Part shown: in pieces, positions 1 through 64,000 of the stretch
How positions within the stretch are numbered: the stretch's first letter is position 1
How the letters are laid out: each line of letters begins with the position of its first letter
Sequence record: NC_031107.2
Length of the DNA stretch: 64,000 bases
Reading direction: 5' to 3' (one strand)
Notes under the pieces: model-generated
What the model saw: the letters and a program-made list of their open reading frames with translations, nothing else
Told to the model about the DNA's origin: nothing
Databases searched by the model: none
Position numbers and translations under genes: made by a program

Positions 1-1
1 C

Positions 2-373
2 GCCCTCGAAGAAGGGATTCTGGATGACGTGTTGAGTGTCCTGAAACACCCCATTGAGGCAAAAGACAAGAAGCTTTGTGTCACGATGCTGGGTTACGGC
101 CATGATTTCACAGACGAGCCGCAAATCATGCAGAGCTTTGTGAATGGGCGTATGGATGTGGGGGCAAACTTTACCAGTGGGGCCAGTGATAACCTGGTAA
201 CGCTGTTGGTGAGTCGTGGACTCCCGTCTTTCGACTATACCGGGGCCAGTATTAAACGTGTGAAAACCACCGCCGAATCGCGTGCGAATAAATTGTACGA
301 TAACGTGCTGGTTATCACCAACGTTAACGATCCTTACGTCGGTGGCGATTGGCTGCTGCACTACAACGATTAG
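2..373 (+). CDS. Virion structural protein, C-terminal part (5' end outside window)
   Basis: Frame open from base 2 (ALEEGILDDVLSVLKH...) to TAG 371-373; first gene of the + strand structural block. Confidence 0.6.
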   Translation, partial: ALEEGILDDVLSVLKHPIEAKDKKLCVTMLGYGHDFTDEPQIMQSFVNGRMDVGANFTSGASDNLVTLLVSRGLPSFDYTGASIKRVKTTAESRANKLYDNVLVITNVNDPYVGGDWLLHYND

Positions 374-384
374 GAATAAAACGA

Positions 385-1272
385 ATGGCAATCTATCAAC
401 CATCGAAGGACGTCATTCTGGCTGCTATCAATGCACAGAACTCCATCAGCGTAAAGCAGACGGACATTGTGTACAGCGCGCCGAAAGACATTCGTGGTAC
501 CGATAAAGGTAACACGACCAAAAAGAATACCCAGGTAAAAGTGACCGCCGATGGCGTTGCCGGGTCTACCTGGTCAGGTAAGAAGAACGTCTTCTACGAC
601 CGTCTGCAAATCCAGGACTTGGTTACCCTGATTGGTGACACGCTCTATATCGGGCCATCCAACACCAGTCTGCAAGCGGCGATTCCAGCCCTGAACCTGC
701 GTTACGGTTTTGTGTTTGAAACGGCTGATTTGCTGGAAGCAGAAATTGTCTGGAACGATGACAAGACTGCCGGTACCGTGAAGGTTACCGCGAACCCAAC
801 CTCACTGGGCTGGATTGGCGAGTACAACTTCAAAGTCGCGAAGGGTGACGAATCTCTGCCGTCGAAAGTGACGACCAGTACGCTGTCTGGTCTGAAATAC
901 CCGAACGGGCAGATGGGTTCCGAAACGGTCAGTGCAACAATTGCACAGGTGTACTCGTACCCGTACGACTTCACGCAGTACCACGACCTGTTCAAGTCCT
1001 TCGTACCGGGCGTACTGACGGGCGACAACCTGGCGAACTTCGTCAATGCGATGAACGCTATCACCGGCGGCTCGTGGGTCACCACCAACAACGCCACCTG
1101 GGGTCTGTCTGGGGCAGAAGTCATCTCTATCGGTGCCAACGACCCAGTCGCGATGCCGACCAACGCGAAGTACAGCTTCGTGCTGGCTGTGAAGATGCCT
1201 GCGTCCAACACCGCCGTTGTGGGTACCATGTATCTGCAGTTCAATAAGCCTGAAGACCCGAACGAGGTGTAA
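385..1272 (+). CDS. Virion structural protein with the shared N-terminal 'IN..N...RNT...G....YxR' module (295 aa)
   Basis: ATG 385 after TAGGAA RBS (track start 349 moved); N-terminus aligns by eye with genes at 1276, 2176, 5553, 8906, 14603, 15208. Confidence 0.75.
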   Translation: MAIYQPSKDVILAAINAQNSISVKQTDIVYSAPKDIRGTDKGNTTKKNTQVKVTADGVAGSTWSGKKNVFYDRLQIQDLVTLIGDTLYIGPSNTSLQAAIPALNLRYGFVFETADLLEAEIVWNDDKTAGTVKVTANPTSLGWIGEYNFKVAKGDESLPSKVTTSTLSGLKYPNGQMGSETVSATIAQVYSYPYDFTQYHDLFKSFVPGVLTGDNLANFVNAMNAITGGSWVTTNNATWGLSGAEVISIGANDPVAMPTNAKYSFVLAVKMPASNTAVVGTMYLQFNKPEDPNEV

Positions 1273-1275
1273 TGT

Positions 1276-2121
1276 ATGTCACTGAACTACGGTAAAGTCT
1301 CCGACTTACTGGTGTTCGATCTGATAAACCGGGACAACCCCGGTTTACCGATTCCGGTAAGCGACCAGAACGTCATCGTGGAAAAGATTACCACGGTACA
1401 ACCTTCTGCTGCTACAAACAACCGTAACACCCAGGCCCGTTTGCGTGGTGTGCAGGGCGCAGGTTACCGCGACTCTATTACGCTCTATTACGATCGTATT
1501 AACCTGGGACGCATCATCCCCTGGTGGAGTCTGGGTACCAACACGCGTACCGCGGCAGGCATTACCAGCTTTACGGCTGCGTCGTTGCACGACTTACTGC
1601 CTGCCATTCTGGATGCGTACGGGATTAACCTGCAACCCAAGGACGTGCAGAACGTCAGCTTTGCTGGGGTAGGTCAGGCGAACTACAACCTGACCTACAA
1701 TTGCACCGCATTGGCGACTTCACCTGCCTACGTCAGTAGCTTTACGGGTTATCTGAAACGCGGTCTGCCGGTACTGGATACGTCCATTACCATCGATACC
1801 TTAAACGTCATGAAACACCCGATTAGCCTTGATGGGAATCAGAAGTGTGTGGACTTGATGACCTGGGGTATTGACTTCACCGCGTACAAGAACCTGTTGG
1901 CCGTCACCTCGGGTGGTCTGACGCAATGGGCAGGTCTGCGTAATCTGCTGGACAGCCTGGGTGTGCCGAACTATGCTGCACCGTTGAACTCCAACTTCGT
2001 GCAGGATGTCGCCACCTCCACTAACCAGTGGGCGAATAAAGACTACGACCGCGTGGTGATTCAAACCGGTATCGATGAGACCGGGGCGAAGGGTGTAGCC
2101 TACTATCACTACAACAACTAA
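1276..2121 (+). CDS. Virion structural protein, paralogue of the preceding gene (281 aa)
   Basis: INRDNP...RNTQ...GY...LYYDRINL module. Confidence 0.75.
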   Translation: MSLNYGKVSDLLVFDLINRDNPGLPIPVSDQNVIVEKITTVQPSAATNNRNTQARLRGVQGAGYRDSITLYYDRINLGRIIPWWSLGTNTRTAAGITSFTAASLHDLLPAILDAYGINLQPKDVQNVSFAGVGQANYNLTYNCTALATSPAYVSSFTGYLKRGLPVLDTSITIDTLNVMKHPISLDGNQKCVDLMTWGIDFTAYKNLLAVTSGGLTQWAGLRNLLDSLGVPNYAAPLNSNFVQDVATSTNQWANKDYDRVVIQTGIDETGAKGVAYYHYNN

Positions 2122-2124
2122 ACC

Positions 2125-2150
2125 AAGGGCCTGCGGGCCCTTTCTTTTTT
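2125..2150 (+). terminator. Intrinsic terminator
   Basis: AAGGGCC-TGCG-GGCCCTT followed by TCTTTTTT. Confidence 0.8.
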
Positions 2151-2175
2151 GTCGTAGGTAGGCTTAGGAGTCGCT

Positions 2176-3594
2176 ATGCAATTCTATTCCAAAAAGGCGC
2201 TGCAGTTAATCTACGACCAGGTGAACCGGGATAACCCGGATTTACCGATTAAGATGACTGCTGATGTCGCGGCACTGAAAACAAACCCAACGGCTATTAA
2301 TGCGAACGGGCGTAATACCCGTGTGGTGTTTGTTGCCTATCCAGGGAAAGGATACCGAGGGGAAATCACCCTCTATTACGATCGTATTAACCTGGGGCAA
2401 ATGTTTAAACCGAGTCTGCGGCCACTGATTAACCTACCCACGACAGTGAAGACGTTGACAGATGCACTGCCGTATCTGAATGACGCGTTGGGGCTTAATC
2501 TGACCGTGGACGACCTTCAGACGCCATTACTGACGCTGAACCCGACTAGCACACCGACTACCGCACAGGCAGATATCCTGGCGGCGTCTCCGGCGTTTCA
2601 AGGCGCGGTGTATTTCTCTTATCAGTCACCGGTAGTGGGATATTACCCCCGTTCGGGTCCTGGCCCTAAAACCTTGCGGGCGGGTAACGAACTGATGGGC
2701 TACTTCGGTAGGGTGGATGCGGCTGAACTCTTTACCCACTCTGAACTGTTTAACCTGGTGTTAAAAGGCTCAGGGGCATCAGTAGCGGGCGGTACCGAGG
2801 GATGGTATAAGTTCTTTTATCAGGGCGGGATTGTCTACCTCCCGGTTACGCCACTCGCGTCTGCGGTCAGTTGGGCTATGGTGTATAACGCAGGGATTGC
2901 CTACGGTGTAGAAGGAGTCGGTGCGTACCCAACCACGACGCCTGTGAGTCAGTCGAAAATCCTGACTAAAACCACCGCGGAGGGTAAGTTTTACCTGCGT
3001 CCACGCCTACCAACCGCAAGTGTTAACGATCCCATGACCGCTGCCACCGGCACAGTAGCCACAGGCGATTACGCAGGCAGTATTCTCGAGATGATGCTGA
3101 AAGTGCGTAACGGGACGTGGGAATCTAACACCGAGGGGGCGTGGGGTAACTGGACCATCTTCCTGAACAGTGTAGTGGGTCAAACCACATCCAACAAACT
3201 GGTAACCATGTTGGCTCAGAGTGCAACGAATATTCCCAAAACCCAATCGGGTGCAGGGTATTATTGGTGGCCTGTGTTGGAGTTGGTTGATACGGGCACG
3301 ACCCTTCTGAAACTCGAAGACCTGACCGGGAAACTCGAAACGAGCTTTACCCCGATTGTGGCCAGTCGTGAACAGAAGTTCGTGTTAGCGCCTCTGTTGC
3401 CAAGTGGGCCGAAAACAACATTGTTCCAACCGGTTGTTGCGACACCTGAGAACAAGATGTCTTTAACACCGCTCAGTCCGTCTGCTCCGAAGACCGTGGA
3501 TTTCCGTCCGGTCGCGGTAACAGCAAGCCAGGTTGATGCACCCGTGAAAACAAATCTTTCCTCCCTCAATGGTGAATTGGGTGGGTTTAATTAG
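2176..3594 (+). CDS. Putative tail fibre/virion protein, cassette gene A1 (472 aa)
   Basis: Shared N module + GPG..GYFG..WYKF..G.VY domain ending WPVLEL + Pro-rich repeats + C-terminal NGELGGFN. Confidence 0.7.
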   Translation: MQFYSKKALQLIYDQVNRDNPDLPIKMTADVAALKTNPTAINANGRNTRVVFVAYPGKGYRGEITLYYDRINLGQMFKPSLRPLINLPTTVKTLTDALPYLNDALGLNLTVDDLQTPLLTLNPTSTPTTAQADILAASPAFQGAVYFSYQSPVVGYYPRSGPGPKTLRAGNELMGYFGRVDAAELFTHSELFNLVLKGSGASVAGGTEGWYKFFYQGGIVYLPVTPLASAVSWAMVYNAGIAYGVEGVGAYPTTTPVSQSKILTKTTAEGKFYLRPRLPTASVNDPMTAATGTVATGDYAGSILEMMLKVRNGTWESNTEGAWGNWTIFLNSVVGQTTSNKLVTMLAQSATNIPKTQSGAGYYWWPVLELVDTGTTLLKLEDLTGKLETSFTPIVASREQKFVLAPLLPSGPKTTLFQPVVATPENKMSLTPLSPSAPKTVDFRPVAVTASQVDAPVKTNLSSLNGELGGFN

Positions 3595-3606
3595 AGGTAA
3601 GACACC

Positions 3607-4602
3607 ATGGCGTTTATATTGCGCTGGACAAACCCGAACACACAGAGCACGGTTATCAATATCTACCGTGACACCAAAGACATTTTGACCAGTGCGTTAC
3701 CGGCCCCGATTGCCACGTTAAGTAACGGGGAAACGGAATGGCGTGACACCACTGCACAAGGTGGCAAAACGTACTACTATCTGATGACCGTGACGGCCAA
3801 CGGGAAGACCGTTGCAGGGCCGTCTACCCCGTACACCATCGCGGTGAAACGCGGGATGGGGCCAAACACCTTTATTCACGGTGACGATAAACTCGGCTTT
3901 ATGGGTGTGGTGCCCTACGAGGAACGCTTTGATGTCAATCAGCTTCCTGCCACGTTCCAGGCCATGTTCCCGAACGTGTTTACTGACCGTCCAGTGTTGT
4001 TGAAGTTCAGCTATTACGGCAAGATTCTGTATGTGCCTGAGTTTACGCCAGCTATCGGGTTTGCCAGTTGGGCAGCACTCTACACCAACGGGCTGATTTA
4101 CGGGCGGGATGACAATGGCCCTGAGGGTGGCTGGGGTACGCTGACACCTACCAAGCAGGATGCGAAGGTTATCCATAAGGGTGACGTTTACCGGATGCGT
4201 GTACCGCGTGGCATGGTCGGTCAGAACGCCAGCGAAGTGTTAGCGTTTAACAACGATTATCAGTTGAAAGACCACGATGCGACCGACCTTGGTCACAACG
4301 AGTTTAACGACCTGATGTATGCGATGGTGCTGGATTTCCCGGCCAAGCAACGTGCGATTAACGCCCACGTTTATTCTTCTACGTACTTCGGTGCGGGGGG
4401 TGTAGTTAGCAGTTCACCACAACTAAATGGTGGGCTGGTGTGTATGGAACATGACAGCGGGGCGGAGCGCGTACTCCACCGTGGGCTATTCATGAGTGCT
4501 GCAATAACAACATCATCCCAAGTCAGTGTGATGCAACGCATCAACTACGTGACCCCGCAGCAGGTCGGTCGTTATATCCCCATCTTTGAACTGGTAGAAT
4601 AG
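3607..4602 (+). CDS. Virion protein, cassette gene B1; FN3/Ig-like N-terminus + shared C domain (331 aa)
   Basis: LRWTNPN..INIYR..TLSNGE..W.D..TYYY pattern; ends PIFELVE. Confidence 0.7.
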   Translation: MAFILRWTNPNTQSTVINIYRDTKDILTSALPAPIATLSNGETEWRDTTAQGGKTYYYLMTVTANGKTVAGPSTPYTIAVKRGMGPNTFIHGDDKLGFMGVVPYEERFDVNQLPATFQAMFPNVFTDRPVLLKFSYYGKILYVPEFTPAIGFASWAALYTNGLIYGRDDNGPEGGWGTLTPTKQDAKVIHKGDVYRMRVPRGMVGQNASEVLAFNNDYQLKDHDATDLGHNEFNDLMYAMVLDFPAKQRAINAHVYSSTYFGAGGVVSSSPQLNGGLVCMEHDSGAERVLHRGLFMSAAITTSSQVSVMQRINYVTPQQVGRYIPIFELVE

Positions 4603-4610
4603 GAGCAGGT

Positions 4611-5540
4611 ATGACCATTCGTTTAAGCTGGGCTTCACAAGCCAGCAAAAACCTGACTGCTATTGAAATCTATCGTAAAGTCGGGTATGCCGCCACCATC
4701 GACGTAAACGCCCCTGGAACGCCGTATAAGACGCTCTCGCCAACAGCCACAGAGTTTATCGAGAATGTGGCTGACGTCACGGAGAAGACCATCTACAGCT
4801 ACTGGGTGGCAGGTGTGAAAGATACCGAGCGGTTGTTCGGTGGACGTATCGTGCAGGGGTTCTTCCTGGACACTGGCCCAGGCCCACAGACCATTCTCCG
4901 CGGGGATTGGTATTGTGGTTACTTTGGGCCGGTGGCTGCTGCGGATTTCTTCACCACTGCCGAAATCAAAGCACTGCTGCCTACTAACCAGGCGGCGTTG
5001 TTTAGCAACGAACCGAATACGTGGCACAAGTTTATCTATCTGGGGAAAATTGTGTTCATGCCGGGTACCCAACATGCCCAAGCGATTTTCTCCAACGTCT
5101 ATTCCCGTGGCATGGCATACGGTACCGACGACAACGGAAGCATTGTACCTTCCGGCATTACGGCAACCAAACAGGATGCCCGTATCACAAAGAACGGCCG
5201 TACGTATCGCATTCGTTTACCGCGTGGCGATGCCTACGACAACAAACTCGATGTCGTCAACGGCGAGTGGTTCTCGACGATGGGTCGGATGTTCAGCAAC
5301 GCCAATGACTCGTCGAAAACGTTGGATGTGAACGGGGTAGGGCGTGGTAAGTTCGGCGGGTTACCTTTACTGGGCACCACCGCCAACCAAAGCGACGCTG
5401 GGGCGCAATGTCTGATGCCAATGTATGCCGCAGGTACCGTGTTCTTCGCCTACGGCTACCGACCCGATGCGTGGACAACGACTTCTTCTTTATCCTCGAA
5501 CATTGGCATCTCGTTCGTGTTTGAATTAATCCTCCCGTAA
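4611..5540 (+). CDS. Virion protein, cassette gene C1 (309 aa)
   Basis: IRLSW..IEIYR N-terminus; GPGP..RGDW..GYFG..WHKF; ends FELILP. Confidence 0.7.
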   Translation: MTIRLSWASQASKNLTAIEIYRKVGYAATIDVNAPGTPYKTLSPTATEFIENVADVTEKTIYSYWVAGVKDTERLFGGRIVQGFFLDTGPGPQTILRGDWYCGYFGPVAAADFFTTAEIKALLPTNQAALFSNEPNTWHKFIYLGKIVFMPGTQHAQAIFSNVYSRGMAYGTDDNGSIVPSGITATKQDARITKNGRTYRIRLPRGDAYDNKLDVVNGEWFSTMGRMFSNANDSSKTLDVNGVGRGKFGGLPLLGTTANQSDAGAQCLMPMYAAGTVFFAYGYRPDAWTTTSSLSSNIGISFVFELILP

Positions 5541-5552
5541 TGGAGACGCACC

Positions 5553-6956
5553 ATGGGGTTTTACAGTGATACCTCGCTGACACTGTTGTGCCAGCAGATA
5601 ATCCGTGATAACCCCGGACTACCTTACCCGCTGACGAAAGACAATGTCCTTATCTTAAGCGGGCCCCTTACTTCCGGTGTCAGTGGTAGCGGCCGTAATA
5701 GCCGCATCACGTTAAACGGGAAACTGGGGTCAGGTTTTTCGGGGCGTAAGGAGTTCTTTTACGACCGCCTTAAAATGGATTCGATTTACACCAGCCTGTT
5801 GTCGAAGCTGGTACTGACGATGCCTAACGGTGTGGCTACGTATGCTGACCTGTTACCCACCATTAATGATGCGTTAGGGTTAGGTTTAACCGCAAGCGAT
5901 CTGGCTACCCCGACCACCGCGTTGGGGCTAGGGCGTACGCCGGTCTCGGTGACACTGACGATGGCCACGACCTGTCCGTGCTTTACCGGGTCGCTGACGC
6001 TGATGTGGCAACGTGGAGCAACCGGGATTTATCCGGACTCAGGGCCTGGCAGTAAAACGATGGTGATGGGTGACATGAACGAAGGGTACTTCGGGATGGT
6101 GACTCAGCAGGAGCTGGCCAAGGGGACGGAAATCTTTGCCGCGTTTGCGGAAGGGAAGTCTTTGGGAACAGCGGTTGGTTTAGATACCAGTGATTTGTTC
6201 TGGTTGAAATTTGCGCTCGATGGGAAAGTCTGTTACTTCCCATCACGCAACATCGGTGCCAACCTGGTGTGGAATGACCTCGCCAATAACGGGGCGGCTC
6301 GCGGCGACGCTTCCTCGCCGATTGCGTTTAAAGCCAACGATGGCACGAATGTGTTTGCGCAACTGCGACTGCCGCGTATCAGTACCACCGAGGTGGTTAA
6401 CCCGGCGCGGGGTGATGCGACATCTGACGCGGAACGCCTGTTTAATAAAGTTCACAAACAGACGTACGGTACGGGCGTCTGGGATGAACTGTCAACCATC
6501 AACATGGCCGAGGTGTTCTGGTGGTTAAACCGTTATACAGCCTCCAGTGGCAACTCCGCGGTTATCTCCCAGTTTAACCTGGCTTCCGTCAATCCGCAAC
6601 CGATTGTCAATACACACAACTGGCGACCGATGCTTATCCTGGTGGATGGGAAACTGTATCTGGTGCCCGTGCGTAACGTCAAAGGGGAGATGGTCAGTAG
6701 CGTGGCCAAACTACCGGTGCTATTAGACCGGAATCCTGACCCTAAAATGTTGGTCAGGATGTATGATGTAAACGGCACGCAGTACCGGACGGTTAAACCG
6801 CTGTCGGTATCCCAACCTGCACCGTCCCTGCTCCTGGCCCCGACTAACACCGTCTTTAAACGCACACTACAGCCACTGTCCGTTGGGGTAACTGTAAACG
6901 TGGTGGCACGGACTAATCTCGCTCAAACCAATGGTGAATTGGCGGGCTTTAAATAA
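5553..6956 (+). CDS. Putative tail fibre/virion protein, cassette gene A2 (467 aa)
   Basis: Paralogue of A1; ends TNGELAGFK. Confidence 0.7.
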   Translation: MGFYSDTSLTLLCQQIIRDNPGLPYPLTKDNVLILSGPLTSGVSGSGRNSRITLNGKLGSGFSGRKEFFYDRLKMDSIYTSLLSKLVLTMPNGVATYADLLPTINDALGLGLTASDLATPTTALGLGRTPVSVTLTMATTCPCFTGSLTLMWQRGATGIYPDSGPGSKTMVMGDMNEGYFGMVTQQELAKGTEIFAAFAEGKSLGTAVGLDTSDLFWLKFALDGKVCYFPSRNIGANLVWNDLANNGAARGDASSPIAFKANDGTNVFAQLRLPRISTTEVVNPARGDATSDAERLFNKVHKQTYGTGVWDELSTINMAEVFWWLNRYTASSGNSAVISQFNLASVNPQPIVNTHNWRPMLILVDGKLYLVPVRNVKGEMVSSVAKLPVLLDRNPDPKMLVRMYDVNGTQYRTVKPLSVSQPAPSLLLAPTNTVFKRTLQPLSVGVTVNVVARTNLAQTNGELAGFK

Positions 6957-6965
6957 GGGTACGTT

Positions 6966-7994
6966 ATGGCTTTAAAACTTACCTGGAGCAACTTGAACGT
7001 CGTTCCGACGAGCACCCGCATCTACCGTAAAGATGTGGACTTTGACTCCAGTTCACTCCCGGCTCCATTGGTCACCCTGTCTAACGGTGAGACCAGCTGG
7101 ATTGACCCCGATGCAGTAGAAGGCAATACCTACTACTACATCCTTGGCAGTAAAACCGATGTCGATGAGGTGTTCACCGCCAGTCAGAAAATCCTCGTGG
7201 CTGATAACCGTGGGGTAGGTCCGAGTGTGCTGAAATACGGCGACACCCAGTTGGGTTACTACGGTGAAATCCTCTCCGCGGACTTCGTGAACAGTTCCAA
7301 CGTTCTGGCTGTTGCGGCATCCACGGCGGGCTTGCCGGGCACTTTGGTACAACCGACCTGGCACAAATTCGTGCGTAACAACAAGATCATCTATGTTCCT
7401 GACCAGCCTTTCGGTAGTGCCACCTGGCAGTACCTGTACCTGGCGGGATTTGTGTATGGTGTTGATGCAAATGGCCCGGCAGGTTATATCAGTACAGGGC
7501 TGACCCCGACCAACCAGAACCGCATCGTCGAGTTCAAAGGCCAAAAGTACCGGGTACGCTTGATGCGTGGCTGGAGCGATGGTCCGCAAAGCGATGTAAT
7601 GAACTGGTCGAAGGGCGGTAACATGGATACCCTGACCGAGGCGACCGATAACGAGTTCAGTGATTTCATTTATTCGATGTGTGCGTTTGTGGCATTGAAA
7701 CAACGTACCCCGAACTGGAATAACTTCTCAATTGACAAGTGGGTGTATACCCCGCTGTCCTCGTATGACTCGGGCACTATCAACAACTGGGCACTCCAGT
7801 TCCGCTGCGTAGTGCAAGAGCGCTTAAACGATGGTTCTGTACTGAACCGTGGGGTGCGCTCACTGACTTACGGTCAGAACGTGGGTAACCCGTCGACGCG
7901 CGCAAACATGACCGCGATCAGTAACTCGGTTGTTAACCAAACACTCATCTGGATTCCAGTGCTGGAACTGGTTGAACAAACGGTCACGCTCTAA
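6966..7994 (+). CDS. Virion protein, cassette gene B2 (342 aa)
   Basis: Paralogue of B1 (LKLTWSN..RIYR..TLSNGE). Confidence 0.7.
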   Translation: MALKLTWSNLNVVPTSTRIYRKDVDFDSSSLPAPLVTLSNGETSWIDPDAVEGNTYYYILGSKTDVDEVFTASQKILVADNRGVGPSVLKYGDTQLGYYGEILSADFVNSSNVLAVAASTAGLPGTLVQPTWHKFVRNNKIIYVPDQPFGSATWQYLYLAGFVYGVDANGPAGYISTGLTPTNQNRIVEFKGQKYRVRLMRGWSDGPQSDVMNWSKGGNMDTLTEATDNEFSDFIYSMCAFVALKQRTPNWNNFSIDKWVYTPLSSYDSGTINNWALQFRCVVQERLNDGSVLNRGVRSLTYGQNVGNPSTRANMTAISNSVVNQTLIWIPVLELVEQTVTL

Positions 7995-8004
7995 GGAGGC
8001 GTAA

Positions 8005-8895
8005 ATGGGCATCAAGCTCAAATGGGGTGACGTGTCAGCACAAGCTCTCGATGCGATTGAGATTTACCGTGCAACCACGCCTATCTCGAGCAGTAATCCT
8101 GGAAGTCCTTTAGTGACCTTAGCCGGTACTGCGCAGAACTACGAAGATAACACCATCACCAACAAATCCCTCTACTACTATCGTGTTGCTGCGAAGAAAG
8201 GAACGGAGCGGGCATGGGGTGATAACTTGCTGGCAGGCTATTATGCTGAAACCGGGCCAGGGCGCAGTACCCCGTTACGTGGGGATTGGGATGTTGGTCT
8301 GATGGACTTGGTACCAGCAGCGAACTTCATTACCAACGCGCAGCTGCGTGCCAAAGTTCCTGCGCTGGCCGCACTGACGGTGAGTAACGAACCGACGAAC
8401 TGGTACAAGTTCTTCCGCAAAGGGAAGGTGCTGTTCATTCCGGACACCACTATCGTTAGTGCAAACTGGAACCAGCTGTACAATGCGGGTTTGATGTACG
8501 GTACTGATGACACCGGTCCGCGTCCAAGCGGTGTGGCCGCCGGTACGGTCAACCAGAAAACCGTGGTCAACATCAACGGGTTAAATTACATCCTCCGTTG
8601 TCCGCGACTGTCACCACTTGGGTTTGACCAGTTCGTCACCACCCAGGCACAAACCGAAGGGTCGGAGTGGCGCGATACCATGGGGCGTTGTTTACTGTCG
8701 GGGCTGGAAACCCAACCCAACCAGAAAACGCGTCTGTATGACGCCACCAGTATTCCGTTGGTGTTCAGCCCACACTACACAGCAACAGGTGCTGTATTGC
8801 GTACCGGTGCCGCCGCTGCGCCAGAAACCTTGGCATCCATCGTCCCGACGGCCGGACAGGCGGCGGCGATGGTATTAGAACTCATCATGCCTTAA
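8005..8895 (+). CDS. Virion protein, cassette gene C2 (296 aa)
   Basis: Paralogue of C1 (IKLKW..LDAIEIYR; RGDW; ends LELIMP). Confidence 0.7.
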   Translation: MGIKLKWGDVSAQALDAIEIYRATTPISSSNPGSPLVTLAGTAQNYEDNTITNKSLYYYRVAAKKGTERAWGDNLLAGYYAETGPGRSTPLRGDWDVGLMDLVPAANFITNAQLRAKVPALAALTVSNEPTNWYKFFRKGKVLFIPDTTIVSANWNQLYNAGLMYGTDDTGPRPSGVAAGTVNQKTVVNINGLNYILRCPRLSPLGFDQFVTTQAQTEGSEWRDTMGRCLLSGLETQPNQKTRLYDATSIPLVFSPHYTATGAVLRTGAAAAPETLASIVPTAGQAAAMVLELIMP

Positions 8896-8905
8896 CGGAG
8901 GGGTT

Positions 8906-10435
8906 ATGGGGCTTTATAACAAGACGTCCCTCGAGTTGCTGTGTCGGCAAATCGAACGGGATAATCCTGCCCTCGCAGGAACACTTGACGCCAACACCAT
9001 CATGGTGCTTGGCGGCCCCTATACCGCGAATCCTACAGTAAGCGGGCGCAATGCCCGCATTATTCTAAACGGACGGCTGGGTAACGGATTTGCCGGGAAG
9101 AAAGAGTTCTTCTACGACAGGCTCAATATCGGCCAGATGTTCAAAGGGATTACCGTGGTATTTCAGGCAAGTGGGTCATCAAAAACCTATGCCGATTTAT
9201 TACCTGCGCTAAATGCGCAATACGGGTTGGGGTTAACGGCAAGTGATTTAAGTAACGGAACCACCAAGCTTCCGTACGGCTATACCGCAAATCAATTGAC
9301 CCTTAACATTGCCACAACATCTTTAGCCTACACTGGCGCACTTCCGGTTACCTGGTCGCGCCAACCAGTGGGTGAGTTCCCGGAATCTGGGCCGGGGACG
9401 AAAGTCATGCTGATTGGCGACATGAGCGAAGGCTATTTCGGTATCGTAAGCGAAGCCGAGCTGTTCAGTCCACAGGCCATGCTTGATGGGATTAACAAAG
9501 ACAGCACTACGGTGAAAGGGTCACTCAACGGTGTCCCTGCAAACCGTTTCTGGTACAAGTTCGCGCGGGACGGAAAAATTCTCTACCTGGCCAATTACAA
9601 CCACATCAATATCGTGTGGCAAGACTTGTATGCTCGGGGCGCGGCATATGAGGTTGATGTGCCTGCAAACAAACAACACCCGCAGGATAAGGTGATTGTT
9701 CGTCAGCGCCTCGCCATGAAAAAAGAAGAGAATGGCCGGGACTGGTTCCTGTCACCCTGTATGCCAAAACTCTCAGGAAACGACACCTGGGACTATGCTG
9801 CCATCAACCAGGCACCTGACCCCACTGGGGACGTAGCCCGCCTGTTTGCAAAGATTGTCTCCGCAGGCGGGTATGCCACTGGAGAATGGGACGGGCAAAC
9901 CATCGATGGGAACGGCTTCTGGTTCTCCACGGTTTCAGCCAATAACCCTGCAATGGCGTTTGGTTCAAGCATGGTCGGACTAAACCAGGGGATGTACAAC
10001 ACCGCAACATTTACTGGGGGTTGGCGGCCGGTACTGGAATTAGTCAACGCAGACGATGTTGCTATCCCGCTAGAAAACGTTTACGGTTCACCGACAGGTG
10101 TCTTACGTAAGCCGTTGTTTAGTATTGACCCTGACACCGGTGACGTACTGTTAAATGTCAGCGATGTCGAGTGGGCAATTCAGGGCAATCTGCGCCGACC
10201 CTTAGTGGGGATGTCGACTGCACCGTTACTCGGGATAACTAAAATAGCATGGGAGAACCCGATTGGTGTTTCGCCCGTCCGATACGGTATTGCAACTGAC
10301 CCATTACTGTCCGTTGGTCGCGTGCAATGGCAAAATCTATTACGCACCCCTTTGGTTTCACTGACATCTGATTACGTCGAGGTTAGCAAAGTGGATTTAG
10401 TCACCACCAACGGCGAGCTCAACGGTTTTAATTAG
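8906..10435 (+). CDS. Putative tail fibre/virion protein, cassette gene A3 (509 aa)
   Basis: Paralogue of A1/A2; ends TNGELNGFN. Confidence 0.7.
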   Translation: MGLYNKTSLELLCRQIERDNPALAGTLDANTIMVLGGPYTANPTVSGRNARIILNGRLGNGFAGKKEFFYDRLNIGQMFKGITVVFQASGSSKTYADLLPALNAQYGLGLTASDLSNGTTKLPYGYTANQLTLNIATTSLAYTGALPVTWSRQPVGEFPESGPGTKVMLIGDMSEGYFGIVSEAELFSPQAMLDGINKDSTTVKGSLNGVPANRFWYKFARDGKILYLANYNHINIVWQDLYARGAAYEVDVPANKQHPQDKVIVRQRLAMKKEENGRDWFLSPCMPKLSGNDTWDYAAINQAPDPTGDVARLFAKIVSAGGYATGEWDGQTIDGNGFWFSTVSANNPAMAFGSSMVGLNQGMYNTATFTGGWRPVLELVNADDVAIPLENVYGSPTGVLRKPLFSIDPDTGDVLLNVSDVEWAIQGNLRRPLVGMSTAPLLGITKIAWENPIGVSPVRYGIATDPLLSVGRVQWQNLLRTPLVSLTSDYVEVSKVDLVTTNGELNGFN

Positions 10436-10446
10436 AGGACTTTTTC

Positions 10447-11433
10447 ATGGCCTTAAAACTTAAATGGAAGAACCCGAACAAGGGTACTACGACCATTGAC
10501 ATTTATCGTGGCACTACACCCAATGTAGACTTGACCACGCCTTTAGTTACGCTTTCCAACGGTGAGTTGGAATACATCGACACCACAGCCCTTTTTGACC
10601 AGACTTACTACTACGTTTGGGCAGTGAATACTGCTAACGACCGAGTAGTATCTCGCCCGCAGAAAATCGAAGTTACTGACCGTCGTGGTCCAGGCAGTAA
10701 CGTTCTGTTACAAGGTAACGAAGACTATGGCTTCTACGGTACGGTAACGTCTGCAGACTTTGTCAGCTCTGCCCCGATTGTAGCAGCCGCAAAAACACAA
10801 ACCGGGCTGCCCACTGGGGTACTTTACCCGCTCTGGTATAAATTTACCCGCAAAGGTAAAATCCTGTTTGTCCCGAATGTGACTTTTGGCAAATTCAACT
10901 GGAACACTCTGTACAATGCCGGGTTGATTTTTGGCACAAACGACACTGGGCCGAAAGATGCTGGTACAGTAAATCAGCTGGTTACCGTGGATGTGAACGG
11001 GGACTTGTTCCTGGTGCGTTGCCCGACCGGATACCCAGAAGGAATGACCTGGGACGGAGGTAACCTTACTGAGCTGGACAGTTTAGCTGGGGCGGAAACT
11101 CATTATTGCGAGTACGATGACTTGATGTTACCAATTCTCCCGTTCACGCCTGCGCGTCAACGCATGGTGACTATTGGGAATGAACCGTATAGCAACTTTT
11201 TCCTGTCACTGTACGNATCCACTGCCGAACTCACGACCGGAGTCTGCTGCAAGGAGTTCGTCGACCCTACCTACGTTCTGGTACGTGGGGGTGGATGGGA
11301 CAACCGCTATGCGACGCCTGACCGCAATTATGCACGCAAAGCCCAACGAATCGCCCGAACCACGGGTAACATGTGGTGGCCGGTGTTAGAGTATGTTGGC
11401 CGTACTGATGAAGTTGATCTGTCCAAATTGTAA
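10447..11433 (+). CDS. Virion protein, cassette gene B3 (328 aa; one ambiguous base at 11216)
   Basis: Paralogue of B1/B2. Confidence 0.7.
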   Translation: MALKLKWKNPNKGTTTIDIYRGTTPNVDLTTPLVTLSNGELEYIDTTALFDQTYYYVWAVNTANDRVVSRPQKIEVTDRRGPGSNVLLQGNEDYGFYGTVTSADFVSSAPIVAAAKTQTGLPTGVLYPLWYKFTRKGKILFVPNVTFGKFNWNTLYNAGLIFGTNDTGPKDAGTVNQLVTVDVNGDLFLVRCPTGYPEGMTWDGGNLTELDSLAGAETHYCEYDDLMLPILPFTPARQRMVTIGNEPYSNFFLSLYXSTAELTTGVCCKEFVDPTYVLVRGGGWDNRYATPDRNYARKAQRIARTTGNMWWPVLEYVGRTDEVDLSKL

Positions 11434-11443
11434 GGAGTAGATA

Positions 11444-12340
11444 ATGGGTATTACTATCAACTGGGATGACCAGACAGATCAGCAGCTGGATGCCATCGAA
11501 GTCTACCGTAGCGACGCGGTTATTAATCCAAATAATCCCGGCACCCCATTAGCAACACTGCCAGGCACTGCCCGCAGCTATGAAGACACCACGGTAAAAG
11601 TCGGTAACACCTACTTCTACACAGTGGCCGTGGTAAAAGGCGGTAACCGTTCGTTTGGGGCCAGTCAGTCACAAGGTTATTTCTCTAACCTGGGCCCTGG
11701 TCCACAACGGGTAATTCGTGGTGATTGGGTGCGGGGCTATTTTGGGGAGATTATGAACGTCGATTGGGTCAGTCCGGTCGACGTTGTCACTAAAATCAAG
11801 GCAGCGCTGAAATCCACCGCAGGTCTGACATTCGTCACGAGTTCTGACCGTTGGCACAAATTCATTTACAAAGGGAAGATCTTCTTCGCTCCCTCGACAC
11901 GAATGATTTATTCCACCTACCAGAACGCCTATAATGCCGGGTTCTTGTTTGGCGAAGACGGCGTAGGACATTTACCTACGGGTGATGCCGGTACGGTGAA
12001 CCAGAAAACCGTAATTGAAATTAACGGTTATCAGTTCCTGGTCCGCCCTATTCGCATGACCGATAAACCAACGACGCAGTACCTGACTTCTGCCGATGAC
12101 TTCCTCAATGGCGAATGGAAAAGTACCTTTGCGCGGTTACGTCTGGACGCAAACGCCATGGTTGACCCTACGGTCTTGCCCCGTTTTAGCGATTACTCAA
12201 GCATTGATTATTGTGGTGGGCCACATCTCGCTGACGCGAATAATTGTGCTACCGCAAACTCTGGTAATCCGGAACTGCTGGCAACCACGGTAAAAACCAG
12301 TAACATCAACTGGTGTATCGTCCTGGAATTATTGCCTTAA
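11444..12340 (+). CDS. Virion protein, cassette gene C3 (298 aa)
   Basis: Paralogue of C1/C2; ends LELLP. Confidence 0.7.
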   Translation: MGITINWDDQTDQQLDAIEVYRSDAVINPNNPGTPLATLPGTARSYEDTTVKVGNTYFYTVAVVKGGNRSFGASQSQGYFSNLGPGPQRVIRGDWVRGYFGEIMNVDWVSPVDVVTKIKAALKSTAGLTFVTSSDRWHKFIYKGKIFFAPSTRMIYSTYQNAYNAGFLFGEDGVGHLPTGDAGTVNQKTVIEINGYQFLVRPIRMTDKPTTQYLTSADDFLNGEWKSTFARLRLDANAMVDPTVLPRFSDYSSIDYCGGPHLADANNCATANSGNPELLATTVKTSNINWCIVLELLP

Positions 12341-12344
12341 GCCG

Positions 12345-12382
12345 TACCCTCTCGCCTTCGGGTGGGAGGGTATTCTTTTTTT
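12345..12382 (+). terminator. Intrinsic terminator closing the cassette block
   Basis: TACCCTCTCGCC-TTCG-GGTGGGAGGGTA then TTCTTTTTTT. Confidence 0.8.
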
Positions 12383-12427
12383 ACAGACATGGTATGAACC
12401 ATTGTTGTTAGTTATAAGGAGGCCATT

Positions 12428-13027
12428 GTGGCTGCTGTTGCTCGTTTTAGTAAAGAAGGTATTATCCGTGCGAAGACTGCGATTGAAGCAGGCTACGTGA
12501 ACAACCCTAACGACCTGGGTGGCGAAACCAATCACGGGATTACCATCGCGACTGCACGCGAGTTCGGGTACAAAGGCAACATGCGTGACCTGACTGTCGA
12601 GCAAGCGCTGGACATCTATGACCGTGGATGGTGGCAGCGTATGCGTCTTGACCAGATTCTGGCCATGAACGTGATGCTGGCAGACCGTCTGTTCGACTTT
12701 GGTATCAATGCCGGTCGTGCTAACGCCATCAAATCGCTGCAGCGTATCCTGAACGTATTGAACCGTCAAGGGAAACTCTACTCAGACATTGATGCCGATG
12801 GCGGGATTGGGCAGCTGACCCTGACCGCGCTGGCAGGCTTTATCAAAGCGCGTGGTGCCGACGGCCTGAACCGTCTGATGTTCGCCCTGACTTGTCACCA
12901 GGTTTCCTACTACACGGAAATCAGTGAGAAGCGCGTGCAGAACGAAGAGTTCACGTACGGCTGGTATGACCGCGTGTACCGCGAAATGCCGGACTATGTG
13001 GCAGAGCTCGGGATGTGCTCAAAATGA
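12428..13027 (+). CDS. Endolysin, glycoside hydrolase family 108 with C-terminal peptidoglycan-binding domain (199 aa)
   Basis: EAGYVNNPNDLGGETNHGIT catalytic motif, FDFGINAG, DG.IG..TL; GTG start after AAGGAGG. Confidence 0.9.
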   Translation: MAAVARFSKEGIIRAKTAIEAGYVNNPNDLGGETNHGITIATAREFGYKGNMRDLTVEQALDIYDRGWWQRMRLDQILAMNVMLADRLFDFGINAGRANAIKSLQRILNVLNRQGKLYSDIDADGGIGQLTLTALAGFIKARGADGLNRLMFALTCHQVSYYTEISEKRVQNEEFTYGWYDRVYREMPDYVAELGMCSK

Positions 13028-13128
13028 AAACCAACTGGTTCGTCACGCTGATGCGTGCAGTTGGACGTGCTCTGTTATTTGCGTTGCGGAGAAAACGTCA
13101 TGAAAAACCCGAAGGTGGAAAAGCCTGA
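13024..13128 (+). CDS. Cationic amphipathic micro-peptide 1 (34 aa, MKTNWFVTLMRAVGRALLFALRRKRHEKPEGGKA)
   Basis: Hand-translated; ATGA overlap with the endolysin stop. Confidence 0.45.
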   Translation: MKTNWFVTLMRAVGRALLFALRRKRHEKPEGGKA

Positions 13129-13183
13129 CTCAGGCTTCCTGAAATTGTTGCGCGCTATTCTCTTTCGCAGGGTGGTGCAGTAG
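13115..13183 (+). CDS. Cationic amphipathic micro-peptide 2 (22 aa, MEKPDSGFLKLLRAILFRRVVQ)
   Basis: Hand-translated; GTG start overlapping peptide 1; stop 7 nt before next ATG; weak RBS. Confidence 0.3.
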   Translation: MEKPDSGFLKLLRAILFRRVVQ

Positions 13184-13190
13184 GCAGTGT

Positions 13191-13832
13191 ATGGAAAAGT
13201 TAAATTATAAAGTGTTGGATAAACCGTGGTTCGTTCTCACGGATGATTTCCATTTCGCGTTTACACTGCGATCGCTTTATCGTGACGTGAGCGGACTGGA
13301 TGAAATGGTACGGTTGTCTGGGGTACATCCGGACAAAGAACTGTACGTGACTGCACCGAAAGGATTTGTGACTGACATGGCCAGCATCCCGGAAGCGCTC
13401 CAACCTATCCTGCATCCGGATGGGCCGTGGGCCGCTGCGGCTTGCGTCCATGATTTGTTCTATCAGAAATGCAGCAGCCCTGGAGTGTATCCACTGGGTG
13501 ATGCTGGGGACATTTCCCGTGTGGTCAACAAAGACTTCGCGGATTTAATGTTCCTGCGGATTATGGAAGCGTTGAATGTTGAACGTTTTATCCGGTTGTC
13601 ATTCTACGAGGCGGTACGCCAATTTGGCTGGCCATCTTACACGGATGATAACAGCCGTGTGGTGTATAAGCACGGTGTGGAAAAAACGCTTAGCTACAAC
13701 CGCAACTACCTGTTTATTCGTGACCAGGTAGAAGTCGCCATTCCTGACCATGAACGTGTGGATATCACCAACGGCCAATCGGTTAATGTTAAGTATTTAA
13801 ACATTAAACGGGCCTTCCTGACCCTCGAATAG
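13191..13832 (+). CDS. DUF1353-family protein (213 aa)
   Basis: GFVTDMASIP...AACVHDLFY...AD.MF...M motif. Confidence 0.8.
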   Translation: MEKLNYKVLDKPWFVLTDDFHFAFTLRSLYRDVSGLDEMVRLSGVHPDKELYVTAPKGFVTDMASIPEALQPILHPDGPWAAAACVHDLFYQKCSSPGVYPLGDAGDISRVVNKDFADLMFLRIMEALNVERFIRLSFYEAVRQFGWPSYTDDNSRVVYKHGVEKTLSYNRNYLFIRDQVEVAIPDHERVDITNGQSVNVKYLNIKRAFLTLE

Positions 13833-13904
13833 TTTGTAAGGTCATTTATCATCTTACGGATTAAAAGCGCTTAGAACGCGTTCTAGGAGCTTACAGAGGG
13901 CAAA

Positions 13905-13950
13905 TAAAGAAAGAACTACCCACTCCTTTGCGGAAGTGGGTAGTTTCTTT
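13905..13950. terminator. Bidirectional terminator between convergent genes
   Basis: AAGAACTACCCACT...AGTGGGTAGTTTCTT with A-run before and T-run after. Confidence 0.7.
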
Positions 13951-14465
13951 TATTTCGCGTCGACTTTGTCTGTCGTTTCGCTTGGAGACGGTGTGATAAG
14001 TACCGGCACTGTAGGGGTATCAACTGGCCCTACTGTGCAGCGGAAGAATGTCATACCACTTCCATTTCCTGTCAACGGATTGACCGTAGAATAATCAAAC
14101 GACGGCGAACCTGTCAGTAGCCCGTTTGTTCGATAGAAGCGTTTTCCTGACACCGTATCGATGTTGCCATCAATCTTGCCAAGCAAATCTTTATACAGCT
14201 GGGGTGCTTCTAATTTACCGCCTTCCCAGGTTGCCACCCAGTTAGCGCCGACATCCATAACCGTAACCGCACGAGGCATCACAGCAATAGACGTAACAAC
14301 AGGACGGTAATCAACAAATTGGGTTTCCACGCCTGTACAGGTGTAGATGACCATGTCGTGGTTGGTTACCGGCACAGTAGAGAACTGGCCGTTATCGTTG
14401 GCTTTCATTGCACAACCTGAAAGCATGACGATAAATGCGAGCACGCACATAAGGTGCTTGGTCAT
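13950..14465 (-). CDS. Predicted lipoprotein (171 aa)
   Basis: Basic N-terminus, hydrophobic core, lipobox LSGC at Cys18. Confidence 0.75.
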   Translation of the reverse strand: MTKHLMCVLAFIVMLSGCAMKANDNGQFSTVPVTNHDMVIYTCTGVETQFVDYRPVVTSIAVMPRAVTVMDVGANWVATWEGGKLEAPQLYKDLLGKIDGNIDTVSGKRFYRTNGLLTGSPSFDYSTVNPLTGNGSGMTFFRCTVGPVDTPTVPVLITPSPSETTDKVDAK

Positions 14466-14602
14466 GATGGGATTCCTGTTAGGTGAAAAGGTTGATTTTT
14501 ATTTCCCGACAATACGATGGATTGTCATATAAACCTAATAATAGCGTGATTTTTATTTGTGTTCTTATGCACCCCAAATGCGTTTAAAAAGGAAATAGAC
14601 CC

Positions 14603-15139
14603 ATGGCTACATCTGCTAAGGCTCAATTGATTGCACTGTTTAACACTGCTAACGCCTCCCTGCCTCAGGCACTGGCCGAAGCAGACGTTACGTTTGGTGC
14701 TGTTGCAGCTTATACTCCGGCTGACGGCGGCGACACGCGTAACTCTAAACTCACCCTGACCGCGGTTGCCGAAAGCACCCACTTCACCGGTGAGAAAGAA
14801 CTGCACTATACTCGTCTGGCTGCAAGCATCGTTGGCGCGAAAGCGGTCACCGATGACCAGGCTGACTGGGATACGGATGCAGAAGTGTTGGCGTTCCTGA
14901 ACGCTGACGTTACGGCTGCCGGAAATACGGTTGACCAGTTCGCACTGTCCGAGCTGACCATCACCCGTACCGATGGCGCGGATGCCGACGCTGGTAAGAA
15001 AATTATCAAAGTCGACATCAAAGATGGTCACATCAAGTTCCTCGCCGGAACCCTGGCGACCTACACCATTACGCAAGAAATCACTAAAACTGACCTCAGC
15101 ACTACTGACGGTGAGCTCAACGGTTTCTCCGCTTCTTAA
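14603..15139 (+). CDS. Small virion protein with shared N module and C-terminal DGELNGF tag (178 aa)
   Basis: DTRNSKL..FTG.KELHY.RL; ends TDLSTTDGELNGFSAS. Confidence 0.7.
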   Translation: MATSAKAQLIALFNTANASLPQALAEADVTFGAVAAYTPADGGDTRNSKLTLTAVAESTHFTGEKELHYTRLAASIVGAKAVTDDQADWDTDAEVLAFLNADVTAAGNTVDQFALSELTITRTDGADADAGKKIIKVDIKDGHIKFLAGTLATYTITQEITKTDLSTTDGELNGFSAS

Positions 15140-15151
15140 TGGTTTAAAACT

Positions 15152-15181
15152 CGGGAGGACCTTAGGGTCTTCCCGCTTTTT
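15152..15181 (+). terminator. Intrinsic terminator
   Basis: CGGGAGGACC-TTAG-GGTCTTCCCG then CTTTTT. Confidence 0.75.
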
Positions 15182-15207
15182 ATTTTGTTTACCTCATGGA
15201 GTGAAGT

Positions 15208-15714
15208 ATGGCTAAGACGTTAGAAGAACTGTTTGTCGATATGATCAACGAAGTAAACCCAGACCTTGGGTTGACACTCGCGGACGTCACTTTCGGTGCG
15301 CCTTCCGAATACACCCCCACGGATTCTGGGGACACCCGCAACACGTCTTTGACCCTGACGGCCAAGGCGGACAGTGAACGGTTTACAGGTAGCAAAGCAT
15401 ACCATTATTTTCGGTTTAACTTCACCCATCCGAATGGGGCAGACACCCCAACGTTGACGACATCAGACTTACCAAGCTTGTGGGAGGACGATGCACAGGC
15501 GTTATCGGTGATCAACTTGATGTTACCGAACTACAAACTCAGTAGCAGCGAAATCACTGTGACGCGCGTGGTCGTGGACGATAAGAATACCGATATCCGC
15601 ATCACGATTAACCCTAACCATCTGAAATGGCACGGGGTGTTTGTTACCCGTGTCGTTAATGAAGGGAAGATTAACTTGCAGTGGCGTAACGCCGAGTTAG
15701 GTGGATTCAGTTAA
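15208..15714 (+). CDS. Small virion protein, paralogue of 14603 (168 aa)
   Basis: DVTFGA..YTP.D.GDTRN shared with 14603; ends NAELGGFS. Confidence 0.7.
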   Translation: MAKTLEELFVDMINEVNPDLGLTLADVTFGAPSEYTPTDSGDTRNTSLTLTAKADSERFTGSKAYHYFRFNFTHPNGADTPTLTTSDLPSLWEDDAQALSVINLMLPNYKLSSSEITVTRVVVDDKNTDIRITINPNHLKWHGVFVTRVVNEGKINLQWRNAELGGFS

Positions 15715-15763
15715 AAAGAAAAAGACCTACTACCGTTATCGGGTAGTAGGTCAGTTTTATTTT
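15715..15763. terminator. Bidirectional terminator ending the radical SAM operon (-) and the 15208 gene (+)
   Basis: GACCTACTACC...GGTAGTAGGTC flanked by A-run and T-run. Confidence 0.75.
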
Positions 15764-15768
15764 ACCGC

Positions 15769-16425
15769 TTACAGCAAGCCGTTCTCAGTCGCTACCGATT
15801 TAATGCCGGTAAAGTCCTGTGCCTCGGCCAACGTGCGGATTTTGCGCTTAAGTTCAGTCATCGACGCAAACAGCTGGGCGTCACGCTCAACAATCGCCGC
15901 CAGTACCGCTTTACACGCTGCCAAATCGAAGTTATCGAGATGGTTGTTCTGTGCATCCACCCAATACTCCGGGGCAATGTCTGCCTGGATGTATTTGGCT
16001 AAAGCCGAGCGTGATTTCTCATCGGCCTGCAACACCACACCCTGGAACATCAGGTTGGAGTGACGTTCCTCTTCGTACTTCTCAGCCAGTCGCGTATAGA
16101 TAGGCTGAATCTCTTGATAGAGATAGTTTACCGTCGAGGTCAAGCCTTTGCGGATTTCATCCAACGGCAACTCCAGCACCTTCTCAATAAACTCTTTGGC
16201 CTTACGCAACGTGAACTGGGCTTCCGGTTCACTGAGGTCGTACTCACGCAGCTTTTTCAAGGCTGCTTTATCGGACACCCCGTTTAACAGATGATAGTGA
16301 AGCAGAGTACAATACCCCTGCTTGGTCTCATCGTCTTTCGCCAGAATGTTAACATAGTTACCATGCCGGTCAATGGGGGTACCGAATTCGAAGTAACGGG
16401 CTTTTATCTCGTCATTACTAAGCAT
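15769..16425 (-). CDS. Putative tail-fibre-associated protein with DUF4376-like C-terminus (218 aa)
   Basis: C-terminal LQADEKSRSAL...WVDAQNN...L...L.AI..R....F pattern resembles DUF4376 proteins found beside phage fibre genes. Confidence 0.55.
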   Translation of the reverse strand: MLSNDEIKARYFEFGTPIDRHGNYVNILAKDDETKQGYCTLLHYHLLNGVSDKAALKKLREYDLSEPEAQFTLRKAKEFIEKVLELPLDEIRKGLTSTVNYLYQEIQPIYTRLAEKYEEERHSNLMFQGVVLQADEKSRSALAKYIQADIAPEYWVDAQNNHLDNFDLAACKAVLAAIVERDAQLFASMTELKRKIRTLAEAQDFTGIKSVATENGLL

Positions 16426-16994
16426 TCAGATTCTCCTGCTAACCCGAGGTCCATCAGCAGACCGAAGTCAACCAGTTGGAAGTGCTCAGACAGCTCCTCC
16501 CCCCAGATGAACTTCATCTTCTCTGCCAAGTCCCCGTTCTGTTCCTGGAAGACAAAGGTCTGGTGCATTTCTTCACCAAACGAATCGAACTGATGATTGG
16601 AGCGTAGGGCACGCACACGAATCCCAACGAGGTCAGCGGCGTCTGGATTCTCCGGGTCAGCCCAGTTTAACGCCAGACCAATCAGGTTATCCACATCCAG
16701 GTTCTGCGTAGAACGACGCAGGATTTCGATTTTGTGGCGCGGGAATTCCGCAACACGCTGTTCGAAGCCCGGATTACGCTTCTCCACTTGCTCAATGGAA
16801 TTGTGGGTTTTCTCAACCCCGTCCAGCGGCAGAATGACGTTCAGCCCGAAGCGTACGCACAGACGACGCACTTCATCAGTGAACGCGTCCGGCTCCACAA
16901 TAGCGTGGATGTTGTACATGCCGTGCTTTTGCATAAACGCGGCAACAAGGTGAAGATTACGCTTCGTAAAATTGTGAATCAGCAACGACTTCAT
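16404..16994 (-). CDS. Hypothetical accessory protein of the radical SAM cluster (196 aa)
   Basis: ATG after TAGGAG; overlaps both neighbours. Confidence 0.65.
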   Translation of the reverse strand: MKSLLIHNFTKRNLHLVAAFMQKHGMYNIHAIVEPDAFTDEVRRLCVRFGLNVILPLDGVEKTHNSIEQVEKRNPGFEQRVAEFPRHKIEILRRSTQNLDVDNLIGLALNWADPENPDAADLVGIRVRALRSNHQFDSFGEEMHQTFVFQEQNGDLAEKMKFIWGEELSEHFQLVDFGLLMDLGLAGESECLVMTR

Positions 16995-18297
16995 TCGCTG
17001 GTGCTCCTAATTGGGTTTTCTCGGCTGCCTCTTTACGGGCACGTACACAGGACACGCAGTAGCATTGTGACCTGTCGTTCAGATCGGTATAACGGGTGGT
17101 ACCGGTTTTCTGGTAGAAGTATTCCGCAACCAGCAGTTTCGCGGTTGTCCAACCACACTGGCGACGTTCAGCGTGATAGGCTTTGCGGTCTTCCATCTCC
17201 CCGTCACCGTTCTCGTATGATGCCGCGGCACAACTACCACACGCGTGCTTCATCGGACAACCCAGGCAGGTTTCTGGGTAGTTGGTGTACTGTGTTTGGA
17301 TTTCGTTCAACAACTTATTGTTGTCGATGTTCACGATTTCACGCCCGCGCAGTTCAGCGATGGCCTGACGGGTGGTGACCGTGGACATAAAGCGGTTGCA
17401 GCCGTAAATCTTGCGGTCGAAGCCCAGACAGGTCATGTGGGTTACGGTACCGCAGAACGGACGGACGCGCTCCGGGTTCAGACGCGTTGCTTCGTCGTCC
17501 AGGAGCTTTTGACGCCAGTCCGGGTCCCAGGTGGCCATAAAGTCCAGGCCGTCCGGGAAGATGTGAGTCAGACGGTTACGTGGGTCTTTCTCGAAACCTT
17601 TCTCAAACCAGTAGTCAATCACGTCCATCATCTGGAGTGCAATTGACATCGCCATGGTACGTGGCAGAATGTCTTCGTACGTCACGTTACCCGAGATGGT
17701 ACCACCGCCGGTGACATCCATCAGGTGCTTCATGGACTCAGCGTACTTCGGCAGGGTTTCAGAGGTAAAGGTTGCCTTGATACCCAGCTCCAGGATACCG
17801 ACCGATTTCAGGTAGTTATACCCGCGCATGGCTTTTTCGTACGACCCTTCACGCGTGGTGGTGAAGATACGGTAACGGTCGTGAACTTCTGGCAGGCCAT
17901 CGATAGACACACCGATGGACAGCTTGTCACGCCACCGCTCGATAATCTCACGGTTCAGTGGCTTATCGAACAATGTCCCGTTGGTCGAGATAGAGAAGAT
18001 GACATCGCGGTTATCACGCTTCGCCAGTTCTTCAGCCGTTTCAAACACCGCTTTCAGAATCTTCGGCTGCATCATCGGCTCACCACCGATAATGTCAATG
18101 ATAACCTCGACGTTGGTCAAGTGACGATCGCGGTCGAAACACGCATGAATGAAGTCTACTGCGTCATCGACTTTATTGTTACGCGGATATTTACGCTCGT
18201 AGCAATATTCACAGTCGAGGTTACAGGAGAGGTTGGTCACCACCTGGTAGGTTTTGGTGATTTTAGGCTCTTGAGCCGGTGCTTTAGTATCACGCAT
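16957..18297 (-). CDS. Radical SAM/SPASM peptide maturase (446 aa)
   Basis: CNLDCEYC (CxxxCxxC), IIGGEP, SISTNG, VSIDG..EVHD..R; SPASM Cys set C..C..GC / CxxCx5CxxC / C; extra C-terminal CYCVSC. Confidence 0.92.
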   Translation of the reverse strand: MRDTKAPAQEPKITKTYQVVTNLSCNLDCEYCYERKYPRNNKVDDAVDFIHACFDRDRHLTNVEVIIDIIGGEPMMQPKILKAVFETAEELAKRDNRDVIFSISTNGTLFDKPLNREIIERWRDKLSIGVSIDGLPEVHDRYRIFTTTREGSYEKAMRGYNYLKSVGILELGIKATFTSETLPKYAESMKHLMDVTGGGTISGNVTYEDILPRTMAMSIALQMMDVIDYWFEKGFEKDPRNRLTHIFPDGLDFMATWDPDWRQKLLDDEATRLNPERVRPFCGTVTHMTCLGFDRKIYGCNRFMSTVTTRQAIAELRGREIVNIDNNKLLNEIQTQYTNYPETCLGCPMKHACGSCAAASYENGDGEMEDRKAYHAERRQCGWTTAKLLVAEYFYQKTGTTRYTDLNDRSQCYCVSCVRARKEAAEKTQLGAPANEVVADSQFYEA

Positions 18298-19195
18298 TGC
18301 GATTTAACCCCGCTTGCACTACACGATTGATATACTGGTAAGCGTCGTATCCGATAACTTCGGCCAGACGATTACACCCTGAGCTAAGCACATCGAGCGC
18401 ATTGTCAGACTGGTCAAACGTGGCGTCGGATTTTACCCACACCAGATTGCTACAGTCATCACAATGTTGGCTGAAGAACTTATTGATGCTCAGCGTCTGA
18501 TGGAACCCGTTAAGGTTGTTCAGCTCAGTCAACTGGTCGTGCATTTTGTTGTACCCGTACATGAAGTTCATGACGAGATCCTGGTTCAGCGGCTTAGGCA
18601 TGAAGTTATCAAACATCACGCGGTAGCCGTTGAACTTGTAATGGTACAACGCTTCGTGGAGTTTCAGCAGGTCGAGGAACCAGTGTTTCGGTGCCAGTTG
18701 GGCACGCGTAATCACCGACCACAACGTGATGTTGTCCAGTGCGTCAAACACTTCGAAAGCATCGTAGCGACGCTCCTCAGCGATACGCAGTAACGGACGC
18801 TCGGATTCCGCATAGCCGTCAAACGAGACGAAAATGCGATCCATTTGCTTAAGCACCGGCAACTGGGCCGGGGTCAGTCGCAGACCGTTGGTGTACATTT
18901 CATGCTGTAAGTGCGGGTAGCGCTCTTTCAGTTCAGCCATGAAATCCTGGATTTTGTTGATGGCCAGTAACGGCTCACCCCCAGTCCAGTTAATCTGCTG
19001 AATAGTCGGATGGGCTTCCAGCGTTTCAAACAGCTTCTCTCTTTGGACGTCGCGCGCACTGTCTTTGACGTCCATATACCCAACACCGCCACAGAAGCTA
19101 CAATCTAAATTGCACTTCGAGGTGGTGACTATCGACAGCTCCATTGGAGCTGACGAAGGGTCGCGACGAATAGCCGACACAGCTTCTTCACTCAT
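18290..19195 (-). CDS. Second, shorter radical SAM protein (301 aa)
   Basis: CNLDCSFC, WTGGEPLL, YTNG, VSFDG; short C-terminal CDDC...GCNRL; 8-nt overlap with the next gene. Confidence 0.9.
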   Translation of the reverse strand: MSEEAVSAIRRDPSSAPMELSIVTTSKCNLDCSFCGGVGYMDVKDSARDVQREKLFETLEAHPTIQQINWTGGEPLLAINKIQDFMAELKERYPHLQHEMYTNGLRLTPAQLPVLKQMDRIFVSFDGYAESERPLLRIAEERRYDAFEVFDALDNITLWSVITRAQLAPKHWFLDLLKLHEALYHYKFNGYRVMFDNFMPKPLNQDLVMNFMYGYNKMHDQLTELNNLNGFHQTLSINKFFSQHCDDCSNLVWVKSDATFDQSDNALDVLSSGCNRLAEVIGYDAYQYINRVVQAGLNRNA

Positions 19196-19211
19196 TGCAG
19201 GTTTACTCCAG

Positions 19212-20099
19212 TTATTCGAACGTCAGCTTGAACAGCGGGTCATCTTTGATGTCCACACCCGTCTTTAACACAAACGGCGAGTTGTAGGCATCGAGGATCT
19301 GGTTCAGAATTGCCTGACGAGCATTCACGCGCTGTAAGTCATCTAATGTGACTGTGCGAGCACGGAAGGCAGACACGACAGTTTTTTCTTCGTCTGTCAG
19401 GTCTACTTTAGTCAGCAGGAACGCTACCAGTTTGTTCAGGTCTGCTTCGGTAGAAGGTGATTCGCCGAACTTGGCTTGCACCAGGTACTGCATCCACGGC
19501 TTGCGGATACGCTTGGTGATTTCATGTTCGTCGAAAATGGCTTCGAATTGTTTTGCTTCCGGGTTCCAGATGAACTTGTAGCTGTAGGCCAGCAAGTCCA
19601 ACATGTTGGTAATCCCGTGCTTTTCAAAGCCAACAATTGGGTAATACTCTTCAACACCGGTGTATTGCTCGGTGTCTTTTGTCACCTGCGTATACCAGCC
19701 CGGCATAGAACCCATATAGTCCCAGCTCCATTCACGACGCGCCATCGGTTTCAGGTCGCTTTCAGCAAACGGAATCAGGAACATTTCCAGGTCAACCACC
19801 TGGTTCAGTACAGCGTCGCTCAGGAAATACTTCCCGTCGACCAGACGACCCCACACGTCCTGCTCACCGGCAGTGATGTGGATGTGTTGCACCGTATGGC
19901 CCGCCAGTTCGTAAGTTGCTTCTACCGTGTAACTTTTCGGATTAGCAATCTCACGACCACGCACCTTCGGCCACTCCCCCGGTAACTGGCTAATCAGGCG
20001 CACTTCGTCGAGCAGGTGGTATTTCACGCTGTCGTAGATGCTGATTTGCAGTGGGAAGTTTTGCGTTGTTTTAAACGCAAGGTGTAGATCGTTCTTCAT
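19212..20099 (-). CDS. Hypothetical protein between the precursors and radical SAM genes (295 aa)
   Basis: Clean ORF with AAGGGG RBS, tightly packed in the operon; no motif recognised. Confidence 0.7.
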   Translation of the reverse strand: MKNDLHLAFKTTQNFPLQISIYDSVKYHLLDEVRLISQLPGEWPKVRGREIANPKSYTVEATYELAGHTVQHIHITAGEQDVWGRLVDGKYFLSDAVLNQVVDLEMFLIPFAESDLKPMARREWSWDYMGSMPGWYTQVTKDTEQYTGVEEYYPIVGFEKHGITNMLDLLAYSYKFIWNPEAKQFEAIFDEHEITKRIRKPWMQYLVQAKFGESPSTEADLNKLVAFLLTKVDLTDEEKTVVSAFRARTVTLDDLQRVNARQAILNQILDAYNSPFVLKTGVDIKDDPLFKLTFE

Positions 20100-20112
20100 T
20101 TAAATAGTCCCC

Positions 20113-20319
20113 TTATCGGTTCCCCGCTCCGTGACTACAGCCACCGCTACACGTCCAGCTGCATGACCCACCACAGTTGTAGTGCGACAGTGGCAGTCCT
20201 GCAAGGTTATTGGTGCTACTAACAATCCCCTGCGTTGCGATAAAGTTATTCGCATCGGAGGTTTTGATGTAGCCCTCAACTTGCACCATTCGGTCACGAA
20301 TGTTTTTTAGTGAAATCAC
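20113..20319 (-). CDS. Cxxx-repeat precursor peptide P3 (68 aa, 4 Cys)
   Basis: GTG start after GGGGG; leader ISLKNIRDR as in P1; core NCGGSCSWTCSGGC. Confidence 0.85.
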   Translation of the reverse strand: MISLKNIRDRMVQVEGYIKTSDANNFIATQGIVSSTNNLAGLPLSHYNCGGSCSWTCSGGCSHGAGNR

Positions 20320-20362
20320 ACTAACCCCCCAATTCGTAAAAAGTTAAATGGGGCATCGGGTC

Positions 20363-20761
20363 TTAACGCATTGGTCCGGAACAACCAGAACAACCGGAGC
20401 AGCTGGAAGAACAGGAAGACGAACAGCCTGTTGAGCAGGTACCGGAGCAACCATTTGCACAGCCACCTGAACATGCACCAGAACACCCTGTACATGTTGA
20501 AGAACAGCCAGACGTACAGCTGGCAGAACAGCTTGCCCCACACGTTCCCGATGCGGAACCCGAACACCCGCCTGAACAGGATGAACACGTCCAACTACAC
20601 GTACCGCCGCAGTCATAGTGCGCCCGCGGTTGACCGCCAAATAAGTTGGAGTTGTTTGTGGCTTTGTTACGGATGTAACTTTGCACGCCCGCTGCGGTCT
20701 TTAACGCGTTGGCGTCGATAACATTCAGACGATTCTGAATATCTTTAAGGTTGATAGCCAT
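20363..20761 (-). CDS. Cxxx-repeat precursor peptide P2 (132 aa, 20 Cys)
   Basis: ATG 20761 after TAGGAG (track start 20830 moved); MAINLKDIQNRL leader; core DCGGTCSWTCS...CSGCSGCSGP. Confidence 0.88.
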   Translation of the reverse strand: MAINLKDIQNRLNVIDANALKTAAGVQSYIRNKATNNSNLFGGQPRAHYDCGGTCSWTCSSCSGGCSGSASGTCGASCSASCTSGCSSTCTGCSGACSGGCANGCSGTCSTGCSSSCSSSCSGCSGCSGPMR

Positions 20762-20772
20762 GTTGTCTCCTA

Positions 20773-21156
20773 CTACGGCCCAGAGCAGCCAGAACAGCCA
20801 GTGCAGCTCGATGAGCACGATCCAGAGCACCCGCTACATTTACCCGAGCAGCCGCCAGAGCAACTACCTGAACAACCTGAGCAACCCGAACACCCGGTAG
20901 AACACCCGCCCGTACAACTGCCTGTACATGTCGACGTACATGTACCTGAGCAACTGGTACAACTTGCCGAACAACCGTTAGAGCACGACCAGCTACACGT
21001 TCCGCCACAGTCCAACTGTCCCGGTGTCCATCCAGCGAAGCGGTCTTGGGCGTTATTCGCCTGTGCCGCTACCTGACCATCAACACGGGGGCCGGTGGCG
21101 TAATTGCTCTCCACAGTTTGCAGGCGGTCGCGTATGTTTTTAAGTGAGATTGCCAT
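20773..21156 (-). CDS. Cxxx-repeat precursor peptide P1 (127 aa, 21 Cys)
   Basis: ATG after AAGGA; MAISLKNIRDRL leader; core DCGGTCSWSCS...CSGCSGP. Confidence 0.88.
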   Translation of the reverse strand: MAISLKNIRDRLQTVESNYATGPRVDGQVAAQANNAQDRFAGWTPGQLDCGGTCSWSCSNGCSASCTSCSGTCTSTCTGSCTGGCSTGCSGCSGCSGSCSGGCSGKCSGCSGSCSSSCTGCSGCSGP

Positions 21157-21167
21157 ACGTTTCCTTT

Positions 21168-21207
21168 AAGAATAAAAAAGAGGACTCTGCCATATAGACA
21201 GGTCCTC
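21168..21207 (-). terminator. Probable terminator between the 399-aa fibre gene and P1
   Basis: GAGGAC...GTCCTC stem followed on the - strand by TTTTTTATTCTT. Confidence 0.55.
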
Positions 21208-21222
21208 GTGTTTTTAAAAAGT

Positions 21223-22422
21223 TTATCGTGTACCGGCTTCGGCTTGTACGTCGTCGCGAGTGGTGAGACTGTTGTTGACGTGTACCGCGGCCTGTACCAC
21301 ACCGCCATACGTTTTGTGCAGGTAGTTCGGGTGCGGGTTGTCTGCCGCAACGTGGTTTGCCAGGTTTTGGTTCGCCTGAGAAATCGCGTTGGTGTTATTG
21401 GTAACACGGGTATTGAGTGCGGTAATCTGGGATTGCAGGTTGTCGAACTTCTGTTGGAAGTCCTGGCCTTGCGATTCCAAATCCGCCACACGTTGGGTTA
21501 ACCCGTTAACCAGCGACTGCAGATCGTTGACCATCTTTTGCAGTTGCAGTACCAGCGAGTTGAGGTTTGCCAAAGCAAGCGACATCTTCTGGTAGTTCTG
21601 CGCCACCACGTTGAGCTGGTCGTTCCAGGCTACCAGTGATTGCACCACCGCATCGATACGGGCACCCAGAGCCGTATCTGCAGTTTTCAGGCCGTTGATA
21701 TCCTGAATAGTCGCATCAATCGCAGATTGCACGCCTGCAATCAAAGCACGAATCTCGGTTTCGGTCAGGCCGTTAGCCTGGTGAATATCGAGTTTGTGCA
21801 CATTGCCCTGGGCATTAACGTGGGCGTTCAGGGCATCGAGGAAGTCTTGCTTCAACCCGTCGATGATGGCTTTGATTTGTTCCAGCTGTACTGCCGAGCC
21901 GGAGTTAATCGCATCCTTAATCCCTGAGAGCACCGTGATGATGAATTCGAACCCGTAGATGTCACCCACGTCTTTAAACGTCGGAGCAGACGGGAACGTA
22001 TCCGGCACGTTGCGCAGGTCTTTGAAATCTACCGTACGGTCTTCGAGTTTCAGCTCTTTAATAGCTTGCTCGATGGCCACTACGTTGGCAGACTGCGGCC
22101 CACCGATGACTTGGGCAGCGACGGTAATAGAGGTAGGGATTGCCGAGTTGGTAACCACCACCGCCATAACGACTTCACGGCCTTTGGTGAGCTTCTCATA
22201 CGCCGGGTGCAGGAAGACCAACTCGTAGTCTGTCCCGCGTTTGTACAGCGTGCCAGGTTTGTTACTGGCATACATCTTAAATGTATCTGCGTAAAACGGG
22301 CCCGCCGGGAATGCAAAGGCACGGTTGACTTTACCCGAGCCCAACGTAATCGGTCGGGTAACGGCGTTAGAAGTCAGCGTGCCCCTGAGGTCAAGCGGGT
22401 ACTGAAAAACAATATCGGCCAT
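21223..22422 (-). CDS. Short coiled-coil tail-fibre-like virion protein (399 aa)
   Basis: N-terminal YPLDLRG...N domain shared with the long fibre genes; long heptad region; HVAADNPH motif; no obvious C-terminal head. Confidence 0.7.
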   Translation of the reverse strand: MADIVFQYPLDLRGTLTSNAVTRPITLGSGKVNRAFAFPAGPFYADTFKMYASNKPGTLYKRGTDYELVFLHPAYEKLTKGREVVMAVVVTNSAIPTSITVAAQVIGGPQSANVVAIEQAIKELKLEDRTVDFKDLRNVPDTFPSAPTFKDVGDIYGFEFIITVLSGIKDAINSGSAVQLEQIKAIIDGLKQDFLDALNAHVNAQGNVHKLDIHQANGLTETEIRALIAGVQSAIDATIQDINGLKTADTALGARIDAVVQSLVAWNDQLNVVAQNYQKMSLALANLNSLVLQLQKMVNDLQSLVNGLTQRVADLESQGQDFQQKFDNLQSQITALNTRVTNNTNAISQANQNLANHVAADNPHPNYLHKTYGGVVQAAVHVNNSLTTRDDVQAEAGTR

Positions 22423-22466
22423 GGCCAGAACTCCTTTGATTGGGGCGTCCGTGCCCCACAGCGCTG

Positions 22467-25400
22467 TTAAGACTTGAACATAAGATTGACCTGAATCTCA
22501 TCGAGGTCAACCAGTGCACCGCCCGCAGCATATTCACACGCCACCGACAACGTCAGTGTCCCCGCATCATAACTCGCCTGGTATGGCGGGTTAAGCCCAT
22601 CATTACCAGCATGTATCACGACAGCCGGTTCAGATGGCAGATTTGGAATCACCAGTTCGCGTGCCACTCTCACCACCCCGCCTCCGTTCAACTCGCTGGA
22701 TGCGTAGATAAGGAATGGGGTATCGACATCTGTTTGACGGAACACCGTACCGGTTGCGTCCTCTACCACTTGCATGGAAAGGATTTTATTTCCCAGCGAC
22801 TGGTATTGCGCGGCGGTCAGTTGTACGGACATGTGCATCACGTACTCCATCCCGGCTGCTAAACCAGAACCCACGATATTTACAAGGTCATTGCCGGTAT
22901 TAAACGTCATTTCCGACGACTGGCTAGTAGCCGCTGAATTCAAGCAGTATTTGAAACTGCTGATTCCATTTGGCACTGCATATCGCTGACTGATCATCTT
23001 GCTGGCGTCACCCACATTGCCTGGAACGGTAAAGCGCAGCTGCGCCACCGCAGTATAGGTTTCCCCTGATACCACTGGCGACATCTGTGCCCCAATCCAT
23101 TTCATGTTAAAGCTGGCCGCTTTTGCGTTATCCCCGGATACAGCTGCGGTTTCCATGGGGTTCTTTAACCAGAAGCGGCGAGCAACGTTCTGGAAGTGTT
23201 CCCACTTGGTGACAGCAAAACCTGCAAACCGCTTCTGAATCGGTAAAGCGGGCCGCAGCTGATGTTCGATACCTTTATACAGCTCCTGACCATCGGCATA
23301 TCCCGCCACCCCAAGACCAGGGGTCGAGAGCGCAACCCGTTTCAACAGACCCATCGAACCCACACGCGATTCACGCGCCGCCGAAACGTCATGGCGATAC
23401 GCAACCCCTGCGTGTTCTTCAAGCTGTTTCACCTGACCCAGACGTTTTACCTGCTGGATATCCTGCCCCGTAATACGGTTAGCATCGGTTGTCACCCAAC
23501 CCACGTACAGCAAACTGTCAGTGTCGGGGTGACGTACCGTGTCCATCAGATAACTTGCGCTACCGTTAACTACCTGAGCGTGCAGATAGAAAGTCCGATT
23601 GGCGTGTGCCGTTGGGTAAACATCACTGAGGTCAATCGACCAGGTCGGGAGTGTATAGCTGGCACTACCGAACGACAGCTCCACTTCTTCCGTCAGATAG
23701 AGAATCCACCCTTCGGCAGTCTCCACCCCAGCCAAAATAACCGCTTGCGGTGAAGCCGTGGTCGCAAAGGTAGGGTCAGCAACGAAGTTTGCCAGCGTAT
23801 ACGCATCCCCGGAACAGAACACACGGTCTGCTTTCGAATAAATGCGCGCGACACTATTCCAGCTGCCAGCACCCATGTAGACCACAGACTCAGGCGTGTG
23901 TGACGGAGCCATACGACGCAGTGCCGTTTTCCCTGCCACTTTTGTCCACGTCCCGCTACTGTAACGCAACCCTGCCGCATAACCGACCGATGCCAAATCC
24001 CCAATCAGGCGCAGCCCTAACGTGTACGGTAACCAGATAGCAAAATCGGTTCCGTTAGTGGAGGCCATAATCGGCTGACCCACACGTTTGGTTTTCCCAC
24101 CGGTAATCTCTCCCAACATCGCGTAGTTCAGACCGTAGTCCAGGTTGTTGAAGAAATCGAGCAGGTTTACTGCTGCCGTCGGGAACGATACATTGCCACC
24201 GGAAATGGTTGGCGTCATTGTGAAGTAATAGACGTCAAGGGTATTGACGTTGTTCACTACACGTTGTGCCGAGACCTGAATCAGCGTCAATGGATGCGCC
24301 GTACCAATACCCATAAACCAGACAGCAAACAGCGCTTTCCCGGCCTGATTAGCGGCATTGATGTATTCCGATGCGTACCCGTTTGCGGCCCCTGTCGGTG
24401 CCCCGTCCAGAATAGATTGCTTCATCTTATTCCATTCGGTTTGCGTCAGGTTCAACCGGTCAGCTGCCAAGGCAAAGTTACCCGGTACGTTCTTGTACGG
24501 GAAAGACTCAGGTCCCGTACAGTACCAGCCATTCAGCACACCCACGCCTTGAGACGGCGTCAGCATCAACGGGATGTTGCTCAACTGTTCATAGAGGGTG
24601 CTATCTACTACACGCCGCGCGTTGTCCGGGCCGTAGCCGCTGTAGCCTGCCACGTTATACGGTTTGTTCGGGTCAACTTCAACCTCGATTGCTGTCCGTG
24701 TACGTGGGTCAGATAGCCACAACAGATTCGAACCACCCAACCCTAACGGATACGACATCCCAGTGGAGTAAACAGACCCACGCCCCTGGTTTAACGTTGC
24801 CGCACTGTTTTGGGTGGCATCGGCAAACGCGGTATAGTCGTAGCGCAGGAAATCGTACAAGGATTTCCCTTTGGCAGGCCGGATAGCAATCCCTGGCATC
24901 TGGTCAGCATCACCTGCCAGCCACTGCGACACCACTACATCATTTACTACCGTCGCGAACGTGCGGTTGTTTGCCACACCACCGTGCCATTTGCCTTGGG
25001 TAAATCCATCAAACGTACCGTCGGCATATTTCACGGTTGTGACATCAGCAACCAGCGGGAAACGCTGCGGACATTCCAGCGTGACGGTGTTCGCTTCGGT
25101 ATCCAGTACAAAACTGGTTTGCCATTGGCTGAAATTCAATACGTCACCGTTAGGTGCAGCGAACCACATTGTTGGGGCATGGTTAACGCGCACCTTACCT
25201 TCGCTGACCCCGTACATGTGGTTGGCTTCTGGCCCATGTACGAAGTTAGTGGCGTTCGCCCATTTCGCTGCCGCTTCTGGCGTCAAATAGGTGACGAACG
25301 GGCCTGTTTGTGAGGCTGCTGTTTTCTGGCCGTAACGAATCATCAGGTTATCACCCGACATCCCGCTTTCACCGGTCAGTATCACGCGTTCAAACGTTAC

Positions 25401-27650
25401 CGTGGCATTGGCAACGTCCGCGGCTTTCAGTTTCCATGCCGCAACAGAATACTGCGCGTTTGTCAGCACGTTACGCAGCAAGAACACATTGGTGCCTACC
25501 GCGACGATATCATCCGTGGACACATTTGGCACAAACGCCGCCGTGGTAACGTCTGTCCCGTTACCGTTACGGTAGTCCGGGAAGTTAACCTGAGACACCG
25601 CGGTGTGTTTCGCATGATCCATCGACCCGTTGAACAACACCAGATAACGCTTACCATCCGACCCCAGACACACCGCACCGTCAGTACCGGTAATCAGAAT
25701 CGCCACCAGAGACACACCAGGGAACTTGCTCATACCCGCAGGCATATACTTCACCGACGTCTGTTGCACGTTGGTCAGTTTCTGGTCGTTGGTGATGTCA
25801 GCATACGCGTAGTAAATCGCTTCACTACCCGCTATCCCGTTACTGCCGTTACGCAGGGAATAGAGACGCCCTTGCTGATATCCGATTAACCCTTTCTGGT
25901 AGGTCTGGTTTTTGGTGAAGCCGGAATAGTTCCCCATTGCTGGAATCGGTAAGAACCCGCCATTACCAAACTTCGCCCCTGGAACTGTCCAGGCAGGCAG
26001 CAACGTGTTGATTTTGTCGCTGAGCTGGTCAATCTTCTGATCCAGTAAGAAGCCCTGACGTGACGTCACGACTTTATCATCCGTCGTATCAATCGCATCC
26101 CAGATTTTCAGCAGGCCACTGGCGGTGGTTGAGCCATACGGAACATTGTCGAGGTCGGCAATGGTGTGCGTGTGGTCACTTTTCGCTTTCGTGGCGAGGG
26201 CAGCGGTCAATGCTTTAGTAACCGGCTTTTCCAGTGGTGTGGTGTTGTCCATCTTGTCCACACCAAAATCCGCTTTGGTCAGTGTCAGTACCTGATTGCC
26301 GCTGGCGTCTTTCACGAAGCGTTTGCCGTTGATGCTGTAAGTGTCGTCCACATACAGGTCAAGTTTGGCTTTCAGGTCGGTAACCGCTTTCTGCGAGATG
26401 GCTGCACCGGTGGCCACGGAGTTAGAGATGTTCGTGATGGAGAACAGACCCGCCACTGCGTTGGTTGCGGTGGGCAACTCGACGTTCATGTACACCGGGT
26501 TGGTTTGCTTACCGCTACCGTAAATCTTGAGCGTGTCGCTGGATTTAAAGTAGGCATTGGCAGGCAACAGTTTAACCGCGGTCAAATACATCCCGACCAT
26601 GTCCGGCGTTACCAGGAACACCGAGTTAAAGACCGGGGCCAACACATCCATGCTGTAACCGCCCCACTTATCCCCAGCTTTCCCCGAATGCACCCACAGG
26701 GTATTGAGGCCCGCCGAAAACTCCACCCCGATACCGGTGTCGTTGTTGTCCTGGTCGGCTTTTAATACCAGCGGCTTTGGTGAGGTGATAATGAATTTCT
26801 CACCTTTCAGGCTAATGAGGTGGCCCGCGGTGGTCTGGAACGTAATCGCGTCGTTGTTGAGGACACGCAGACGACCCAGCAAATCCCCCAGGGTGTTATC
26901 CATTAACAGATCAACGTGAGCCTGGGAAATCCCCGATGTCGACATCAGGTTAACGAGCTCAGCCAACGTACGACCAAACGCTCTGGTAGCATCAACCGCT
27001 TTACCGACAACCGGCAACGCACCCACGTCGGTCGTGGTATAGCCGTGCGCATTGCTTTTCAGGTGATGCTGATACATCTCCTGCTCAAACACCGTGTTAC
27101 CGTTCTGATAGATCATATCCGTCAGTTCAGTAAACGCCGTATCCAGGTCACCGGCACGGGCCAGAATCCCTACGCGAATATCTTCGATGGCTTTTACCAC
27201 TTCATCGCGCAGAATAGCTTCTTCGATGTTTTCTGGCGGGTCAATCGGGGAAATCACCGGTGCGTATTTCATCAACTCTGACCAGTCCACGTTACGTGGG
27301 TCTTTCAGGTCAGTGCGCACCAGGTATTTACCAATCTCTGACTGCGGCAGACGATACTGACGGCCAACAGACAGGATTTCATAATCGACTTCGGTGGCTG
27401 TCAGTAGGATGAAGCCCCCGTAGATTTGGTCTTGCTCAGCTTCGGCCAGCTCTTTGAAATAGTAACCGAGATAATAATCCAGACCCTCGATAAGGGTACG
27501 TTTACCGCCAGGTGCCGTTGCATCCTTAACAGTAAGTTTCAGCCCAATGCGGTAGAAAGGACCTTCGGCAGGAATCACCGCATTGTATTTATTCGGGTAC
27601 GTTGCGGTCTTGAGCGTACCGTTAAACTGCGCCGCATCTTCTCTCGGCAT
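22467..27650 (-). CDS. Long tail-fibre-like virion protein (1727 aa)
   Basis: ATG 27650 after TAGGAG (track start moved); fibre repeats ATNAVAGL, STTASGLL, LTKADFGVDKMDNT. Confidence 0.75.
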   Translation of the reverse strand: MPREDAAQFNGTLKTATYPNKYNAVIPAEGPFYRIGLKLTVKDATAPGGKRTLIEGLDYYLGYYFKELAEAEQDQIYGGFILLTATEVDYEILSVGRQYRLPQSEIGKYLVRTDLKDPRNVDWSELMKYAPVISPIDPPENIEEAILRDEVVKAIEDIRVGILARAGDLDTAFTELTDMIYQNGNTVFEQEMYQHHLKSNAHGYTTTDVGALPVVGKAVDATRAFGRTLAELVNLMSTSGISQAHVDLLMDNTLGDLLGRLRVLNNDAITFQTTAGHLISLKGEKFIITSPKPLVLKADQDNNDTGIGVEFSAGLNTLWVHSGKAGDKWGGYSMDVLAPVFNSVFLVTPDMVGMYLTAVKLLPANAYFKSSDTLKIYGSGKQTNPVYMNVELPTATNAVAGLFSITNISNSVATGAAISQKAVTDLKAKLDLYVDDTYSINGKRFVKDASGNQVLTLTKADFGVDKMDNTTPLEKPVTKALTAALATKAKSDHTHTIADLDNVPYGSTTASGLLKIWDAIDTTDDKVVTSRQGFLLDQKIDQLSDKINTLLPAWTVPGAKFGNGGFLPIPAMGNYSGFTKNQTYQKGLIGYQQGRLYSLRNGSNGIAGSEAIYYAYADITNDQKLTNVQQTSVKYMPAGMSKFPGVSLVAILITGTDGAVCLGSDGKRYLVLFNGSMDHAKHTAVSQVNFPDYRNGNGTDVTTAAFVPNVSTDDIVAVGTNVFLLRNVLTNAQYSVAAWKLKAADVANATVTFERVILTGESGMSGDNLMIRYGQKTAASQTGPFVTYLTPEAAAKWANATNFVHGPEANHMYGVSEGKVRVNHAPTMWFAAPNGDVLNFSQWQTSFVLDTEANTVTLECPQRFPLVADVTTVKYADGTFDGFTQGKWHGGVANNRTFATVVNDVVVSQWLAGDADQMPGIAIRPAKGKSLYDFLRYDYTAFADATQNSAATLNQGRGSVYSTGMSYPLGLGGSNLLWLSDPRTRTAIEVEVDPNKPYNVAGYSGYGPDNARRVVDSTLYEQLSNIPLMLTPSQGVGVLNGWYCTGPESFPYKNVPGNFALAADRLNLTQTEWNKMKQSILDGAPTGAANGYASEYINAANQAGKALFAVWFMGIGTAHPLTLIQVSAQRVVNNVNTLDVYYFTMTPTISGGNVSFPTAAVNLLDFFNNLDYGLNYAMLGEITGGKTKRVGQPIMASTNGTDFAIWLPYTLGLRLIGDLASVGYAAGLRYSSGTWTKVAGKTALRRMAPSHTPESVVYMGAGSWNSVARIYSKADRVFCSGDAYTLANFVADPTFATTASPQAVILAGVETAEGWILYLTEEVELSFGSASYTLPTWSIDLSDVYPTAHANRTFYLHAQVVNGSASYLMDTVRHPDTDSLLYVGWVTTDANRITGQDIQQVKRLGQVKQLEEHAGVAYRHDVSAARESRVGSMGLLKRVALSTPGLGVAGYADGQELYKGIEHQLRPALPIQKRFAGFAVTKWEHFQNVARRFWLKNPMETAAVSGDNAKAASFNMKWIGAQMSPVVSGETYTAVAQLRFTVPGNVGDASKMISQRYAVPNGISSFKYCLNSAATSQSSEMTFNTGNDLVNIVGSGLAAGMEYVMHMSVQLTAAQYQSLGNKILSMQVVEDATGTVFRQTDVDTPFLIYASSELNGGGVVRVARELVIPNLPSEPAVVIHAGNDGLNPPYQASYDAGTLTLSVACEYAAGGALVDLDEIQVNLMFKS

Positions 27651-27740
27651 TGCAAAGACTCCTACTTTGAAATAAAACGGATACCCCACCCCGAAGGGTG
27701 GGGTTACCTACGGACGGGTGACGTCCGCAGACGTTCCGTC

Positions 27741-30700
27741 CTAAGAGGACCACTCACCTAGTTTGTTGCCATCGGCAGCCTGCTCACGCTTCAGCTCAGA
27801 CAACACCCACAGCCAGGCTGTAGAGGTGAGGTGGAAGGGGTTACGCTTCTCCGCCACAAATTGCGGGCTGGCGGAGCGAATCTCCCACGCAGAGTCTTCC
27901 GTTAACGTTGTGATAACGGTACCACTGCTGTCTTTCAACGGCAGGCTTAAAGAGAAGTTTAGCGCTTCTCCGCTCGCCGTATCTGCAGGTTTAAACCACA
28001 GATACACCGCTTGTCCTGCGGCAAGGTTTGTTGCAGTTAACGCGACACGCTGATCCGACGCCAGCGCCACCCAGCTATTAGCGCTACCGGGGTCAGGGAT
28101 ACGTGAACCGAGAATAACACCCCCGGCCATGTGTGGCCCTTTCAACGTACCGTCCATCGATGCAATGGCTTTCGCTGTTGCTTTATCCGGATACCAGCAC
28201 AGCAAGATAGGGTCGCGGAATCGCATTGGGGCAACGCCCGCTGCAGCCGCTTTGGCCACTGTCCAGTTGTTGGGCAGTTTGTTTGACGGGAACAACAACG
28301 AACCACGCACCGCACGCGACGAGTGGAACGGTAAGCCCAATTGTCCACGATGTGACAGCTCAGCATTACCTTGGCCACAGGGCACACTCACCCACTCTGT
28401 CAGTTCCCAGTTCACTGGTTCGCCGTACGTAACAGGGTCAACAGTCTTGAGACCGTATTCCATGTCACGACTACTGTCAATACGACGTTCCAGGTTGCTG
28501 TCAACGTACGCCTCAAACAGCGAGCGCAGATACTGGTATTTATCCAGATTCAACGCTGCCACGTTCGGGTTCATTAACGCCGGACCCACTCGCAGACGTT
28601 CACTTTTGGCCAGGCTGTTAAGTCGAACACCAATCCCTTCCCCAATAAAGTAGGAAAGAAGGTCGATGGGCAACTTAAGCTCGACCTGTTGTTCCCGCAC
28701 CGCGACCATACCCGGTTGTCCACACAACACAGACAACCGCAGAACCTCGGTGTTAACGTTATAGCGATAACGTACCGCCCAACGTGGAGAGAACGTGCCA
28801 GTAAAGGGCGCATTCACTCCCAGGTCAACATAATCGAGACAATCCCCCGTCGGAATCCAGGTATTCGATAACATCGTCAGAGTAATTCCGCGGGTGATTT
28901 CAAACTCGCCCACCATCGGAATGCCTGATGTGCTCACCGCGTCATTGGTCACCTGCTGTGTCCGGGAAAGTATCCCGTAATAGCATTTGAAATCGCTGAG
29001 TGAGATACGCAACGTCTTGTTACAACCCGGTATGTTGTTTCGGGCACTGAGAAGCACCAAACTCGGTTCTTCCGCATGAGCCACAGCCGCCGCAGTGTTC
29101 TCAATGTCGATAATCATCCCGCCTTCGAACGTTGGCGCATTGCCTTCTTTCGGGTTAAACGGGGTGAACCAACACATCGGGTGACTGTTTTCATTCGAGA
29201 ACCAGGCCAGGATATCTGACTTGTTGTTCCCGGTATGGTACCAGTCAATCATCCCACGCGTGCCGTAGAACAGGTTACCGAGGTTGTTGCTACTGTAGTG
29301 CTTCACCATGCCGTAAGTAAACGGTTCGGGTTGCACCTTCGCCAGCATCTTAAAGCGTGGGTTATCCGAGAACGCCCAGTCACTCGCTTTCACACTGTGG
29401 GCATGTTTCACCCCAATGTGTGCCTTTACCTCTTCCGATGGCCCAAAGTCAAACATCGTATCGAACGACACGGTCGACTGACTGCCTGGGGAGGCTGGTA
29501 AATCGATGTAGCCAATAAAGCCACGTTCAATATCCAGGTCTTGCGACAGGATAGGCTCTGCGCGCGAATACAACGACGTCGTCAGCATGTTCACGTACAG
29601 GTAATGACGCAGACCCCCTGGCTTCGTGACGAACTCCTGCAAGTATTCCAGTTTGGTCTGGGTACCGGAGAAGTATAAAGGATACAAGTCGTCGTAGATG
29701 TCGAATTGTAGTGCAGCGGCTTTGGCTGTGTCGTTACACTCAGCCTTAATCGCGATACAGTGCTCATCCACACCCAACGGTGGTTCTGCCACTACATACA
29801 GCGGAGACGCACCCGTTGCCACTTGCTCACCGTTTAAGTACACGGTGATTTTCCCGCCACCCGCCACGTAAATCTTGAACGCCCCGGTTGCGGTTTTCAG
29901 ACGCAACTTCGCCAGCACAGACACGACCGACAAATCACCCATACCGTTTAGCGTCTTACCGATCTGTTTCCCTTGAATCGGGAACGGTGGTTGTTCGGTG
30001 AGGCCAGTAAAGGATAGTCCTGCCCCGGTGTTGATAACCGCGTTTGGCCAGGTCTCCTCCATCTGGTTGTCAGGCGAGAACCAGTTGAACATCGGCGTGG
30101 TTTGCAAGTCAATCGTCCCGGATACCACACCCTCTTTACGGGTACCCGCATCCAGGTAGAAGTAACGCAAATCCGTCACCGATAAGCGGTAGGTATTCAA
30201 CGTCCAGGTCGAGGCTTTCACCGCAGTAAAGTCGGTGACAGTACCTGACTTGGCGTTGGCCAACGCTGCCGCGACCACTTCCAGACGATCACTTAATGCT
30301 TTCAACACAGACGGCGTTACACCACGACCTGTCGCTAACCCTGCCTGGTTTTTGGAATAACGTCCAATCCCCTGCACCTGTTGCGACGCTTCGTAGATAT
30401 TCAACTCAGACCAGTCATGGTGGTGACCAGACGGACTCAGCTCCGTTAGTGCTTCGGACAGGTCATCGGACAACGGCTTATCGACGTCGGCGATGTTTGA
30501 CGCGTTCCCAAGACCCAGGTCTGTTTTGGTCAGTGTGCGGCTACCGTCATCCATGGCTTTGTTGTTCAGCAACGTGGACTTTAACACGTAACCGCCCATA
30601 TCCGCTTCATATCCGGTTAACGAATCCGGCGTAGAAGCAACACCGCTGGTTTCCGTACCTGGCCCTTTCTTCAACTTCGCCACACCTTTGACGGTGGTGG

Positions 30701-31910
30701 TCGCCGAAGCAGGTGTAACTGTGCCACTGATTGGGTCAGCCTTGGAGCCTTTGCCAGTAAAGGTCACACCGTTACGACCTTCGATATAAATCTTGGTGTC
30801 GTCCGGGTCGCTACCAGAACCGTTATCGCCAGGGTCTTGCTGGTACTCACGCAATGCTGTGGTGGTCAGTAACGTCACCCCATTCAGGGTCAGTTTGTCC
30901 ATCCCCAACGCAGAACCTGTAGACTCGATACGCAGCGTGTTGGTTCCCGCCTTCCACTCCATAAAGCGTGTGGTGGAATCCCCGCTCACATACCCTGCCG
31001 CCAACACAATCGAGCCGTTAGACTTTAACGTGAACGCATCGGTTGAGAACACGATTTCCGATTCTCCGGCAGGGGAACGGAACAATGCCCGTGTGCCGGA
31101 GATAGTCGCGTTGAACACCCCTTTGGCATCTTTCGATACCCATTTTGAGATGTACTTGTCGATATCGGCTTGCTGCAATCCCAACGCACGAATTTCTGCC
31201 GTCAGGGTACGCAACGTCTTTCCGTACGCCAGGAAGGTATCTGGCGTTTTCAGGTTAACCGGATGTGCCCCATTCTGCGCAACGGTAGTCTGGTGCGGGT
31301 TAGTGGCATTAACGTGGCCAGGGAAGTTAAAGGCTGCGATATCCGCAGCCATGGCTTCCACTTCGAGTTTCAATGCAGCGAGCTTCTCACGAATCAAATC
31401 GTTCGCGGCACCGGCATCGAGTTCCACATCATGTACCGCCGACGCCAGAAACTTCTTGTTGAGCATATCTGCCCAAGAGGTGGCCGCAGGTGTTGGCGGG
31501 TACAACGACGGACGATGGTCTAACTGCAAGAAATCTGCACTGGTCGGGTTGTTGATGTACTTAACCAGTTCATCAAGAATCTCAACGAACCCATCGTAGA
31601 ACGTACCCCCGAGCATTTGCCCTGTAAATGTCACCAGTCCTTTGATGTCAGGGTTAATCAGGTGCACCCCGCAAAACACTGGGGCCGCTACCGAGTCATC
31701 CAACGCGGTCAGGGCGTATTCCAGCTCGTAGTCCGTACCGCGGGTCAGCGGTGTAGAACTGCCAGGCTGTTGTACGACCAGACCGTCGAAGAACGGGGCA
31801 TGGTCTAAGACCACGACCCGATCGTTACTGTTGTCGGACTCGATGACACGTTCCTCAGTGAAGCGATTCTCGGTACTGGTGCCCCGAGGATCGTAAGGAT
31901 ACGTTTTCAT
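27741..31910 (-). CDS. Long tail-fibre-like virion protein (1389 aa)
   Basis: YPYDPRG..N N-domain, HVNATNPH, ATTTVKGVAKL, LTKTDLGLGNASN..DKPLS repeats. Confidence 0.75.
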   Translation of the reverse strand: MKTYPYDPRGTSTENRFTEERVIESDNSNDRVVVLDHAPFFDGLVVQQPGSSTPLTRGTDYELEYALTALDDSVAAPVFCGVHLINPDIKGLVTFTGQMLGGTFYDGFVEILDELVKYINNPTSADFLQLDHRPSLYPPTPAATSWADMLNKKFLASAVHDVELDAGAANDLIREKLAALKLEVEAMAADIAAFNFPGHVNATNPHQTTVAQNGAHPVNLKTPDTFLAYGKTLRTLTAEIRALGLQQADIDKYISKWVSKDAKGVFNATISGTRALFRSPAGESEIVFSTDAFTLKSNGSIVLAAGYVSGDSTTRFMEWKAGTNTLRIESTGSALGMDKLTLNGVTLLTTTALREYQQDPGDNGSGSDPDDTKIYIEGRNGVTFTGKGSKADPISGTVTPASATTTVKGVAKLKKGPGTETSGVASTPDSLTGYEADMGGYVLKSTLLNNKAMDDGSRTLTKTDLGLGNASNIADVDKPLSDDLSEALTELSPSGHHHDWSELNIYEASQQVQGIGRYSKNQAGLATGRGVTPSVLKALSDRLEVVAAALANAKSGTVTDFTAVKASTWTLNTYRLSVTDLRYFYLDAGTRKEGVVSGTIDLQTTPMFNWFSPDNQMEETWPNAVINTGAGLSFTGLTEQPPFPIQGKQIGKTLNGMGDLSVVSVLAKLRLKTATGAFKIYVAGGGKITVYLNGEQVATGASPLYVVAEPPLGVDEHCIAIKAECNDTAKAAALQFDIYDDLYPLYFSGTQTKLEYLQEFVTKPGGLRHYLYVNMLTTSLYSRAEPILSQDLDIERGFIGYIDLPASPGSQSTVSFDTMFDFGPSEEVKAHIGVKHAHSVKASDWAFSDNPRFKMLAKVQPEPFTYGMVKHYSSNNLGNLFYGTRGMIDWYHTGNNKSDILAWFSNENSHPMCWFTPFNPKEGNAPTFEGGMIIDIENTAAAVAHAEEPSLVLLSARNNIPGCNKTLRISLSDFKCYYGILSRTQQVTNDAVSTSGIPMVGEFEITRGITLTMLSNTWIPTGDCLDYVDLGVNAPFTGTFSPRWAVRYRYNVNTEVLRLSVLCGQPGMVAVREQQVELKLPIDLLSYFIGEGIGVRLNSLAKSERLRVGPALMNPNVAALNLDKYQYLRSLFEAYVDSNLERRIDSSRDMEYGLKTVDPVTYGEPVNWELTEWVSVPCGQGNAELSHRGQLGLPFHSSRAVRGSLLFPSNKLPNNWTVAKAAAAGVAPMRFRDPILLCWYPDKATAKAIASMDGTLKGPHMAGGVILGSRIPDPGSANSWVALASDQRVALTATNLAAGQAVYLWFKPADTASGEALNFSLSLPLKDSSGTVITTLTEDSAWEIRSASPQFVAEKRNPFHLTSTAWLWVLSELKREQAADGNKLGEWSS

Positions 31911-31922
31911 TCAGAGTTCTCC

Positions 31923-34900
31923 TTAATCGCGGAAGATTACCGCGCGGGCTAAATTGTTTTGACAAAACGCAATCACTCGGTCTTCGTTCACGTACGAGGG
32001 CAGCGGTAACGGATTCACAGCAGCCACTTGGGTGCGCTCTGCCTCAGCAAGGGTCATTGCCAAAGATGAGAGCGAGCTGTTCCCCCCGACGTAATTGAAC
32101 TCCAGGAACCGCGCACGGTTCAGTACAGAGAAGTTCGCAATATAGTCGAGCAGCGTTGCATTATAGAAACGCTGATAAGTGGTGGATGCCGGATAAGTTA
32201 TTGCAGCCGTTGTGGTTGCACCATACAGACCGCCTAATCCGTGATGGATTGGGAGTGTGGCGTCAGTCCACAGCGCACTAAGGTCGATGTAGTCCGGGCG
32301 AATACGGTTGGTCAGGTCGATAGTCTGTGTAGTACCGGCTGCACGGGCAGTGCACACGACGTTTTTGGTGGCTTCCCCTAAGGTGATCACCACGTCGTAG
32401 ATAAGCCCGGCTAACGTCACCACACAGGTCAGGGTCATCGTGCCATCGGTAGCCCGATTGCTGCTAAAGGACACACTCGGTGACAACGCCGCCCAAGTCG
32501 ACGCTGAGCCCCCAATCTTCGTTGGCGTAAACCCAATCACCACGTTACGCCCTGCCCCGAAATTAATTCCGAGGCCAGCATAACAGAACGCCCCATTACT
32601 GTCCGTAATACGTGAACCCCGGCACAACAGAATAGAGATGCGGTTAAAGAACGTGGTCTCATCCTGCCACCCTGCCACGATAGATTCGAGGAGTGTGTCG
32701 GTGCCAGCATCCGTCGGAATCCAGGTATGCTGAATCCCTGCGTTACGGTGCAGTGGGAAGGTGTGGTGAATAAAGCGGTAATCGTTTACCGTTACGCCAT
32801 CCGGGTCAAACGACCAACGTGCATTCTGACCATCGTACTGCATTTTCGACATAGGCCAATACTGGTCAGCCAACGCCATACGCCAGTCTGCTTCACCACG
32901 CTCGTTTGACGGTACGCCAGAGGCCCAAACCGGACCCCCTTTCCCATACCCTGACGTGTAACCAAATTCGCTCATGGTCAGGGTACGTTTGATGTGGGCA
33001 TTATCGTCCTCGAGGTGTTCTTCGAGTTCACGGAAAGCGCCCAGGCGGGTCACGTTGTGAATCTCAGCCACATCAATCCCGTCTTCCGAGGTGTCGATGC
33101 TGCCGACTTTCGTCATCGTGTCGGTTTCCGCCGTGTTCGGGTTGGCGAGAATAACATACTTCGCTGTCTCCCCGACAATATCGACGAAAACGCCAAACGT
33201 GGTGTCTTCATACGCGTTCGGGAACAGCTCCGTGAGGTTGAGGGTGGTAAGCGGTACGTTGTACTCCTGCCCCACGAAGTAGGTTTCAGCAGCCAATGTG
33301 ACCATCCAACCGGTCGTTTGAATACCGTTTTGAATTTGGTCATTGCCAGGTACCCCGAAGCGAATGATATCGATAGCCGCGCCTGAGTCCAGACCCTTTG
33401 CCACTCCCTCGAGTTGAGTAATAGTGGTAGTCTGGTCAATCACGACGGAACCGTCCAACGCCAACGCGGCATCGTCTACAGCCAAGCCGTATTGGATAAG
33501 ACCGAACTGGGTAGCCGTGGCCGCTTTCACCCCAAAGGTGGCTGCAGGGTGCGTGTGACCGACCACCGCATATTTGTCGAGTTCCGCTTGCTGGAGCGTG
33601 GACACCTGCAAATCAGCATCTGAGGTGTTCGCCACTTTATCCAGATTGAACGTCAGCTTATCAATGTACACTGAGCTTGTAAGCGGCAGGTCATTGATGT
33701 ACGCTTTTACCTTTTCCAGTTTACCGGTAAAGGCCGCATCCAGTTTAGCAATCAGCGCCGGGGTGGCAGCCAGGTCTTCGGCTTGACCGAAGTCGGTCGC
33801 CAGAGAGCGCATCGCTAACAAGTTAACGTCGGTCGCCGTCGGTGGTACAAAGGTACAGACAAACGGCACAGACTGAATCCCGTTACCGTTGATTTGCATC
33901 GTGGTGGTTGGGGTACCGTAGAACAACCCATCGCCGCCGCCCGTGTTGCCCGGCAAGTATGGGGCAACTGTGGTTGGGTCAAGCAACTTCTTACCGTTCC
34001 AAAGCAACCCGCGGGAATCTGGATACAGAATAAGTTGGTTTGCCCCGCCCTGGAAAGTGATTGGGTTATTCCCGGCATTGATGGTTTGCGAGTCACGACC
34101 CAGGAAACGAATCGCTTTCGGGTCTACCGTGAACTGTGCACCCACCCCACCTGTTTCGGTTGCTGTTAAAGCAGACGATACTGACGTTAAGCCGGGTTTG
34201 GTGCCAAACGTACCATTAATGGTTTGTGTGGTACCGGCGTTACGAAGAAGCTTGTTCGCCAACGATGCCAATTTCGGCAACAGGTTATTGACATAGTCTG
34301 CCAACTGTGCCTGGGTCTTGCCGTAAGCAAGCGTCGAGTCAGACGCAATCCCGTTCAACTCTAACGCACGGATTGCACCCCAGGAATCCCCGTGCGGGTT
34401 ATCCTTGCGAGTAACGTGAGCGTGGGCTGGGGCATCATCGTAGAGCTTCCGAACGATGTTGTGGTATTTCACCATTAGCTGGTAGACGTCGTTTTGCACA
34501 TCCACCGATAGGTCAATACCAGGGAAGGATTTGAACGTCACCGAATCCCCGACACGTCCTGAGAGATTCAGACGAGTTTCGGTTGGGTTCAGGAAGTTCG
34601 TTTGCAACTGATACGTATTGAACACGGTCAGCACGTCGCTTGGCGGGGCCGATACATCCAGCGTAAACGTACCCAAAACAGCGTTGTTTTGTTTTAGGGT
34701 AAACGTCACCAGTTTACCGGCGCGTTCAACACGAACGGTAAACGGCTGAGCAAACTTGGTCAGCGCAAACGGGAACAGCACCAGGTTGTAGTCTTTCTGC
34801 GTGGTTTGCTCGGTGTGCAAATACACACGCCATGCTTTGTCAGTCATGCTGTAGTCAAACCAGACTTCCTGCACCCCCACGCCTTTGGTGATGTTCTTTA

Positions 34901-35651
34901 AAGCCATCCAACCCAGATTCGGCAACCCTGTCCACGTCTGATACCCTTTCAGGTCGAACAGGAACTCCGCAACATAGTTGCCCACTTGTCCCGGAATATC
35001 CCAACGTGACTGAGAAAGTGTTACCCGTGTGCCGTGGGCCACCGTGGTCTCTTGGTTGAAAGTAAATTTCCCCATATTGTCGTAGTCAAGACGATCGGTA
35101 AATGCGTTCGTCGTGACCGGATACAGGTTATTAGTGACCGGGTTAGGGAGGTTGATGACTTGGCTGATTTTCTTGCCGATAGCAACAATCGCATTCATCA
35201 GCTCCAGTTCGCCGCTCCATTTCTCACGGTCAAACTGAATGTCTACCGGCGGGAAATAGACCTCACCGACGACTTGCTCCCACTGGCATGTCGTTGGGAA
35301 CACATCCGCATTGGCTGTACGTTCCGCAGTAATCTGTGCCTGGGTAGCTATAGCGTTACCCACAGCGTGGTAATCTACGGTGAAGTCTTTGTAATACTTA
35401 GGGTTTGTTATCCAAATCATCCCGTGGGAGACGTAGCCTGTGCGCAACATAGCGGTCATGTACGGGTGAGTGATAACGTAGTCATCGCCTAAGGTTAATT
35501 CTTTGCCGCCGCTCTTGACCACCAGGGATGTGGTGTAAAAAGGGGCGTACGCGGGGACGAGCATTTTGTACTTCGTACCAATCAACGTCACCGCTTCACC
35601 GGTCTGTTTGTTCCCCGGTTCTTTGAAGTGTGGGTCTAAGACGACAGCCAT
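31923..35651 (-). CDS. Long tail-fibre-like virion protein (1242 aa)
   Basis: LDP...N N-domain, HVTRKDNPH, ATATQFGLIQY, LDKVANTSD repeats. Confidence 0.75.
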   Translation of the reverse strand: MAVVLDPHFKEPGNKQTGEAVTLIGTKYKMLVPAYAPFYTTSLVVKSGGKELTLGDDYVITHPYMTAMLRTGYVSHGMIWITNPKYYKDFTVDYHAVGNAIATQAQITAERTANADVFPTTCQWEQVVGEVYFPPVDIQFDREKWSGELELMNAIVAIGKKISQVINLPNPVTNNLYPVTTNAFTDRLDYDNMGKFTFNQETTVAHGTRVTLSQSRWDIPGQVGNYVAEFLFDLKGYQTWTGLPNLGWMALKNITKGVGVQEVWFDYSMTDKAWRVYLHTEQTTQKDYNLVLFPFALTKFAQPFTVRVERAGKLVTFTLKQNNAVLGTFTLDVSAPPSDVLTVFNTYQLQTNFLNPTETRLNLSGRVGDSVTFKSFPGIDLSVDVQNDVYQLMVKYHNIVRKLYDDAPAHAHVTRKDNPHGDSWGAIRALELNGIASDSTLAYGKTQAQLADYVNNLLPKLASLANKLLRNAGTTQTINGTFGTKPGLTSVSSALTATETGGVGAQFTVDPKAIRFLGRDSQTINAGNNPITFQGGANQLILYPDSRGLLWNGKKLLDPTTVAPYLPGNTGGGDGLFYGTPTTTMQINGNGIQSVPFVCTFVPPTATDVNLLAMRSLATDFGQAEDLAATPALIAKLDAAFTGKLEKVKAYINDLPLTSSVYIDKLTFNLDKVANTSDADLQVSTLQQAELDKYAVVGHTHPAATFGVKAATATQFGLIQYGLAVDDAALALDGSVVIDQTTTITQLEGVAKGLDSGAAIDIIRFGVPGNDQIQNGIQTTGWMVTLAAETYFVGQEYNVPLTTLNLTELFPNAYEDTTFGVFVDIVGETAKYVILANPNTAETDTMTKVGSIDTSEDGIDVAEIHNVTRLGAFRELEEHLEDDNAHIKRTLTMSEFGYTSGYGKGGPVWASGVPSNERGEADWRMALADQYWPMSKMQYDGQNARWSFDPDGVTVNDYRFIHHTFPLHRNAGIQHTWIPTDAGTDTLLESIVAGWQDETTFFNRISILLCRGSRITDSNGAFCYAGLGINFGAGRNVVIGFTPTKIGGSASTWAALSPSVSFSSNRATDGTMTLTCVVTLAGLIYDVVITLGEATKNVVCTARAAGTTQTIDLTNRIRPDYIDLSALWTDATLPIHHGLGGLYGATTTAAITYPASTTYQRFYNATLLDYIANFSVLNRARFLEFNYVGGNSSLSSLAMTLAEAERTQVAAVNPLPLPSYVNEDRVIAFCQNNLARAVIFRD

Positions 35652-35680
35652 GTTCTACTCCTATAATCGAGGGCGTCGAG

Positions 35681-35693
35681 TTCATACTATGAC
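35681..35693. promoter_or_regulatory. Back-to-back TATG late-promoter-like motifs (TTCATACTATGAC)
   Basis: TATG on - (35683-35686) and + (35688-35691) about 30 nt from each divergent structural gene; TATG is the reported phiKZ late consensus. Confidence 0.5.
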
Positions 35694-35717
35694 CTGAACC
35701 TTTAGAGGAATAAGCCT

Positions 35718-36980
35718 GTGACTACTGCTTATCAAGTGCGGGCCGACAGCGCTTTTGGCTTCTCTCGAGACACCCGTACCTGGGGAGCCATCGATGTCAC
35801 ACAGCCCTTAAAAACTTTGTGCAGCGCCTACCAGTTCTTTGAAGTTGGCCTCACCGCACTCGACAAAGATTACACTTTTTTCAGTCAGTACCATTTGGCT
35901 GACTTACAAAACCGTAGCGATACGCTGCAAGACTGGCTGAACACCAAAGCCGGTACGGTTATCCCAACGCTGAAAGACGGTTTACCGGCGCTGGAGTTTG
36001 TCCATGCGCATTACCAGTCTATTAATGCGGACGACGGCGTGGAAACCCATCTGTGCCCACCGGGCTATCACTACACGCAAGACTTCTCGTTAGATGACGC
36101 GCATGATGTGGTAATCCTGGCTGACGATAAATGGAAGGACAAATACCGTAACTCGGTACTGTACAACATTAACGGTCAGTGGGTGCCGCATCAAAACGAT
36201 GCAGTCGGTGTGCGTTTAAACGGCGCAGGGAACATCGTACGGCGTGCAGGCACACCAGACATAGGTTGCCTTGTGTTTCACGACATCGGGGCCGTGAAGA
36301 CCTATCCCATTGCGAATTTGACGCTGAACAAGCTCGATACCACCCGCGACTATTATTCCACGCTGTTATTGTCGCTACCGGATTCGATTACTGGGAAAAC
36401 GGTTGGGTTTGTTATCGGGGGGATTTTGCATTGGTTGCCACCACAGGGGTATTTCAGTGACAAAGCGATTATGCTGTCATTGCCTAACTTCGACGTGGCG
36501 AGAACGGTGCTGGAAACCCGCAAGTATTACGACTGGGATGCCATTGGAGTTGGTGACTTAACCACGGCAACCAATGTACAGCGTATTCGTAACCCGGAAA
36601 CATTAAAGGCGTTGCTGAACCACGAATCGTCTTTTGTCTTCACTATCGACAACCCGTACATCGAACGGGAGAAAGTCGGGGTGAATCACAACACGGTCTG
36701 GGGACGCTTCTACCTGAAAGACCCGACAGACCCAGACGGAAAGAAACCACTGGGGATGCTGGTCAACCGTTTTGGGAAGACGGTAGCGTTCTGGCCGACG
36801 TGGGAGGAAGGCGAGTGGGTGTTTAACACCTCTGAGCTCGACCGGGCGAACTACGTGTTCACCAATGCCCGTTGGCAGAACCAGAACAAAATCAACGACG
36901 CTCAAGCCATTGTAGGCCCGCAAGGTGCCTGGCAGAAAGTGTACGTGGAAATGCACCGCTTCAAAGCACGAAAAAAATAA
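35718..36980 (+). CDS. Virion structural protein (420 aa)
   Basis: GTG after GAGGA; structural-block context; function not recognised from motifs. Confidence 0.6.
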   Translation: MTTAYQVRADSAFGFSRDTRTWGAIDVTQPLKTLCSAYQFFEVGLTALDKDYTFFSQYHLADLQNRSDTLQDWLNTKAGTVIPTLKDGLPALEFVHAHYQSINADDGVETHLCPPGYHYTQDFSLDDAHDVVILADDKWKDKYRNSVLYNINGQWVPHQNDAVGVRLNGAGNIVRRAGTPDIGCLVFHDIGAVKTYPIANLTLNKLDTTRDYYSTLLLSLPDSITGKTVGFVIGGILHWLPPQGYFSDKAIMLSLPNFDVARTVLETRKYYDWDAIGVGDLTTATNVQRIRNPETLKALLNHESSFVFTIDNPYIEREKVGVNHNTVWGRFYLKDPTDPDGKKPLGMLVNRFGKTVAFWPTWEEGEWVFNTSELDRANYVFTNARWQNQNKINDAQAIVGPQGAWQKVYVEMHRFKARKK

Positions 36981-36985
36981 GGATA

Positions 36986-37027
36986 CTCCTACTCCCTTCG
37001 GGGAGTAGGAGACCTGCTTTTTTTTTT
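36986..37027 (+). terminator. Intrinsic terminator between convergent genes
   Basis: CTCCTACTCCC-TTCG-GGGAGTAGGAG, T10 tract. Confidence 0.8.
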
Positions 37028-37030
37028 CGC

Positions 37031-37246
37031 TTACTCTGCTTTGTAAACGATGGCGCTGCCGTGCTGCTGGTTGTTACCAGAGATGCCGATCACTTTGAAC
37101 GCGTCGCCGCCTGCTTTCTCTGCTTCTGCAGCCAGCTTAGCTGTAACGTCATCAACGGTGCTACCGGTAGCAGTCACGTTTCCGATTTTCTTGTAGTTCG
37201 CAGGAACTTCTTCATTGCTTGCGATTTCTTTGATGCTCATTTCCAT
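37031..37246 (-). CDS. DUF1471 (YdgH/BhsA/McbA-like) protein without signal peptide (71 aa)
   Basis: KIG.VTATGST.DD...KLA..AEK.GG.AFKVI.ISGNN..HGSA.VYK matches the family pattern. Confidence 0.8.
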   Translation of the reverse strand: MEMSIKEIASNEEVPANYKKIGNVTATGSTVDDVTAKLAAEAEKAGGDAFKVIGISGNNQQHGSAIVYKAE

Positions 37247-37321
37247 ATCTCCATAGCAGTGGAAGTAAAAAGACCCTATGTCTGTTTACGGTACATCTGT
37301 GCATACTATCAAGCACATAAT

Positions 37322-37360
37322 GTAAAAAAGAATACCCTCCTACCCGAAGGTAAGAGGGTT
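37322..37360 (-). terminator. Terminator after the spike gene
   Basis: ACCCTC.TACC-CGAA-GGTA.GAGGGT stem followed on the - strand by ATTCTTTTTT. Confidence 0.6.
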
Positions 37361-37473
37361 CTTCGCAACATCTTTTTTTGCTGAAAAAAGTGGCAACGCT
37401 TAACAAACGAGGGTTTGACCTCGAGAGTGAGGCATTAGGGAGTATGTTGCTATACTCATGGTCGCTGTTGTAA

Positions 37474-38400
37474 TTAATGCGGGGTGGAGACGTCTTTGCC
37501 ATCGCCTTGTTCGGTGTGAACGTGTTTCGTGAAGGTGATGTTCGCAATAATCGCTTCGCTGACCGTGAAGGTACCAACGCCCACACCCTTTCCGCCGTAT
37601 TTGAAATCTTGCGATACTTCGAAGTTGCCGTCGAATTTCGAAGTCGGGGAAGTGGTGAGCCAATCCTTGGTGGTGAACTTAATCGAGGCAGAAGCATTGG
37701 TGATACGCTTCGACACTTTTTCGTTCAGGGTTTCGGTTTCCAGATTAATTGACTTTTTGGCATACAAGAACATGTCCTCTTTGTTGATGTTGACTTTGGA
37801 GAGCATGGCGTTCTCAAAGCCTAAATCATCTTCTACCGAGTTCAGGTAATACTTGTTGCCTTTCTGGTCAACGCACTGCCACGTCCCATTCGCATTATCG
37901 AACTGGAACAGGAATGCGGCTTTCTCACCGTTAAGCATCGTGGTACGCAACGTGATGTGTTTGTCAATACTCGAGATGTTCAACACATACGCATTTGACA
38001 AATCATCAGCCATCTGATTTTCAGGGTCAGCGGCCCACGCATACACGGCATCTTCCAACCGCTTGACGTTGGCCATGTTCAGGTCAATCCAGAAATAGAT
38101 ATCCGTCTTACCCAAACGCAGGATGATGACGTAATCTTCTTTCTGCACATCCGGGGGATTGACGCGGTTAGAGTTGAACTTCCACCACTTCGCGGTAATC
38201 GCATTACCGGTTGTGACTTGCAGGTTGTCCATCGCGTTATCGGATGCGTGTTGTTTCTCATTCGCTGACTCAATGGATTGTACCTGAGTCGGGTTTACAA
38301 AATTCGTTTCGATAGGGATTATCTTGCATCGTTCAGCACCACGGGCTTTATCTTCCGCGACAATGCCAATCGAGAAGAAATCCACGCCGGACTTTTCCAT
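37474..38400 (-). CDS. Baseplate central spike protein (gpV/gp138-like, 308 aa)
   Basis: OB-fold-like N-terminus, beta-helix-like repeats, C-terminal HVH metal-binding apex motif (KHVHTEQGDG..VSTP). Confidence 0.72.
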   Translation of the reverse strand: MEKSGVDFFSIGIVAEDKARGAERCKIIPIETNFVNPTQVQSIESANEKQHASDNAMDNLQVTTGNAITAKWWKFNSNRVNPPDVQKEDYVIILRLGKTDIYFWIDLNMANVKRLEDAVYAWAADPENQMADDLSNAYVLNISSIDKHITLRTTMLNGEKAAFLFQFDNANGTWQCVDQKGNKYYLNSVEDDLGFENAMLSKVNINKEDMFLYAKKSINLETETLNEKVSKRITNASASIKFTTKDWLTTSPTSKFDGNFEVSQDFKYGGKGVGVGTFTVSEAIIANITFTKHVHTEQGDGKDVSTPH

Positions 38401-38576
38401 GCTGCGCTCCTCTTTGTCATACTATCTTCTTTTTTACGTTTCGATTTATTCGTTTGCTAGGGAGGTATACCTGGGGGACCGGGGGGATCTATTAGCGGAG
38501 GTGACAACGGTCACCGACATCCTTATTCCGAGGAACGTAGTGACGTCCTCATTCGCTTTTACCAAGGAAATTAGCC

Positions 38577-38894
38577 ATGGCCTTATTTGAAGTTGTCAGT
38601 AACCATTTAAATCGTCAGGAAAGTGACGCGGCGGTAGCGGCTATTAAAACCGCGGCGGCGGGTAAATTGGACGGGGTGTTGGCCGACCGTCAACGTATCC
38701 GGGTTTACAAGGTCGGGGAAGTCGACCAATTTTATCACGACCTCGAGAGCCGGGTGGTGAGCTGTGCTATTATTGTCATACCTGATGGCACGTTTGACCA
38801 GTTCGAAAAAGGCACGCGCTATCTGAACATGGTTAATAATTACTCGACCCTGAACCTGCTTCTGGACGACGCGGTCGTCATTATCGCCAACTGA
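38577..38894 (+). CDS. Hypothetical protein (105 aa)
   Basis: ATG after AAGGA. Confidence 0.6.
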   Translation: MALFEVVSNHLNRQESDAAVAAIKTAAAGKLDGVLADRQRIRVYKVGEVDQFYHDLESRVVSCAIIVIPDGTFDQFEKGTRYLNMVNNYSTLNLLLDDAVVIIAN

Positions 38895-38901
38895 TTACAA
38901 G

Positions 38902-38930
38902 TTTTCACAGATATATATCATCCTAGTGAG
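38902..38930 (+). promoter_or_regulatory. Early-type phage promoter motif
   Basis: TTTTCACAGATATATATCAT; related motifs at 42028, 53196, 62023. Confidence 0.5.
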
Positions 38931-39012
38931 TGATGTTCCTTATCGCTTAAATACCGACTGTGCTTTAGCCACAGCTTTTCGGTCACTTAGTGTACTTTAC
39001 AGGAAACAAAGA

Positions 39013-39684
39013 ATGAAACGTGAAGAAATGATTGAAATGTCCGCAAAAGCTTTAATGATTCTGGTGCAAGACCCTCAGAAAGCCGAGGGCCGTGTAGTGG
39101 AACTACTGCAGCCACTGCTGGAAGATGCAGCCGATGCCTATTTGCAACCGGGACTGGTAGTGCAGTCCCGCACTGACTGGTCACCTGAAACGCTTTCTCC
39201 GGCGTTAGTTGACCACATCGACTGGCAACCGCCGACAGACCAGATGTTACGTATTCCACCCGTTTCACTGATCATGGTTCGTCTGCAAGAGCTGGCGGAC
39301 ATCAAACAGGTGCGTGTGGGGGTCAATACGTGGCTCGCTCCGGAAGGGATTGGCTATGGGCCGCAAGCGGTGTTTGTCATTTGGGTACAGGCAGACAACG
39401 GTCCGGTTCACTCGCTGCACATTCGTGGCGAAACCTTCCCGCGGGGTTTACCGCAACATACCAAGCAATACATTCCGGATGTTGACAGCCGCTCTATTAA
39501 CGAACCCTGCTATCTGATGTCAGCGAAAGATGTGCGGAACATCTTCGGTGGTCACTACCCGGAATACTGGGAGTTTGAAAAGCTTAAAAAGATGGCCGAA
39601 GGGTTGGGCTGGTATGAGGTTGAGCAGTACGGTAACCAGATTCTGTTCCGTGCCAAACTTGCTATCCGTAAAGAGGTGGCATAA
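39013..39684 (+). CDS. Hypothetical protein (223 aa)
   Basis: ATG 39013 after AGGA (track GTG 38926 lies in the promoter motif). Confidence 0.65.
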   Translation: MKREEMIEMSAKALMILVQDPQKAEGRVVELLQPLLEDAADAYLQPGLVVQSRTDWSPETLSPALVDHIDWQPPTDQMLRIPPVSLIMVRLQELADIKQVRVGVNTWLAPEGIGYGPQAVFVIWVQADNGPVHSLHIRGETFPRGLPQHTKQYIPDVDSRSINEPCYLMSAKDVRNIFGGHYPEYWEFEKLKKMAEGLGWYEVEQYGNQILFRAKLAIRKEVA

Positions 39685-40265
39685 TGGCTAAGGTTATCAT
39701 CGAACAGCGTGAAATGGATTTCAAAGAGCTGAAAGAACGTTACGGCGTGAAGGCTCCACGGGTGGTTGAAGTCTGCGAGAAGTATCAGGACGCGGAACTG
39801 ATGGTGTTCCAGCAGGACAAGCTCCCATTGATGGTGTTTGTGAAAACGAACATCGAAGAAGGGGCGATGAAGATGTGCTGCTTAACCAACGTCACCTCCA
39901 GTACGCTGGAAGTCGATGTCAGTTTACTGCGCCGTTACAAAGATGCGTACCTGAAAAAGGTCAATCTCGTGACCTTCGACTTTGCGCGCTCGATTATGGT
40001 GAACGGCTGCCGTCCGGCGATTCAACGTTTCACGCAGTTGGATGAGGACGAGCGCCCGGTTGAGCGTTTCCAACCTTTCACCATTACGCAAGACACGTAT
40101 GTACAGAAAGGTGGGATAGATTGGCTGGACAGTGTGTTGCCGTCGGTGACCCGCGGGCAGGAGATTCATCTGGTCTGCTATAACCCGGCTATTGAACACA
40201 CCATCTCTCGCCATCTGGTTGAGCAGCATGGCTATCAGCAACACCGCGCCGTCTATATCCCGTAA
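39684..40265 (+). CDS. Hypothetical protein (193 aa)
   Basis: TAATG coupling, GAGG RBS. Confidence 0.7.
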   Translation: MAKVIIEQREMDFKELKERYGVKAPRVVEVCEKYQDAELMVFQQDKLPLMVFVKTNIEEGAMKMCCLTNVTSSTLEVDVSLLRRYKDAYLKKVNLVTFDFARSIMVNGCRPAIQRFTQLDEDERPVERFQPFTITQDTYVQKGGIDWLDSVLPSVTRGQEIHLVCYNPAIEHTISRHLVEQHGYQQHRAVYIP

Positions 40266-40274
40266 GGAACCGCT

Positions 40275-40838
40275 ATGTTACGTTTAATTGAAATTCGTAA
40301 AGACGTCTGGCTGGAATCCCTGAAAGCGGAAGACGGCCTCGAGTCAATCACTGAAGACTTACCTGAACAGAACGATGTGATGGTGGTGCTGTTGTGGTCG
40401 AAAGAAGAACGCTTACCGCGCGGTATCTTCTATCGTATCAACGATGGCCTGTTGCCGGTGCTGGTTGAAGTCTCTCTCGGGGTAAGTGAAGTTGACCCCG
40501 CGCTGTTCAAAGACTATGCCCGCCGTAAAACCCCCCACGGTAAATTGAAAGTCATCCTTGAAAGTGAAACCCGGATGGCCAACATGGAGCCGAACGTGAT
40601 CTCGCTACACAACCCGAACGTTGACATGAACGTCGAGCGGGAAGGTCACATCACCATCAGTAGTAACGTGCTGGAGCCGGTGTTGGAATTGTTGGAGGAG
40701 GTGATCGATGCGGTCAACCCTCCGTTGATTTATGTTAAGAACCCTAACGGGTTAGATTTACAAGCTTTGTTAGATTACGTTGATGCCCAAACCGAATATG
40801 TACTCAACATGAAAGAGTACATCCTTAAAGGAGAATGA
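40275..40838 (+). CDS. Hypothetical protein (187 aa)
   Basis: AAGGA RBS. Confidence 0.7.
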   Translation: MLRLIEIRKDVWLESLKAEDGLESITEDLPEQNDVMVVLLWSKEERLPRGIFYRINDGLLPVLVEVSLGVSEVDPALFKDYARRKTPHGKLKVILESETRMANMEPNVISLHNPNVDMNVEREGHITISSNVLEPVLELLEEVIDAVNPPLIYVKNPNGLDLQALLDYVDAQTEYVLNMKEYILKGE

Positions 40839-41371
40839 GAATGCAATACGAAGGCTATGTTGTTACCCCGCAACCTTTTGTTGACACTAACCTGATGTTG
40901 TCTCAGGTTATCTACGCTGACAAAGACACCGCAATCGAAATTGCGCGTGGCCGTCAAACCGGCCAGCACATCAGTAAAGTCAATGTGACTATCAGTAACC
41001 TGTTCACGAACGACAGCGCTGACCCGTTCGTGGATATTGGTGACTTCCGCGATATCCTCTCTCCGCATCAGTTCCAAGCGGTGGCTGCAGGCTTGCAGGT
41101 TGAGCTGGCAGAAACCAACGAGTGGGAGCGTGTGCAGGAACGTCATCCGGGACTGGGCGTCATGGAAGTGCTCCATCAGTTCCCGAAAGAGTTCGACAAA
41201 CTGCCGGTGTGGGCAGAAGAAGCCTACAACACCACCACAATTCACGAAATGCTGGTGATGAACAACTACGACGGTGCGCTGCACGCAGTGCATGGCCCGT
41301 ATCCCGGCGCAATCGCGTATCACACGTTCCACCCTGCACGCATCAACTTTATTGAGAAAGTTGAGCTGTAA
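40835..41371 (+). CDS. Hypothetical protein (178 aa)
   Basis: ATGA overlap, AAGGAG RBS. Confidence 0.7.
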   Translation: MRMQYEGYVVTPQPFVDTNLMLSQVIYADKDTAIEIARGRQTGQHISKVNVTISNLFTNDSADPFVDIGDFRDILSPHQFQAVAAGLQVELAETNEWERVQERHPGLGVMEVLHQFPKEFDKLPVWAEEAYNTTTIHEMLVMNNYDGALHAVHGPYPGAIAYHTFHPARINFIEKVEL

Positions 41372-41379
41372 GTTATACC

Positions 41380-41416
41380 GACAAGGGCCTTCGGGTCCTT
41401 GTCTTTCTCTTTTTTT
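41380..41416 (+). terminator. Intrinsic terminator
   Basis: GACAAGGGCC-TTCG-GGTCCTTGTC + T-rich tail. Confidence 0.8.
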
Positions 41417-41450
41417 ACACTTAAGTTAAATTATTGTAGGAGCATCGAAA

Positions 41451-42023
41451 ATGTTACAACTTCAGCTGCACGAGAATATCACCCAATTAAAGAACTGGGC
41501 GAAAGGCGATCACCTGCCGAAAGGGGCAACGTTATCCAGCGTGTCTATCCTGTTTAACGACCCGACGAACCGCGTGCTTACGCTGAATGACCCGGCCACC
41601 AATTTGCCGTTGGGGATTTTTGTCGACGAAGCGCAGGGTCTGCTGCACACCATCCGTCCGGTTTACTGGAGCGATGAGCTGCAAGGCGAGATTAAACTCG
41701 AGGTCTTCAAAGAGTACAGCAAAGATCGCTGCTATTTAGAAGCCTTTCTGCTCCTCCCGCCGGGGTTGGTCAAGAGCGTGTACGGGCGTATTCGTTTCCG
41801 CATCTGGGTACCGGAGAAAGCCCGTCTGGGCCTGAAACTCACCCCACTCAATCTCTACATCGATGGGATGTGGAAAATGAAACTGGATTTGGTCGAAGGG
41901 CATCCGGATTTAAACATGATGCTGATTCGCACCTACGGCTTTGCTGGCACCGAATACAATATGGTGTCGGCTCGCTTAAAGAAACTGGGCTTTAAACGTA
42001 CCGCAACCGCATTCGTAATATAA
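41451..42023 (+). CDS. Hypothetical protein (190 aa)
   Basis: TAGGAG RBS. Confidence 0.7.
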   Translation: MLQLQLHENITQLKNWAKGDHLPKGATLSSVSILFNDPTNRVLTLNDPATNLPLGIFVDEAQGLLHTIRPVYWSDELQGEIKLEVFKEYSKDRCYLEAFLLLPPGLVKSVYGRIRFRIWVPEKARLGLKLTPLNLYIDGMWKMKLDLVEGHPDLNMMLIRTYGFAGTEYNMVSARLKKLGFKRTATAFVI

Positions 42024-42027
42024 ATCA

Positions 42028-42053
42028 TTTCAGATATATATTACTTAGGTGAG
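42028..42053 (+). promoter_or_regulatory. Early promoter motif containing TATATTAC
   Basis: Exact TATATTAC at 42037-42044, the reported phiKZ early consensus. Confidence 0.55.
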
Positions 42054-42153
42054 CATTGAATGTCTCAATGCTTTTATAACCCGGCAATCGCCTGTACTTA
42101 CCCCTGTCCCAAATACGTTGGACAGCCAGTGTGGATTGCCAAAGGAGAATACC

Positions 42154-43440
42154 ATGGTTTGGAATACAGATATTTTTGTTAAAGAGTTAGAACTTCCCGG
42201 TTTTAAATTGATCGTGGAAAGTTGCAACATCCCCACACAAACCGATGGGGTAGTATCCACCTTCCAGAAACGTCAGAAGTTTATCGACGGCCTGGCCAGC
42301 TGGGTAGGAATGAAAAATCTTCAGGTGCAGGAGATCGCCTGGGAAGTAGCAGACATGCAGTTTGGGGTTACTGTTCGCACACAGAACGAGCACCCTGAAC
42401 TGAAGAAGGAAGTAGTGACGTTTAGTAACGAGCAAATTGCTTACATGCTGACGCACGGCACGTTTGCGGAATTCGCCTACGACAAGTATTTCTGGGTGCC
42501 GGGCGATAAGATGCCTATGGCCGAAGATAAAATGGCTTTAGGCGATACGCTGTCAACAATAAAGGATACACCCAAAGCGGCACCGTTCCCTAAAGACCTG
42601 ATGAACGCTATTGAAGGTATCCGTCCGCCGAGCGTAGAAGAACGTGCAGTACGTGACTTCAATGTCCCAACACCGCGCGAGCAAATTCTGCGTTCAGCAA
42701 AAACGTATCTGCGACATGTCACCCGTTACTTTAGTGGTGAGGTCGAGAATCTGCGCTACAAGTGGATTGACCTCAAAGAGTATCCGAAAACCGATACTCA
42801 GCCGCTGGAACGTGTACCCTGCACGCTGGAAGAAGCCACGCACATTGTGGTAGGTGTGGAAATTCCGGGTCATTGCTACGAGTTCCTCATCGCCATTTCG
42901 GATATGGTGGCAGCTTCGCGTTTCCATCAGATTAACTCAGCTGATCCGGCGTATCCCTTCTGGTTACCTGCCCCGCAAGAATGGGCAACGACCGAGGTTA
43001 AAGAGGAAGAGGGGCTTCGTGACCTGTTTGTTGAATCCATCGACGCAATGGACGACAAAGAAAGTCTCGATGCGGAGTTTAACACCTTCCAGCAAAACCT
43101 CTCGCAGCTTATGTTCGCGACACTGACTCGTGCAAACGATGCGAAGTTGCCGACACGCAACGATGGTTTTCTCCCGCTGCGGGCAGTGGCTGGATTACTG
43201 GAAGACTTCCAGAAATGGCTGGATAACTACTTTAGTGATCTGATTCGTTACAACAAAGGTGACTGGGAACGTGATATCCGCATCATTGATAGCACGACCC
43301 TCTCCTTGACAGTGACTGAACGTAAATCATTTAAGCGGTATGTTTTAGTTTACAGCTTTGATGATTTCTTCAAAGATCACATTGCCGCAGGGTTGGATTG
43401 GCACCCTGAAGCGCGCACTTTCTGGCGCTTACCAAGCTAA
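42154..43440 (+). CDS. Hypothetical protein (428 aa)
   Basis: ATG 42154 after AAGGAG (track start moved). Confidence 0.7.
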   Translation: MVWNTDIFVKELELPGFKLIVESCNIPTQTDGVVSTFQKRQKFIDGLASWVGMKNLQVQEIAWEVADMQFGVTVRTQNEHPELKKEVVTFSNEQIAYMLTHGTFAEFAYDKYFWVPGDKMPMAEDKMALGDTLSTIKDTPKAAPFPKDLMNAIEGIRPPSVEERAVRDFNVPTPREQILRSAKTYLRHVTRYFSGEVENLRYKWIDLKEYPKTDTQPLERVPCTLEEATHIVVGVEIPGHCYEFLIAISDMVAASRFHQINSADPAYPFWLPAPQEWATTEVKEEEGLRDLFVESIDAMDDKESLDAEFNTFQQNLSQLMFATLTRANDAKLPTRNDGFLPLRAVAGLLEDFQKWLDNYFSDLIRYNKGDWERDIRIIDSTTLSLTVTERKSFKRYVLVYSFDDFFKDHIAAGLDWHPEARTFWRLPS

Positions 43441-43444
43441 TTGT

Positions 43445-43470
43445 TAGGCGGCCTTCGGGTCGCCTATTTT
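43445..43470 (+). terminator. Intrinsic terminator
   Basis: TAGGCGGCC-TTCG-GGTCGCCTA-TTTT. Confidence 0.75.
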
Positions 43471-43494
43471 CTATTTATTTCACCGGGGACTATC

Positions 43495-43734
43495 ATGGAA
43501 CTTATCATCGCGGATCGTGTTGGTAAGACTGTGGATCGCTACAGAGTTATTTATTGTAGCCAAGAGCTGGATGATGTGATGCACTTTGTCGCCTATCCAG
43601 ACGGGTATGTATTGCCCATTAGTCGTGAAGTAAGGGACTGTAGAATCCCGCTCACTACGACTATCCTCGCAACACACCTGACCACATTCGAAACAAAACG
43701 TTTTGATGTGGCGCATTATAAACTTGTTAACTAA
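43495..43734 (+). CDS. Hypothetical protein (79 aa)
   Basis: ATG after GGGGA. Confidence 0.55.
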   Translation: MELIIADRVGKTVDRYRVIYCSQELDDVMHFVAYPDGYVLPISREVRDCRIPLTTTILATHLTTFETKRFDVAHYKLVN

Positions 43735-43753
43735 TTCGACTATTGAGAAGAAT

Positions 43754-44188
43754 ATGAAAATCAAAACTTTCCTGAAAGTGGTTATTGCTGTTTGCATTAT
43801 TGGTGTTGCGGCGACGTACATCTATCCTGAGAAAGCGTTGGCAGATTCTATACCTGCTGACGAAGCATCGATGCTGAATCCGGACGAAGAACCGGTACTG
43901 CTTCGAAAGGTAGAGACGCTTAACATCTATAAGCTCATGGCAGCAGGTAAGTGTACGGGATTGGTCATTGAAGACGCAGATAAACGCCGCGGACATAAAG
44001 TCTATCAGCGGCTATACGACATCAGCTGTACCCAACCGGATATTACCTCCGTGAGCGTACAGCCTCTCGAGCTGCCCAATCTCGTCGCCATTGATTTCTT
44101 CCACAATGCGACCATGGTTGGGAGAGTAACTCTCAATCGTGGAGATATCAAAGATGAGATCAATTCGCATAAGCAAGTACGCCGTTAA
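43754..44188 (+). CDS. Secreted or membrane-anchored protein (144 aa)
   Basis: MKIKTFLKVVIAVCIIGVAA hydrophobic N-terminus; two Cys in the mature part. Confidence 0.65.
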   Translation: MKIKTFLKVVIAVCIIGVAATYIYPEKALADSIPADEASMLNPDEEPVLLRKVETLNIYKLMAAGKCTGLVIEDADKRRGHKVYQRLYDISCTQPDITSVSVQPLELPNLVAIDFFHNATMVGRVTLNRGDIKDEINSHKQVRR

Positions 44189-44639
44189 AGTTATACTGTT
44201 TACGTTGTTCCTGATGGGTGTGGTTGCCTGTGCCCGTCAGGCCAACGCGAACGTTGAAAATGGGTGGTCAGGGAGTGTCTCTGGCGGTATCCCGGCCATC
44301 ACCAAAGAGTCCAGCACGGGTAAACCATTCTGGTGTAACCAGTATGGTTTGCTCCACAAAACATGTCGCGTTGTCGACATTTCGCCTAGCAAGCGAATTG
44401 CAATCGTGAACCAACCTCGTCCAGATGCCAATTGTCCGAAAGGAGTCTGGGGGATTGTCGACCGATTGTCTGGTGTCGCCATGACGCTTTATCCGAGTGA
44501 TAAAGTCAGTTTTGCCGACTACTGTCGCGGTAACTTTAAAGTGGGGTTTGTTCAATCCCAAAATCCACAGTCCCTGGCTGATGTGGTCATGTATTTCAAT
44601 AACAAGCCAGTGGAATCGTTACAATACGTTACGGAGTAG
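44154..44639 (+). CDS. Secreted Cys-paired protein, paralogue 1 (161 aa)
   Basis: Signal peptide ending ANA; FWC..C.VV.IS..CP..WG.VD..C. Confidence 0.65.
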   Translation: MRSIRISKYAVKVILFTLFLMGVVACARQANANVENGWSGSVSGGIPAITKESSTGKPFWCNQYGLLHKTCRVVDISPSKRIAIVNQPRPDANCPKGVWGIVDRLSGVAMTLYPSDKVSFADYCRGNFKVGFVQSQNPQSLADVVMYFNNKPVESLQYVTE

Positions 44640-44661
44640 TTTCCTACTTAAGGGTGTAATC

Positions 44662-45075
44662 ATGAAACATTTCATGCTTCCATTATTAATCGCTGCACTG
44701 GCAAGCTTCTTTGCTAACGCTGCAGCACCGACGGTTGAATTGCCAAGGCAGGTTACCGACGTGTCGGACGGTTCGTTGTTCTGGTGCCAGAATAGCGATA
44801 TTGCGGATAAGTCGTGTAGTGTTGTCACTATCTCTGATAACGCCCGCTATGCGTTGGTGAAGATACTCGGTGGTACGGGGTGTCCTGACCCGCAGTACGG
44901 GGTTATCAACCTTACTAACGGTAAGGCAAAGATAATGATGTATAACGACAATCAAACGTGTCACGGTGAAGCGGTAGCCGACTTTGCTCGCTCTCCCGAG
45001 GACAACACGTTGACCGTCATCTTGTATGACCCAACGAATCGTAAGAACGTTGGGGTTAATCCAATTAATTATTAA
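44662..45075 (+). CDS. Secreted Cys-paired protein, paralogue 2 (137 aa)
   Basis: MKHFMLPLLIAALASFFANA signal; FWC..C.VV.IS..GCP..YGVIN..C. Confidence 0.7.
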   Translation: MKHFMLPLLIAALASFFANAAAPTVELPRQVTDVSDGSLFWCQNSDIADKSCSVVTISDNARYALVKILGGTGCPDPQYGVINLTNGKAKIMMYNDNQTCHGEAVADFARSPEDNTLTVILYDPTNRKNVGVNPINY

Positions 45076-45087
45076 AGGACTTTTACC

Positions 45088-45486
45088 ATGCGTGGAGTTG
45101 TTGGTTGTATCCTGTTCGTTATTGCGTTCGCGGTGTCCACTGTCAGCGCGACTGCATCAACCTCAGTCAGTGATTTACTTCTTGCCGATACACCGTATAG
45201 CTATAATCCGCCGTCGTTCGAAGTGTGCACGACCCAGGCGGACGTGTGTAGCGAACTGGGACAACACGACCACTTCATTCTGGTGAAAGCCGACGGAGGT
45301 GCGTCATGCCCAGCCGGTTATTACTTCGTGTTAGATTCAGCAGCGAAAGAGATCATCCCAGTTGACACGGTAACCTGTGACCCGACACTTAAGGTCACGC
45401 TTGCCAAGAACACTAAAACGAAGAAGCACTTAGTCGTCGTAGAACAGCAAGGTAAGACGGTTGGCTCTGTGCCACTTGAAAACTAA
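45088..45486 (+). CDS. Secreted Cys-paired protein, paralogue 3 (132 aa)
   Basis: Signal peptide; C..C..GG.SCPAGYY.VLD..C. Confidence 0.7.
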   Translation: MRGVVGCILFVIAFAVSTVSATASTSVSDLLLADTPYSYNPPSFEVCTTQADVCSELGQHDHFILVKADGGASCPAGYYFVLDSAAKEIIPVDTVTCDPTLKVTLAKNTKTKKHLVVVEQQGKTVGSVPLEN

Positions 45487-45625
45487 GCCGCCTACACACA
45501 GGTGCCAACTGTAAGACGTCCACGACAACGTCTTACTTGACCGTGTAACCTAAGTCCCCAACAACTTCCGGGTTACACGGTCCTTTTTGACCCCCACTAT
45601 CGACTATTACCTTAAGGATTAAACC

Positions 45626-46129
45626 ATGAACAATCAAATTCAAGATACCCGCATCGCGTTCTTTACCCAACATAACGCCCGCCCTGATTACTTACGTTCT
45701 GTGCTGTCAACCGCATGGAAGATGATCCAGCTCGACGACCTGACTCGCCACAAACAGTATAGCGAGTGGGATGAAGCGGTTCACACCCTGGCCAATAGCA
45801 TTGACTACGCCTGGGTGGAAGACGTGTTACAGTGCCGTCAACTGGATGTGTACTATCGCCGTATCCTTGGTGCCCAGCGTGTCTTGATGGCACTTGGTGC
45901 TAACCGCCCGGTACCGTACGGCGTACAAGACCGTCAGGATGACGAAACGCTTGACCACGTTCTCATCAGTGACTTCTGGGACAACAGCGCAGACATCCTG
46001 GAACTGTCCAGTGGTGAGCGCGTTGCCGCCAACCAGGTGTATACCTGCAACGCTGACATGTACAAACCTTATGCAACGATTAACGGTAAGAAAGTGCCCG
46101 TTCTTTCGCTTATGCATATGGGGCTGTAA
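45626..46129 (+). CDS. Hypothetical protein (167 aa)
   Basis: AAGGA RBS. Confidence 0.7.
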   Translation: MNNQIQDTRIAFFTQHNARPDYLRSVLSTAWKMIQLDDLTRHKQYSEWDEAVHTLANSIDYAWVEDVLQCRQLDVYYRRILGAQRVLMALGANRPVPYGVQDRQDDETLDHVLISDFWDNSADILELSSGERVAANQVYTCNADMYKPYATINGKKVPVLSLMHMGL

Positions 46130-46133
46130 TCTA

Positions 46134-46164
46134 AGAGGTAGCCTTCGGGCTACCTTCTTTTTTT
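46134..46164 (+). terminator. Intrinsic terminator
   Basis: AGAGGTAGCC-TTCG-GGCTACCTTCT + T run. Confidence 0.8.
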
Positions 46165-46183
46165 GACTAATTAAGGAACGAGT

Positions 46184-46792
46184 ATGAACGAACTGACGTT
46201 GGTACGTTTCATTGACGCGATGCGTGGTAATGAAGTTACCCCTACCAATAAGCTGTACATCGATTTGATGGCAGAAGAAATTGAAGGTTTTCTCGAGTAC
46301 CCTCGCCTGGTAGCGTATTTTGAGAAGTACACGCCGCAAGCGTACGCTAAATTAAAAGAGGCGCTGGAAAACCAACAAGACCTCACGCTAAACACCACGC
46401 CGTTTAAGGCCCTCACGGCCATCGAACCCAACGGAAGTGTGGATGTGCCGCGCCGGGTACTGTTCTTCTACATCCAGGGCGACAACATGATCGCTGAACG
46501 TGTCAACTGGATCGGGGAAAAACCCACGACGGTAAGTTGGATTGTAGGTAATGCGGCTGACGGGTGGAAAGAAGAAAATCACCAATCGTTCCCCTACGAA
46601 GAAATTCCCATGACGTATCTGTACCCAGTTTACCTGGATAAAGTAGCACCAGGCAAAACTGCGGAACTGACGGCCTTACTCTGCGAACAAACAGCAGAGG
46701 TAGTAATGAGCCCCGCAGGTAAAGCCTGGTCCGACCTGTCAAAAGCAGAGAGTTACTGGCTGATGTCCGGCTACAAAAAGTACAAAGAGTAA
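46184..46792 (+). CDS. Hypothetical protein (202 aa)
   Basis: AAGGA RBS. Confidence 0.7.
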   Translation: MNELTLVRFIDAMRGNEVTPTNKLYIDLMAEEIEGFLEYPRLVAYFEKYTPQAYAKLKEALENQQDLTLNTTPFKALTAIEPNGSVDVPRRVLFFYIQGDNMIAERVNWIGEKPTTVSWIVGNAADGWKEENHQSFPYEEIPMTYLYPVYLDKVAPGKTAELTALLCEQTAEVVMSPAGKAWSDLSKAESYWLMSGYKKYKE

Positions 46793-46801
46793 TGGTATCA
46801 A

Positions 46802-46840
46802 ATAGTTGGAGACCTTCGGGTCTCCACTTCTATTTTTTTT
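46802..46840 (+). terminator. Intrinsic terminator
   Basis: TGGAGACC-TTCG-GGTCTCCA + T8. Confidence 0.8.
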
Positions 46841-46895
46841 ACGCTTGACTTTAATGGATATGTAGAAACTAATACTTTTTCATTAGAAGGCAACC

Positions 46896-49406
46896 ATGCT
46901 AAAGGTCGAGCGTATCATTCTGAAAGGATTTACCGGTATGGGGTTGCATGAAATCGAGACTTTCGACTTCACACTCCAGTCGACCGTTACCATCATTCTT
47001 GGTGGCAATGGCTGCGGTAAGACAAGCTTGCTGTCTGTCTTTCTGCCATTAGCACCCTCCAAAACAGAATTCCGAGACGGGGGCTCTTACACGAACTATG
47101 CACTCGTGGGAGACCAGCGTTTCAAATTCCATGTCAAACGTAAAGGTAGCTCTCTCGTCTGTGACATTGAGAACCTGACCACCGGTGAAAAACTGATAGA
47201 CAATGCCAATTCAAAAGTCTACAACTCCCGCGTCGAAGAACTGACGGGTCTCACCAAAGAAATCAAAGAACTTATTAACGGGGAAATTCTGCTTACTGAT
47301 GCTGGTACTGATTTGCGTCGTAAGTGGTTGAACAAACTCTCGTCGTCCGACCTGACCTACGCGCTTGGCTTCTATGCCCGCCTGCGCAAAAACCTCACCA
47401 ACTTAAACGGCGCGATGGATCACACCAGTCGCAAAATTGCCGAGTTGAAGATGCGGGTCGTGCAGGACGGTGAGGAACGTCATCAGTTAGCTGACCGGTT
47501 GAATATTCTGGATACTGAGCTGCGTGAGTTAAACCGTACGCTTGAACAACTGCCGGGTATGAACCACGCTATTTCAAAGCGTAGCATTGAACAGCTGCTG
47601 CAACAGATGAAACCCATGACGGATCTCATTCTGAAACACCGGGGCGTGATTCCGAGTGAAGAAACCATTCGCTCAACCCGTGCGAACGAAACGTGTTTGC
47701 GTGAGTTTGCCGTTGCGGCTGAAACCGAGGTCTTGATGCTCAACAAAGAGCTGTCGACCTTGCTGGATGAGTCGACCCGTCAGGATTATCTGATGCGTAA
47801 CCACGAGGGGCTCAGTCAAACCCTAACCAAGTTACGTGAAGAACTGACAAACTGGGAAAACCAACCCTGGGCGTTTCCAGATTTGTTCACCGGTGAGTAC
47901 ATCAACGCGGATATGATTCGTCAGGCAACGGATGCGCGTGTCTGGGGACAGAAGTTAGGCACTACGCTGGATGCTGTGCACTCAAACGAGCGTCTGGCGG
48001 TACTGGAAGAACGTTTATGCCGCTTCGATCAGGTTTCTGCGGGATTGAACGAACGTCTACAGCGTGTGAGGAACGTACTGCATGGTCTGGAGCACGAGCG
48101 GGGACACTTCCTGGATACTGCAGAGGTGGATTGTCCGAAGTGTACCCACCGTTTCCGTCCAGGGGTGCGTAAACCGCTTGACGTGATTGAGCGTGAAATC
48201 AACGAGAACGTGGTGTGGAAGAAACAGGTAGAGGAAGAACTCGAAACCTTGCTGGAAAACCGCAAAAACGTGGAGAGTGATGTCGGTTACCTGCGTCAGG
48301 TGCGTGAGATTGTCCTGACGTATTCCAAAGACCCGGTACTCAGCCTGTTCTTTAAGAAGCTGCAGGAAAAGGATGTGTTCACCGACAATCGGCATCTGTT
48401 CGGTGGGCTATGCAACACCTTCAGCGAAGAACTGAACTGTGCGCTTAACTGTCTACAGACCCGCCAACGTTTGGCTCGTGCTGAGAAAGACTGGGCCGAA
48501 GCCGTTGCCGCCGTGGGTAATGTGGATGGCGCGTTGCATCAGAAAATCGAACACCTTCGTGGTAGACTGGGTGATGCGACTGAGCGTCTCTCAGAGCGAC
48601 GTAGAGCGGTTGAAGAGGTAACAGCAGTCCTGACGTACCAGGAAAATGTTAAACGTGCCGTAGACCATTTTAACAGCCTTTTCGCACGTCTCGGCAATGA
48701 CGTACAATCGTCGATGGCCAACACCCTGGTTAACGAGTTGTTGTCTGCCCGTGAGAACAAGCTGGATGCGTATACCACGGCCCGTGAACGCTGGCGTCAA
48801 ATGGAAAACGAACTGGCGAATCTCGATGCGTTGGAAAAAGAACTGGCAGATTTACAGGCCCAACACTTTAACAACAAGTTGATGATTCAAGCCTGGTCGC
48901 CGGAGAAAGGGGTATTGCGTAAATACTTCTACAATGCCATTGTGCGTATTACGGAATTGATGTCACGTTATATCGACCGTGTTTGGTCGTATCCGATGCG
49001 GGTGATGCCGTGTGATTTAACCGAGGGGGATTTGGACTACACTTTCCCGGTGCAAATGAAAACGCATCCCGAACCAGTACCGGATGTGCGCAAAGGCTCC
49101 AAAGCCCAGCGTGCAATCTTTAACTTGATGTTCCGACTGACTGCGTATAAGGCACTCAATTTACACCAATTCCCCTTGGTATTGGATGAACCCTCAGAAG
49201 GCATGGATGAAGAACACAAGAATTCTCTCGTGGGCTTTATCAAATCCATTGCGCAATCTGGTGAGTTCTCTCAACTGTTGGTAGTCTCACATGAGGCGGA
49301 AGTACATTCCAAGCTCAACGAGGCGACGTACTGTGTAGTTGAGCCGGAAGGGGTTACGCTGCCTCCTGTCTATAACGAGGGAGTTAAAATTGTCTACGCA
49401 GCGTGA
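46896..49406 (+). CDS. sbcC: SbcC/Rad50-like SMC-family ATPase (836 aa)
   Basis: Walker A GGNGCGKT, coiled coils, central CPKC zinc hook, Walker B LVLDEP, H-loop VVSH. Confidence 0.88.
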   Translation: MLKVERIILKGFTGMGLHEIETFDFTLQSTVTIILGGNGCGKTSLLSVFLPLAPSKTEFRDGGSYTNYALVGDQRFKFHVKRKGSSLVCDIENLTTGEKLIDNANSKVYNSRVEELTGLTKEIKELINGEILLTDAGTDLRRKWLNKLSSSDLTYALGFYARLRKNLTNLNGAMDHTSRKIAELKMRVVQDGEERHQLADRLNILDTELRELNRTLEQLPGMNHAISKRSIEQLLQQMKPMTDLILKHRGVIPSEETIRSTRANETCLREFAVAAETEVLMLNKELSTLLDESTRQDYLMRNHEGLSQTLTKLREELTNWENQPWAFPDLFTGEYINADMIRQATDARVWGQKLGTTLDAVHSNERLAVLEERLCRFDQVSAGLNERLQRVRNVLHGLEHERGHFLDTAEVDCPKCTHRFRPGVRKPLDVIEREINENVVWKKQVEEELETLLENRKNVESDVGYLRQVREIVLTYSKDPVLSLFFKKLQEKDVFTDNRHLFGGLCNTFSEELNCALNCLQTRQRLARAEKDWAEAVAAVGNVDGALHQKIEHLRGRLGDATERLSERRRAVEEVTAVLTYQENVKRAVDHFNSLFARLGNDVQSSMANTLVNELLSARENKLDAYTTARERWRQMENELANLDALEKELADLQAQHFNNKLMIQAWSPEKGVLRKYFYNAIVRITELMSRYIDRVWSYPMRVMPCDLTEGDLDYTFPVQMKTHPEPVPDVRKGSKAQRAIFNLMFRLTAYKALNLHQFPLVLDEPSEGMDEEHKNSLVGFIKSIAQSGEFSQLLVVSHEAEVHSKLNEATYCVVEPEGVTLPPVYNEGVKIVYAA

Positions 49407-49590
49407 TTGGGGACGTGAGCTGGTCAGTGTGTTATTCTGGGTTGTTGCCACACTGATCGGCTTTTTCTATTTACTGTTTTGTGCGGGTGTGATTATTGTC
49501 CACTTGGGTTTCTATCTTGCGCAGGGGTTAAAGATGGCGTGGGATTGGGGCTTTAAGCCGCCGACAGAGTATGAGTACCGGGGGAAATAA
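49390..49590 (+). CDS. Small membrane protein (66 aa)
   Basis: TTG after GAGGGAG; long hydrophobic stretch. Confidence 0.55.
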   Translation: MSTQRDWGRELVSVLFWVVATLIGFFYLLFCAGVIIVHLGFYLAQGLKMAWDWGFKPPTEYEYRGK

Positions 49591-49700
49591 TGGAAGTAGG
49601 AATCGCATTAGTGCTGGGTTCCCTGTGGCTGGTTGGAAAAGCCTGGGACTGGATTATCAAACATAAGGGATGGGCGTTCGATGGGAAGACGTCGTGGTAA
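49590..49700 (+). CDS. Small membrane peptide (36 aa, MEVGIALVLGSLWLVGKAWDW...)
   Basis: Hand-translated; TAATG coupling. Confidence 0.5.
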   Translation: MEVGIALVLGSLWLVGKAWDWIIKHKGWAFDGKTSW

Positions 49701-49893
49701 ATCAAAGCTGAAGATAGCAGCACTGTTAGTATTGCATGTTCTGGTGCTGTGGGGATTACTTGTGATTTCTGCATCACCGGGCTTGTGGGTTATAATCCTG
49801 CTCATCTTCATCGAGGGGATTTATCTCGGCCGTCTCTCAACGCGTCCTCCGTTATTGCGGGACCCGGCTTACGATGACCGGGAGGCAGCGTGA
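49681..49893 (+). CDS. Small membrane protein, two predicted TM helices (70 aa)
   Basis: Basic N-terminus MGRRRGKSK then two hydrophobic segments. Confidence 0.55.
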   Translation: MGRRRGKSKLKIAALLVLHVLVLWGLLVISASPGLWVIILLIFIEGIYLGRLSTRPPLLRDPAYDDREAA

Positions 49894-49997
49894 TGGCTTT
49901 TCTTATCGCGTTGTTTAAAGCGACGGTACTTAGTGCCTGCGCGATCGTGTGCACAGTAATCGGGGCAGTCTTTGCGTTAACGCAGGGCTGGTTTTAA
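49893..49997 (+). CDS. Small hydrophobic peptide (34 aa, MAFLIALFKATVLSAC...)
   Basis: Hand-translated; TGATG coupling, GGGAGG RBS. Confidence 0.5.
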   Translation: MAFLIALFKATVLSACAIVCTVIGAVFALTQGWF

Positions 49998-50085
49998 CGA
50001 GAGAGGTTGGTATGCGAGGTGAGTCATGTAAACGAGAACTGAAATTGTGCAGCTTAACGATTTCGATGGCAGGCGGAGTGTGATA

Positions 50086-50313
50086 ATGGGAAAACCTAAA
50101 CGAACACTCACAGCTTGTATTGTTGCAGTGCTTCAGAGGAACCTCGAGCTTTCGACATCACAGTTTGCGGATGAAGCTGTTGAATGCGACCTCGACGATA
50201 TGCCTGAAGTTTCACGTCCGGTTGTTAAACCCTGGCGTGGTAGTCAGATGCGTGCTGCGAATATGGCGCGTCAAGCTACACCTAAACGACACTGGAAAAT
50301 TCAGCGTCGCTGA
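50086..50313 (+). CDS. Hypothetical protein (75 aa)
   Basis: ATG after GGAG. Confidence 0.5.
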   Translation: MGKPKRTLTACIVAVLQRNLELSTSQFADEAVECDLDDMPEVSRPVVKPWRGSQMRAANMARQATPKRHWKIQRR

Positions 50314-50476
50314 GATACTTACCCATTAGAGGAAGATCTCATACCTGCAGTAGGTACGATGTTATCTGCAAGATATACCAGAGTTCACTTTGACTAATTA
50401 CACAACTTTTCTTTCGTTATCATACTTCGTTTAATCCACATTGGATTTAAACAAGTTTACTTAGGAACTGAAATCC

Positions 50477-50968
50477 ATGACCGAAATCGTAATTCTTTCA
50501 TCATCCTCTGACTTTTCGGAAGCAGCTAAAAAGCAGTTGTTGGCACTGCATTACAAGTTTCTGAATCATCAGCGCAATTCACTACACATCGAAAAGGCCG
50601 TTGTTCCTGACCTTTCGGTGGAGAAGCTGATGGCAGGTAACCGTGTAGCGGTTGCAGTGGAAGGCGGTAGCCCGGTGGGTTATTGTCTCTACCGGATTAT
50701 CGGTGGGGTGTTAAAGATTCGTACGATGTTTGTCAGTGAAGCCTTTCGTCGTCGTGGCTTCATGACTGCTATGCTTGATACACTGGGTGTTAAAGAGGTG
50801 TTCCACTGCATTCATGCAGGTGTGTTCGCCAAAGAAGAACCAGCGGTCACGTTCTTCAAAGCTCAAGGCTTCAATACCACCGCCAGTCGTGATGGCGAAT
50901 GGTTAGAAGTTGAGAAATTCATCATTCCCGATGAGATTAAAGCAGAAACCACGCTCGCCGTGGCTTGA
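50477..50968 (+). CDS. GNAT-family acetyltransferase (163 aa)
   Basis: FVSEAFRRRGFMTAML acetyl-CoA-binding motif A; A..FFKAQGF motif B. Confidence 0.8.
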   Translation: MTEIVILSSSSDFSEAAKKQLLALHYKFLNHQRNSLHIEKAVVPDLSVEKLMAGNRVAVAVEGGSPVGYCLYRIIGGVLKIRTMFVSEAFRRRGFMTAMLDTLGVKEVFHCIHAGVFAKEEPAVTFFKAQGFNTTASRDGEWLEVEKFIIPDEIKAETTLAVA

Positions 50969-51127
50969 TAACGTAGCTCTCCTTTCGTATAGATATCCCC
51001 AACTACCTGTGGGATTTTTACGTTAGGAGAGCTATTTATGTTTAACCGACCCGATGTACCTGCACTCAACACTGACGTTTGCTGGCCGGAATATGCCCGC
51101 GTCATTCCTTTTCTCCAGGAGGCTAAA

Positions 51128-51367
51128 ATGAAAGAGCCTATTCACGTTAACGTCGGCACAATTGGTCACGTTGACCATTCACGTTCTGCTATCGGTGCCT
51201 GTATTGGTGGCGCGCTGGGCACGCTTCCCGCAGCCCAACCGTTTGACTGGCATCCGGTGAAAGCTCAACCGCTGGTTCTGATTCATGCCAGTGAAATGGA
51301 TAACCTGCTGTCAATGCTGGAGAACGGGATGTCGTTGCACGTTGAGGTGCATCACCCTGTTGAGTAG
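51128..51367 (+). CDS. Small protein starting with the EF-Tu motif [12 protein letters not shown] (79 aa; alternative in-frame start 51038, 109 aa)
   Basis: GGAGG RBS before ATG 51128; TAGGAG before ATG 51038. Confidence 0.7.
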   Translation: [79 protein letters not shown]

Positions 51368-51393
51368 TACGTAGTACCCTAAAGGATAATGCA

Positions 51394-51831
51394 ATGGATA
51401 ATTTAGTAATCGGTAATAGTCGTCGCGGTATGACTCGCTCACTGCTTTCAGAAGCGCTACTTCAAATGGAAGAAAGTCAATACCAAGACCCAAGCCTTGT
51501 GCGTGCGCTACAGTGGCACAGTTTGCTGGTTAAGCGTGACCGCGTAAACGGGGTGCCGGTCAATGCGTGCAGCCATTTACTGGGGTTAACCCCGACGATT
51601 CAAATCGCGCTAATCAAACCCCGATACTGGCGTCCTGGGTTAATTCGTGAGGCGTATCTGCTGGAACGTTGTAAGATTGACCCGGCAAAGGTGTGGCGCA
51701 AAATGGACGACCACACTTACCGCGAAGAAATTACACATTCCCTCAATCTTTTGTTAGCCCTCCGCCGCCAAGGAATTCATCACGAGGGATTCGAATCCGC
51801 GATGAGCGCCTGGCTGAGGAAACACAAATGA
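51394..51831 (+). CDS. Hypothetical protein (145 aa)
   Basis: AAGGA RBS. Confidence 0.65.
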   Translation: MDNLVIGNSRRGMTRSLLSEALLQMEESQYQDPSLVRALQWHSLLVKRDRVNGVPVNACSHLLGLTPTIQIALIKPRYWRPGLIREAYLLERCKIDPAKVWRKMDDHTYREEITHSLNLLLALRRQGIHHEGFESAMSAWLRKHK

Positions 51832-52019
51832 GTGTTGAAAACGAAGTTGTTGAATTAATTGAAGATGGGTATTTGGTTGGCTACTACTTTCCGCCAACCG
51901 AAGAAGAGAAGCGTATTCATCAAGTGTGGTTAGTCACTAACATGAAACCTAACCCGGCGATGGATAGTGTGGGGATTAACCTGCCAGGGCACAGTCCCTG
52001 GGGTTGGGGGAAGTGGTAA
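51828..52019 (+). CDS. Hypothetical protein (63 aa)
   Basis: ATGA overlap, GAGGA RBS. Confidence 0.55.
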   Translation: MSVENEVVELIEDGYLVGYYFPPTEEEKRIHQVWLVTNMKPNPAMDSVGINLPGHSPWGWGKW

Positions 52020-52459
52020 TGAGTGAGAAACCCTTTTTTCCGACGACTGTTCGTGTCGGTGAAACCATCTCGGTGGTGGATGCAGAAGGTAACCCGGTAG
52101 CCGAACTGGTGGTGCCGTGTCTGGAAGATTTTCAAAACACCGTACCGATGGCGGGTCGGGTGGTAATCTTCTTTAAAGGTCTTATCCGTAAGGCAGGGTT
52201 ACGCCCTGACGGAATACCGGCCGACGTAATCGCAGAGTTTGAACGCCGATATCGTGAAATCGAACTTACCTTTAAAGAGGCGATATTGTATCGGCCTAAC
52301 CCGCACGACTTTTCAATGATTGGTTGGAAGGTGCGCGAATATCGTGAATCTCTGCCGCCAGTAGAAAGTGGATACCGCCGTGATATCTATTTTGCTAAGC
52401 CTACCTGGGCACCGTATACAACTCTGTTCACTTACCGGGATATGGAATACGAAGAATGA
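52019..52459 (+). CDS. Hypothetical protein (146 aa)
   Basis: TAATG coupling. Confidence 0.6.
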   Translation: MSEKPFFPTTVRVGETISVVDAEGNPVAELVVPCLEDFQNTVPMAGRVVIFFKGLIRKAGLRPDGIPADVIAEFERRYREIELTFKEAILYRPNPHDFSMIGWKVREYRESLPPVESGYRRDIYFAKPTWAPYTTLFTYRDMEYEE

Positions 52460-52755
52460 CTGCGTATCTGAATCTTAAAGGCCGGTATGTCGAAATGCCA
52501 CGTACCTGGAATTCCAAGACAGCCATTGCTTGTCTGGTACACATGGCGTGCGGCTATCCCCGTCGTCAGTTGACTGAACCGGAATATATTCCGAATGTCC
52601 CGGAAGAAGTTTCGGCGTTGCGTCAGGTGGTTCTCGATCGTATCTGCGCAACCGTTGAACACATCGCCGGGTCTGCATGGGCCAAAGTGGCACAGGAGAG
52701 TATTGATGTCACTCGAACTGATAGACGAGGCCGTTATCTCAGGCGACCTGTTTAA
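52456..52755 (+). CDS. Hypothetical protein (99 aa)
   Basis: ATGA overlap. Confidence 0.5.
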   Translation: MTAYLNLKGRYVEMPRTWNSKTAIACLVHMACGYPRRQLTEPEYIPNVPEEVSALRQVVLDRICATVEHIAGSAWAKVAQESIDVTRTDRRGRYLRRPV

Positions 52756-53206
52756 CGCCCCTGCGGCGTTCAAGGTCGTCACGGTGAACTGCGTGGGTGC
52801 TATGGGTCGGGGAATTGCGTTAGCCTGTAAGGAGCGCTTCCCTGACCTCTATGAGCACTATCGTAAACGGTGCTTTGCAGGTGAGATTGTGGTTGGTAAA
52901 GTGTACGTTTATCCTGACGAAGGGGTAATATTACTGCCGACCAAAACCCACTTTAAGTACAAGTCACAGGTTTCTTATGTTACTACCGGCGTTACGGCGT
53001 TGGCAGAACAGGGCAAAGACTTAGAAGGCGGTATTGCGATTCCTCCATTGGGAATGGCGCACGGCTGGCTAACCTTTAATGAACGGTGGGGTATTTACCA
53101 GCACCTCCACAAGCGACTACACACACCAGGACAAGACTATCGATTATACCTACCAGCAAACCTGTTAGCGGAAGCCACAAGAGCTATCCCAAACACTTTG
53201 AAATAG
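52706..53206 (+). CDS. Macrodomain protein, DarG/Poa1p-like ADP-ribose hydrolase fold (166 aa)
   Basis: GDLF..VVTVNCVGAMGRGIALACKERFP, LLPTK.HF, IAIPPLG..HG.L; ATG 52706 after CAGGAG. Confidence 0.85.
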   Translation: MSLELIDEAVISGDLFNAPAAFKVVTVNCVGAMGRGIALACKERFPDLYEHYRKRCFAGEIVVGKVYVYPDEGVILLPTKTHFKYKSQVSYVTTGVTALAEQGKDLEGGIAIPPLGMAHGWLTFNERWGIYQHLHKRLHTPGQDYRLYLPANLLAEATRAIPNTLK

Positions 53207-53224
53207 ATATTATTAATTGGGCAC
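53196..53224 (+). promoter_or_regulatory. Repeated promoter-like motif
   Basis: CTTTGAAATAGATATTAT, nearly identical to CTTTCAAATAGATATTAT at 62023. Confidence 0.5.
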
Positions 53225-53308
53225 GTAACAAAGGAGACCGAGCTGTCCGCGCCGTGATTCTAATTGGGGAATACGGAAAAGTAATATAATTCCAAACGGA
53301 GAACCGTC

Positions 53309-54028
53309 ATGTTTCGTCTTATTCTTTCTTTGCTGGTAGTAGTGGTGTCCTTCAACGCAAACGCATCTTACCAGTCTTCGAGTACCAAGCAGCAAAAGGA
53401 ATTCAAGCTGATTGAGCAGCGCTTTGAGAAAGTCAAGCCGCTCATCGTTCGTGTGGCCAAGGAACAGGGTGTCCATGCAGGCACATTGACCACCACCATT
53501 TACCGGGAATCTAAATTCAACGTCAAAGTTGGAAAGAACAAAAAAAGTAGCGCTCACAGCCTTGTGCAGATGACCATGCCGACGAAGCGTTACATGCTGA
53601 AACTTTACGGAAGCCAACTGGGTATTCCGAAGAACGCGGATTTGAATAATCCGAAATATGCCGTGACCTTAGCCGCTGCATACTTTAACCATATCGAGGA
53701 TCACCTGACCAAACAACTCAAACGCAAGCCGAGTAATGCCGAGGTTGCGCTCGGTTATCGTTTCGGTGAGAATGCCGCAGTCGCGATGATTAAAAAGAAG
53801 TCATCGACGGGTAAACGCTGGATGGCCAGCTTCCGGAAAGACGCTGCTTTCTACGGGGCTAAAGTCACCCCACCGAAAGAGGTTATTGAAACCCATCAGC
53901 TTGCTTTTGCGAAGAAAGAGCCAGTTATTGACGTGACAGAGCTGCAAAGCATCTGGAGTAATTTGTACAAGCCTGCCGTGAACACCGTGCTGGCGTTTAA
54001 TAAAGACCTTAAAGGAGCATCACTTTGA
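53309..54028 (+). CDS. Secreted SLT-type lytic transglycosylase-like protein (239 aa)
   Basis: Signal peptide ending NANA; IYRESKFN catalytic Glu; SSAHSLVQM; LAAAYF; LGYRFGE. Confidence 0.75.
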   Translation: MFRLILSLLVVVVSFNANASYQSSSTKQQKEFKLIEQRFEKVKPLIVRVAKEQGVHAGTLTTTIYRESKFNVKVGKNKKSSAHSLVQMTMPTKRYMLKLYGSQLGIPKNADLNNPKYAVTLAAAYFNHIEDHLTKQLKRKPSNAEVALGYRFGENAAVAMIKKKSSTGKRWMASFRKDAAFYGAKVTPPKEVIETHQLAFAKKEPVIDVTELQSIWSNLYKPAVNTVLAFNKDLKGASL

Positions 54029-54603
54029 CCATCGTTACACAACCCTGGTATGACGCTTTCAAACGCGCTGCCCAGCTCACTGCCGAGGATGCCTTCTCCC
54101 TGATTAAGGGTGGCGCTGAATCTGTGCAGACTAACCCAGATTACGTGGAGCCGCCAGAAGGTGAAGAACCGACTGTGCAGCCGACGTACATGGACTACAA
54201 CGAGTGGTTCGCCACCAAGCACGAGTTCTACGACGCGTTCATTGCCGCTTTCGGTGACGATGAAGACGAAGGGATTGAATTCGACTGGAATATCAACCTG
54301 GCGCTGCTGTGGATTCTCGGCCTGCGTCCAAGCGTTGACGAGACCGAAGCGGGCTTTGTGCTGACCTGGCGTCCGGTTGCCGGTTATAACCCTGACCTCA
54401 CGTTTAAAGAAGCGTACATGGAAGTGACCGTGGCGCTGCAGAACCTGTGGTTTGGTGAGAGCGAATACTGCCAGCGTTCGTTCCTGACCATTCTGGAAAA
54501 GCTCGGCCGTTGCCACAAACTCTGGCGTTCTGAGACTGCTCCAGAACATCTGTTCGTCCTCGAATATGCGGTCGTGCCTAACGAACCATTCTTCGAAGAG
54601 TAA
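54025..54603 (+). CDS. Hypothetical acidic protein (192 aa)
   Basis: TTGA overlap, AAGGAG RBS. Confidence 0.65.
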   Translation: MTIVTQPWYDAFKRAAQLTAEDAFSLIKGGAESVQTNPDYVEPPEGEEPTVQPTYMDYNEWFATKHEFYDAFIAAFGDDEDEGIEFDWNINLALLWILGLRPSVDETEAGFVLTWRPVAGYNPDLTFKEAYMEVTVALQNLWFGESEYCQRSFLTILEKLGRCHKLWRSETAPEHLFVLEYAVVPNEPFFEE

Positions 54604-54608
54604 TACCC

Positions 54609-54642
54609 ACCCCTACCCATGTGGTAGGGGTTCTCTTATTTT
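54609..54642 (+). terminator. Intrinsic terminator
   Basis: ACCCCTACC-CATGT-GGTAGGGGT + T-rich tail. Confidence 0.65.
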
Positions 54643-54698
54643 AAGTGCTTAATTTACAAACCCATCAAATACTTTGAACAACCACTAAGGATAATGCA

Positions 54699-55892
54699 AT
54701 GAAATTCCCTATTAGCGTACTGAACGACCTGGCCAAGAAACTGCGTAGCCGTGAAGTAGCTGGCCGTTACGATGAACTGACCGCATATTCCAACGCCCTT
54801 ATCCATCAAAACCATTCGGGCAATAACCCGTTCCAGGCGTCCAACTTTACGCTGGAACAATTCCAGATACTGGCAGGCCATAGCGATCTGGAAAATTACA
54901 TCCCGCTGCCGTATGCGCGTACACACATCTGTGGCCCGTCTAAGACGCTGCAGTTCAACGATCTCCCGCCAATCGTCCTGGAAGAAGACACTGATTTCTT
55001 TGGTATCGACTTCGGTATGTCTTCTGCGCCACGCTGGTCTATTGTGGCGCAGGGCGACGACGACAAGTGGTACATGCTGGCAAACGAAAATCCACACTTC
55101 TTCGAACCGGGTGAGTTGACTCGCGTTGTAGAAGCACCTGATTCAGCTGTCCGTGTTGGACATGCCCACATCTTCTCTGGTCATGTTGCGTATGAGCTGA
55201 AAAACTGGCCAGCTGTTTCGTTGGTACTGGGAGACAACCAACATCCTGGCGTAGAAATCACACGTCATCTGGCACCAATGCACCTGGAGCCAGAACTGGA
55301 TGATGATGCGGATAACGCAACTGATGAAGCAATTGGCGACGACCGCGAAAGCGCGCCGCGTGCAGAGTGTGAGCAGGTGAGCAACATTAACTTCTCCAAA
55401 CTGCTGGCTGCACCGGAATCACTGCTGCCGTTTACCATCAGCCGTGAAACCACCTGGCAGGACTTTGTTGACTATTGCCAACAGAACCTGCTGAACCACT
55501 GGGACTTTACCTACAAAGTCCCACACGACGAAGACGATACTGATGCGGAAACCGCAGACGAAGCCCCGGCGCAACCTAAGCGTGACCAGGCACTGATCCT
55601 GGAAACGTTGCAGGATATCGAACGTACCTTCGTTGCGGGCGATGTGTTCGAAGCGTTGGGCGTGAAAGTCCCTGCTGAGGTCACTCCGGTATCCGTGGCT
55701 AACGTCATTGGCCGTCTGATGACTGTTGAAAATGAAACCGTTGAAGTGCAGCTCGACGAAGATGAGATGCAGGCACAGGCGAAAGTCATGAAAGTGCTGA
55801 ACATCGAAGCTATCGTGAAAGAAGTTAAAGAGCTGGCGAAGTCTAAGCGTACGCCTAAGAACATCAAGGCGATCGCGGCGAAGTACGCCTAA
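54699..55892 (+). CDS. Hypothetical acidic protein (397 aa)
   Basis: AAGGA RBS; acidic linkers; basic C-terminal helix. Confidence 0.75.
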   Translation: MKFPISVLNDLAKKLRSREVAGRYDELTAYSNALIHQNHSGNNPFQASNFTLEQFQILAGHSDLENYIPLPYARTHICGPSKTLQFNDLPPIVLEEDTDFFGIDFGMSSAPRWSIVAQGDDDKWYMLANENPHFFEPGELTRVVEAPDSAVRVGHAHIFSGHVAYELKNWPAVSLVLGDNQHPGVEITRHLAPMHLEPELDDDADNATDEAIGDDRESAPRAECEQVSNINFSKLLAAPESLLPFTISRETTWQDFVDYCQQNLLNHWDFTYKVPHDEDDTDAETADEAPAQPKRDQALILETLQDIERTFVAGDVFEALGVKVPAEVTPVSVANVIGRLMTVENETVEVQLDEDEMQAQAKVMKVLNIEAIVKEVKELAKSKRTPKNIKAIAAKYA

Positions 55893-55898
55893 GCGGTT

Positions 55899-55948
55899 AA
55901 AATAAAGGCTACCTACTCCTTCGGGAGTAGGTAGTTCTTTTTTTCTTT
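55899..55948. terminator. Bidirectional terminator
   Basis: CTACCTACTCC-TTCG-GGAGTAGGTAG with A-run and T-run. Confidence 0.8.
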
Positions 55949-56571
55949 TAATTTGCCAACCCATGGGCTTGCAGAATTTCCAGCATCGCCGCATTCAGCG
56001 TCTTCAGCTTGGTGTTCTCGTCCTGAGCCGCTTTCAATTGCTCAGCCAGCGGCGTCACATTGCGAATCTTCGCTTTGCGTGCTGCTTCCATCTGCAAATG
56101 ATCTTCTTCGGTGACCGTTCCTTCATAGTCCATCGTGGTGATGTCAATGACAGGGTCAATCCCGAGTCCGGCGGTAACGATGTTTTTCACGTCTTCCGAA
56201 ATGGTCGTCGGGTCAACATAATCTGGCACCAACGCCAAATCAATCACCAACACATTTCGTTTATACGCTAACCCGTTAATCCCAGGATACGATTCGATAT
56301 ACGTATCCGGAATGTACACCACCTGTCCATCCCGTGACTTCATGGTCAGGATAGACGCACCGACGTTGGCATCAGCCAGATACGCATCACGCCCTAACCC
56401 AACGGGGGCGTAATAGGTATTGTACACGTCGATTTTTCGGTCAACCAGTTCCGGGAACGTACGTACTGCTTCTACGTTAAAGATAACGTCTTCGGCAATC
56501 GTAAACGGTTGTTTGACCTTGAACAGACCTGTGGTGTTAACGGTGACGACGACCGGCAGTAACGTGGCCAT
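55948..56571 (-). CDS. Probable virion structural protein (207 aa)
   Basis: AAGGAGG RBS; - strand pair inside the early region; function inferred only. Confidence 0.55.
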   Translation of the reverse strand: MATLLPVVVTVNTTGLFKVKQPFTIAEDVIFNVEAVRTFPELVDRKIDVYNTYYAPVGLGRDAYLADANVGASILTMKSRDGQVVYIPDTYIESYPGINGLAYKRNVLVIDLALVPDYVDPTTISEDVKNIVTAGLGIDPVIDITTMDYEGTVTEEDHLQMEAARKAKIRNVTPLAEQLKAAQDENTKLKTLNAAMLEILQAHGLAN

Positions 56572-56580
56572 TTATCCTCC

Positions 56581-57945
56581 TTACGGTGTTGTGTCTTCCC
56601 ACACCGCTTTACGGGCAAGCACACGGTACTCAACGTTGTCGTATTCGAACACGTAGAAATAAATCTCCGGGTTCGCATCATCGACCAGTTTGACAATATC
56701 CAAATCCGTTTGATACGGGTTGTATTCTTCGGCAGCGATTAACGCTTTAAAGAACAGTTCGTACCATTCGGTGGTTGCTTTTGACATGCGGGCGATGTCC
56801 GGGTTTGTCGTTGCAATCAACGCATAATCCGGAATGGTCGCGTGCAGTGTCGCTTTGCGGGTGTCATTTTCAGGGCCAGAAATAACCACACTGCTGAGCG
56901 ATTTATAAATCGACGGCAGCACACAGACGTCAGTGGTTGGCATCTGATGTGTGTTATTTTTCTCGGCAACCGTCAGGTCGCCCCACTCGCCAAATTTATC
57001 GATTGCCTTGAGCTGGAAATCATATGGGAGGATAGGGCTGTATAGCGCCGCGATGTCTTCCTCATTCGGAATCCCTCTGATTTTCCAACCCGGCACGATT
57101 GTGAATTTCGTGGTGGTGAAAATCTCAGGGAACACTTTAACGCCCAATGGTACGGTAAAACTGGAGTTCGCTAAAATGTAATCACGTAACGCTTTCTTGA
57201 TGCGGCTCGGGTTCTTACCCGCACGGCCATAGATGATGACCGACATCGGAATAATCAATGTCGCTTCATAATCTTCCTGGTCATGCCACGTATAATAATT
57301 CGTCTGAATATTCGTATACGGGAAGCCATCCATCAAGTCATTAATCTTCTTATGGTGATCGGAAAGGTTAAAACTTTCCATCGCTTTTTCGACTACTGAC
57401 TTCACAGCTAAAAACGTATCGACCGGTAAAATCGGCATTTGAACTTCAATCTCAAAGCCGGTGTAGTTCTGATCGAAATCTTCATCAGCAAACCAAACAA
57501 TGATTTGGTTACTTACGTCCGTGGGATCTTGTACCTTGTCCTTGGTCGTTTCAAATTTCCAACTGACCCAACGCGGGAACCAGTTGCTTTTAGTCTGGAT
57601 CATCGCCCCAGACTGAACCCCGCTGATGGTGTTCTGGAACTGTCCTACCAGCAACCGCTGGAATTCGACTTCATCATTTTTCAAATTACCCAGAATGGAC
57701 TGATTGTAAATCCACTGCGTAAGTGTTAAAATGTGGTCGGAGAACTCGGACGGTACCACAACCGTCGTCTCTTCACGCTTAGAAGTAAACGTAACCAACT
57801 CCACCTGCAAATTGGATTTCGCAAATGTTTGCTTACTTTTAGCGTAGGATTTTGTCAGTTCGGACAACTCACCCACCGGAGCGGTGACGCCGTCCACGTT
57901 GTCAAACAGAGCCGGTATCTGGATAAAGCCTTGTAAATCTAACAT
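56581..57945 (-). CDS. Probable virion structural protein (454 aa)
   Basis: ATG 57945 after GGAG (track start moved). Confidence 0.55.
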   Translation of the reverse strand: MLDLQGFIQIPALFDNVDGVTAPVGELSELTKSYAKSKQTFAKSNLQVELVTFTSKREETTVVVPSEFSDHILTLTQWIYNQSILGNLKNDEVEFQRLLVGQFQNTISGVQSGAMIQTKSNWFPRWVSWKFETTKDKVQDPTDVSNQIIVWFADEDFDQNYTGFEIEVQMPILPVDTFLAVKSVVEKAMESFNLSDHHKKINDLMDGFPYTNIQTNYYTWHDQEDYEATLIIPMSVIIYGRAGKNPSRIKKALRDYILANSSFTVPLGVKVFPEIFTTTKFTIVPGWKIRGIPNEEDIAALYSPILPYDFQLKAIDKFGEWGDLTVAEKNNTHQMPTTDVCVLPSIYKSLSSVVISGPENDTRKATLHATIPDYALIATTNPDIARMSKATTEWYELFFKALIAAEEYNPYQTDLDIVKLVDDANPEIYFYVFEYDNVEYRVLARKAVWEDTTP

Positions 57946-57969
57946 AATTAAAAACACTCCGAGGTGAGC

Positions 57970-58467
57970 ATGATAGCATCGTTTATCAAACTGCTTCCAT
58001 TCTTGCAGATGCTATTGGAAGCTTTTAAACCGGGAGAAGGAGAAAAGGTCACCCGAGCTGGCAAAATACTGACACTTGTTATCGTGGCACTTATTGCTTA
58101 TTCAGGCTTTGTCTCCTATGCCTATGTGGTTCAGTACCATGCACTTATCAATGTACAATCACATGATCAGTACCTGGATTTGTCGTACAAAGAGTTAAAA
58201 GAAAAAGCAGATAAGCTCGGCGAGGATAACGCTAAGCTCTACGATCGTCTCTTTACTTGTCTCGGACAGAGACCGCCATATGAAGGCGACCATGCCAAGG
58301 CAGAGGAAGAGAAGAAACCTGAACCTACCGTCGCCCCGACGGTGCCGGAAACGCCGGTCCACGCGGCTACTCCTCCGGTTAAAAAACAACAGGCGGCGCA
58401 ACGTCCCGTGGGAGTTCAAGACGCAAACGAGTTCCGCCAAGAAATTCTTAGAACCCTCAATCAGTAG
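57970..58467 (+). CDS. Inner-membrane protein, candidate i-spanin (165 aa)
   Basis: One TM helix, then coiled coil, single Cys, Pro-rich tail; directly upstream of a lipoprotein. Confidence 0.5.
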   Translation: MIASFIKLLPFLQMLLEAFKPGEGEKVTRAGKILTLVIVALIAYSGFVSYAYVVQYHALINVQSHDQYLDLSYKELKEKADKLGEDNAKLYDRLFTCLGQRPPYEGDHAKAEEEKKPEPTVAPTVPETPVHAATPPVKKQQAAQRPVGVQDANEFRQEILRTLNQ

Positions 58468-58473
58468 GAGTTA

Positions 58474-58947
58474 ATGATGAAAGCCATGCTGTTGGTTGGT
58501 GTTTTGTTGCTCGTTGGGTGCAACGGAATACAACGTAACAGCGTTACGGTGCAAACCTCCTCAGGTTGGCCTTTCCGGCAGCTTGAGGAGCCACCATCTG
58601 CACCGACGAGTGTGTCCGGTGCGGCGGGGGAATTGGCCAAGAAAGTTTATGTGGCTGATGTAAACGCGTACGCTTATTACGTTTACTTATACGCAAAATC
58701 CTTGAATACCTACGCGGAAACGCAAGGATGGCATCCACCTATGGTGGCACCGTTATGCGAAGAGTTTGTTTATCCCGAGGTACACGAGATTCCGATTTTC
58801 ATCGAGTTGGATGAACGGGCTCGTAGTCCTCAGGCAATCAGCCGTGAGCTTTCACGTCAGCTGAAGATTTTGTTGACCAACTACCGCGCTGACCGTAAAG
58901 CCGTCAAAGAGGCCGTTGCTGCTCACAAAGCCACCTGTCTGAACTGA
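58474..58947 (+). CDS. Lipoprotein, candidate o-spanin (157 aa)
   Basis: MMKAMLLVGVLLLVGC lipobox; Pro-rich linker EEPPSAP. Confidence 0.55.
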   Translation: MMKAMLLVGVLLLVGCNGIQRNSVTVQTSSGWPFRQLEEPPSAPTSVSGAAGELAKKVYVADVNAYAYYVYLYAKSLNTYAETQGWHPPMVAPLCEEFVYPEVHEIPIFIELDERARSPQAISRELSRQLKILLTNYRADRKAVKEAVAAHKATCLN

Positions 58948-58951
58948 GTCA

Positions 58952-58991
58952 GTCCTCCTATGCCTTCGGGTGTAGGAGGACGCTCTTTTTT
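58952..58991 (+). terminator. Intrinsic terminator
   Basis: GTCCTCCTATGCC-TTCG-GGTGTAGGAGGAC + T run. Confidence 0.8.
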
Positions 58992-59038
58992 AACGTTTTC
59001 AACCATCCTAATGTAACCCCCTTATAAGGAAAATTCAA

Positions 59039-59770
59039 ATGTTACCAGCATACCCCAAAGTTATTGTCCCGACCCTGCCCTCGATTGTCGTGGGGGCTGA
59101 TGTAGAAACCAAAGCCATTCGCTCTGATGCGTATATCCTGGCGATGGGTCTGGTTGGGTTTGACGTACCGACGATGAAAATGGTCGGTTCTTTTTACAGC
59201 ACCGTGGACCCGAACGACGAAGCCGCCAAAGCCATCTTCCACGAAGATGAGCAAACCATCGGTTGGTGGCAGGGCAAAGGTGACCCGGATTACGCACCGT
59301 GTGAAGAAGCGCGGGCCGAAGCCTGGTCAGGAAAAGAAAATATCAAGCAGGTACTGTGGGGAGCGAAAAAGTGGCTGGACGATATTTCTGCCAACCATCC
59401 CATCACCATTACCATGCGCGGGCCGGAGTTTGACTCGCCGATTATCCTCAATGCGTTTGCGCAGTGCGATGTTCCTCCATCGCGCTTCCGTAAGTTCTCT
59501 ATTCTGGATTCCGATCGCACAGCTGAACGTCTGTCATACGCGTTTGGTTTGATTCCAGACTACCATGCCGAAGCCCATCACTGGACACGCGGCAAAGAAG
59601 CTTACGAGCACAACGCAGGGTTCGATGCGGCGAAAGAAGCCTATTGTACCGCACGTATTTACCACCTGGCACTGGTCGCGAAGACTTTCGGCTTCGAACG
59701 GATGCTGGAATGTCATCACGAGATGTGCAGTGGGGAGTATGTTGCGCCACAACTGAAAAGCCAGTTATAA
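59039..59770 (+). CDS. DnaQ/DEDD-like 3'-5' exonuclease (243 aa)
   Basis: ExoI ADVET, ExoII GPEFD..I, ExoIII HNAGFDA. Confidence 0.8.
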   Translation: MLPAYPKVIVPTLPSIVVGADVETKAIRSDAYILAMGLVGFDVPTMKMVGSFYSTVDPNDEAAKAIFHEDEQTIGWWQGKGDPDYAPCEEARAEAWSGKENIKQVLWGAKKWLDDISANHPITITMRGPEFDSPIILNAFAQCDVPPSRFRKFSILDSDRTAERLSYAFGLIPDYHAEAHHWTRGKEAYEHNAGFDAAKEAYCTARIYHLALVAKTFGFERMLECHHEMCSGEYVAPQLKSQL

Positions 59771-59785
59771 GCTAAGAGAATAACA

Positions 59786-61297
59786 ATGAGAGACGTCGAC
59801 GTAGCTGTTATCTACACAGACGGTAGCCACACAACTGCCCCGCTTGGTACCGGGGCAGGTATTCACGGTTACCTGTTCAACCATGGGATGATGGAAGCAG
59901 AAGTGGGCTACCGCCATCCCAGTATTTCGGAAGCGATTACAACAGGAGGTTACAAGCAGGTCACGAAGGATACCAAACTTCCTGACGTGCCTGAGGATGT
60001 ACAGTTCGTCGACGCTGTTGTGCCTGTGCCGAAAGAATTCTATTCTGACGTGGGTGAGTTAATTGCGTTCTTGACTTTGTTTGAAAGTGCGCCGTTTCAG
60101 GCACGCAACTATGTCATCTTTGTTGACGCCTCCTACGTGGTCAACACCTTTAACCAATGGATTGACGGTTGGGCAAAGAACGGCTGGCGTAAAGCAGACG
60201 GTACCCCTATCGCGAATGCCGAATTGATTCAGCGTGTCTGGGATGTCAAGCAACGCCTGAAAAAGGAAGGTCGGGGTGTTAAGGTTATCAAAATCAAAGG
60301 TCACTCTGGACGATATGGTAACGAACGTGCTGATGAGATGGCGCGTAAAGGCTCAGCTATCTCTGCAACCGGTGAAGGGGTTTTGTACCAAGCCTACTGG
60401 TCACAAGACGAACTCCCGGCGAGTGCCGAACCGGAAATCATAGGTGCGGGTAATGACATGGCGGCATACTCACCCGTGTGCACCATGAAATACTGCTATC
60501 CGGTTGTGGAAGAAATCCCGCCTACTGCTGAGATTAATGGTGAAACGTTCCATTACATGTTCGGTGGCAACCACGCAAAGAACAAGGACGATTTGGTGTT
60601 TATCGGGAAGATGATCCCGGATGCACACTTTGCCGTGTTGTTCACTAAGACCCCATGGGACAATGTGTATACGCTCGTGAACACGCATAACCAGCAGGCG
60701 TGGGATGAAGTGCCGCGCAGTCGTCGTTATCAGCCGGTGGCCATTCTGAACAACGAGTTTGTCAAGCGTAAGAAGTTTGCCGAGGCGGCGAAAGACGGTA
60801 TTCCGGTTTCGGAAATGCGGTTTAGCGAAGATAAGAACGTCTGGTTCTACGACGACCTGGCTATCTCGCGTATGCTGCGCCCGCCATTGCTGTCGTATCG
60901 TGCATTAAAGATTCGCGATGAGTTGGCAGCGTGGTTAAACGACACTTTGCTGGGCAAACCGCGGGTAGTGTTAAACGACATTACCGATATGCTGTATGAC
61001 GAGAACGGAAAGCCTCGCAAAGACTTCTATCGTTCCGTTGACCGTAGCTTCGATGTGAAGTTGAAGATTCCGGATGGGAAAGTCGAGATACCGGTTATCC
61101 TGACGCGCTCCATCGACATTCCGTCGCGTACGGAACTTAACCGTATCAAAGAACCCGAGGGACGTTTCTACGTTGCAGTAACACGGCCACAAGAGCGTTA
61201 CATCGAGTATGCCATTGTGTACATCGGTAAAGAGTATCACGGTCTATGGTGTGCTTACTACGCGAACAAACGTATCCTGAACGACAAAGAGGTATAA
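59786..61297 (+). CDS. rnhA: Ribonuclease HI with long C-terminal extension (503 aa)
   Basis: IYTDGS, GEL.A, VDASYV, W..NGW..ADG.PI.N.EL, KIKGHSG..GNERAD.MA. Confidence 0.9.
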   Translation: MRDVDVAVIYTDGSHTTAPLGTGAGIHGYLFNHGMMEAEVGYRHPSISEAITTGGYKQVTKDTKLPDVPEDVQFVDAVVPVPKEFYSDVGELIAFLTLFESAPFQARNYVIFVDASYVVNTFNQWIDGWAKNGWRKADGTPIANAELIQRVWDVKQRLKKEGRGVKVIKIKGHSGRYGNERADEMARKGSAISATGEGVLYQAYWSQDELPASAEPEIIGAGNDMAAYSPVCTMKYCYPVVEEIPPTAEINGETFHYMFGGNHAKNKDDLVFIGKMIPDAHFAVLFTKTPWDNVYTLVNTHNQQAWDEVPRSRRYQPVAILNNEFVKRKKFAEAAKDGIPVSEMRFSEDKNVWFYDDLAISRMLRPPLLSYRALKIRDELAAWLNDTLLGKPRVVLNDITDMLYDENGKPRKDFYRSVDRSFDVKLKIPDGKVEIPVILTRSIDIPSRTELNRIKEPEGRFYVAVTRPQERYIEYAIVYIGKEYHGLWCAYYANKRILNDKEV

Positions 61298-61298
61298 C

Positions 61299-62033
61299 AT
61301 GAAGCGAGTCGTGAGTGAGTCACTCACGCTCCACGCACAGAGTTTGATTAAGTGTGTGGAGCAATACGGTTGGCAGTCCTGGTTATCGCATCTACGACTG
61401 ATGGACGATACGCTGGAACGGGACTGGGACAAACTGGAAGTGGTGGGTGCTGAGGCTGCTCGCGACGTTGTCGCTGAATTGGTCACGGATACGATTGCGC
61501 GTTACAACGCTCGCTGCGATGAACCCATTCCTAAAACGGTTCCGCCGCAAATACCGCCACTCCCGACCATCGACCGTCAGGCATGTCGTATCTGGACAAT
61601 GGAGGAGCTGTATGATGAACATGTCCGGATGCTTAAACCAGATGTGTTAATCACGGGTGCGTTGAACTGGTATCTCACCCGTTTTTGGTCGGAGCTGTGT
61701 TCTATCGGTAACGACTGGGATAATAACCCGCAGGTTATCTGGTACGATCGCCAGCAATTCCATGAGTCGCTGAAAGGCGGATCAATCTGCCCGTTATACG
61801 TTATCACCAGCCCACAACAGTTGAACTTCGTCACCGAGGCGGATACGTACAGTGGTCTGGTTGAAGCAGTGGCAACCAACCCGATGGGCTTTTACAAACA
61901 GGGCGATGCGTGGATATTGACCGATGACATGTCTGGGTATCTGCTAGACCCGGATGATTTACACTCGGACGATGACCACTTCATTGAATACTGGGTGTTA
62001 ACCGAGGAAGCCCTTCGAAAAACTTTCAAATAG
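61299..62033 (+). CDS. Hypothetical protein (244 aa)
   Basis: GAGG RBS. Confidence 0.7.
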   Translation: MKRVVSESLTLHAQSLIKCVEQYGWQSWLSHLRLMDDTLERDWDKLEVVGAEAARDVVAELVTDTIARYNARCDEPIPKTVPPQIPPLPTIDRQACRIWTMEELYDEHVRMLKPDVLITGALNWYLTRFWSELCSIGNDWDNNPQVIWYDRQQFHESLKGGSICPLYVITSPQQLNFVTEADTYSGLVEAVATNPMGFYKQGDAWILTDDMSGYLLDPDDLHSDDDHFIEYWVLTEEALRKTFK

Positions 62034-62050
62034 ATATTATCTGTACGAAC
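62023..62050 (+). promoter_or_regulatory. Repeated promoter-like motif
   Basis: CTTTCAAATAGATATTAT upstream of gene 62074. Confidence 0.5.
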
Positions 62051-62073
62051 TGCACCACCTTAAGGAGTATGTA

Positions 62074-62808
62074 ATGCTAAAGGTACAGGTGCCACAATTG
62101 CAGAAAATCAACCCCTCGTTATTCGAGGGGTTTTTCTATAAATTTTGGCCTCACTACTTTCGCGACGAACTCAATGACAATCTGAACTGGGGGCTGTTGC
62201 AAAACGAGTTCTTTTATGTTGGTCAAAGCGTTGCCATTTCTGTCTATGCGGCGATGTTGCGGGAACTGTTCGACTCGGTGAATCTGGGCCGACAACCGAT
62301 GTATCACCACGTCGAGGTGGATTTAGGGATTCACTACGATGCGTACGAAGCAGAGGGAATTGGGCAGGAGTACGGTTTCACGGATGAAGAAGTGGAGTCA
62401 GCCATCTACGTTTGGGTTGAGCGTTACTCCAACTGGCTGATGAACCTGGACATGGTAAACCAAATCTCGGGTGCTTTTGATGGTGTGTATCAGGAATTGC
62501 GCATCATCATGAACACACACCATTTGCTCGGTTACTGGTACGAGTTTTACACCACGGAGTCCAAACTGTGGTCGTCAAACAGTATCGCTATCGGGATTCA
62601 GGAAGGTGATTACGAAGCGGTGCATTACGGGCCGTGGCAAGGACATGCCGGAGACAGTTTCTACCAGAAGATGGATGTGCACTCCTGGGAGTTCTTCTTA
62701 TCAAACGGGAAGATGTATTTGGAAGACGGGGCGACCCAGATTCCAGTTGGGCAGATGACCACTATGTGTCGTCTGAATGATTTAGTCGGTACCACCATTA
62801 ACTTTTAA
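62074..62808 (+). CDS. Hypothetical protein (244 aa)
   Basis: AAGGAG RBS. Confidence 0.7.
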   Translation: MLKVQVPQLQKINPSLFEGFFYKFWPHYFRDELNDNLNWGLLQNEFFYVGQSVAISVYAAMLRELFDSVNLGRQPMYHHVEVDLGIHYDAYEAEGIGQEYGFTDEEVESAIYVWVERYSNWLMNLDMVNQISGAFDGVYQELRIIMNTHHLLGYWYEFYTTESKLWSSNSIAIGIQEGDYEAVHYGPWQGHAGDSFYQKMDVHSWEFFLSNGKMYLEDGATQIPVGQMTTMCRLNDLVGTTINF

Positions 62809-62824
62809 ACCTTTAGGAGCATTT

Positions 62825-63202
62825 ATGATTCACGCCGAAATGAAAGAACTGATTGAAAACAACCTGGACGCGGGCCTGGTACTCTACATCATCCATCCGG
62901 AGCTTAAGCAGGAGTGGTTGCAGGGACGTATTACCGATTTACGCTGGGCGGTGTTAGACACCGACGGCCAAATGGCCATCAAAGACATGGGACGTACCTT
63001 GCGGCAGGTAGCAGTCGACAATGGCAAGCTGGTTCAGGTGAAGACCACTCAATCGGACAGCTACTGCGCTTTCTCCAATGAAGCAGATGTGGTTGTCCTC
63101 GTGGGCTTCGAAGAAGAGAACTCGCCGTACTTTGGTGAGAATGTTATCATCGCGAAGTTCCGTGCTGTGACCGAACTCCCTCGAAAGGTCTTCCCGATTT
63201 GA
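62825..63202 (+). CDS. Hypothetical protein (125 aa)
   Basis: TAGGAG RBS. Confidence 0.7.
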   Translation: MIHAEMKELIENNLDAGLVLYIIHPELKQEWLQGRITDLRWAVLDTDGQMAIKDMGRTLRQVAVDNGKLVQVKTTQSDSYCAFSNEADVVVLVGFEEENSPYFGENVIIAKFRAVTELPRKVFPI

Positions 63203-64000
63203 AGCGGGTTAAGATGTACGCGTTGCTGATGTTGGACGACTGGTTTCAACATCAGACAACAAACAAGAAAGCGGCGAAGATAGCGTACCTCGTCATGGCG
63301 AAGGTCATCAGTGAACTGCGCTGGGACCATTCGTGTTTCTTTGAACAGATGTTGCGTCTGCTGTGTCACGATTTTGACAAATGGGAATACGGTATCAAGC
63401 GTGACCGTATGTTTGACGTGTGGTGGGTGGTCTCTGAGGAAGAGGAGTCGTGGTTCAAACGCGACACTACCGAAGCTGAACGCATCATCATGAAAATGTT
63501 GTTCGATGATTCAGATCCTCGCTCATTACGCATCCATAACCGGATGTACCAAATGGGTGAGAACTGGCTCTGGGCAACACAGGAAATTGCGGCGTCATTA
63601 AACAGCCCGGTCACGGTGGCCTCTTACGGAGACCTGCTGGCCCACAATCTGTGGTTCGGTGGTGATGAAGAGGAGTACGGTGACGCGGTTGTTGAGTTGT
63701 ATCTCCACCCCGAAGATGCGGAATGGCCAGAATTGATTGCTAAGTACCCAACCGAGGATTACATCTGGTTGGTACGCGGTGTGTTCTGGGAGCCGATACT
63801 GGATGTGGTCTGCCATAAAGGCGTCACCATTCTTGACCGCTCAACCATTGTGCAACAGATGATCAGGAATATTGGCTATGATGACGGTATACAGTCAAGC
63901 ATTGCTGGAGCTGCAGGAGGTGTTTGCGCACGCACAGCCAGAGGGGCTACCGACGGAATCAAAGAAGGGGCCGGTCTACCTGTTAGTGGCGGAGATGCTG
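63199..64000 (+). CDS. Hypothetical protein, runs off the window (TTG 63199 or ATG 63214)
   Basis: Hand-translated open frame (MYALLMLDDWFQHQ...) with no stop before 64000; absent from the track. Confidence 0.65.
   Translation, partial: MKRVKMYALLMLDDWFQHQTTNKKAAKIAYLVMAKVISELRWDHSCFFEQMLRLLCHDFDKWEYGIKRDRMFDVWWVVSEEEESWFKRDTTEAERIIMKMLFDDSDPRSLRIHNRMYQMGENWLWATQEIAASLNSPVTVASYGDLLAHNLWFGGDEEEYGDAVVELYLHPEDAEWPELIAKYPTEDYIWLVRGVFWEPILDVVCHKGVTILDRSTIVQQMIRNIGYDDGIQSSIAGAAGGVCARTARGATDGIKEGAGLPVSGGDA
63878..64000 (+). CDS. Possible start of the next gene (MMTVYSQALLELQEVF...), partial
   Basis: ATGATG after CAGGA; open to window end in a different frame. Confidence 0.4.
   Translation, partial: MMTVYSQALLELQEVFAHAQPEGLPTESKKGPVYLLVAEML

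Follow-up and report, generated by a model that had tools for sequence, protein, structure and literature searches.

Eight co-directional genes of Erwinia phage vB_EamM_Asesino, a giant phage, appear to form a maturation module for a tail-fibre-associated component of the virion, a reading to which we give a probability of roughly 0.55. The window (the whole stretch of DNA analysed, 64,000 nt of record NC_031107.2) carries them at 15769-21156 on the minus strand, where they encode three paralogous Cys-repeat proteins (pepA, pepB and pepC), two radical SAM enzymes (rSAM1 and rSAM2) and the proteins gp182, gp179 and gp178. The peptide genes are genuine and under selection, the enzymes have family ties to peptide maturases, enzyme and Cys-repeat protein are coupled across viral loci, and other phages have Cys blocks of this kind fused to clear tail fibres. 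The peptides are most likely minimal fibre-associated virion proteins, with a C-terminal Cys ladder that would be stapled by the enzymes. A sequence-only reading of the same DNA had offered a stapled virion part as its secondary idea; the evidence now favours that idea, within which we infer both the chemistry and the incorporation into virions.

The gene block and its Cys-repeat proteins

The features of the region, in window coordinates, are as follows.

22467..35651, minus strand: gp188 (1740 aa), gp189 (1389 aa) and gp190 (1242 aa), large paralogous virion structural proteins
21223..22422, minus strand: gp187, 399-aa virion structural protein directly upstream of the block, with a coiled-coil region
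21171..21207, minus strand: hairpin and T-run, between the gp187 stop and the pepA ribosome-binding site
20773..21156, minus strand: pepA, 127 aa, 21 Cys
20363..20761, minus strand: pepB, 132 aa from the MAINLK start, 20 Cys, pepA paralogue
20113..20319, minus strand: pepC (gp183), 68-aa paralogue with one short CX3C block, 4 Cys
19212..20099, minus strand: gp182, 295-aa accessory protein, phrog_8030
18290..19195, minus strand: rSAM1 (gp181), 301-aa radical SAM enzyme
16957..18297, minus strand: rSAM2 (gp180), 446-aa radical SAM/SPASM-type enzyme
16404..16994, minus strand: gp179, 196 aa, phrog_7988
15769..16425, minus strand: gp178, 218 aa, with a C-terminal DUF4376, last gene of the block
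15724..15752, both strands: bidirectional intrinsic terminator, 11-bp stem with T-runs on either strand

All eight ORFs that had been called from the letters alone are present on the minus strand as listed, spaced by overlaps of 8-38 nt or gaps of 11-43 nt. The bidirectional terminator claimed for the end of the block is likewise borne out, and it ends the converging plus-strand genes as well as the block. The hairpin upstream of pepA could be a partial terminator or a structure at an RNA 3′ end; together with its T-run, it may uncouple transcription of the block from that of the fibre genes.

The upstream genes gp187-gp190 are co-directional paralogues with an N-terminal domain in common. In the relative SPN3US the gp187 orthologue, gp167, was detected in virions, and the orthologues of gp187-gp190 appear in a published table as virion proteins that do not bear the 'Head' label. 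Where four fibre genes had been claimed, there are indeed four co-directional paralogous virion structural genes; that they encode fibres is plausible, not proven. gp187 is not significantly similar to the shaft of the fibre that occurs as a single chain at another phage locus (L005), which leaves the idea of a 'split fibre' unsupported. SPN3US gp161-gp166 are unreported in its virion proteomics, which is silent on the peptides because their ORFs are unannotated, the sole CDS there being a wrong-frame ORF.

The three peptides follow one plan: an N-terminal segment of ~48 conserved residues, a junction motif ...CGG(S/T)CSW(S/T)C, and a C-terminal CX3C/CX2C ladder in which CX3C is the main Cys spacing. 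In pepA a 49-residue segment precedes a 78-residue Cys/Ser/Gly/Thr block with 14 CX3C and 6 CX2C spacings. Asp, Glu and Gln are absent from the Cys blocks of all three. A 258-aa fibre-like protein of L005 aligns through its residues 178-224 with pepC, pre-Cys residues included (E 1e-5).

Several alternative-frame ORFs overlap the peptide genes, and public records annotate some of these instead: pepA is unannotated, pepB is gp185 with a longer start, and gp184 and gp186 are alternative-frame ORFs overlying pepB and pepA. Such a picture would suit an account in which repetitive, GC-rich DNA gives rise to spurious peptide ORFs and the radical SAM enzymes modify nucleotides or DNA. We regard that account as extremely improbable, and it is already contradicted. 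Compared with orthologues from other genera, the Cys-rich frames give pN/pS values of 0.14-0.36 at pS 0.63-0.86, so that they are under purifying selection along their entire length while synonymous change is near saturation, and a Shine-Dalgarno-like sequence precedes each; for these two reasons the ORFs cannot be put down to chance. The N-terminal 'leader' is conserved to the same degree as the Cys core by this comparison, and the Cys positions are kept across genera. Among PHROGs the peptides match phrog_6085 (1e-27 to 1e-52; pepA, 5.7e-48) and nothing else, tail-fibre families included. The enzymes also speak against the account, since their best NCBIfam matches are peptide maturases throughout.

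Radical SAM enzymes and accessory proteins

rSAM2 carries a CX3CX2C motif (C25/C29/C32) and a SPASM-like pattern of seven extra Cys (C282, C300, C344, C347, C353, C356 and C381), all invariant in 13 homologues; the full SPASM Cys set attributed to it earlier is thus confirmed, and the Pfam SPASM model gives no match. Its best NCBIfam match is the PapB family NF047865 (130.4 bits over residues 24-359; cutoff 340). It also aligns over the whole TIGR04115 model (122 bits, residues 16-375; cutoff 350) and matches TIGR04463 (52.5 bits; cutoff 525), falling under the cutoff of every curated family. rSAM2 is related to, but divergent from, both the TIGR04115 CXXX-repeat maturases and PapB.

The models TIGR04114 and TIGR04115, named in the sequence-only reading, both exist and are the relevant families. 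HMM searches returned similarity to the pair at scores below cutoff, rSAM2 as given above and pepB at 16.6 bits against TIGR04114 (cutoff 20), with pepA and pepC unmatched by the latter model. Among viral enzymes the TIGR04115 score grades from 446 (L085) and 386 (L056), which pass the cutoff, through 308 (L034), 296 (L033) and 183 (L027) to the value for Asesino. A phage-encoded radical SAM/Cys-repeat modification system akin to the catalogued CXXX-repeat family, as had been proposed, is supported.

The nearest solved structure to rSAM2 is CteB (5wgg/5why; sequence E 4e-13, Foldseek E 2e-15, TM ~0.58), and Foldseek also matches its fold to anSME and SuiB. The core begins at about residue 13, and there is no RRE domain at the N-terminus. 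rSAM1 has the CX3CX2C motif (C28/C32/C35) and three conserved C-terminal Cys (among 23 sequences, C245 at 0.96, C248 at 0.87 and C274 at 1.00) without the full SPASM motif, a smaller set that may serve one extra cluster as in 'twitch'-type enzymes; no solved relative was found for it by sequence, and it has no close characterised relative.

The fold of gp182 is predicted with confidence, yet the model matches no PDB or viral fold and does not resemble an RRE. This protein accompanies the system in unrelated phages, mostly sitting between target and radical SAM genes (L005, L010, L027, L028 and L030). Among the loci examined, gp179 is confined to the jumbo-phage clade and a single related contig of 76 kb. 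gp178 passes the gathering cutoff of Pfam DUF4376 (PF14301; 37.6 bits over residues 113-204, cutoff 25). Searches of Pfam, NCBIfam and PHROGs found no leader peptidase or exporter family in the eight proteins, in agreement with the earlier remark that neither a transporter nor a leader peptidase was recognisable.

Enzyme-target pairing and tail context in other phages

We surveyed viral loci holding relatives of rSAM2, whose enzymes form 39 clusters at 70% identity. In 72 of the 80 loci, a CxxxC-repeat ORF lies no more than 1.6 kb from the enzyme gene and on its strand. The Cys-repeat ORF is upstream of the enzyme in 58 of the 72 paired loci, and its Cys block lies no more than 30 aa from the C-terminus in 64. 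In Asesino, pepA, pepB and pepC lie 1-3 kb upstream of rSAM2 on the same strand, in accordance with the neighbourhood described for TIGR04115. Such tight pairing of enzyme and Cys-repeat protein argues for the Cys block being the substrate.

The targets reach 482 aa with the screen filter and 1120 aa beyond it, and the N-terminal parts of the long ones match tail-fibre PHROGs (L028, 1e-55; L027, 2e-40; L030, 3e-32). The Cys-repeat block, together with ~30 'leader' residues, forms in other phages the C-terminal end of longer fibre-like or clear tail-fibre proteins. phrog_6085, which was built on the jumbo-phage peptides, is matched by 27 of the 44 non-redundant targets; among the 25 most-matched families listed, the other annotated ones are all tail, tail fibre or tail collar. 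Neighbouring genes in bulk belong mostly to tail families, in phages of several types. In L005 the system follows the gene of a GpJ-type tail tip protein; it lies directly after a gene with the T7 tail-fibre N-terminal domain in a T7-like phage (L007), near a Phage_fiber_2 gene in L008 and L009, and immediately downstream of a tail fibre gene in L056 and L085, whose enzymes pass the TIGR04115 cutoff. These N-termini and neighbours are why we read the 'precursor peptides' as minimal fibre-associated virion proteins. With the block at the end of tail fibres in many unrelated phages, the probable role of the system is to cross-link part of a virion fibre rather than to make a secreted, antibiotic-like peptide.

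The reading first put forward for this DNA called the system RiPP-like. In a classical RiPP, the 48-residue leader would be removed and the cross-linked core freed to serve as a bacteriocin, as an effector within the cell or as an anti-defence factor. The leader-like and core-like layout, with three paralogous precursors beside radical SAM enzymes, is that of many RiPP clusters, and a 47-residue N-terminus is common to the substrates CrpA and CrpB too; moreover, the block of L010, the related 76-kb contig, has no recognisable virion genes flanking it and follows an Acb2/Tad1-like gene. The block, however, has no protease or transporter, rSAM2 has no RRE and gp182 is unlike one. The 'leader' is conserved like the core, and longer fibre-like proteins have its homologue as the part preceding their Cys. 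That homologous Cys blocks occur in fusion with tail fibres as long as 482 aa, and with proteins as long as 1120 aa, also weighs against release of a free peptide, as does the recurrence of the tail-module setting in several phage types. We consider such release quite improbable and do not adopt it as the main reading.

Proposed mechanism and known systems

For a tail-fibre-associated component, we propose that rSAM2 (of SPASM type) and rSAM1 (with one putative auxiliary cluster) would act on the peptides inside the infected cell, their radical chemistry tying each Cys sulfur to a carbon of a nearby residue in thioethers, as with CteB, PapB and CrpC. Through these links the Cys/Ser/Gly tail, flexible at first, would turn into a chain of small rings resistant to reduction and to proteases. 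Lacking a recognition domain, rSAM2 probably relies on gp182 to hold or present the substrate; as gp182 has no fold match, this role is a guess. Once finished, the proteins would be incorporated into the tail fibre apparatus whose genes lie immediately upstream. Two earlier phrases, 'complete pathway' and 'heavily crosslinked', stay inferences.

The Cys ladder could instead be structural or metal-binding, its Cys free, metal-bound or joined in disulfides after lysis, with the radical SAM enzymes performing epimerisation, C-C linkage or side-chain oxidation or serving another substrate. Consistent with this are the Cys blocks devoid of the Asp, Glu and Gln acceptors of PapB and CrpC, the single auxiliary-cluster motif of rSAM1, which has no close characterised relative, the sub-cutoff scores of rSAM2, and the suspicion that CrpA binds metal. 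Against it stand the enzyme/Cys-repeat pairing and the fact that the closest relatives of rSAM2, by sequence and by fold, are thioether-forming maturases; known thioether enzymes of the CteB fold (the SCIFF/CteB system) use Thr and other acceptors too. We judge this alternative unlikely.

A wider claim, which we advance tentatively and at somewhat less than even odds, is that in a large number of tailed phages (jumbo myoviruses, T7-like podoviruses, phages with GpJ-type tail tips and gut phages) a tail fibre or a small fibre-associated protein ends in a CxxxC ladder which phage radical SAM enzymes staple covalently inside the cell. The orphan 'CXXX-repeat target' system would then largely be this module, and the first case of RiPP-type cross-links installed by an enzyme in a virion structural protein. 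Cross-linking by radical SAM enzymes is already known for Cys-rich peptides and was shown only recently for a Cys-rich protein; our literature search found no paper linking radical SAM Cys-repeat chemistry with a virus particle. If true, an exposed fibre part would carry non-reducible covalent cross-links made inside the cell, whose reducing cytoplasm prevents disulfide formation; the orphan TIGR04114/TIGR04115 pair would gain a biological role, and radical SAM enzymology a new class of substrate. It would also expose a blind spot, the peptide genes being missing or mis-framed in the records of SPN3US, the best-studied relative, and hence invisible to its proteomics.

The TIGR04115/TIGR04114 system resembles that of Asesino in that the gene for a SPASM-type radical SAM enzyme neighbours one for a protein with extended Cys-X-X-X runs; the jumbo-phage branch has, in addition, a shorter second radical SAM enzyme together with gp182, gp179 and the DUF4376 protein. 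The catalogue states no function for the TIGR04115/TIGR04114 pair, and the loci passing the cutoff here lie in phage tail-fibre modules. CteB, the SCIFF thioether maturase, shares the SPASM domain with its two auxiliary clusters, but identity is ~20% and the rSAM2 match starts only at about CteB residue 103; the region before this we take to be the N-terminal recognition domain of CteB, and rSAM2, with its core starting at about residue 13, is without such a domain. PapB, the ranthipeptide maturase of the freyrasin system, likewise forms thioethers on a substrate with repeated Cys-X3 units; it is described as joining Cys to Asp or Glu (PMC9413430), residues that the Asesino Cys blocks lack, and its product is a small peptide.

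A biochemical precedent is CrpC of Methanococcus voltae (TIGR04463 family), a SPASM radical SAM enzyme that installs ranthionine cross-links on the Cys-rich protein CrpA, which is suspected of binding metal and has its 47-residue N-terminus in common with CrpB, the Cys repeats being C-terminal in both (PMC13692751). Here too the substrate is a Cys-rich protein rather than a short peptide, and paralogous substrates share an N-terminal segment of ~47 residues. Unlike rSAM2, CrpC has an RRE, and unlike pepA, pepB and pepC, CrpA bears a C-X-X-Q/D motif in 17-residue repeats. The acceptors used by PapB and CrpC, taken together, are Asp, Glu and Gln, none of which occurs in the Asesino Cys blocks. 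The context of CrpC and CrpA is cellular and possibly metal-related, while that of the Asesino system is viral.

Layout of the block and its genomic setting

Coordinates are those of the window, whose sequence is 100% identical to Erwinia phage vB_EamM_Asesino (NC_031107.2, genus Erskinevirus, 246 kb); 124000 is added to obtain positions in the Asesino record. A sequence search found all or part of the region in 39 phage records, namely Erwinia jumbo phages (Stratton, phiEaH2, Caitlin, ChrisDB and the SNUABM series) and Salmonella and Escherichia jumbo phages of the SPN3US group. All eight co-directional genes described in the sequence-only reading were found as minus-strand ORFs, and the bidirectional terminator it had placed at the block's end is present and strong.

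Features of the block (15769-21156, -) and of its downstream flank
20773-21156 (-), pepA, small Cys/Ser/Gly protein, 127 aa, phrog_6085
20363-20761 (-), pepB, small Cys/Ser/Gly protein, 132 aa, phrog_6085
20113-20319 (-), pepC, small Cys/Ser/Gly protein, 68 aa, phrog_6085
downstream of the peptides (-), gp182, 295 aa
downstream of gp182 (-), rSAM1 (gp181), radical SAM enzyme, 301 aa
downstream of rSAM1 (-), rSAM2 (gp180), radical SAM enzyme, 446 aa
downstream of rSAM2 (-), gp179, 196 aa
last gene of the block (-), gp178, 218 aa, DUF4376 (37.6 bits, above the Pfam cutoff)
15724-15752, bidirectional terminator
15208-15714 (+), gp177, DUF7941 paralogue, converging on the terminator from the other side
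14603-15139 (+), gp176, DUF7941 paralogue, likewise

The three peptides fall into one PHROG of unknown function (phrog_6085, E 1e-27 to 1e-52). Upstream and on the same strand, gp187-gp190 are four paralogous virion structural proteins with a common N-terminal domain; their SPN3US orthologues, gp167-gp170, were detected in virions and carry no 'Head' label (PMC5694885, Supplementary Table 1). gp176 shares 69% identity with SPN3US gp160, a head protein of high abundance; the genes that face the block across the terminator are therefore head genes and not tail genes. A hairpin with a T-run (21171-21207, -) separates the stop codon of gp187 from the ribosome-binding site of pepA, and too little sequence follows it to accommodate a promoter; it may act as an attenuator, mark a transcript end or serve as a stabiliser. 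An ambiguous base (X in translation) falls within Asesino gp169, a virion structural gene at 10447-11433 (+).

Peptide reading frames and their annotation

The peptide reading frames are real. Compared with orthologues in Caitlin (Machinavirus), SPN3US (Seoulvirus) and two metagenomic relatives, they have pN/pS of 0.14-0.36 at pS of 0.63-0.86, that is, with synonymous sites nearly saturated. Every Cys position is conserved among the pepA, pepB and pepC orthologues, and a Shine-Dalgarno-like sequence precedes each ORF; together these observations exclude artefactual ORFs. The Cys residues of pepA are spaced as 14 CX3C and six CX2C.

Public records misannotate these genes. In the Asesino record pepA is unannotated, and gp184 (20316-20594, -) and gp186 (20760-20900, +) are alternative-frame ORFs annotated over the peptide genes. 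SPN3US has all three peptide ORFs intact, the sole CDS annotated there, SPN3US_0166, being an alternative-frame ORF, and the CDSs gp169 and gp170 annotated at the peptide genes of SEGD1 (L002) are likewise in alternative frames.

Misannotated peptide-gene regions in relatives
L004, 12192-13221, with the three peptide ORFs at 12829-13221, 12414-12818 and 12192-12398, all intact and none annotated
L002, 10253-11281

Because of this misannotation, database-driven proteomics would be unable to detect the peptides, and the lack of gp161-gp166 among the SPN3US virion proteins identified is uninformative about them, since the CDS annotated there is in the wrong frame. The pepA homologue frame that is intact in SPN3US is broken once in SEGD1, by a sequencing error or a real break.

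Radical SAM enzymes, their relatives and accessory proteins

Among curated families rSAM2 scores highest against the PapB-type ranthipeptide maturases (130 bits), followed by TIGR04115, the CXXX-repeat target radical SAM maturases (122 bits over residues 16-375); both scores are far below the curated cutoffs. TIGR04115 and its Cys-rich repeat protein family, TIGR04114, as named in the sequence-only reading, are thus the right families, but by the curated test rSAM2 is no member. Conserved among 13 homologues are its CX3CX2C triad and another seven Cys arranged in a SPASM-like pattern. In sequence, the solved protein closest to rSAM2 is CteB (5wgg/5why), and the same entries are the best fold match (Foldseek E 2e-15) of the AlphaFold model (pLDDT 84.8), followed by ChlB, anSME, TigE and SuiB. 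CteB-like enzymes have an N-terminal recognition domain, whereas the rSAM2 core begins at about residue 13 and therefore such a domain is missing. Past the SPASM part, rSAM2 of the jumbo clade has an extra C-terminal CxCxxC (C412, C414, C417; 16957-17064, -), which is not found in more distant homologues and sits in the low-confidence tail of the model.

rSAM1 has a CX3CX2C motif and three conserved C-terminal Cys (C245, C248, C274), a set that, judged from the sequence, would suffice for one extra cluster and falls short of a full SPASM set; no solved relative was found by sequence. Two metagenomic jumbo relatives have a third rSAM1-type gene between their pepA and pepB homologues (L016 5652-6563, L021 1137-2048).

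Many of the close rSAM2 homologues (49-98% identity) lie on contigs of ~220-250 kb, as large as these jumbo phages and often labelled as Salmonella or E. coli assemblies. Beyond this group identity falls to ~36% and the hosts are wholly different. In cellular genomes identity reaches ~30% at best, and Cys-repeat neighbours, present at 13 of 80 loci, are confined to the best full-length matches.

For viruses, a profile of rSAM2 homologues yielded 80 loci (203 of 560 candidate stretches were confirmed as relatives), whose enzymes form 39 clusters at 70% identity. A Cys-repeat partner was defined as an ORF on the enzyme's strand, no more than 1.6 kb away, that carries eight or more Cys in a closely spaced chain. 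Such an ORF accompanies the enzyme in 72 of the 80 loci and is upstream in 58; in 64 loci its Cys block stops no more than 30 residues short of the C-terminus. Targets (the Cys-repeat proteins beside rSAM2 relatives) within the screen's composition filter are 40-482 aa long; the filter left out Cys-repeat proteins of 460-1120 aa in three further loci, L088, L100 and L102. The TIGR04115 cutoff is passed by the enzymes of L056 (386 bits) and L085 (446 bits), and others score 308, 296, 183 and, in Asesino, 122; because viral scores form a graded series, Asesino rSAM2 is a divergent branch of that family. A DNA scan of viral contigs with a strict junction motif (D/N-C-G-G-S/T-C-S-W-S/T-C) matched only 12 stretches, almost all of them from 220-246 kb contigs, and was dropped as too narrow a survey tool.

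The jumbo clade has gp182 homologues, and so do L005, L006, L007, L010 and L027-L030; the gene lies between target and enzymes in L005, L010, L027, L028 and L030. This is a rare family: 1.84 billion proteins yielded 41 representative clusters. Its confident model (pLDDT 90.2, pTM 0.85) has one beta-sheet half and one helical half; gp182 has no PDB sequence match, and the model matches no fold in PDB or BFVD except itself. TIGR04115-type loci have a gene of ~190 aa at this position, which was ruled out as a gp182 homologue (hhalign probability 0.1%) and whose family has no NCBIfam match. Neither gp179 nor gp178 has a PDB sequence match. Within the loci examined, gp178 homologues are confined to the jumbo clade, and gp179 homologues to that clade and L010.

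Cys-repeat targets and tail fibres

The surroundings of the module in other phages are rich in tail genes.

Genomic context in other phages
L005, 40-kb phage with a GpJ-type tail tip protein: 258-aa protein (phage-tail-type repeats, terminal Cys block), then a gp182 homologue, three radical SAM genes and another fibre-like protein
L007, T7-like phage: gene with a T7 tail-fibre N-terminal domain, then a Cys-tail protein and a radical SAM gene
L008 and L009, gut phage contigs: Phage_fiber_2 gene directly upstream
L056 and L085, radical SAM enzyme above the TIGR04115 cutoff: tail fibre gene directly ahead of the target

Among 107 neighbouring ORFs from the 39 clusters, tail fibre, tail, minor tail, baseplate and tail sheath families are the commonest of those annotated, together with integrase, DNA invertase and endolysin. 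The invertase and integrase families lie near modules in L027-L102, which hints at temperate phages and perhaps at invertible fibre segments. In L037, a TIGR04115-type locus, a reverse transcriptase gene (11643-12881; phrog_1423, 1e-39) lies ~2.4 kb downstream of the radical SAM gene, and may mark a diversity-generating retroelement beside a fibre module. In L010, a 76-kb relative, the block comes after a small gene (8600-8821) whose product has a hairpin domain of the Acb2/Tad1 type, which is an anti-defence family, and recognisable virion genes were not found flanking the block.

The targets themselves resemble fibre proteins. The N-terminal part of the L028 target matches tail-fibre PHROGs at 1e-55 and 1e-51 (residues 3-314), as do those of L027 (2e-40) and L030 (3e-32), with weaker matches in L029, L043 and L088. 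Among 44 non-redundant targets 27 match phrog_6085, and of the 25 most-matched families listed, all other annotated ones are tail, tail fibre or tail collar. pepC aligns to residues 178-224 of the 258-aa L005 protein (E 1e-5), including ~30 residues ahead of the first Cys, and the pre-Cys positions of phrog_6085 also align to longer proteins. The 'leader', the pre-Cys segment of the peptides, would by this homology be part of a fibre-type protein. We consider a free RiPP product improbable. PF27846 is listed for three distant Cys-tail proteins. A split fibre, with gp187 as shaft and the peptides as tip, was set aside as speculation, gp187 having no significant match to the single-chain L005 protein.

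In the best-supported reading, the Cys ladders at the C-termini of pepA, pepB and pepC are the substrate of rSAM1 and rSAM2, which probably introduce sulfur-to-carbon links, and the modified peptides would serve as small virion proteins associated with the fibres. This chemistry is suggested by analogy with the nearest characterised relatives, CteB, PapB and CrpC. As to a rationale, we infer only that radical SAM enzymes could install non-reducible links in the cytoplasm, the site of virion assembly, where disulfides are impossible.

Literature searches under phage ranthipeptide/radical SAM, tail-fibre radical SAM and TIGR04114/TIGR04115 did not find the system; it is not mentioned in a comparative paper on jumbo phages (PMC7824862), and the SPN3US papers do not discuss gp161-gp166. 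In the searchable literature we found no match for the link to phage tail fibres or for the jumbo variant, with its three short targets, two enzymes and gp182. Already known are the enzyme class and its pairing with Cys-repeat proteins, which are catalogued, and protein-level cross-linking, for which there is one recent precedent: CrpC was shown to cross-link the Cys-rich protein CrpA (PMC13692751). The acceptors of PapB and CrpC are Asp, Glu or Gln, whereas the Asesino Cys blocks are nearly all Ser, Cys, Gly and Thr and have none of these three. That the Cys domain is otherwise modified, or binds metal, is rather unlikely. The 1120- and 931-aa proteins beside radical SAM genes in L100 (4633-7995) and L102 (620-3415) end in Cys with Gln/Glu/Thr repeats, a variant resembling the C-X-X-Q/D motif of the characterised CrpA.

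Follow-up and report, generated by a model that had tools for sequence, protein, structure and literature searches.

The 64-kb window analysed here belongs to the Erwinia jumbo phage vB_EamM_Asesino, which is SPN3US-like. On its minus strand, a gene block in the order P1-P2-P3, gp182, gp181, gp180, gp179 and gp178 follows directly after the baseplate/tail-fibre genes, with the P1-P2-P3 trio at its head. Immediately upstream lie the genes for gp187 (399 aa) and gp188 (1740 aa; together 21223..27689, minus strand), virion proteins whose SPN3US homologues are gp167 and gp168. Both homologues were detected in SPN3US virions, and gp168 was listed as a baseplate/tail-fibre candidate (PMC5694885). 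Between gp187 and P1, a conserved hairpin followed by a T-run can be read from the sequence (21180..21207, minus strand), and its inner stem (21187-21201) is listed as terminator-like. The TATG in the hairpin loop is invariant across the 13 phages aligned; TATG is the core of the late promoter of phiKZ (PMC4666361). A second terminator-like hairpin, which is bidirectional, closes the block after gp178 (15724..15752). No protease, exporter/transporter or immunity gene was found in the block or its neighbourhood.

The first three genes encode cysteine-ladder proteins on the minus strand, and their positions, lengths and cysteine counts agree with a preliminary description of this DNA. P1 (20773..21156) has 127 aa, an ATG start and 21 Cys, the first at residue 50, and P2 (RefSeq gp185; 20363..20761) has 132 aa, an ATG start and 20 Cys, the first at residue 51. 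Both match phrog_6085, with E-values of 6e-48 and 4e-55, respectively. The short paralogue P3 (gp183; 20113..20319) has 68 aa, a GTG start and 4 Cys, the first at residue 49. As that description also stated, each begins with a Cys-free N-terminal part (49 aa in P1, 50 aa in P2 and 48 aa in P3), followed by a common entry motif (D-CGGTCSWSCS, D-CGGTCSWTCS and N-CGGSCSWTCS, respectively) and a nearly uncharged core of C, S, G and T. All three contain tandem Cys-Xaa-Xaa-Xaa repeats with the unit consensus C-[ST]-G-x; successive cysteines are mainly 4 and sometimes 3 residues apart, with a single spacing of 8 in P2. There is one charged residue per core, and the Asp+Glu fraction of the P1 and P2 cores is 0.0. 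The shared C-terminal ending CSGCSGP that had been reported for P1 and P2 needs correction for P2, which ends in CSGCSGP-MR. Outside these three genes, no frame of the window shows the ladder pattern.

Public annotation represents these genes poorly. P1 is missing from the RefSeq records, where spurious ORFs from the opposite strand or a different frame are annotated instead, and both the RefSeq start of gp185 and the mechanical ORF start lie upstream of the P2 ATG, giving a longer product. Pfam searches with P1-P3 returned no match, including no fibre domain and no metallothionein, and no metallothionein was matched in NCBIfam. When P1 was modelled in AlphaFold2 together with 30 orthologues and paralogues, pLDDT was 42; the leader showed only a pair of weak helices and the ladder took up no fold, which is what one would expect if the chain depends on crosslinks or partners.

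Downstream of the trio, gp182 (19212..20099, minus strand; phrog_8030) is a conserved partner protein of 295 aa, and two radical-SAM (rSAM) enzymes, gp181 and gp180, come next. The 196-aa gp179 (16404..16994, minus strand; phrog_7988) overlaps the end of gp180 and found tblastn matches in SPN3US-like loci only, and the last gene encodes the DUF4376 protein gp178 (15769..16425, minus strand; PF14301, E 3e-9). Pfam, NCBIfam and PHROGs give no function for gp182 or gp179. The AlphaFold2 model of gp182 is confident (pLDDT 86) and has a new fold; Foldseek searches with it found no PDB relative (best E 0.73), only gp182 itself in BFVD, and no RRE-like or chaperone fold.

Conservation of the trio

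Every one of the 35 SPN3US-like genomes or contigs that were compared keeps the order and frame of P1-P2-P3; they comprise 13 sequenced phages from five genera and 22 IMG/VR loci, and synteny of the whole P1-to-gp178 block after the fibre genes is kept in the same set. P1 has 21 Cys in each of the 35, and P1 and P2 each have 20 invariant Cys columns. Within the Cys codons, T and G are invariant and the third base varies, and pN/pS of the trio is approximately 0.3-0.4. Conservation of P1-P3 is far beyond chance. Each of the three also forms its own orthologous lineage. P3 had been described as looking like a minimal version, but it is a separately conserved orthologue, which always keeps the C-x3-C-S-W unit while carrying 2-4 Cys (2 in Derbicusvirus).

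The preliminary description interpreted the three as precursors of ribosomally synthesized, modified peptides (RiPPs), with a conserved leader, a variable core and a single invariant Trp that might be a separate site of aromatic crosslinking. Alignment within the phage group bears out a leader length of 46-50 residues and a conserved C-x-G-x-C-S-(W/F) entry, and the idea of rSAM substrates fits both the adjoining enzyme genes and the co-occurrence described below (74/76 viral loci). The pattern of conserved leader and variable core does not hold, since identity is 70-73% in the core versus approximately 55% in the leader. Together with the missing protease and exporter, this leaves the reading as a classical leader/core RiPP with only partial support. 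Nor is the Trp single and invariant: P1 has a second Trp in its leader, and in P2 the entry Trp is replaced by Phe in three Seoulvirus genomes (SPN3US, SPAsTU and pEa_SNUABM_29). Given these Phe residues, and Leu at the corresponding place in most members of the wider ladder family, Trp-specific chemistry is unlikely, and an aromatic crosslink was rejected as a general feature.

Radical-SAM enzymes and ladders in other viruses

The larger enzyme, gp180 (16957..18297, minus strand; 446 aa), is a radical-SAM/SPASM protein and the likely ladder maturase. Its alignment has an invariant CxxxCxxC cluster (C25, C29, C32) and an invariant seven-Cys C-terminal SPASM motif (C282, C300, C344, C347, C353, C356, C381), and the Pfam SPASM model does not match it. 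The top-scoring named family is PapB (NF047865, 130 bits, cut-off 340); the CXXX-repeat maturase family TIGR04115 gives 122 bits (cut-off 350), and there the alignment spans the whole profile. gp180 is well under the curated cut-off of every named family, and its best family matches (PapB, TIGR04115, SCIFF and QhpD-type) are all thioether-forming or Cys-repeat maturases. The closest solved structure is CteB (5WGG, E 4e-13). On its sequence, gp180 is thus placed as a divergent relative of TIGR04115 and PapB. The smaller enzyme, gp181 (18290..19195, minus strand; 301 aa), carries CxxxCxxC at residues 28-35 (PF04055, E 1e-14), lacks a full SPASM domain and has weak NCBIfam matches of about 40 bits.

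A search of IMG/VR recovered 203 gp180 relatives. At 74 of 76 more distant viral loci with such a relative, an ORF with a Cxxx ladder is present on the same strand within 2.9 kb, and 361 kb of flanking sequence farther out contained none. Together with the arrangement in the window, this makes it very probable that P1-P3 are ribosomally made proteins on which the neighbouring radical-SAM enzymes act. Among representative genomes of bacteria and archaea, there was no close gp180 relative (best 30% identity), and ladders were seen at only 13 of 80 loci; the small Firmicute ladder peptides beside related rSAMs (45-90 aa) look like ordinary RiPP precursors.

In other phages, most ladder carriers measure 200-1100 aa and have the repeats at their C-terminal end; some are recognizable tail fibres. 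The ladder is fused to a PF12571 tail fibre at locus L040 (E 2e-40) and to fibre-repeat proteins at L039 and L014, while other carriers are a GDSL esterase and a discoidin-type protein. At L014, HxH-type fibre repeats precede the ladder in the same protein. The fibre-like proteins of L014 and L041 carry, in their end part, the C..GCSW entry motif seen in P1-P3 and are followed by rSAM genes, and a gp182 homologue is found after the ladder-bearing fibre at L014 (E 5e-12) and at L039-L042 (hhalign 97.3%). A baseplate wedge gene lies near the ladder of L045. In contigs of P2-like phages, the gp182-like and rSAM genes sit where a tail-fibre assembly chaperone would be. That a ladder with the entry motif of P1-P3 forms the C-terminal module of proteins of 250-1100 aa, genuine tail fibres among them, suggests a domain that is modified within its protein and not a peptide that is set free. 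A profile built from the leaders of 39 precursors gave marginal matches to the pre-ladder parts of 59 other ladder proteins; the best, at L014 (E 0.011), stops exactly at the ladder, which is suggestive of homology between leader and fibre segments.

The CXXX-repeat system (NCBIfam TIGR04114, TIGR04117 and TIGR04115) has been defined bioinformatically, and we found no experimental paper on it or on phage Cys ladders. As in that system, tandem Cys-Xaa-Xaa-Xaa repeats adjoin a radical-SAM/SPASM gene on the same strand. Among the more distant viral loci, both partners can pass the curated cut-offs: the enzymes of L043 and L065 score 434 and 444 bits against TIGR04115, and the ladders of L045 and L070 score 39.8 and 24.3 bits against TIGR04114 (cut-off 20). 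In the nearest clade, enzyme scores are 132-153 bits (L014, L040 and L041), and in the window P1, P2 and P3 reach 13.1, 16.4 and 11.2 bits, so that neither gp180 nor the trio passes. The window's clade also differs in having gp182 and a second rSAM, where TIGR04115-type loci carry a pair of small ORFs, one of about 190 aa and one of about 100 aa, and in having three dedicated paralogous substrates with Trp or Phe rather than Leu in the entry unit. From sequence comparison, the gp182-gp181-gp180 module is classified within the CXXX-repeat target/maturase system, as a divergent branch specific to phages. This pairing, present in databases only as an uncharacterized profile family, is thus widespread in phages and tied to baseplate/tail-fibre blocks, with the ladder often the C-terminal end of a fibre.

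Predicted chemistry and role of the ladders

PapB of the PapA/PapB (freyrasin) system staples repeated short Cys motifs successively into small thioether rings. Likeness to this enzyme and to the ranthipeptide/SCIFF maturases is seen in the ranking of PapB and CteB as the nearest named family and solved structure, although gp180 scores far below the cut-offs and P1 and P2, with 20-21 units, are longer than the known substrates. In PapB substrates, however, the acceptor is the Asp or Glu of C-x3-D/E. Since the P1 and P2 cores contain neither residue, the best-characterized acceptor chemistry, that of PapB and QhpD, cannot apply, and Cys-Asp/Glu crosslinking of the PapB type was rejected.

QhpD/QhpC (the gamma subunit of quinohemoprotein amine dehydrogenase) and CrpC/CrpA of Methanococcus voltae (PMC13692751) offer a different parallel. 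There, the target of a radical-SAM/SPASM enzyme is a Cys-rich protein; once crosslinked, it retains the N-terminal part used for recognition and works as a protein. gp180 relatives match the QhpD-type family TIGR03906 (E 1e-23 to 1e-25), and CrpA has a leader-like N-terminal region of 47 residues followed by C-terminal Cys repeats (PMC13692751). Unlike P1-P3, these substrates have Asp, Glu or Gln in their acceptor motifs, and the systems are cellular with no link to virion genes. The HXS system, a bacterial anti-phage defence (PMC13128918), has the same four kinds of parts: a short-repeat protein (HxsA), a radical-SAM/SPASM enzyme (HxsB), a smaller rSAM (HxsC) and a small partner protein (HxsD). 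gp180 matches HxsB with 87 bits and gp181 matches HxsC with 40 bits, both far under the cut-offs. The HXS repeats are His-Xaa-Ser rather than Cys-Xaa-Xaa-Xaa, and HXS is encoded by the host against phages, with a periplasmic effector that carries a signal peptide.

We propose, at about even confidence, that P1-P3 are three non-redundant substrates of a phage rSAM module (gp182, gp181 and gp180) that become stapled and stay with the baseplate and fibres. In this process, docking the substrate and setting its register would fall to the N-terminal 46-50 residues, with their predicted helices, and to the C-x-G-x-C-S-(W/F) entry unit with its one bulky hydrophobic residue (W/F). gp180 would then move along the C-(S/T)-G-x units and convert thiols to intramolecular, probably thioether, staples; gp181 would add a second modification, and gp182 may be a non-catalytic partner or chaperone. 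The stapled ladders would be made late, in the reducing cytoplasm, alongside the tail-fibre proteins, and would most likely remain with the baseplate/tail-fibre apparatus as a covalently stabilized, protease- and redox-resistant element; release as a diffusible antibiotic is probably not their fate. The stronger constraint on the core than on the leader, the fixed Cys number and the lack of a nearby protease or transporter gene argue for such a structural substrate. Counted against it are the scores of gp180 under all curated cut-offs, the ladder cores being free of Asp and Glu, the lack of a fibre domain in P1-P3 and the marginal leader profile.

A more specific version, which we consider plausible but somewhat doubtful, is that rSAM enzymes staple cysteine ladders as structural modules of tail fibres, and that in SPN3US-like phages the module has been split into P1, P2 and P3. 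Their short amphipathic N-terminal helices might let them assemble on gp187-gp189, perhaps as a heterotrimer, into a distal element that is locked covalently and required for adsorption. If this were true, they would be the first radical-SAM crosslinked virion proteins and a cytoplasm-compatible substitute for disulfides. Thioether stapling would represent a new kind of post-translational chemistry in virion assembly, explain the disulfide-like stability of particles assembled in the cytoplasm, and give phage engineering a new class of modules for structure or receptor binding. P3, at 68 aa with one to three units, offers RiPP enzymology a handy substrate of minimal size; P1 and P2, with 20 units each, lend themselves to work on processivity and on an acceptor chemistry that cannot involve Asp or Glu.

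Virion mass spectrometry of SPN3US lists gp167-gp173, and gp161-gp166, which include P2 (gp166), are absent. This is weak counter-evidence to a virion location, because P1 and P3 were unannotated and P2 was shortened in that record, and because the core has almost no tryptic sites. The absence of gp166 would also fit classical diffusible RiPPs, whose leaders guide the rSAMs and are removed by a host or other protease, so that stapled cores with antibacterial, signalling or superinfection-modulating activity are freed at lysis. The leader/core layout, the constant leader length, the rSAM/SPASM neighbours and the RiPP-like Firmicute peptides beside related rSAMs agree with this possibility, but we consider it rather unlikely. 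The block has no protease, exporter or immunity gene; typical bioactive cores evolve fast, whereas here the core shows more conservation than the leader, with the same Cys count throughout five genera; and the trio keeps a constant place within the tail-fibre module, while other phages have ladders fused to fibres. Instead of free, antibiotic-like peptides, P1-P3 may thus be components of the infection apparatus that are stapled by the enzymes.

The same virion list, and the position of the gp182-like and rSAM genes where P2-like phages would have a fibre chaperone, could mean that the modified ladders are non-virion factors that help to fold or trimerize the giant fibres gp187-gp189, or decoys that counter host defence, and are then discarded. 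We regard this as improbable, given that the ladder is a covalent part of the fibre in other phages and that a structural function suits three paralogues, each conserved on its own and with a constant Cys number, better than a catalytic or transient function would. Metal binding, either metallothionein-like or in a trimeric fibre segment that coordinates metal like the iron-binding HxH repeats of T4-type fibres, with the rSAMs in another or assisting role, is suggested by the very high content and regular spacing of Cys, the HxH-type repeats before the L014 ladder and the unfolded model of unmodified P1. It is quite improbable, since it leaves the near-obligate linkage of ladder and rSAM/SPASM gene unexplained, free thiols would oxidize on an extracellular particle, no Pfam metallothionein is matched and the Cys spacing is almost always 4 or 3. 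The notion of spurious ORFs in low-complexity, TG-rich DNA, for which the RefSeq omission of P1 in favour of other frames or the other strand might speak, was rejected as practically refuted by the pN/pS values, the existing PHROG family and the conservation of frame, start, length and every Cys codon in 35 genomes while the third base varies.

Conservation of the cysteine-ladder genes

vB_EamM_Asesino is a 246-kb jumbo phage of the genus Erskinevirus and kin of Salmonella phage SPN3US. On its minus strand, with the large virion genes gp187-gp189 on one side and two genes carrying a radical SAM (rSAM) annotation on the other, lie P1 (20773-21156; 127 aa, 21 Cys), P2 (20363-20761 from its own ATG; 132 aa, 20 Cys) and P3 (20113-20319, GTG start; 68 aa, 4 Cys). 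Their Cys-free starts of 49, 50 and 48 residues all open with (M)A/V-I-S/N-L-K, and the entry into the Cys region is (D/N)-C-G-G-(T/S)-C-S-W-(S/T)-C-S in each. Cys residues are spaced by 4, sometimes 3, and each core holds one charged residue. The sizes, Cys counts, Cys-free starts and common entry motif of the preliminary description were confirmed in the window sequence. Its shared CSGCSGP ending does not extend to P2, which ends ...CSGCSGPMR, and its single Trp is correct for the entry unit but not for the whole of P1, which has a second in the leader. P1 is without RefSeq annotation in NC_031107.2. RefSeq starts P2 at an upstream GTG, and two of its calls are probably spurious: gp184 (20316-20594, minus strand) in another frame of P2, and gp186 (about 20760-20900, plus strand) opposite P1. 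The SPN3US record has a truncated P2 and neither P1 nor P3, and ladders are overlapped by opposite-strand ORF calls in several further records.

With P2 as tblastn query, 62 phage records proved to contain the family; every one belongs to an SPN3US-like jumbo phage of Erwinia, Salmonella, Escherichia, Cronobacter or Proteus. The preliminary description had proposed an alignment with homologues; when 12 of these records, covering five genera, were aligned with the window as DNA, the P1-P2-P3 order and frame were kept in all 12, and T and G of the Cys codons were fixed throughout, the third base being free. The trio is also present in 22 SPN3US-like IMG/VR loci. Across genomes, P1 always has 21 Cys, P2 20-23 and P3 2-4, with 20 invariant Cys columns in P1 and 20 in P2. 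The core, with pairwise identities of 0.70-0.73, is better conserved than the leader (about 0.55), and pN/pS is about 0.3-0.4 in both. P1, P2 and P3 are real genes, and they are three orthologous lineages, each conserved separately; recent copies are excluded.

Candidate modification enzymes and ladder chemistry

Downstream of P3 on the same strand follow gp182 (19212-20099, 295 aa, without a family match), gp181 (301 aa, Radical_SAM, E 1e-14), gp180 (446 aa, Radical_SAM), gp179 (196 aa) and gp178 (DUF4376). In gp180 a CxxxCxxC begins at residue 25, and seven more Cys in the C-terminal part, invariant among relatives, form a SPASM pattern. Its best NCBIfam match is the PapB-family ranthipeptide maturase (130 bits vs a cut-off of 340), then TIGR04115, the CXXX-repeat-target maturase (122 bits, cut-off 350), and then the HxsB, geopeptide, SCIFF and CcpM maturases; the nearest solved structure is thioether-forming CteB (5WGG, E 4e-13). 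P1-P3 likewise remain below threshold against Cxxx-repeat target models (11-16 bits vs 20). By curated tests, therefore, the system lies outside every named family, and its nearest relatives are all Cys-modifying peptide maturases, mostly thioether-forming. The AlphaFold2 model of gp182 (pLDDT 86, pTM 0.82) has no fold relatives in PDB or BFVD, and among 1.84 billion representative proteins its family accounts for only 56 clusters; gp182 may represent a new fold.

P1-P3 and gp180 would resemble the CXXX-repeat/TIGR04115 system and PapB-type serial stapling in how they work. The system may act on a protein that retains its N-terminal part, as do QhpD/QhpC and CrpC/CrpA, a recently described pair (PMC13692751), and it has the four-part layout of the HXS defence system (PMC13128918). 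It reaches the curated cut-offs of none of these comparators.

The ladder unit has the consensus C-(S/T)-G-x, with Ser/Thr at position 1 in about 78% of four-residue units and nearly all three-residue units, and mostly Gly at position 2. PapB and QhpD perform Cys-to-Asp/Glu chemistry, which is ruled out here because the P1 and P2 cores contain zero Asp and Glu. The Cys of the P1 and P2 ladders may instead be linked to Ser, Thr or Gly carbons, as in thermocellin or sactipeptides. Given the relatives of gp180, thioether stapling of the ladders via non-acidic acceptors would be its most likely chemistry, with about an even chance of being correct.

The invariant Trp had been put forward as a crosslink site. 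As a general feature this is unlikely: the second-unit residue is Trp in 36/39 SPN3US-like proteins and Phe in 3/39 (P2 of the Seoulvirus genomes SPN3US, SPAsTU and pEa_SNUABM_29), and 49 of 64 other viral ladder proteins have one bulky hydrophobic residue there, mostly Leu (SGL or TGL). From these sequences, a docking or register element would fit better than a Trp-specific crosslink. The P1 monomer is predicted to form two weak helices (residues 5-20 and 23-39) and an unstructured ladder (pLDDT 42), as would be expected of a chain needing crosslinks, partners or both.

Ladders elsewhere and a possible tail-fibre role

Close gp180 homologues are found almost only on ~240 kb contigs of the same phage group, and the next relatives on other phage contigs at about 30-36% identity; representative bacterial and archaeal genomes contain no close relative (best 30%). 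An IMG/VR scan with an alignment of gp180 relatives yielded 203 relatives, from which 80 loci were kept. We consider it highly probable that the ladder proteins are linked to the rSAM module. Among the 76 loci outside the SPN3US-like group, 74 have a same-strand Cxxx-ladder ORF within 2.9 kb of the rSAM gene; the flanks beyond 4 kb, 361 kb in total, contain none, nor are there further ladder ORFs elsewhere in the window. Some viral rSAMs exceed the TIGR04115 cut-off (L043, 434 bits; L065, 444 bits) and some ladders that of TIGR04114 (L045, L070), so the whole set joins that known, uncharacterised family. Within it the clade of the window forms a divergent branch, which has gp182 as a partner of its own.

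Ladder carriers range from 49 to 1120 aa (median 266), and the ladder is usually C-terminal, preceded by a median of 113 other residues. L014 contains a lambda-J-like tail tip gene, and its carrier is a 258-aa fibre-like protein with HxH-type repeats, in which ...G-Y-Y-R is followed by C-S-G-C-S-W-T-C and a Cxxx ladder; downstream, three rSAM genes accompany a gp182 homologue (BLASTP E 5e-12). The L040 carrier has a Pfam tail-collar fibre N-terminal domain (E 1.8e-40), those of L039 and L042 are fibres bearing classic repeats, and that of L041 has a C-A-N-G-C-S-W-T-C entry preceded by a typical fibre motif. The P2-like contigs L040 and L041 share the order baseplate J and I, ladder-bearing fibre, ~250-aa protein and rSAM genes, sheath, tube, the small rSAM of L041 sitting between fibre and 250-aa protein. 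Homology to gp182 extends to the ~250-aa proteins in L039-L042 (hhalign 97.3%, E 1.8e-11), and at L045 the ladder gene has a baseplate wedge gene upstream of it. A GDSL esterase (L055) and a discoidin-type protein (L100) also carry ladders. At L107:3618-4733 the ladder runs directly into a Hint/intein-like self-cleaving domain (C-F-P-E-G-T-R-V...), a sequence arrangement suggestive of self-cleavage, by which the ladder would become a new C-terminus or be passed on to a nucleophile.

That the ladder proteins belong to the tail-fibre apparatus and are not released as peptides has in our estimate close to an even chance. It is suggested because the genomic position is constant, ladders are fused to fibres in other phages, the core is the more conserved part, and processing and export genes are absent, with no protease, transporter or immunity genes in the neighbourhood of the block. 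A classical diffusible RiPP is a serious rival, if a less likely one. Enzyme-adjacent ladders occur at 13 of 80 loci in representative bacterial and archaeal genomes, and part of these are small Firmicute peptides resembling ordinary RiPP precursors; in Margulisbacteria/Termititenax (L115-L118), Cxxx-ladder proteins of 495-667 aa with 79-122 Cys adjoin the closest cellular gp180 relatives (26-30% identity), and some of the 13 loci hold such Margulisbacteria proteins reaching about 660 aa and about 120 Cys. For the tail-fibre role, a rationale for thioethers as structural links is that the cytoplasm in which virions assemble is reducing and prevents disulfide formation; thioethers made by an enzyme would lend the fibres, once outside the cell, a covalent stability that does not depend on redox conditions. 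Literature searches found no publication on rSAM-modified cysteine ladders associated with phage tail fibres, which would be new if modification and virion location are confirmed.

SPN3US gp167 and gp168, homologues of gp187 and gp188, are virion proteins; the latter figures among the essential baseplate/tail-fibre candidates (PMC5694885). SPN3US gp161-gp166, which would comprise the gp182 homologue, the rSAMs and a truncated P2, are absent from the virion list, an absence that fits a non-structural role of the enzymes. The list bears only slightly on P1-P3, since P1 and P3 are unannotated, three peptides were required for identification and the cores, which would be crosslinked, are nearly without tryptic sites.

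Block boundaries and gene arrangement

Between gp187 and P1 lies a conserved hairpin with a T-run (21180-21207, minus strand); in 13 phages from five genera its loop keeps TATG without change. The same four bases form the core of late promoters in phiKZ (PMC4666361), and the loop motif is consistent with late expression of the block; the hairpin could serve at once as fibre-gene terminator and phiKZ-type late promoter. The block ends after gp178 in a terminator-like hairpin (15724-15752). An extra small gp181-type rSAM gene (303 aa) separates P1 from P2 at L025:5392-6303 and at the same place in L026, giving this SPN3US-like lineage two small rSAMs plus the SPASM enzyme. At L042:6140-8200, behind the ladder-bearing fibre, the small rSAM and rSAM/SPASM are fused as one 686-aa ORF, which supports the two enzymes acting together. 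Beyond the block, gp176 (14603-15139, plus strand) and gp177 (15208-15714, plus strand) appear to be tandem paralogues, with the common segment D-V-T-F-G-A...Y-T-P-x-D-x-G-D-T-R-N...L-T-L-T-A.

Follow-up and report, generated by a model that had tools for sequence, protein, structure and literature searches.

Comparison with unrelated phages suggests a tail-fibre role for the cysteine-repeat proteins and radical-SAM enzymes of a jumbo phage

In Erwinia phage vB_EamM_Asesino, a jumbo phage of the SPN3US-like type, the cysteine-repeat proteins and radical-SAM enzymes encoded beside the tail fibre genes appear to take part in tail-fibre morphogenesis, as opposed to forming a natural-product cluster with no connection to it. 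This view is supported because their transcription unit runs from fibre genes to a DUF4376 gene, because homologues lie in the tail modules of other phages, and because one prophage carries the cysteine repeat fused to a tail fibre. The DNA analyzed (the window) was a stretch of 64,000 nucleotides from record NC_031107.2. A sequence-only reading of it had asked whether modified peptides form the tip of a headless fibre. Gene context and comparative loci support the broader part of that idea, membership in fibre morphogenesis; a specific role as the tip of gp187 is a more tentative proposal. We see about an even chance that the region is a sub-module for tail fibres whose radical-SAM system modifies cysteine-repeat proteins that join the fibre apparatus. 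Literature searches returned no description of a module made up of a headless fibre, cysteine repeats and radical-SAM enzymes.

All genes of the unit lie on the minus strand. Three long fibre paralogues, gp188, gp189 and gp190 (22467..35651), are located upstream of the headless fibre gene gp187 (21223..22422) in the same direction, and their SPN3US orthologues, gp168 to gp170, are tail proteins. After gp187 come P1, P2, P3, gp182, gp181, gp180, gp179 and gp178, separated by gaps of 11 to 66 nt or overlapping. The range that had drawn attention, 20363 to 22422, spans P1 (20773..21156) and P2 (20363..20761) as well as gp187, and P3 (20113..20319) lies just outside it. A single strong terminator closes the unit, a bidirectional hairpin (15724..15752; no strand assigned) with an 11-bp stem and a T-run on both strands. 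The final gene ahead of it, at the distal end of the fibre module, is gp178 (15769..16425; 218 aa), which resembles a Tfa-type tail-fibre chaperone: residues 113 to 204 match DUF4376 (Pfam PF14301, E=3.4e-9) at 37.6 bits, above the Pfam cut-off of 25, and the fibre chaperones Mu U/Tfa and Alteromonas V22 have DUF4376 as their C-domain. The neighboring gp179 (16404..16994; 196 aa, of unknown function) matches only phrog_7988 and overlaps both adjoining genes. Full-length gp187 was found in 62 phage records, the N-terminal part of P2 in 62 and gp180 in 64, all within one shared clade. The link between the peptides and gp187 is thus one of adjacency within a single clade, and the co-occurrence is phylogenetically non-independent.

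P1, P2 and P3 are paralogous: each has a conserved N-terminal part (N-part) of about 50 aa, followed by Cys at each fourth, sometimes third, residue. P1 (127 aa; phrog_6085, E=5.7e-48), which is unannotated in GenBank, has a 49-aa N-part and a CXXX run of 21 Cys. P2 (132 aa; phrog_6085, E=3.7e-55), whose annotated version, gp185, starts further upstream, has a 50-aa N-part and a CXXX run of 20 Cys, while P3 (gp183, 68 aa; phrog_6085, E=5.2e-27) combines a 48-aa N-part with a 4-Cys motif. The first Cys falls at residue 47 to 51 in the jumbo phages examined. Within their shared transcription unit, the three genes precede the two enzyme genes by about 0.9 to 3.8 kb. P1 and P2 share the trait of family TIGR04114, a long run at spacing 4 (some 3) over 20 to 21 Cys with a maturase encoded nearby; P2 matched the model weakly (16.4 bits against a cut-off of 20), and P1 and P3 gave no match to it. 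The cores are composed of C, S, G and T, with zero Asp and zero Glu in all three, and the core is identical in Asesino and Stratton; K and R are confined to the N-parts. Such a core does not look like a specificity determinant, and hence an adhesin role is doubtful.

The N-parts had been described as beginning with amphipathic heptads. The pattern is there, since hydrophobic residues L5, I8, L12 and V15 keep a 3-4-3 spacing in 27 of the 27 sequences examined, but it extends over only about two heptads, which is short for the coiled-coil docking, possibly as a P1/P2/P3 heterotrimer, that the sequence-only reading had proposed. A profile search of 1.84 billion representative proteins found no fusion of the N-part to another protein; its 15 matches were mostly small ORFs of this clade, and three were borderline matches to proteins of 652 to 1068 aa (E values of 4e-4 to 8e-4). 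Two records were set aside. One match (P0105) is a chimeric contig; the other record (P0106) is P3 with a 140-aa extension, which was discounted as evidence since its junction falls within a homopolymer run and it is missing from near-identical phages. By eye, the N-part also looked like a degenerate form of a fibre repeat of about 61 aa found in phage Goslar, but hhalign (E=0.1 to 0.6) indicated that the two are unrelated.

Both enzymes carry the radical-SAM domain (PF04055; E=2.6e-14 in gp180 and 1.1e-14 in gp181), and a CxxxCxxC motif is present in both translations. gp180 (16957..18297; 446 aa) aligns with the PapB model NF047865 (E=8.4e-38) from residue 24 to 359, covering model positions 12 to 319 of 330, and with the CXXX-repeat maturase model TIGR04115 (E=3.9e-35) from residue 16 to 375, covering positions 5 to 345 of 359. 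These alignments are near full length and include the C-terminal auxiliary-cluster (SPASM) region, with scores under the curated cut-offs (130.4 bits against 340 for PapB, 122 against 350 for TIGR04115). The QhpD-type model TIGR03906 matched at E=5e-18, and the best PDB match was 5wgg (E=4.1e-13). The radical-SAM domain of gp180 begins near residue 20, and the protein therefore has no N-terminal extension that might hold a leader-recognition (RRE) domain. We conclude from these profiles that gp180 belongs to the thioether-forming SPASM peptide maturases; PapB and the CXXX-repeat maturases are the nearest families. The second enzyme, gp181 (18290..19195; 301 aa), matches phrog_1802, and its NCBIfam matches are confined to the N-terminal half. 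Between the enzymes and the peptides lies gp182 (19212..20099; 295 aa), a putative accessory protein that AlphaFold models with high confidence (pLDDT 89, pTM 0.84). Its fold matched nothing but gp182 itself in searches of the PDB and BFVD, neither it nor gp179 has a recognisable domain, and in the searches run it is confined to this phage clade.

How close is this system to known peptide-modifying enzymes? In the PapB/PapA (freyrasin) and CteB/SCIFF pairs, as predicted for the phage unit, a radical-SAM/SPASM enzyme forms successive small thioether rings in a precursor whose Cys are evenly spaced, and gp180 aligns both to the PapB model and to CteB in the PDB. However, PapB requires Asp or Glu after each Cys (PMC12373016), and PapB chemistry is therefore inapplicable as such to the phage cores. 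With those residues lacking, Gly, Ser or Thr would have to act as acceptors, and Gly is able to accept a sactionine link (PMC10288494). Unlike PapB, ranthipeptide and sactipeptide systems, the phage unit has two enzymes, three long precursors and no export or cleavage genes, and it sits in a virion-structure operon. The TIGR04115/TIGR04114 pairs also resemble the phage unit, with Cys at each fourth residue beside a SPASM maturase, and bacterial loci of this type were recovered in numbers; the phage proteins nonetheless score under the cut-offs of both models, and many bacterial members have a TAT-type signal where the phage proteins have the N-part. To our knowledge, this family is defined by genome context only. 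In the QhpD/QhpC system, compared here through the TIGR03906 match only, a SPASM enzyme crosslinks the small subunit of quinohemoprotein amine dehydrogenase, which is not released but kept in a larger assembly. That assembly is a periplasmic enzyme, and its crosslinks use acidic acceptor residues.

Distant homologues of gp180 (24 to 37% identity) adjoin CXXX-run proteins within the tail modules of gut phages of about 130 kb and of Bacillota prophages. In one such phage (L017) and 21 IMG/VR relatives, a fibre-like ORF is followed by a 21-Cys protein and then by proteins of tail-fibre PHROGs, and in Bacillota prophages a CXXX protein accompanies a homologue of the same fibre-like ORF. A further link to fibres is a P2-like prophage (L047) with the gene order V-W-J-I-fibre-unknown-rSAM-rSAM-chaperone-sheath, in which a Phage_tail_fib protein (E=1.8e-40) has a C-terminal CXXX run. 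No ribosome-binding site precedes the internal Met of this fibre, and the protein in the position of gp182 shows a weak profile link to gp182 (E=4e-4). The fusion is the single instance in the collections searched, and close relatives of its fibre tail were absent from IMG/VR and the metagenomes. Across lineages the part outside the repeat differs, and the profile of the jumbo-phage N-part matched nothing in the others; a by-eye likeness, an 'SLKN' helix common to the lineages, was rejected when that profile, run against 7,041 ORFs from the other loci, gave no significant match. Three gut-contig matches were also put aside for want of phage tail context: two were SCIFF loci (L019 and L020) and one a bacterial TAT-signal CXXX locus (L021).

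Might P1 to P3 be ordinary RiPPs? The N-parts would then be leaders cut off after guiding the maturases, the crosslinked cores would be freed at lysis to act on competitors, host defences or neighboring cells, and the adjacency to fibre genes would reflect shared late expression only. Several features are those of a RiPP locus: an enzyme class typical of RiPP maturases, a leader-then-core layout and several paralogous precursors. About 8 residues ahead of the first Cys is a conserved [FL]-x-G that looks like a double-glycine cleavage site, a mild argument against the N-part being retained. SPN3US gp161 to gp166 are, moreover, all missing from the virion-assigned proteins of that phage. The three peptide ORFs of SPN3US (8598..8990, 9001..9405 and 9421..9627 of locus L002), however, are unannotated in the SPN3US record and absent from its detected-protein lists, and the published proteomics is uninformative on them for that reason; in most published genomes of the clade P1 to P3 have been overlooked or mis-framed, which places them beyond the reach of existing proteomic searches. 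The unit itself fits a RiPP pathway poorly, as Pfam, PHROG, NCBIfam and fold searches recognised no peptidase, transporter or immunity gene in it, and its final gene is fibre-chaperone-like. The precursors fit no better: the N-parts are long and their conservation is paralogue-specific, P1 has 21 Cys in all jumbo phages examined, across genera, pointing to a length constraint, and P3 retains merely 2 to 4 across nine aligned phages. Finally, what stands beside the repeat in other lineages is a domain of about 105 aa, a part C-terminal to the run, or an entire tail fibre. We consider ordinary RiPPs unlikely. The proposal that P1 to P3 are fibre parts of the virion we would place at even chances, on genomic grounds.

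gp187 is a 399-aa protein annotated as a virion structural protein (phrog_2163, E=1.8e-109). In published proteomics of SPN3US (not Asesino), its orthologue gp167 was classed as 'Tail', with 880 PSMs from virions and 5 from tailless heads. Residues 1 to 215 (21778..22422) form a fibre N-terminal, baseplate-side domain of the phiKZ gp131/SPN3US paralogue-C type, as identified by BLASTP; the link to phiKZ gp131 is taken from PMC5105663. By BLASTP this domain matched Goslar gp025 (E=3e-30) and the N terminus of gp189 (E=6e-11, 27% identity). The earlier suggestion that all three long fibres share it holds for gp189; for gp190 it is suggested by a weak hhalign match (E=4e-4) and for gp188 by a weaker one still (E=0.011), neither being found by BLASTP alone. 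With tblastn, the domain without the rest of the protein was found in about 140 other jumbo phages. AlphaFold places a beta domain at residues 20 to 105 (pLDDT ~80).

The two other features that had been read from the sequence, a long coiled coil and a fibre motif close to the stop, were both confirmed. Residues 221 to 359 (21346..21762) consist of 20 unbroken heptads, with a 3.5-residue periodicity power of 5.1 against at most 0.3 in the N-domain and tail; AlphaFold models them as helix, and their PDB profile matches are trimeric fibre coils. The top match, the P22 gp26 needle, reflects coil composition only. HVAADNPH occupies residues 357 to 364, 35 residues short of the stop, and opens a tail (residues 357 to 399; 21226..21354) that runs from H-x4-NPH to AEAGT. 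In 25,337 residues of long ORFs in six frames, the pattern H-x(2-6)-[ND]PH was restricted to gp187, gp189 and gp190; in relatives from Goslar, RTH11 and Kodama it starts each of 13 repeats of about 61 aa. The tail is conserved and collinear with one such repeat, but the hhalign score (E=0.03) was exceeded by 1 of 20 shuffles, and we treat the likeness as resemblance only. The AlphaFold monomer model gives the tail no secondary structure, at low confidence. Family conservation is highest at residues 204 to 225 (0.82), followed by the tail (0.77) and the coil (0.60). We conclude that gp187 is a tail protein with a baseplate-side domain, a coiled coil of about 20 nm and a fibre-repeat-like tail, without a distal domain.

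Is gp187 complete as it stands? It could be a whisker or adaptor like T4 fibritin or the P22 needle, which are likewise built of an anchor domain and an extended trimeric coil with, at its distal end, at most a small C-terminal element, and the cysteine-repeat proteins could then sit on gp188 to gp190 or the baseplate, or be transient assembly factors. All 44 full-length gp187-type clusters (43 to 96% identity) are 396 to 400 aa long, which shows a fixed design and not truncation; together with the conserved tail and the resemblance of the coil to P22 gp26 and reovirus sigma-1, this is what a self-sufficient fibre would lead one to expect. Any of the four fibres could be the client of the DUF4376 protein, and L017-type phages have no gp187 homologue, the CXXX module being present nonetheless. 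Yet the closest relatives outside the clade, in Goslar (682 aa) and RTH11 (692 aa), share the N-domain and go on to five repeats and a Peptidase_S74 domain, in keeping with the description of gp187 as headless. The peptide genes also follow gp187 immediately, the CXXX-bearing fibre of L047 likewise lacks any other distal domain, and searches by PDB sequence, PDB profile and Foldseek found no fibritin or foldon relation of gp187, just as PDB and BFVD searches found it no fold match. A gp187 that is complete alone therefore seems improbable to us. Its role as the carrier of P1 to P3, as read from gene order and comparison, is itself a tentative proposal that we hold to be possible but doubtful.

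Small proteins encoded next to a fibre gene and placed at its end have precedents. The T2/S16-type adhesin gp38, encoded just after the fibre gene, caps gp37. In Mu, TfaMu is likewise encoded right after the fibre gene; it binds the distal fibre end and remains bound to the fibre (PMC7882524). Unlike P1 to P3, these tips are neither enzyme-crosslinked nor Cys repeats, and no gp38- or Tfa-type tip protein was returned as a match.

We propose that gp180, together with gp181, would close numerous small thioether rings along the C/S/G/T repeats, turning a floppy chain into a stiff rod that resists reduction. Such a rod would be made in the cytoplasm, where disulfides cannot be used. The fibre apparatus might then carry one or more of these rods, with the conserved tail of tip-less gp187 as the simplest attachment point, and mounting in trans would be the counterpart of the one-chain arrangement in L047. 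That the cysteine-repeat proteins are not crosslinked but bind metal or iron-sulfur clusters, and act for the two cluster-rich enzymes as a store or scaffold or else buffer redox conditions, would suit their extreme thiol density (20 to 21 Cys in about 80 residues) and a crosslinking chemistry that is here predicted only, but is very improbable given the strict pairing of CXXX proteins with peptide-maturase-type SPASM enzymes in many lineages (58 of 80 bacterial loci), a C-x3-C ladder that fits the curated target family TIGR04114, and a fibre fusion that a scaffold role leaves unexplained.

Because the cytoplasm in which phage particles form is reducing, disulfides cannot serve to stiffen them. 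Enzyme-made thioether ladders, if real, would be an alternative way to stiffen them, and the comparison with unrelated phages suggests that enzyme-crosslinked repeats could be tail-fibre parts, a new way of building a virus particle. We know of no earlier case of a structural virion component made by RiPP-type chemistry; this would be the first. It would also account for a pair of radical-SAM genes that carry an annotation, but no understood role, in every SPN3US-like phage, and give a function to a large orphan family of bacterial and phage CXXX-repeat proteins. Radical-SAM-stapled rods with Cys at every fourth position may even be a widespread distal part of fibres, either fused, as in L047, or added in trans, as gp187 with P1 to P3 would be in SPN3US-like jumbo phages, with the same module in the ~130-kb gut phages and many Bacillota prophages; we rate this somewhat below an even chance. 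The CXXX proteins of Bacteroidota, which carry a TAT-type signal, occur at loci outside any phage context, and hence the enzyme family is not phage-restricted.

The window is identical (100%) to Erwinia phage vB_EamM_Asesino (KX397364.2, genus Erskinevirus), an SPN3US-like jumbo myovirus; subtracting 124000 from a position in that record gives the window position. A minus-strand gene block runs from three long fibre paralogues, gp190 (1242 aa), gp189 (1389 aa) and gp188, through gp187 (399 aa), three small Cys-rich ORFs, P1 (127 aa), P2 (132 aa) and P3 (68 aa), and gp182 (295 aa) to the radical-SAM proteins gp181 (301 aa) and gp180 (446 aa), followed by gp179 (196 aa) and gp178 (218 aa). From gp187 onward, the intergenic gaps are 66, 11, 43, 13 and 16 nt, and then come three overlaps. 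The sole strong terminator of the block, a perfect bidirectional 11-bp hairpin with T-runs on both strands (15724-15752), lies directly past gp178, between the convergent gp178 and gp177, and probably serves both genes. The 66 nt that separate gp187 from P1 contain just a weak hairpin (5-bp stem, T-rich tail; 21187-21201), which could influence how much transcription continues into the peptide genes. Several small paralogous proteins also adjoin the module, in the window (gp176 and gp177, 14603-15714) and in the related contig L010 (15044-16179 and 18849-20208), where precomputed Pfam matches place this type in DUF7941.

Could the modified peptides form the tip of gp187? The sequence-only reading had proposed this, with the leaders retained as docking coiled coils, and all elements of the underlying observation proved to be present. 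The N-terminal domain said to be common to the three long fibres was clearly shared with gp189 (gp187 residues 1-215, E=6e-11); matches to gp190 and gp188 were collinear but weak (hhalign E=4e-4 and 0.011, respectively). An unbroken series of 20 heptads, strongly periodic at 3.5 residues, spans residues 221-359, which are helical in the AlphaFold model. An H-x4-NPH motif follows at residues 357-364, and the protein stops 35 residues further on; no long ORF of the window other than gp187, gp189 and gp190 contains this motif.

The closest relatives of gp187 outside its clade show what it is missing. The N-domain recurs (E=3e-30) in Goslar gp025 (682 aa) and in an RTH11 protein (692 aa), where it is followed by five repeats of about 61 aa, each opened by an H-x4-NPH-type motif, and a terminal Peptidase_S74 chaperone domain. 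All 44 gp187-type clusters (43-96% identity) are 396-400 aa long, and the last 43 residues of gp187 are among the best-conserved stretches of the family. Hence, the lack of a receptor-binding head is a fixed design. A self-sufficient gp187 is one of two main rivals to a peptide-tipped fibre. Separately, gp187 and gp182 homologues from Salmonella phages SPFM1, 7, 8, 9, 10, 12, 14 and 20 (P0045-P0051, P0098-P0102) gave a low-coverage match pattern, and the one gp187 homologue aligned (P0046, SPFM7) is apparently block-scrambled when compared with all other phages, pointing to a fault in the records concerned.

All three peptides begin with a conserved N-part (46-50 residues), which leads through a C-[GN]-G-[ST]-C-S-[WF] motif into a run of Cys four (sometimes three) residues apart, composed nearly entirely of C, S, G and T; the cores contain no K or R. 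All three paralogues occur in each of nine phages from at least five genera, with 21 Cys in every P1, 20-23 in P2 and 2-4 in P3, and the 21-Cys P1 run recurred in 19 of 19 further IMG/VR jumbo loci. The heptad-like stretch claimed for the leaders was seen, at a length of just about two heptads. The N-parts had no detectable relative in other lineages with such CXXX runs or in fibre repeats. The other main rival is an ordinary released RiPP. About 8 residues ahead of the first Cys lies a conserved [FL]-x-G that would be compatible with double-glycine cleavage. No peptidase, transporter or leader-recognition domain was recognisable within the gp187-gp178 unit. In L010 (10001-10633; ENA ERZ2916498 NODE_35, 222.5 kb) as assembled, the P3 ORF continues into a 140-aa beta-rich extension (P0106) of lower GC (0.39 versus 0.47). 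We set this aside as a second fusion: the junction lies in a homopolymer run, the near-identical phages L011 and L012 carry a normal 68-aa P3, and the extension could reflect either genuine acquisition of a domain or an artefact of sequencing.

Near-full-length matches linked gp180 to the PapB ranthipeptide maturase model (E=8e-38) and to TIGR04115, the "CXXX-repeat target" maturase (E=4e-35), both far under the curated cut-offs; P2 scored slightly under the cut-off of TIGR04114, the paired target model. The nearest solved relative of gp180 is 5wgg, the SCIFF maturase CteB. PapB needs an acidic acceptor residue (PMC12373016), whereas the phage cores have none, so the phage chemistry must differ from PapB's. 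Cys-to-Gly alpha-carbon links have a precedent in another system (PMC10288494). A confident fold was predicted for gp182 (pLDDT 89), with no match among the solved or predicted structures searched. gp178 passes the Pfam cut-off for DUF4376, which forms the C-domain in tail-fibre chaperones of the Mu-type Tfa and Alteromonas V22 kind.

Are the peptides found in virions? In SPN3US, the gp187 orthologue gp167 has been detected experimentally as a tail protein, with 880 spectra in virions versus 5 in tailless heads. The real peptide ORFs carry no annotation in the SPN3US record, which shows only a wrong-frame ORF (gp166) there, and none appears on the published SPN3US detected-protein lists. Since they are unannotated, these data are uninformative on the peptides. 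The same mis-annotation affects Huxley, Phobos, CR5 and ChrisDB, and the Asesino record omits P1 (20773-21156, minus strand) and annotates Cys-repeat DNA at 20316-20900 as gp186 (plus strand) and gp184 (another frame).

Phage-collection records held 62 full-length gp187, 62 peptide N-parts and 64 full-length gp180, all from one clade with identical gene order; being one lineage, this co-occurrence proves little alone. Independent evidence for the putative fibre link is provided by distant homologues of gp180. One of these, 24% identical to gp180 and in the same PHROG, comes from gut-phage contig L017, where a 193-aa protein (7439-8020) has a 110-aa N-domain and a 21-Cys run; a 369-aa fibre-like ORF lies directly before it, and members of tail-fibre PHROGs come after it. 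This arrangement recurs in 21 IMG/VR contigs of up to 141 kb. Two more phage groups have longer CXXX runs, in one of them N-terminal to the non-repeat domain. The unrelated gut-phage protein (L017, L022-L037, L044-L046, L050) has exactly 21 Cys, as does P1 in every jumbo phage examined, a match that may be either coincidental or a structural constant.

The most telling independent case is a 31-kb P2-like prophage (L047). Baseplate genes V, W, J and I are followed by a 384-aa fibre, a 250-aa protein with a weak profile link to gp182 (E=4e-4), two radical-SAM genes, a tail-assembly chaperone and the sheath gene. The fibre has a Phage_tail_fib N-domain (E=1.8e-40), fibre repeats and, as its only distal domain, a CXXX run of about 40 final residues, with no ribosome-binding site ahead of the internal Met before the run. 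This gene set is the Asesino module with the repeat, there encoded 3' of the fibre gene, fused onto the fibre. The fusion was a singleton in the collections searched.

The proposal that modified peptides are fibre parts thus gains partial support from CXXX proteins and radical-SAM genes in independent tail modules and from this fusion. A structural fibre role for radical-SAM-modified Cys-repeat proteins is the best-supported reading, at about an even chance. As their carrier, gp187 is the most economical candidate, a tentative choice that we rate well short of even, with gp188-190 and the baseplate as alternatives. We found no description of the gp187/Cys-repeat/radical-SAM module in the literature searched.

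Among 80 bacterial genomic loci that encode a related enzyme, 58 contained a CXXX-run ORF. Several Bacillota carry a homologue of the L017 fibre-like ORF immediately upstream, with Tail_P2_I or tail-protein homologues near. Bacteroidota proteins differ in having a TAT-type signal, and no phage context was seen in the loci inspected. Across loci L069-L148, three architectures lay beside related maturases: a TAT-type signal plus run in Bacteroidota and Ignavibacteria, frequently as tandem arrays with as many as five genes; an N-domain of about 105 aa plus run in Bacillota; and a run followed by a C-terminal domain. The longest bacterial runs reach 95 Cys (L071).
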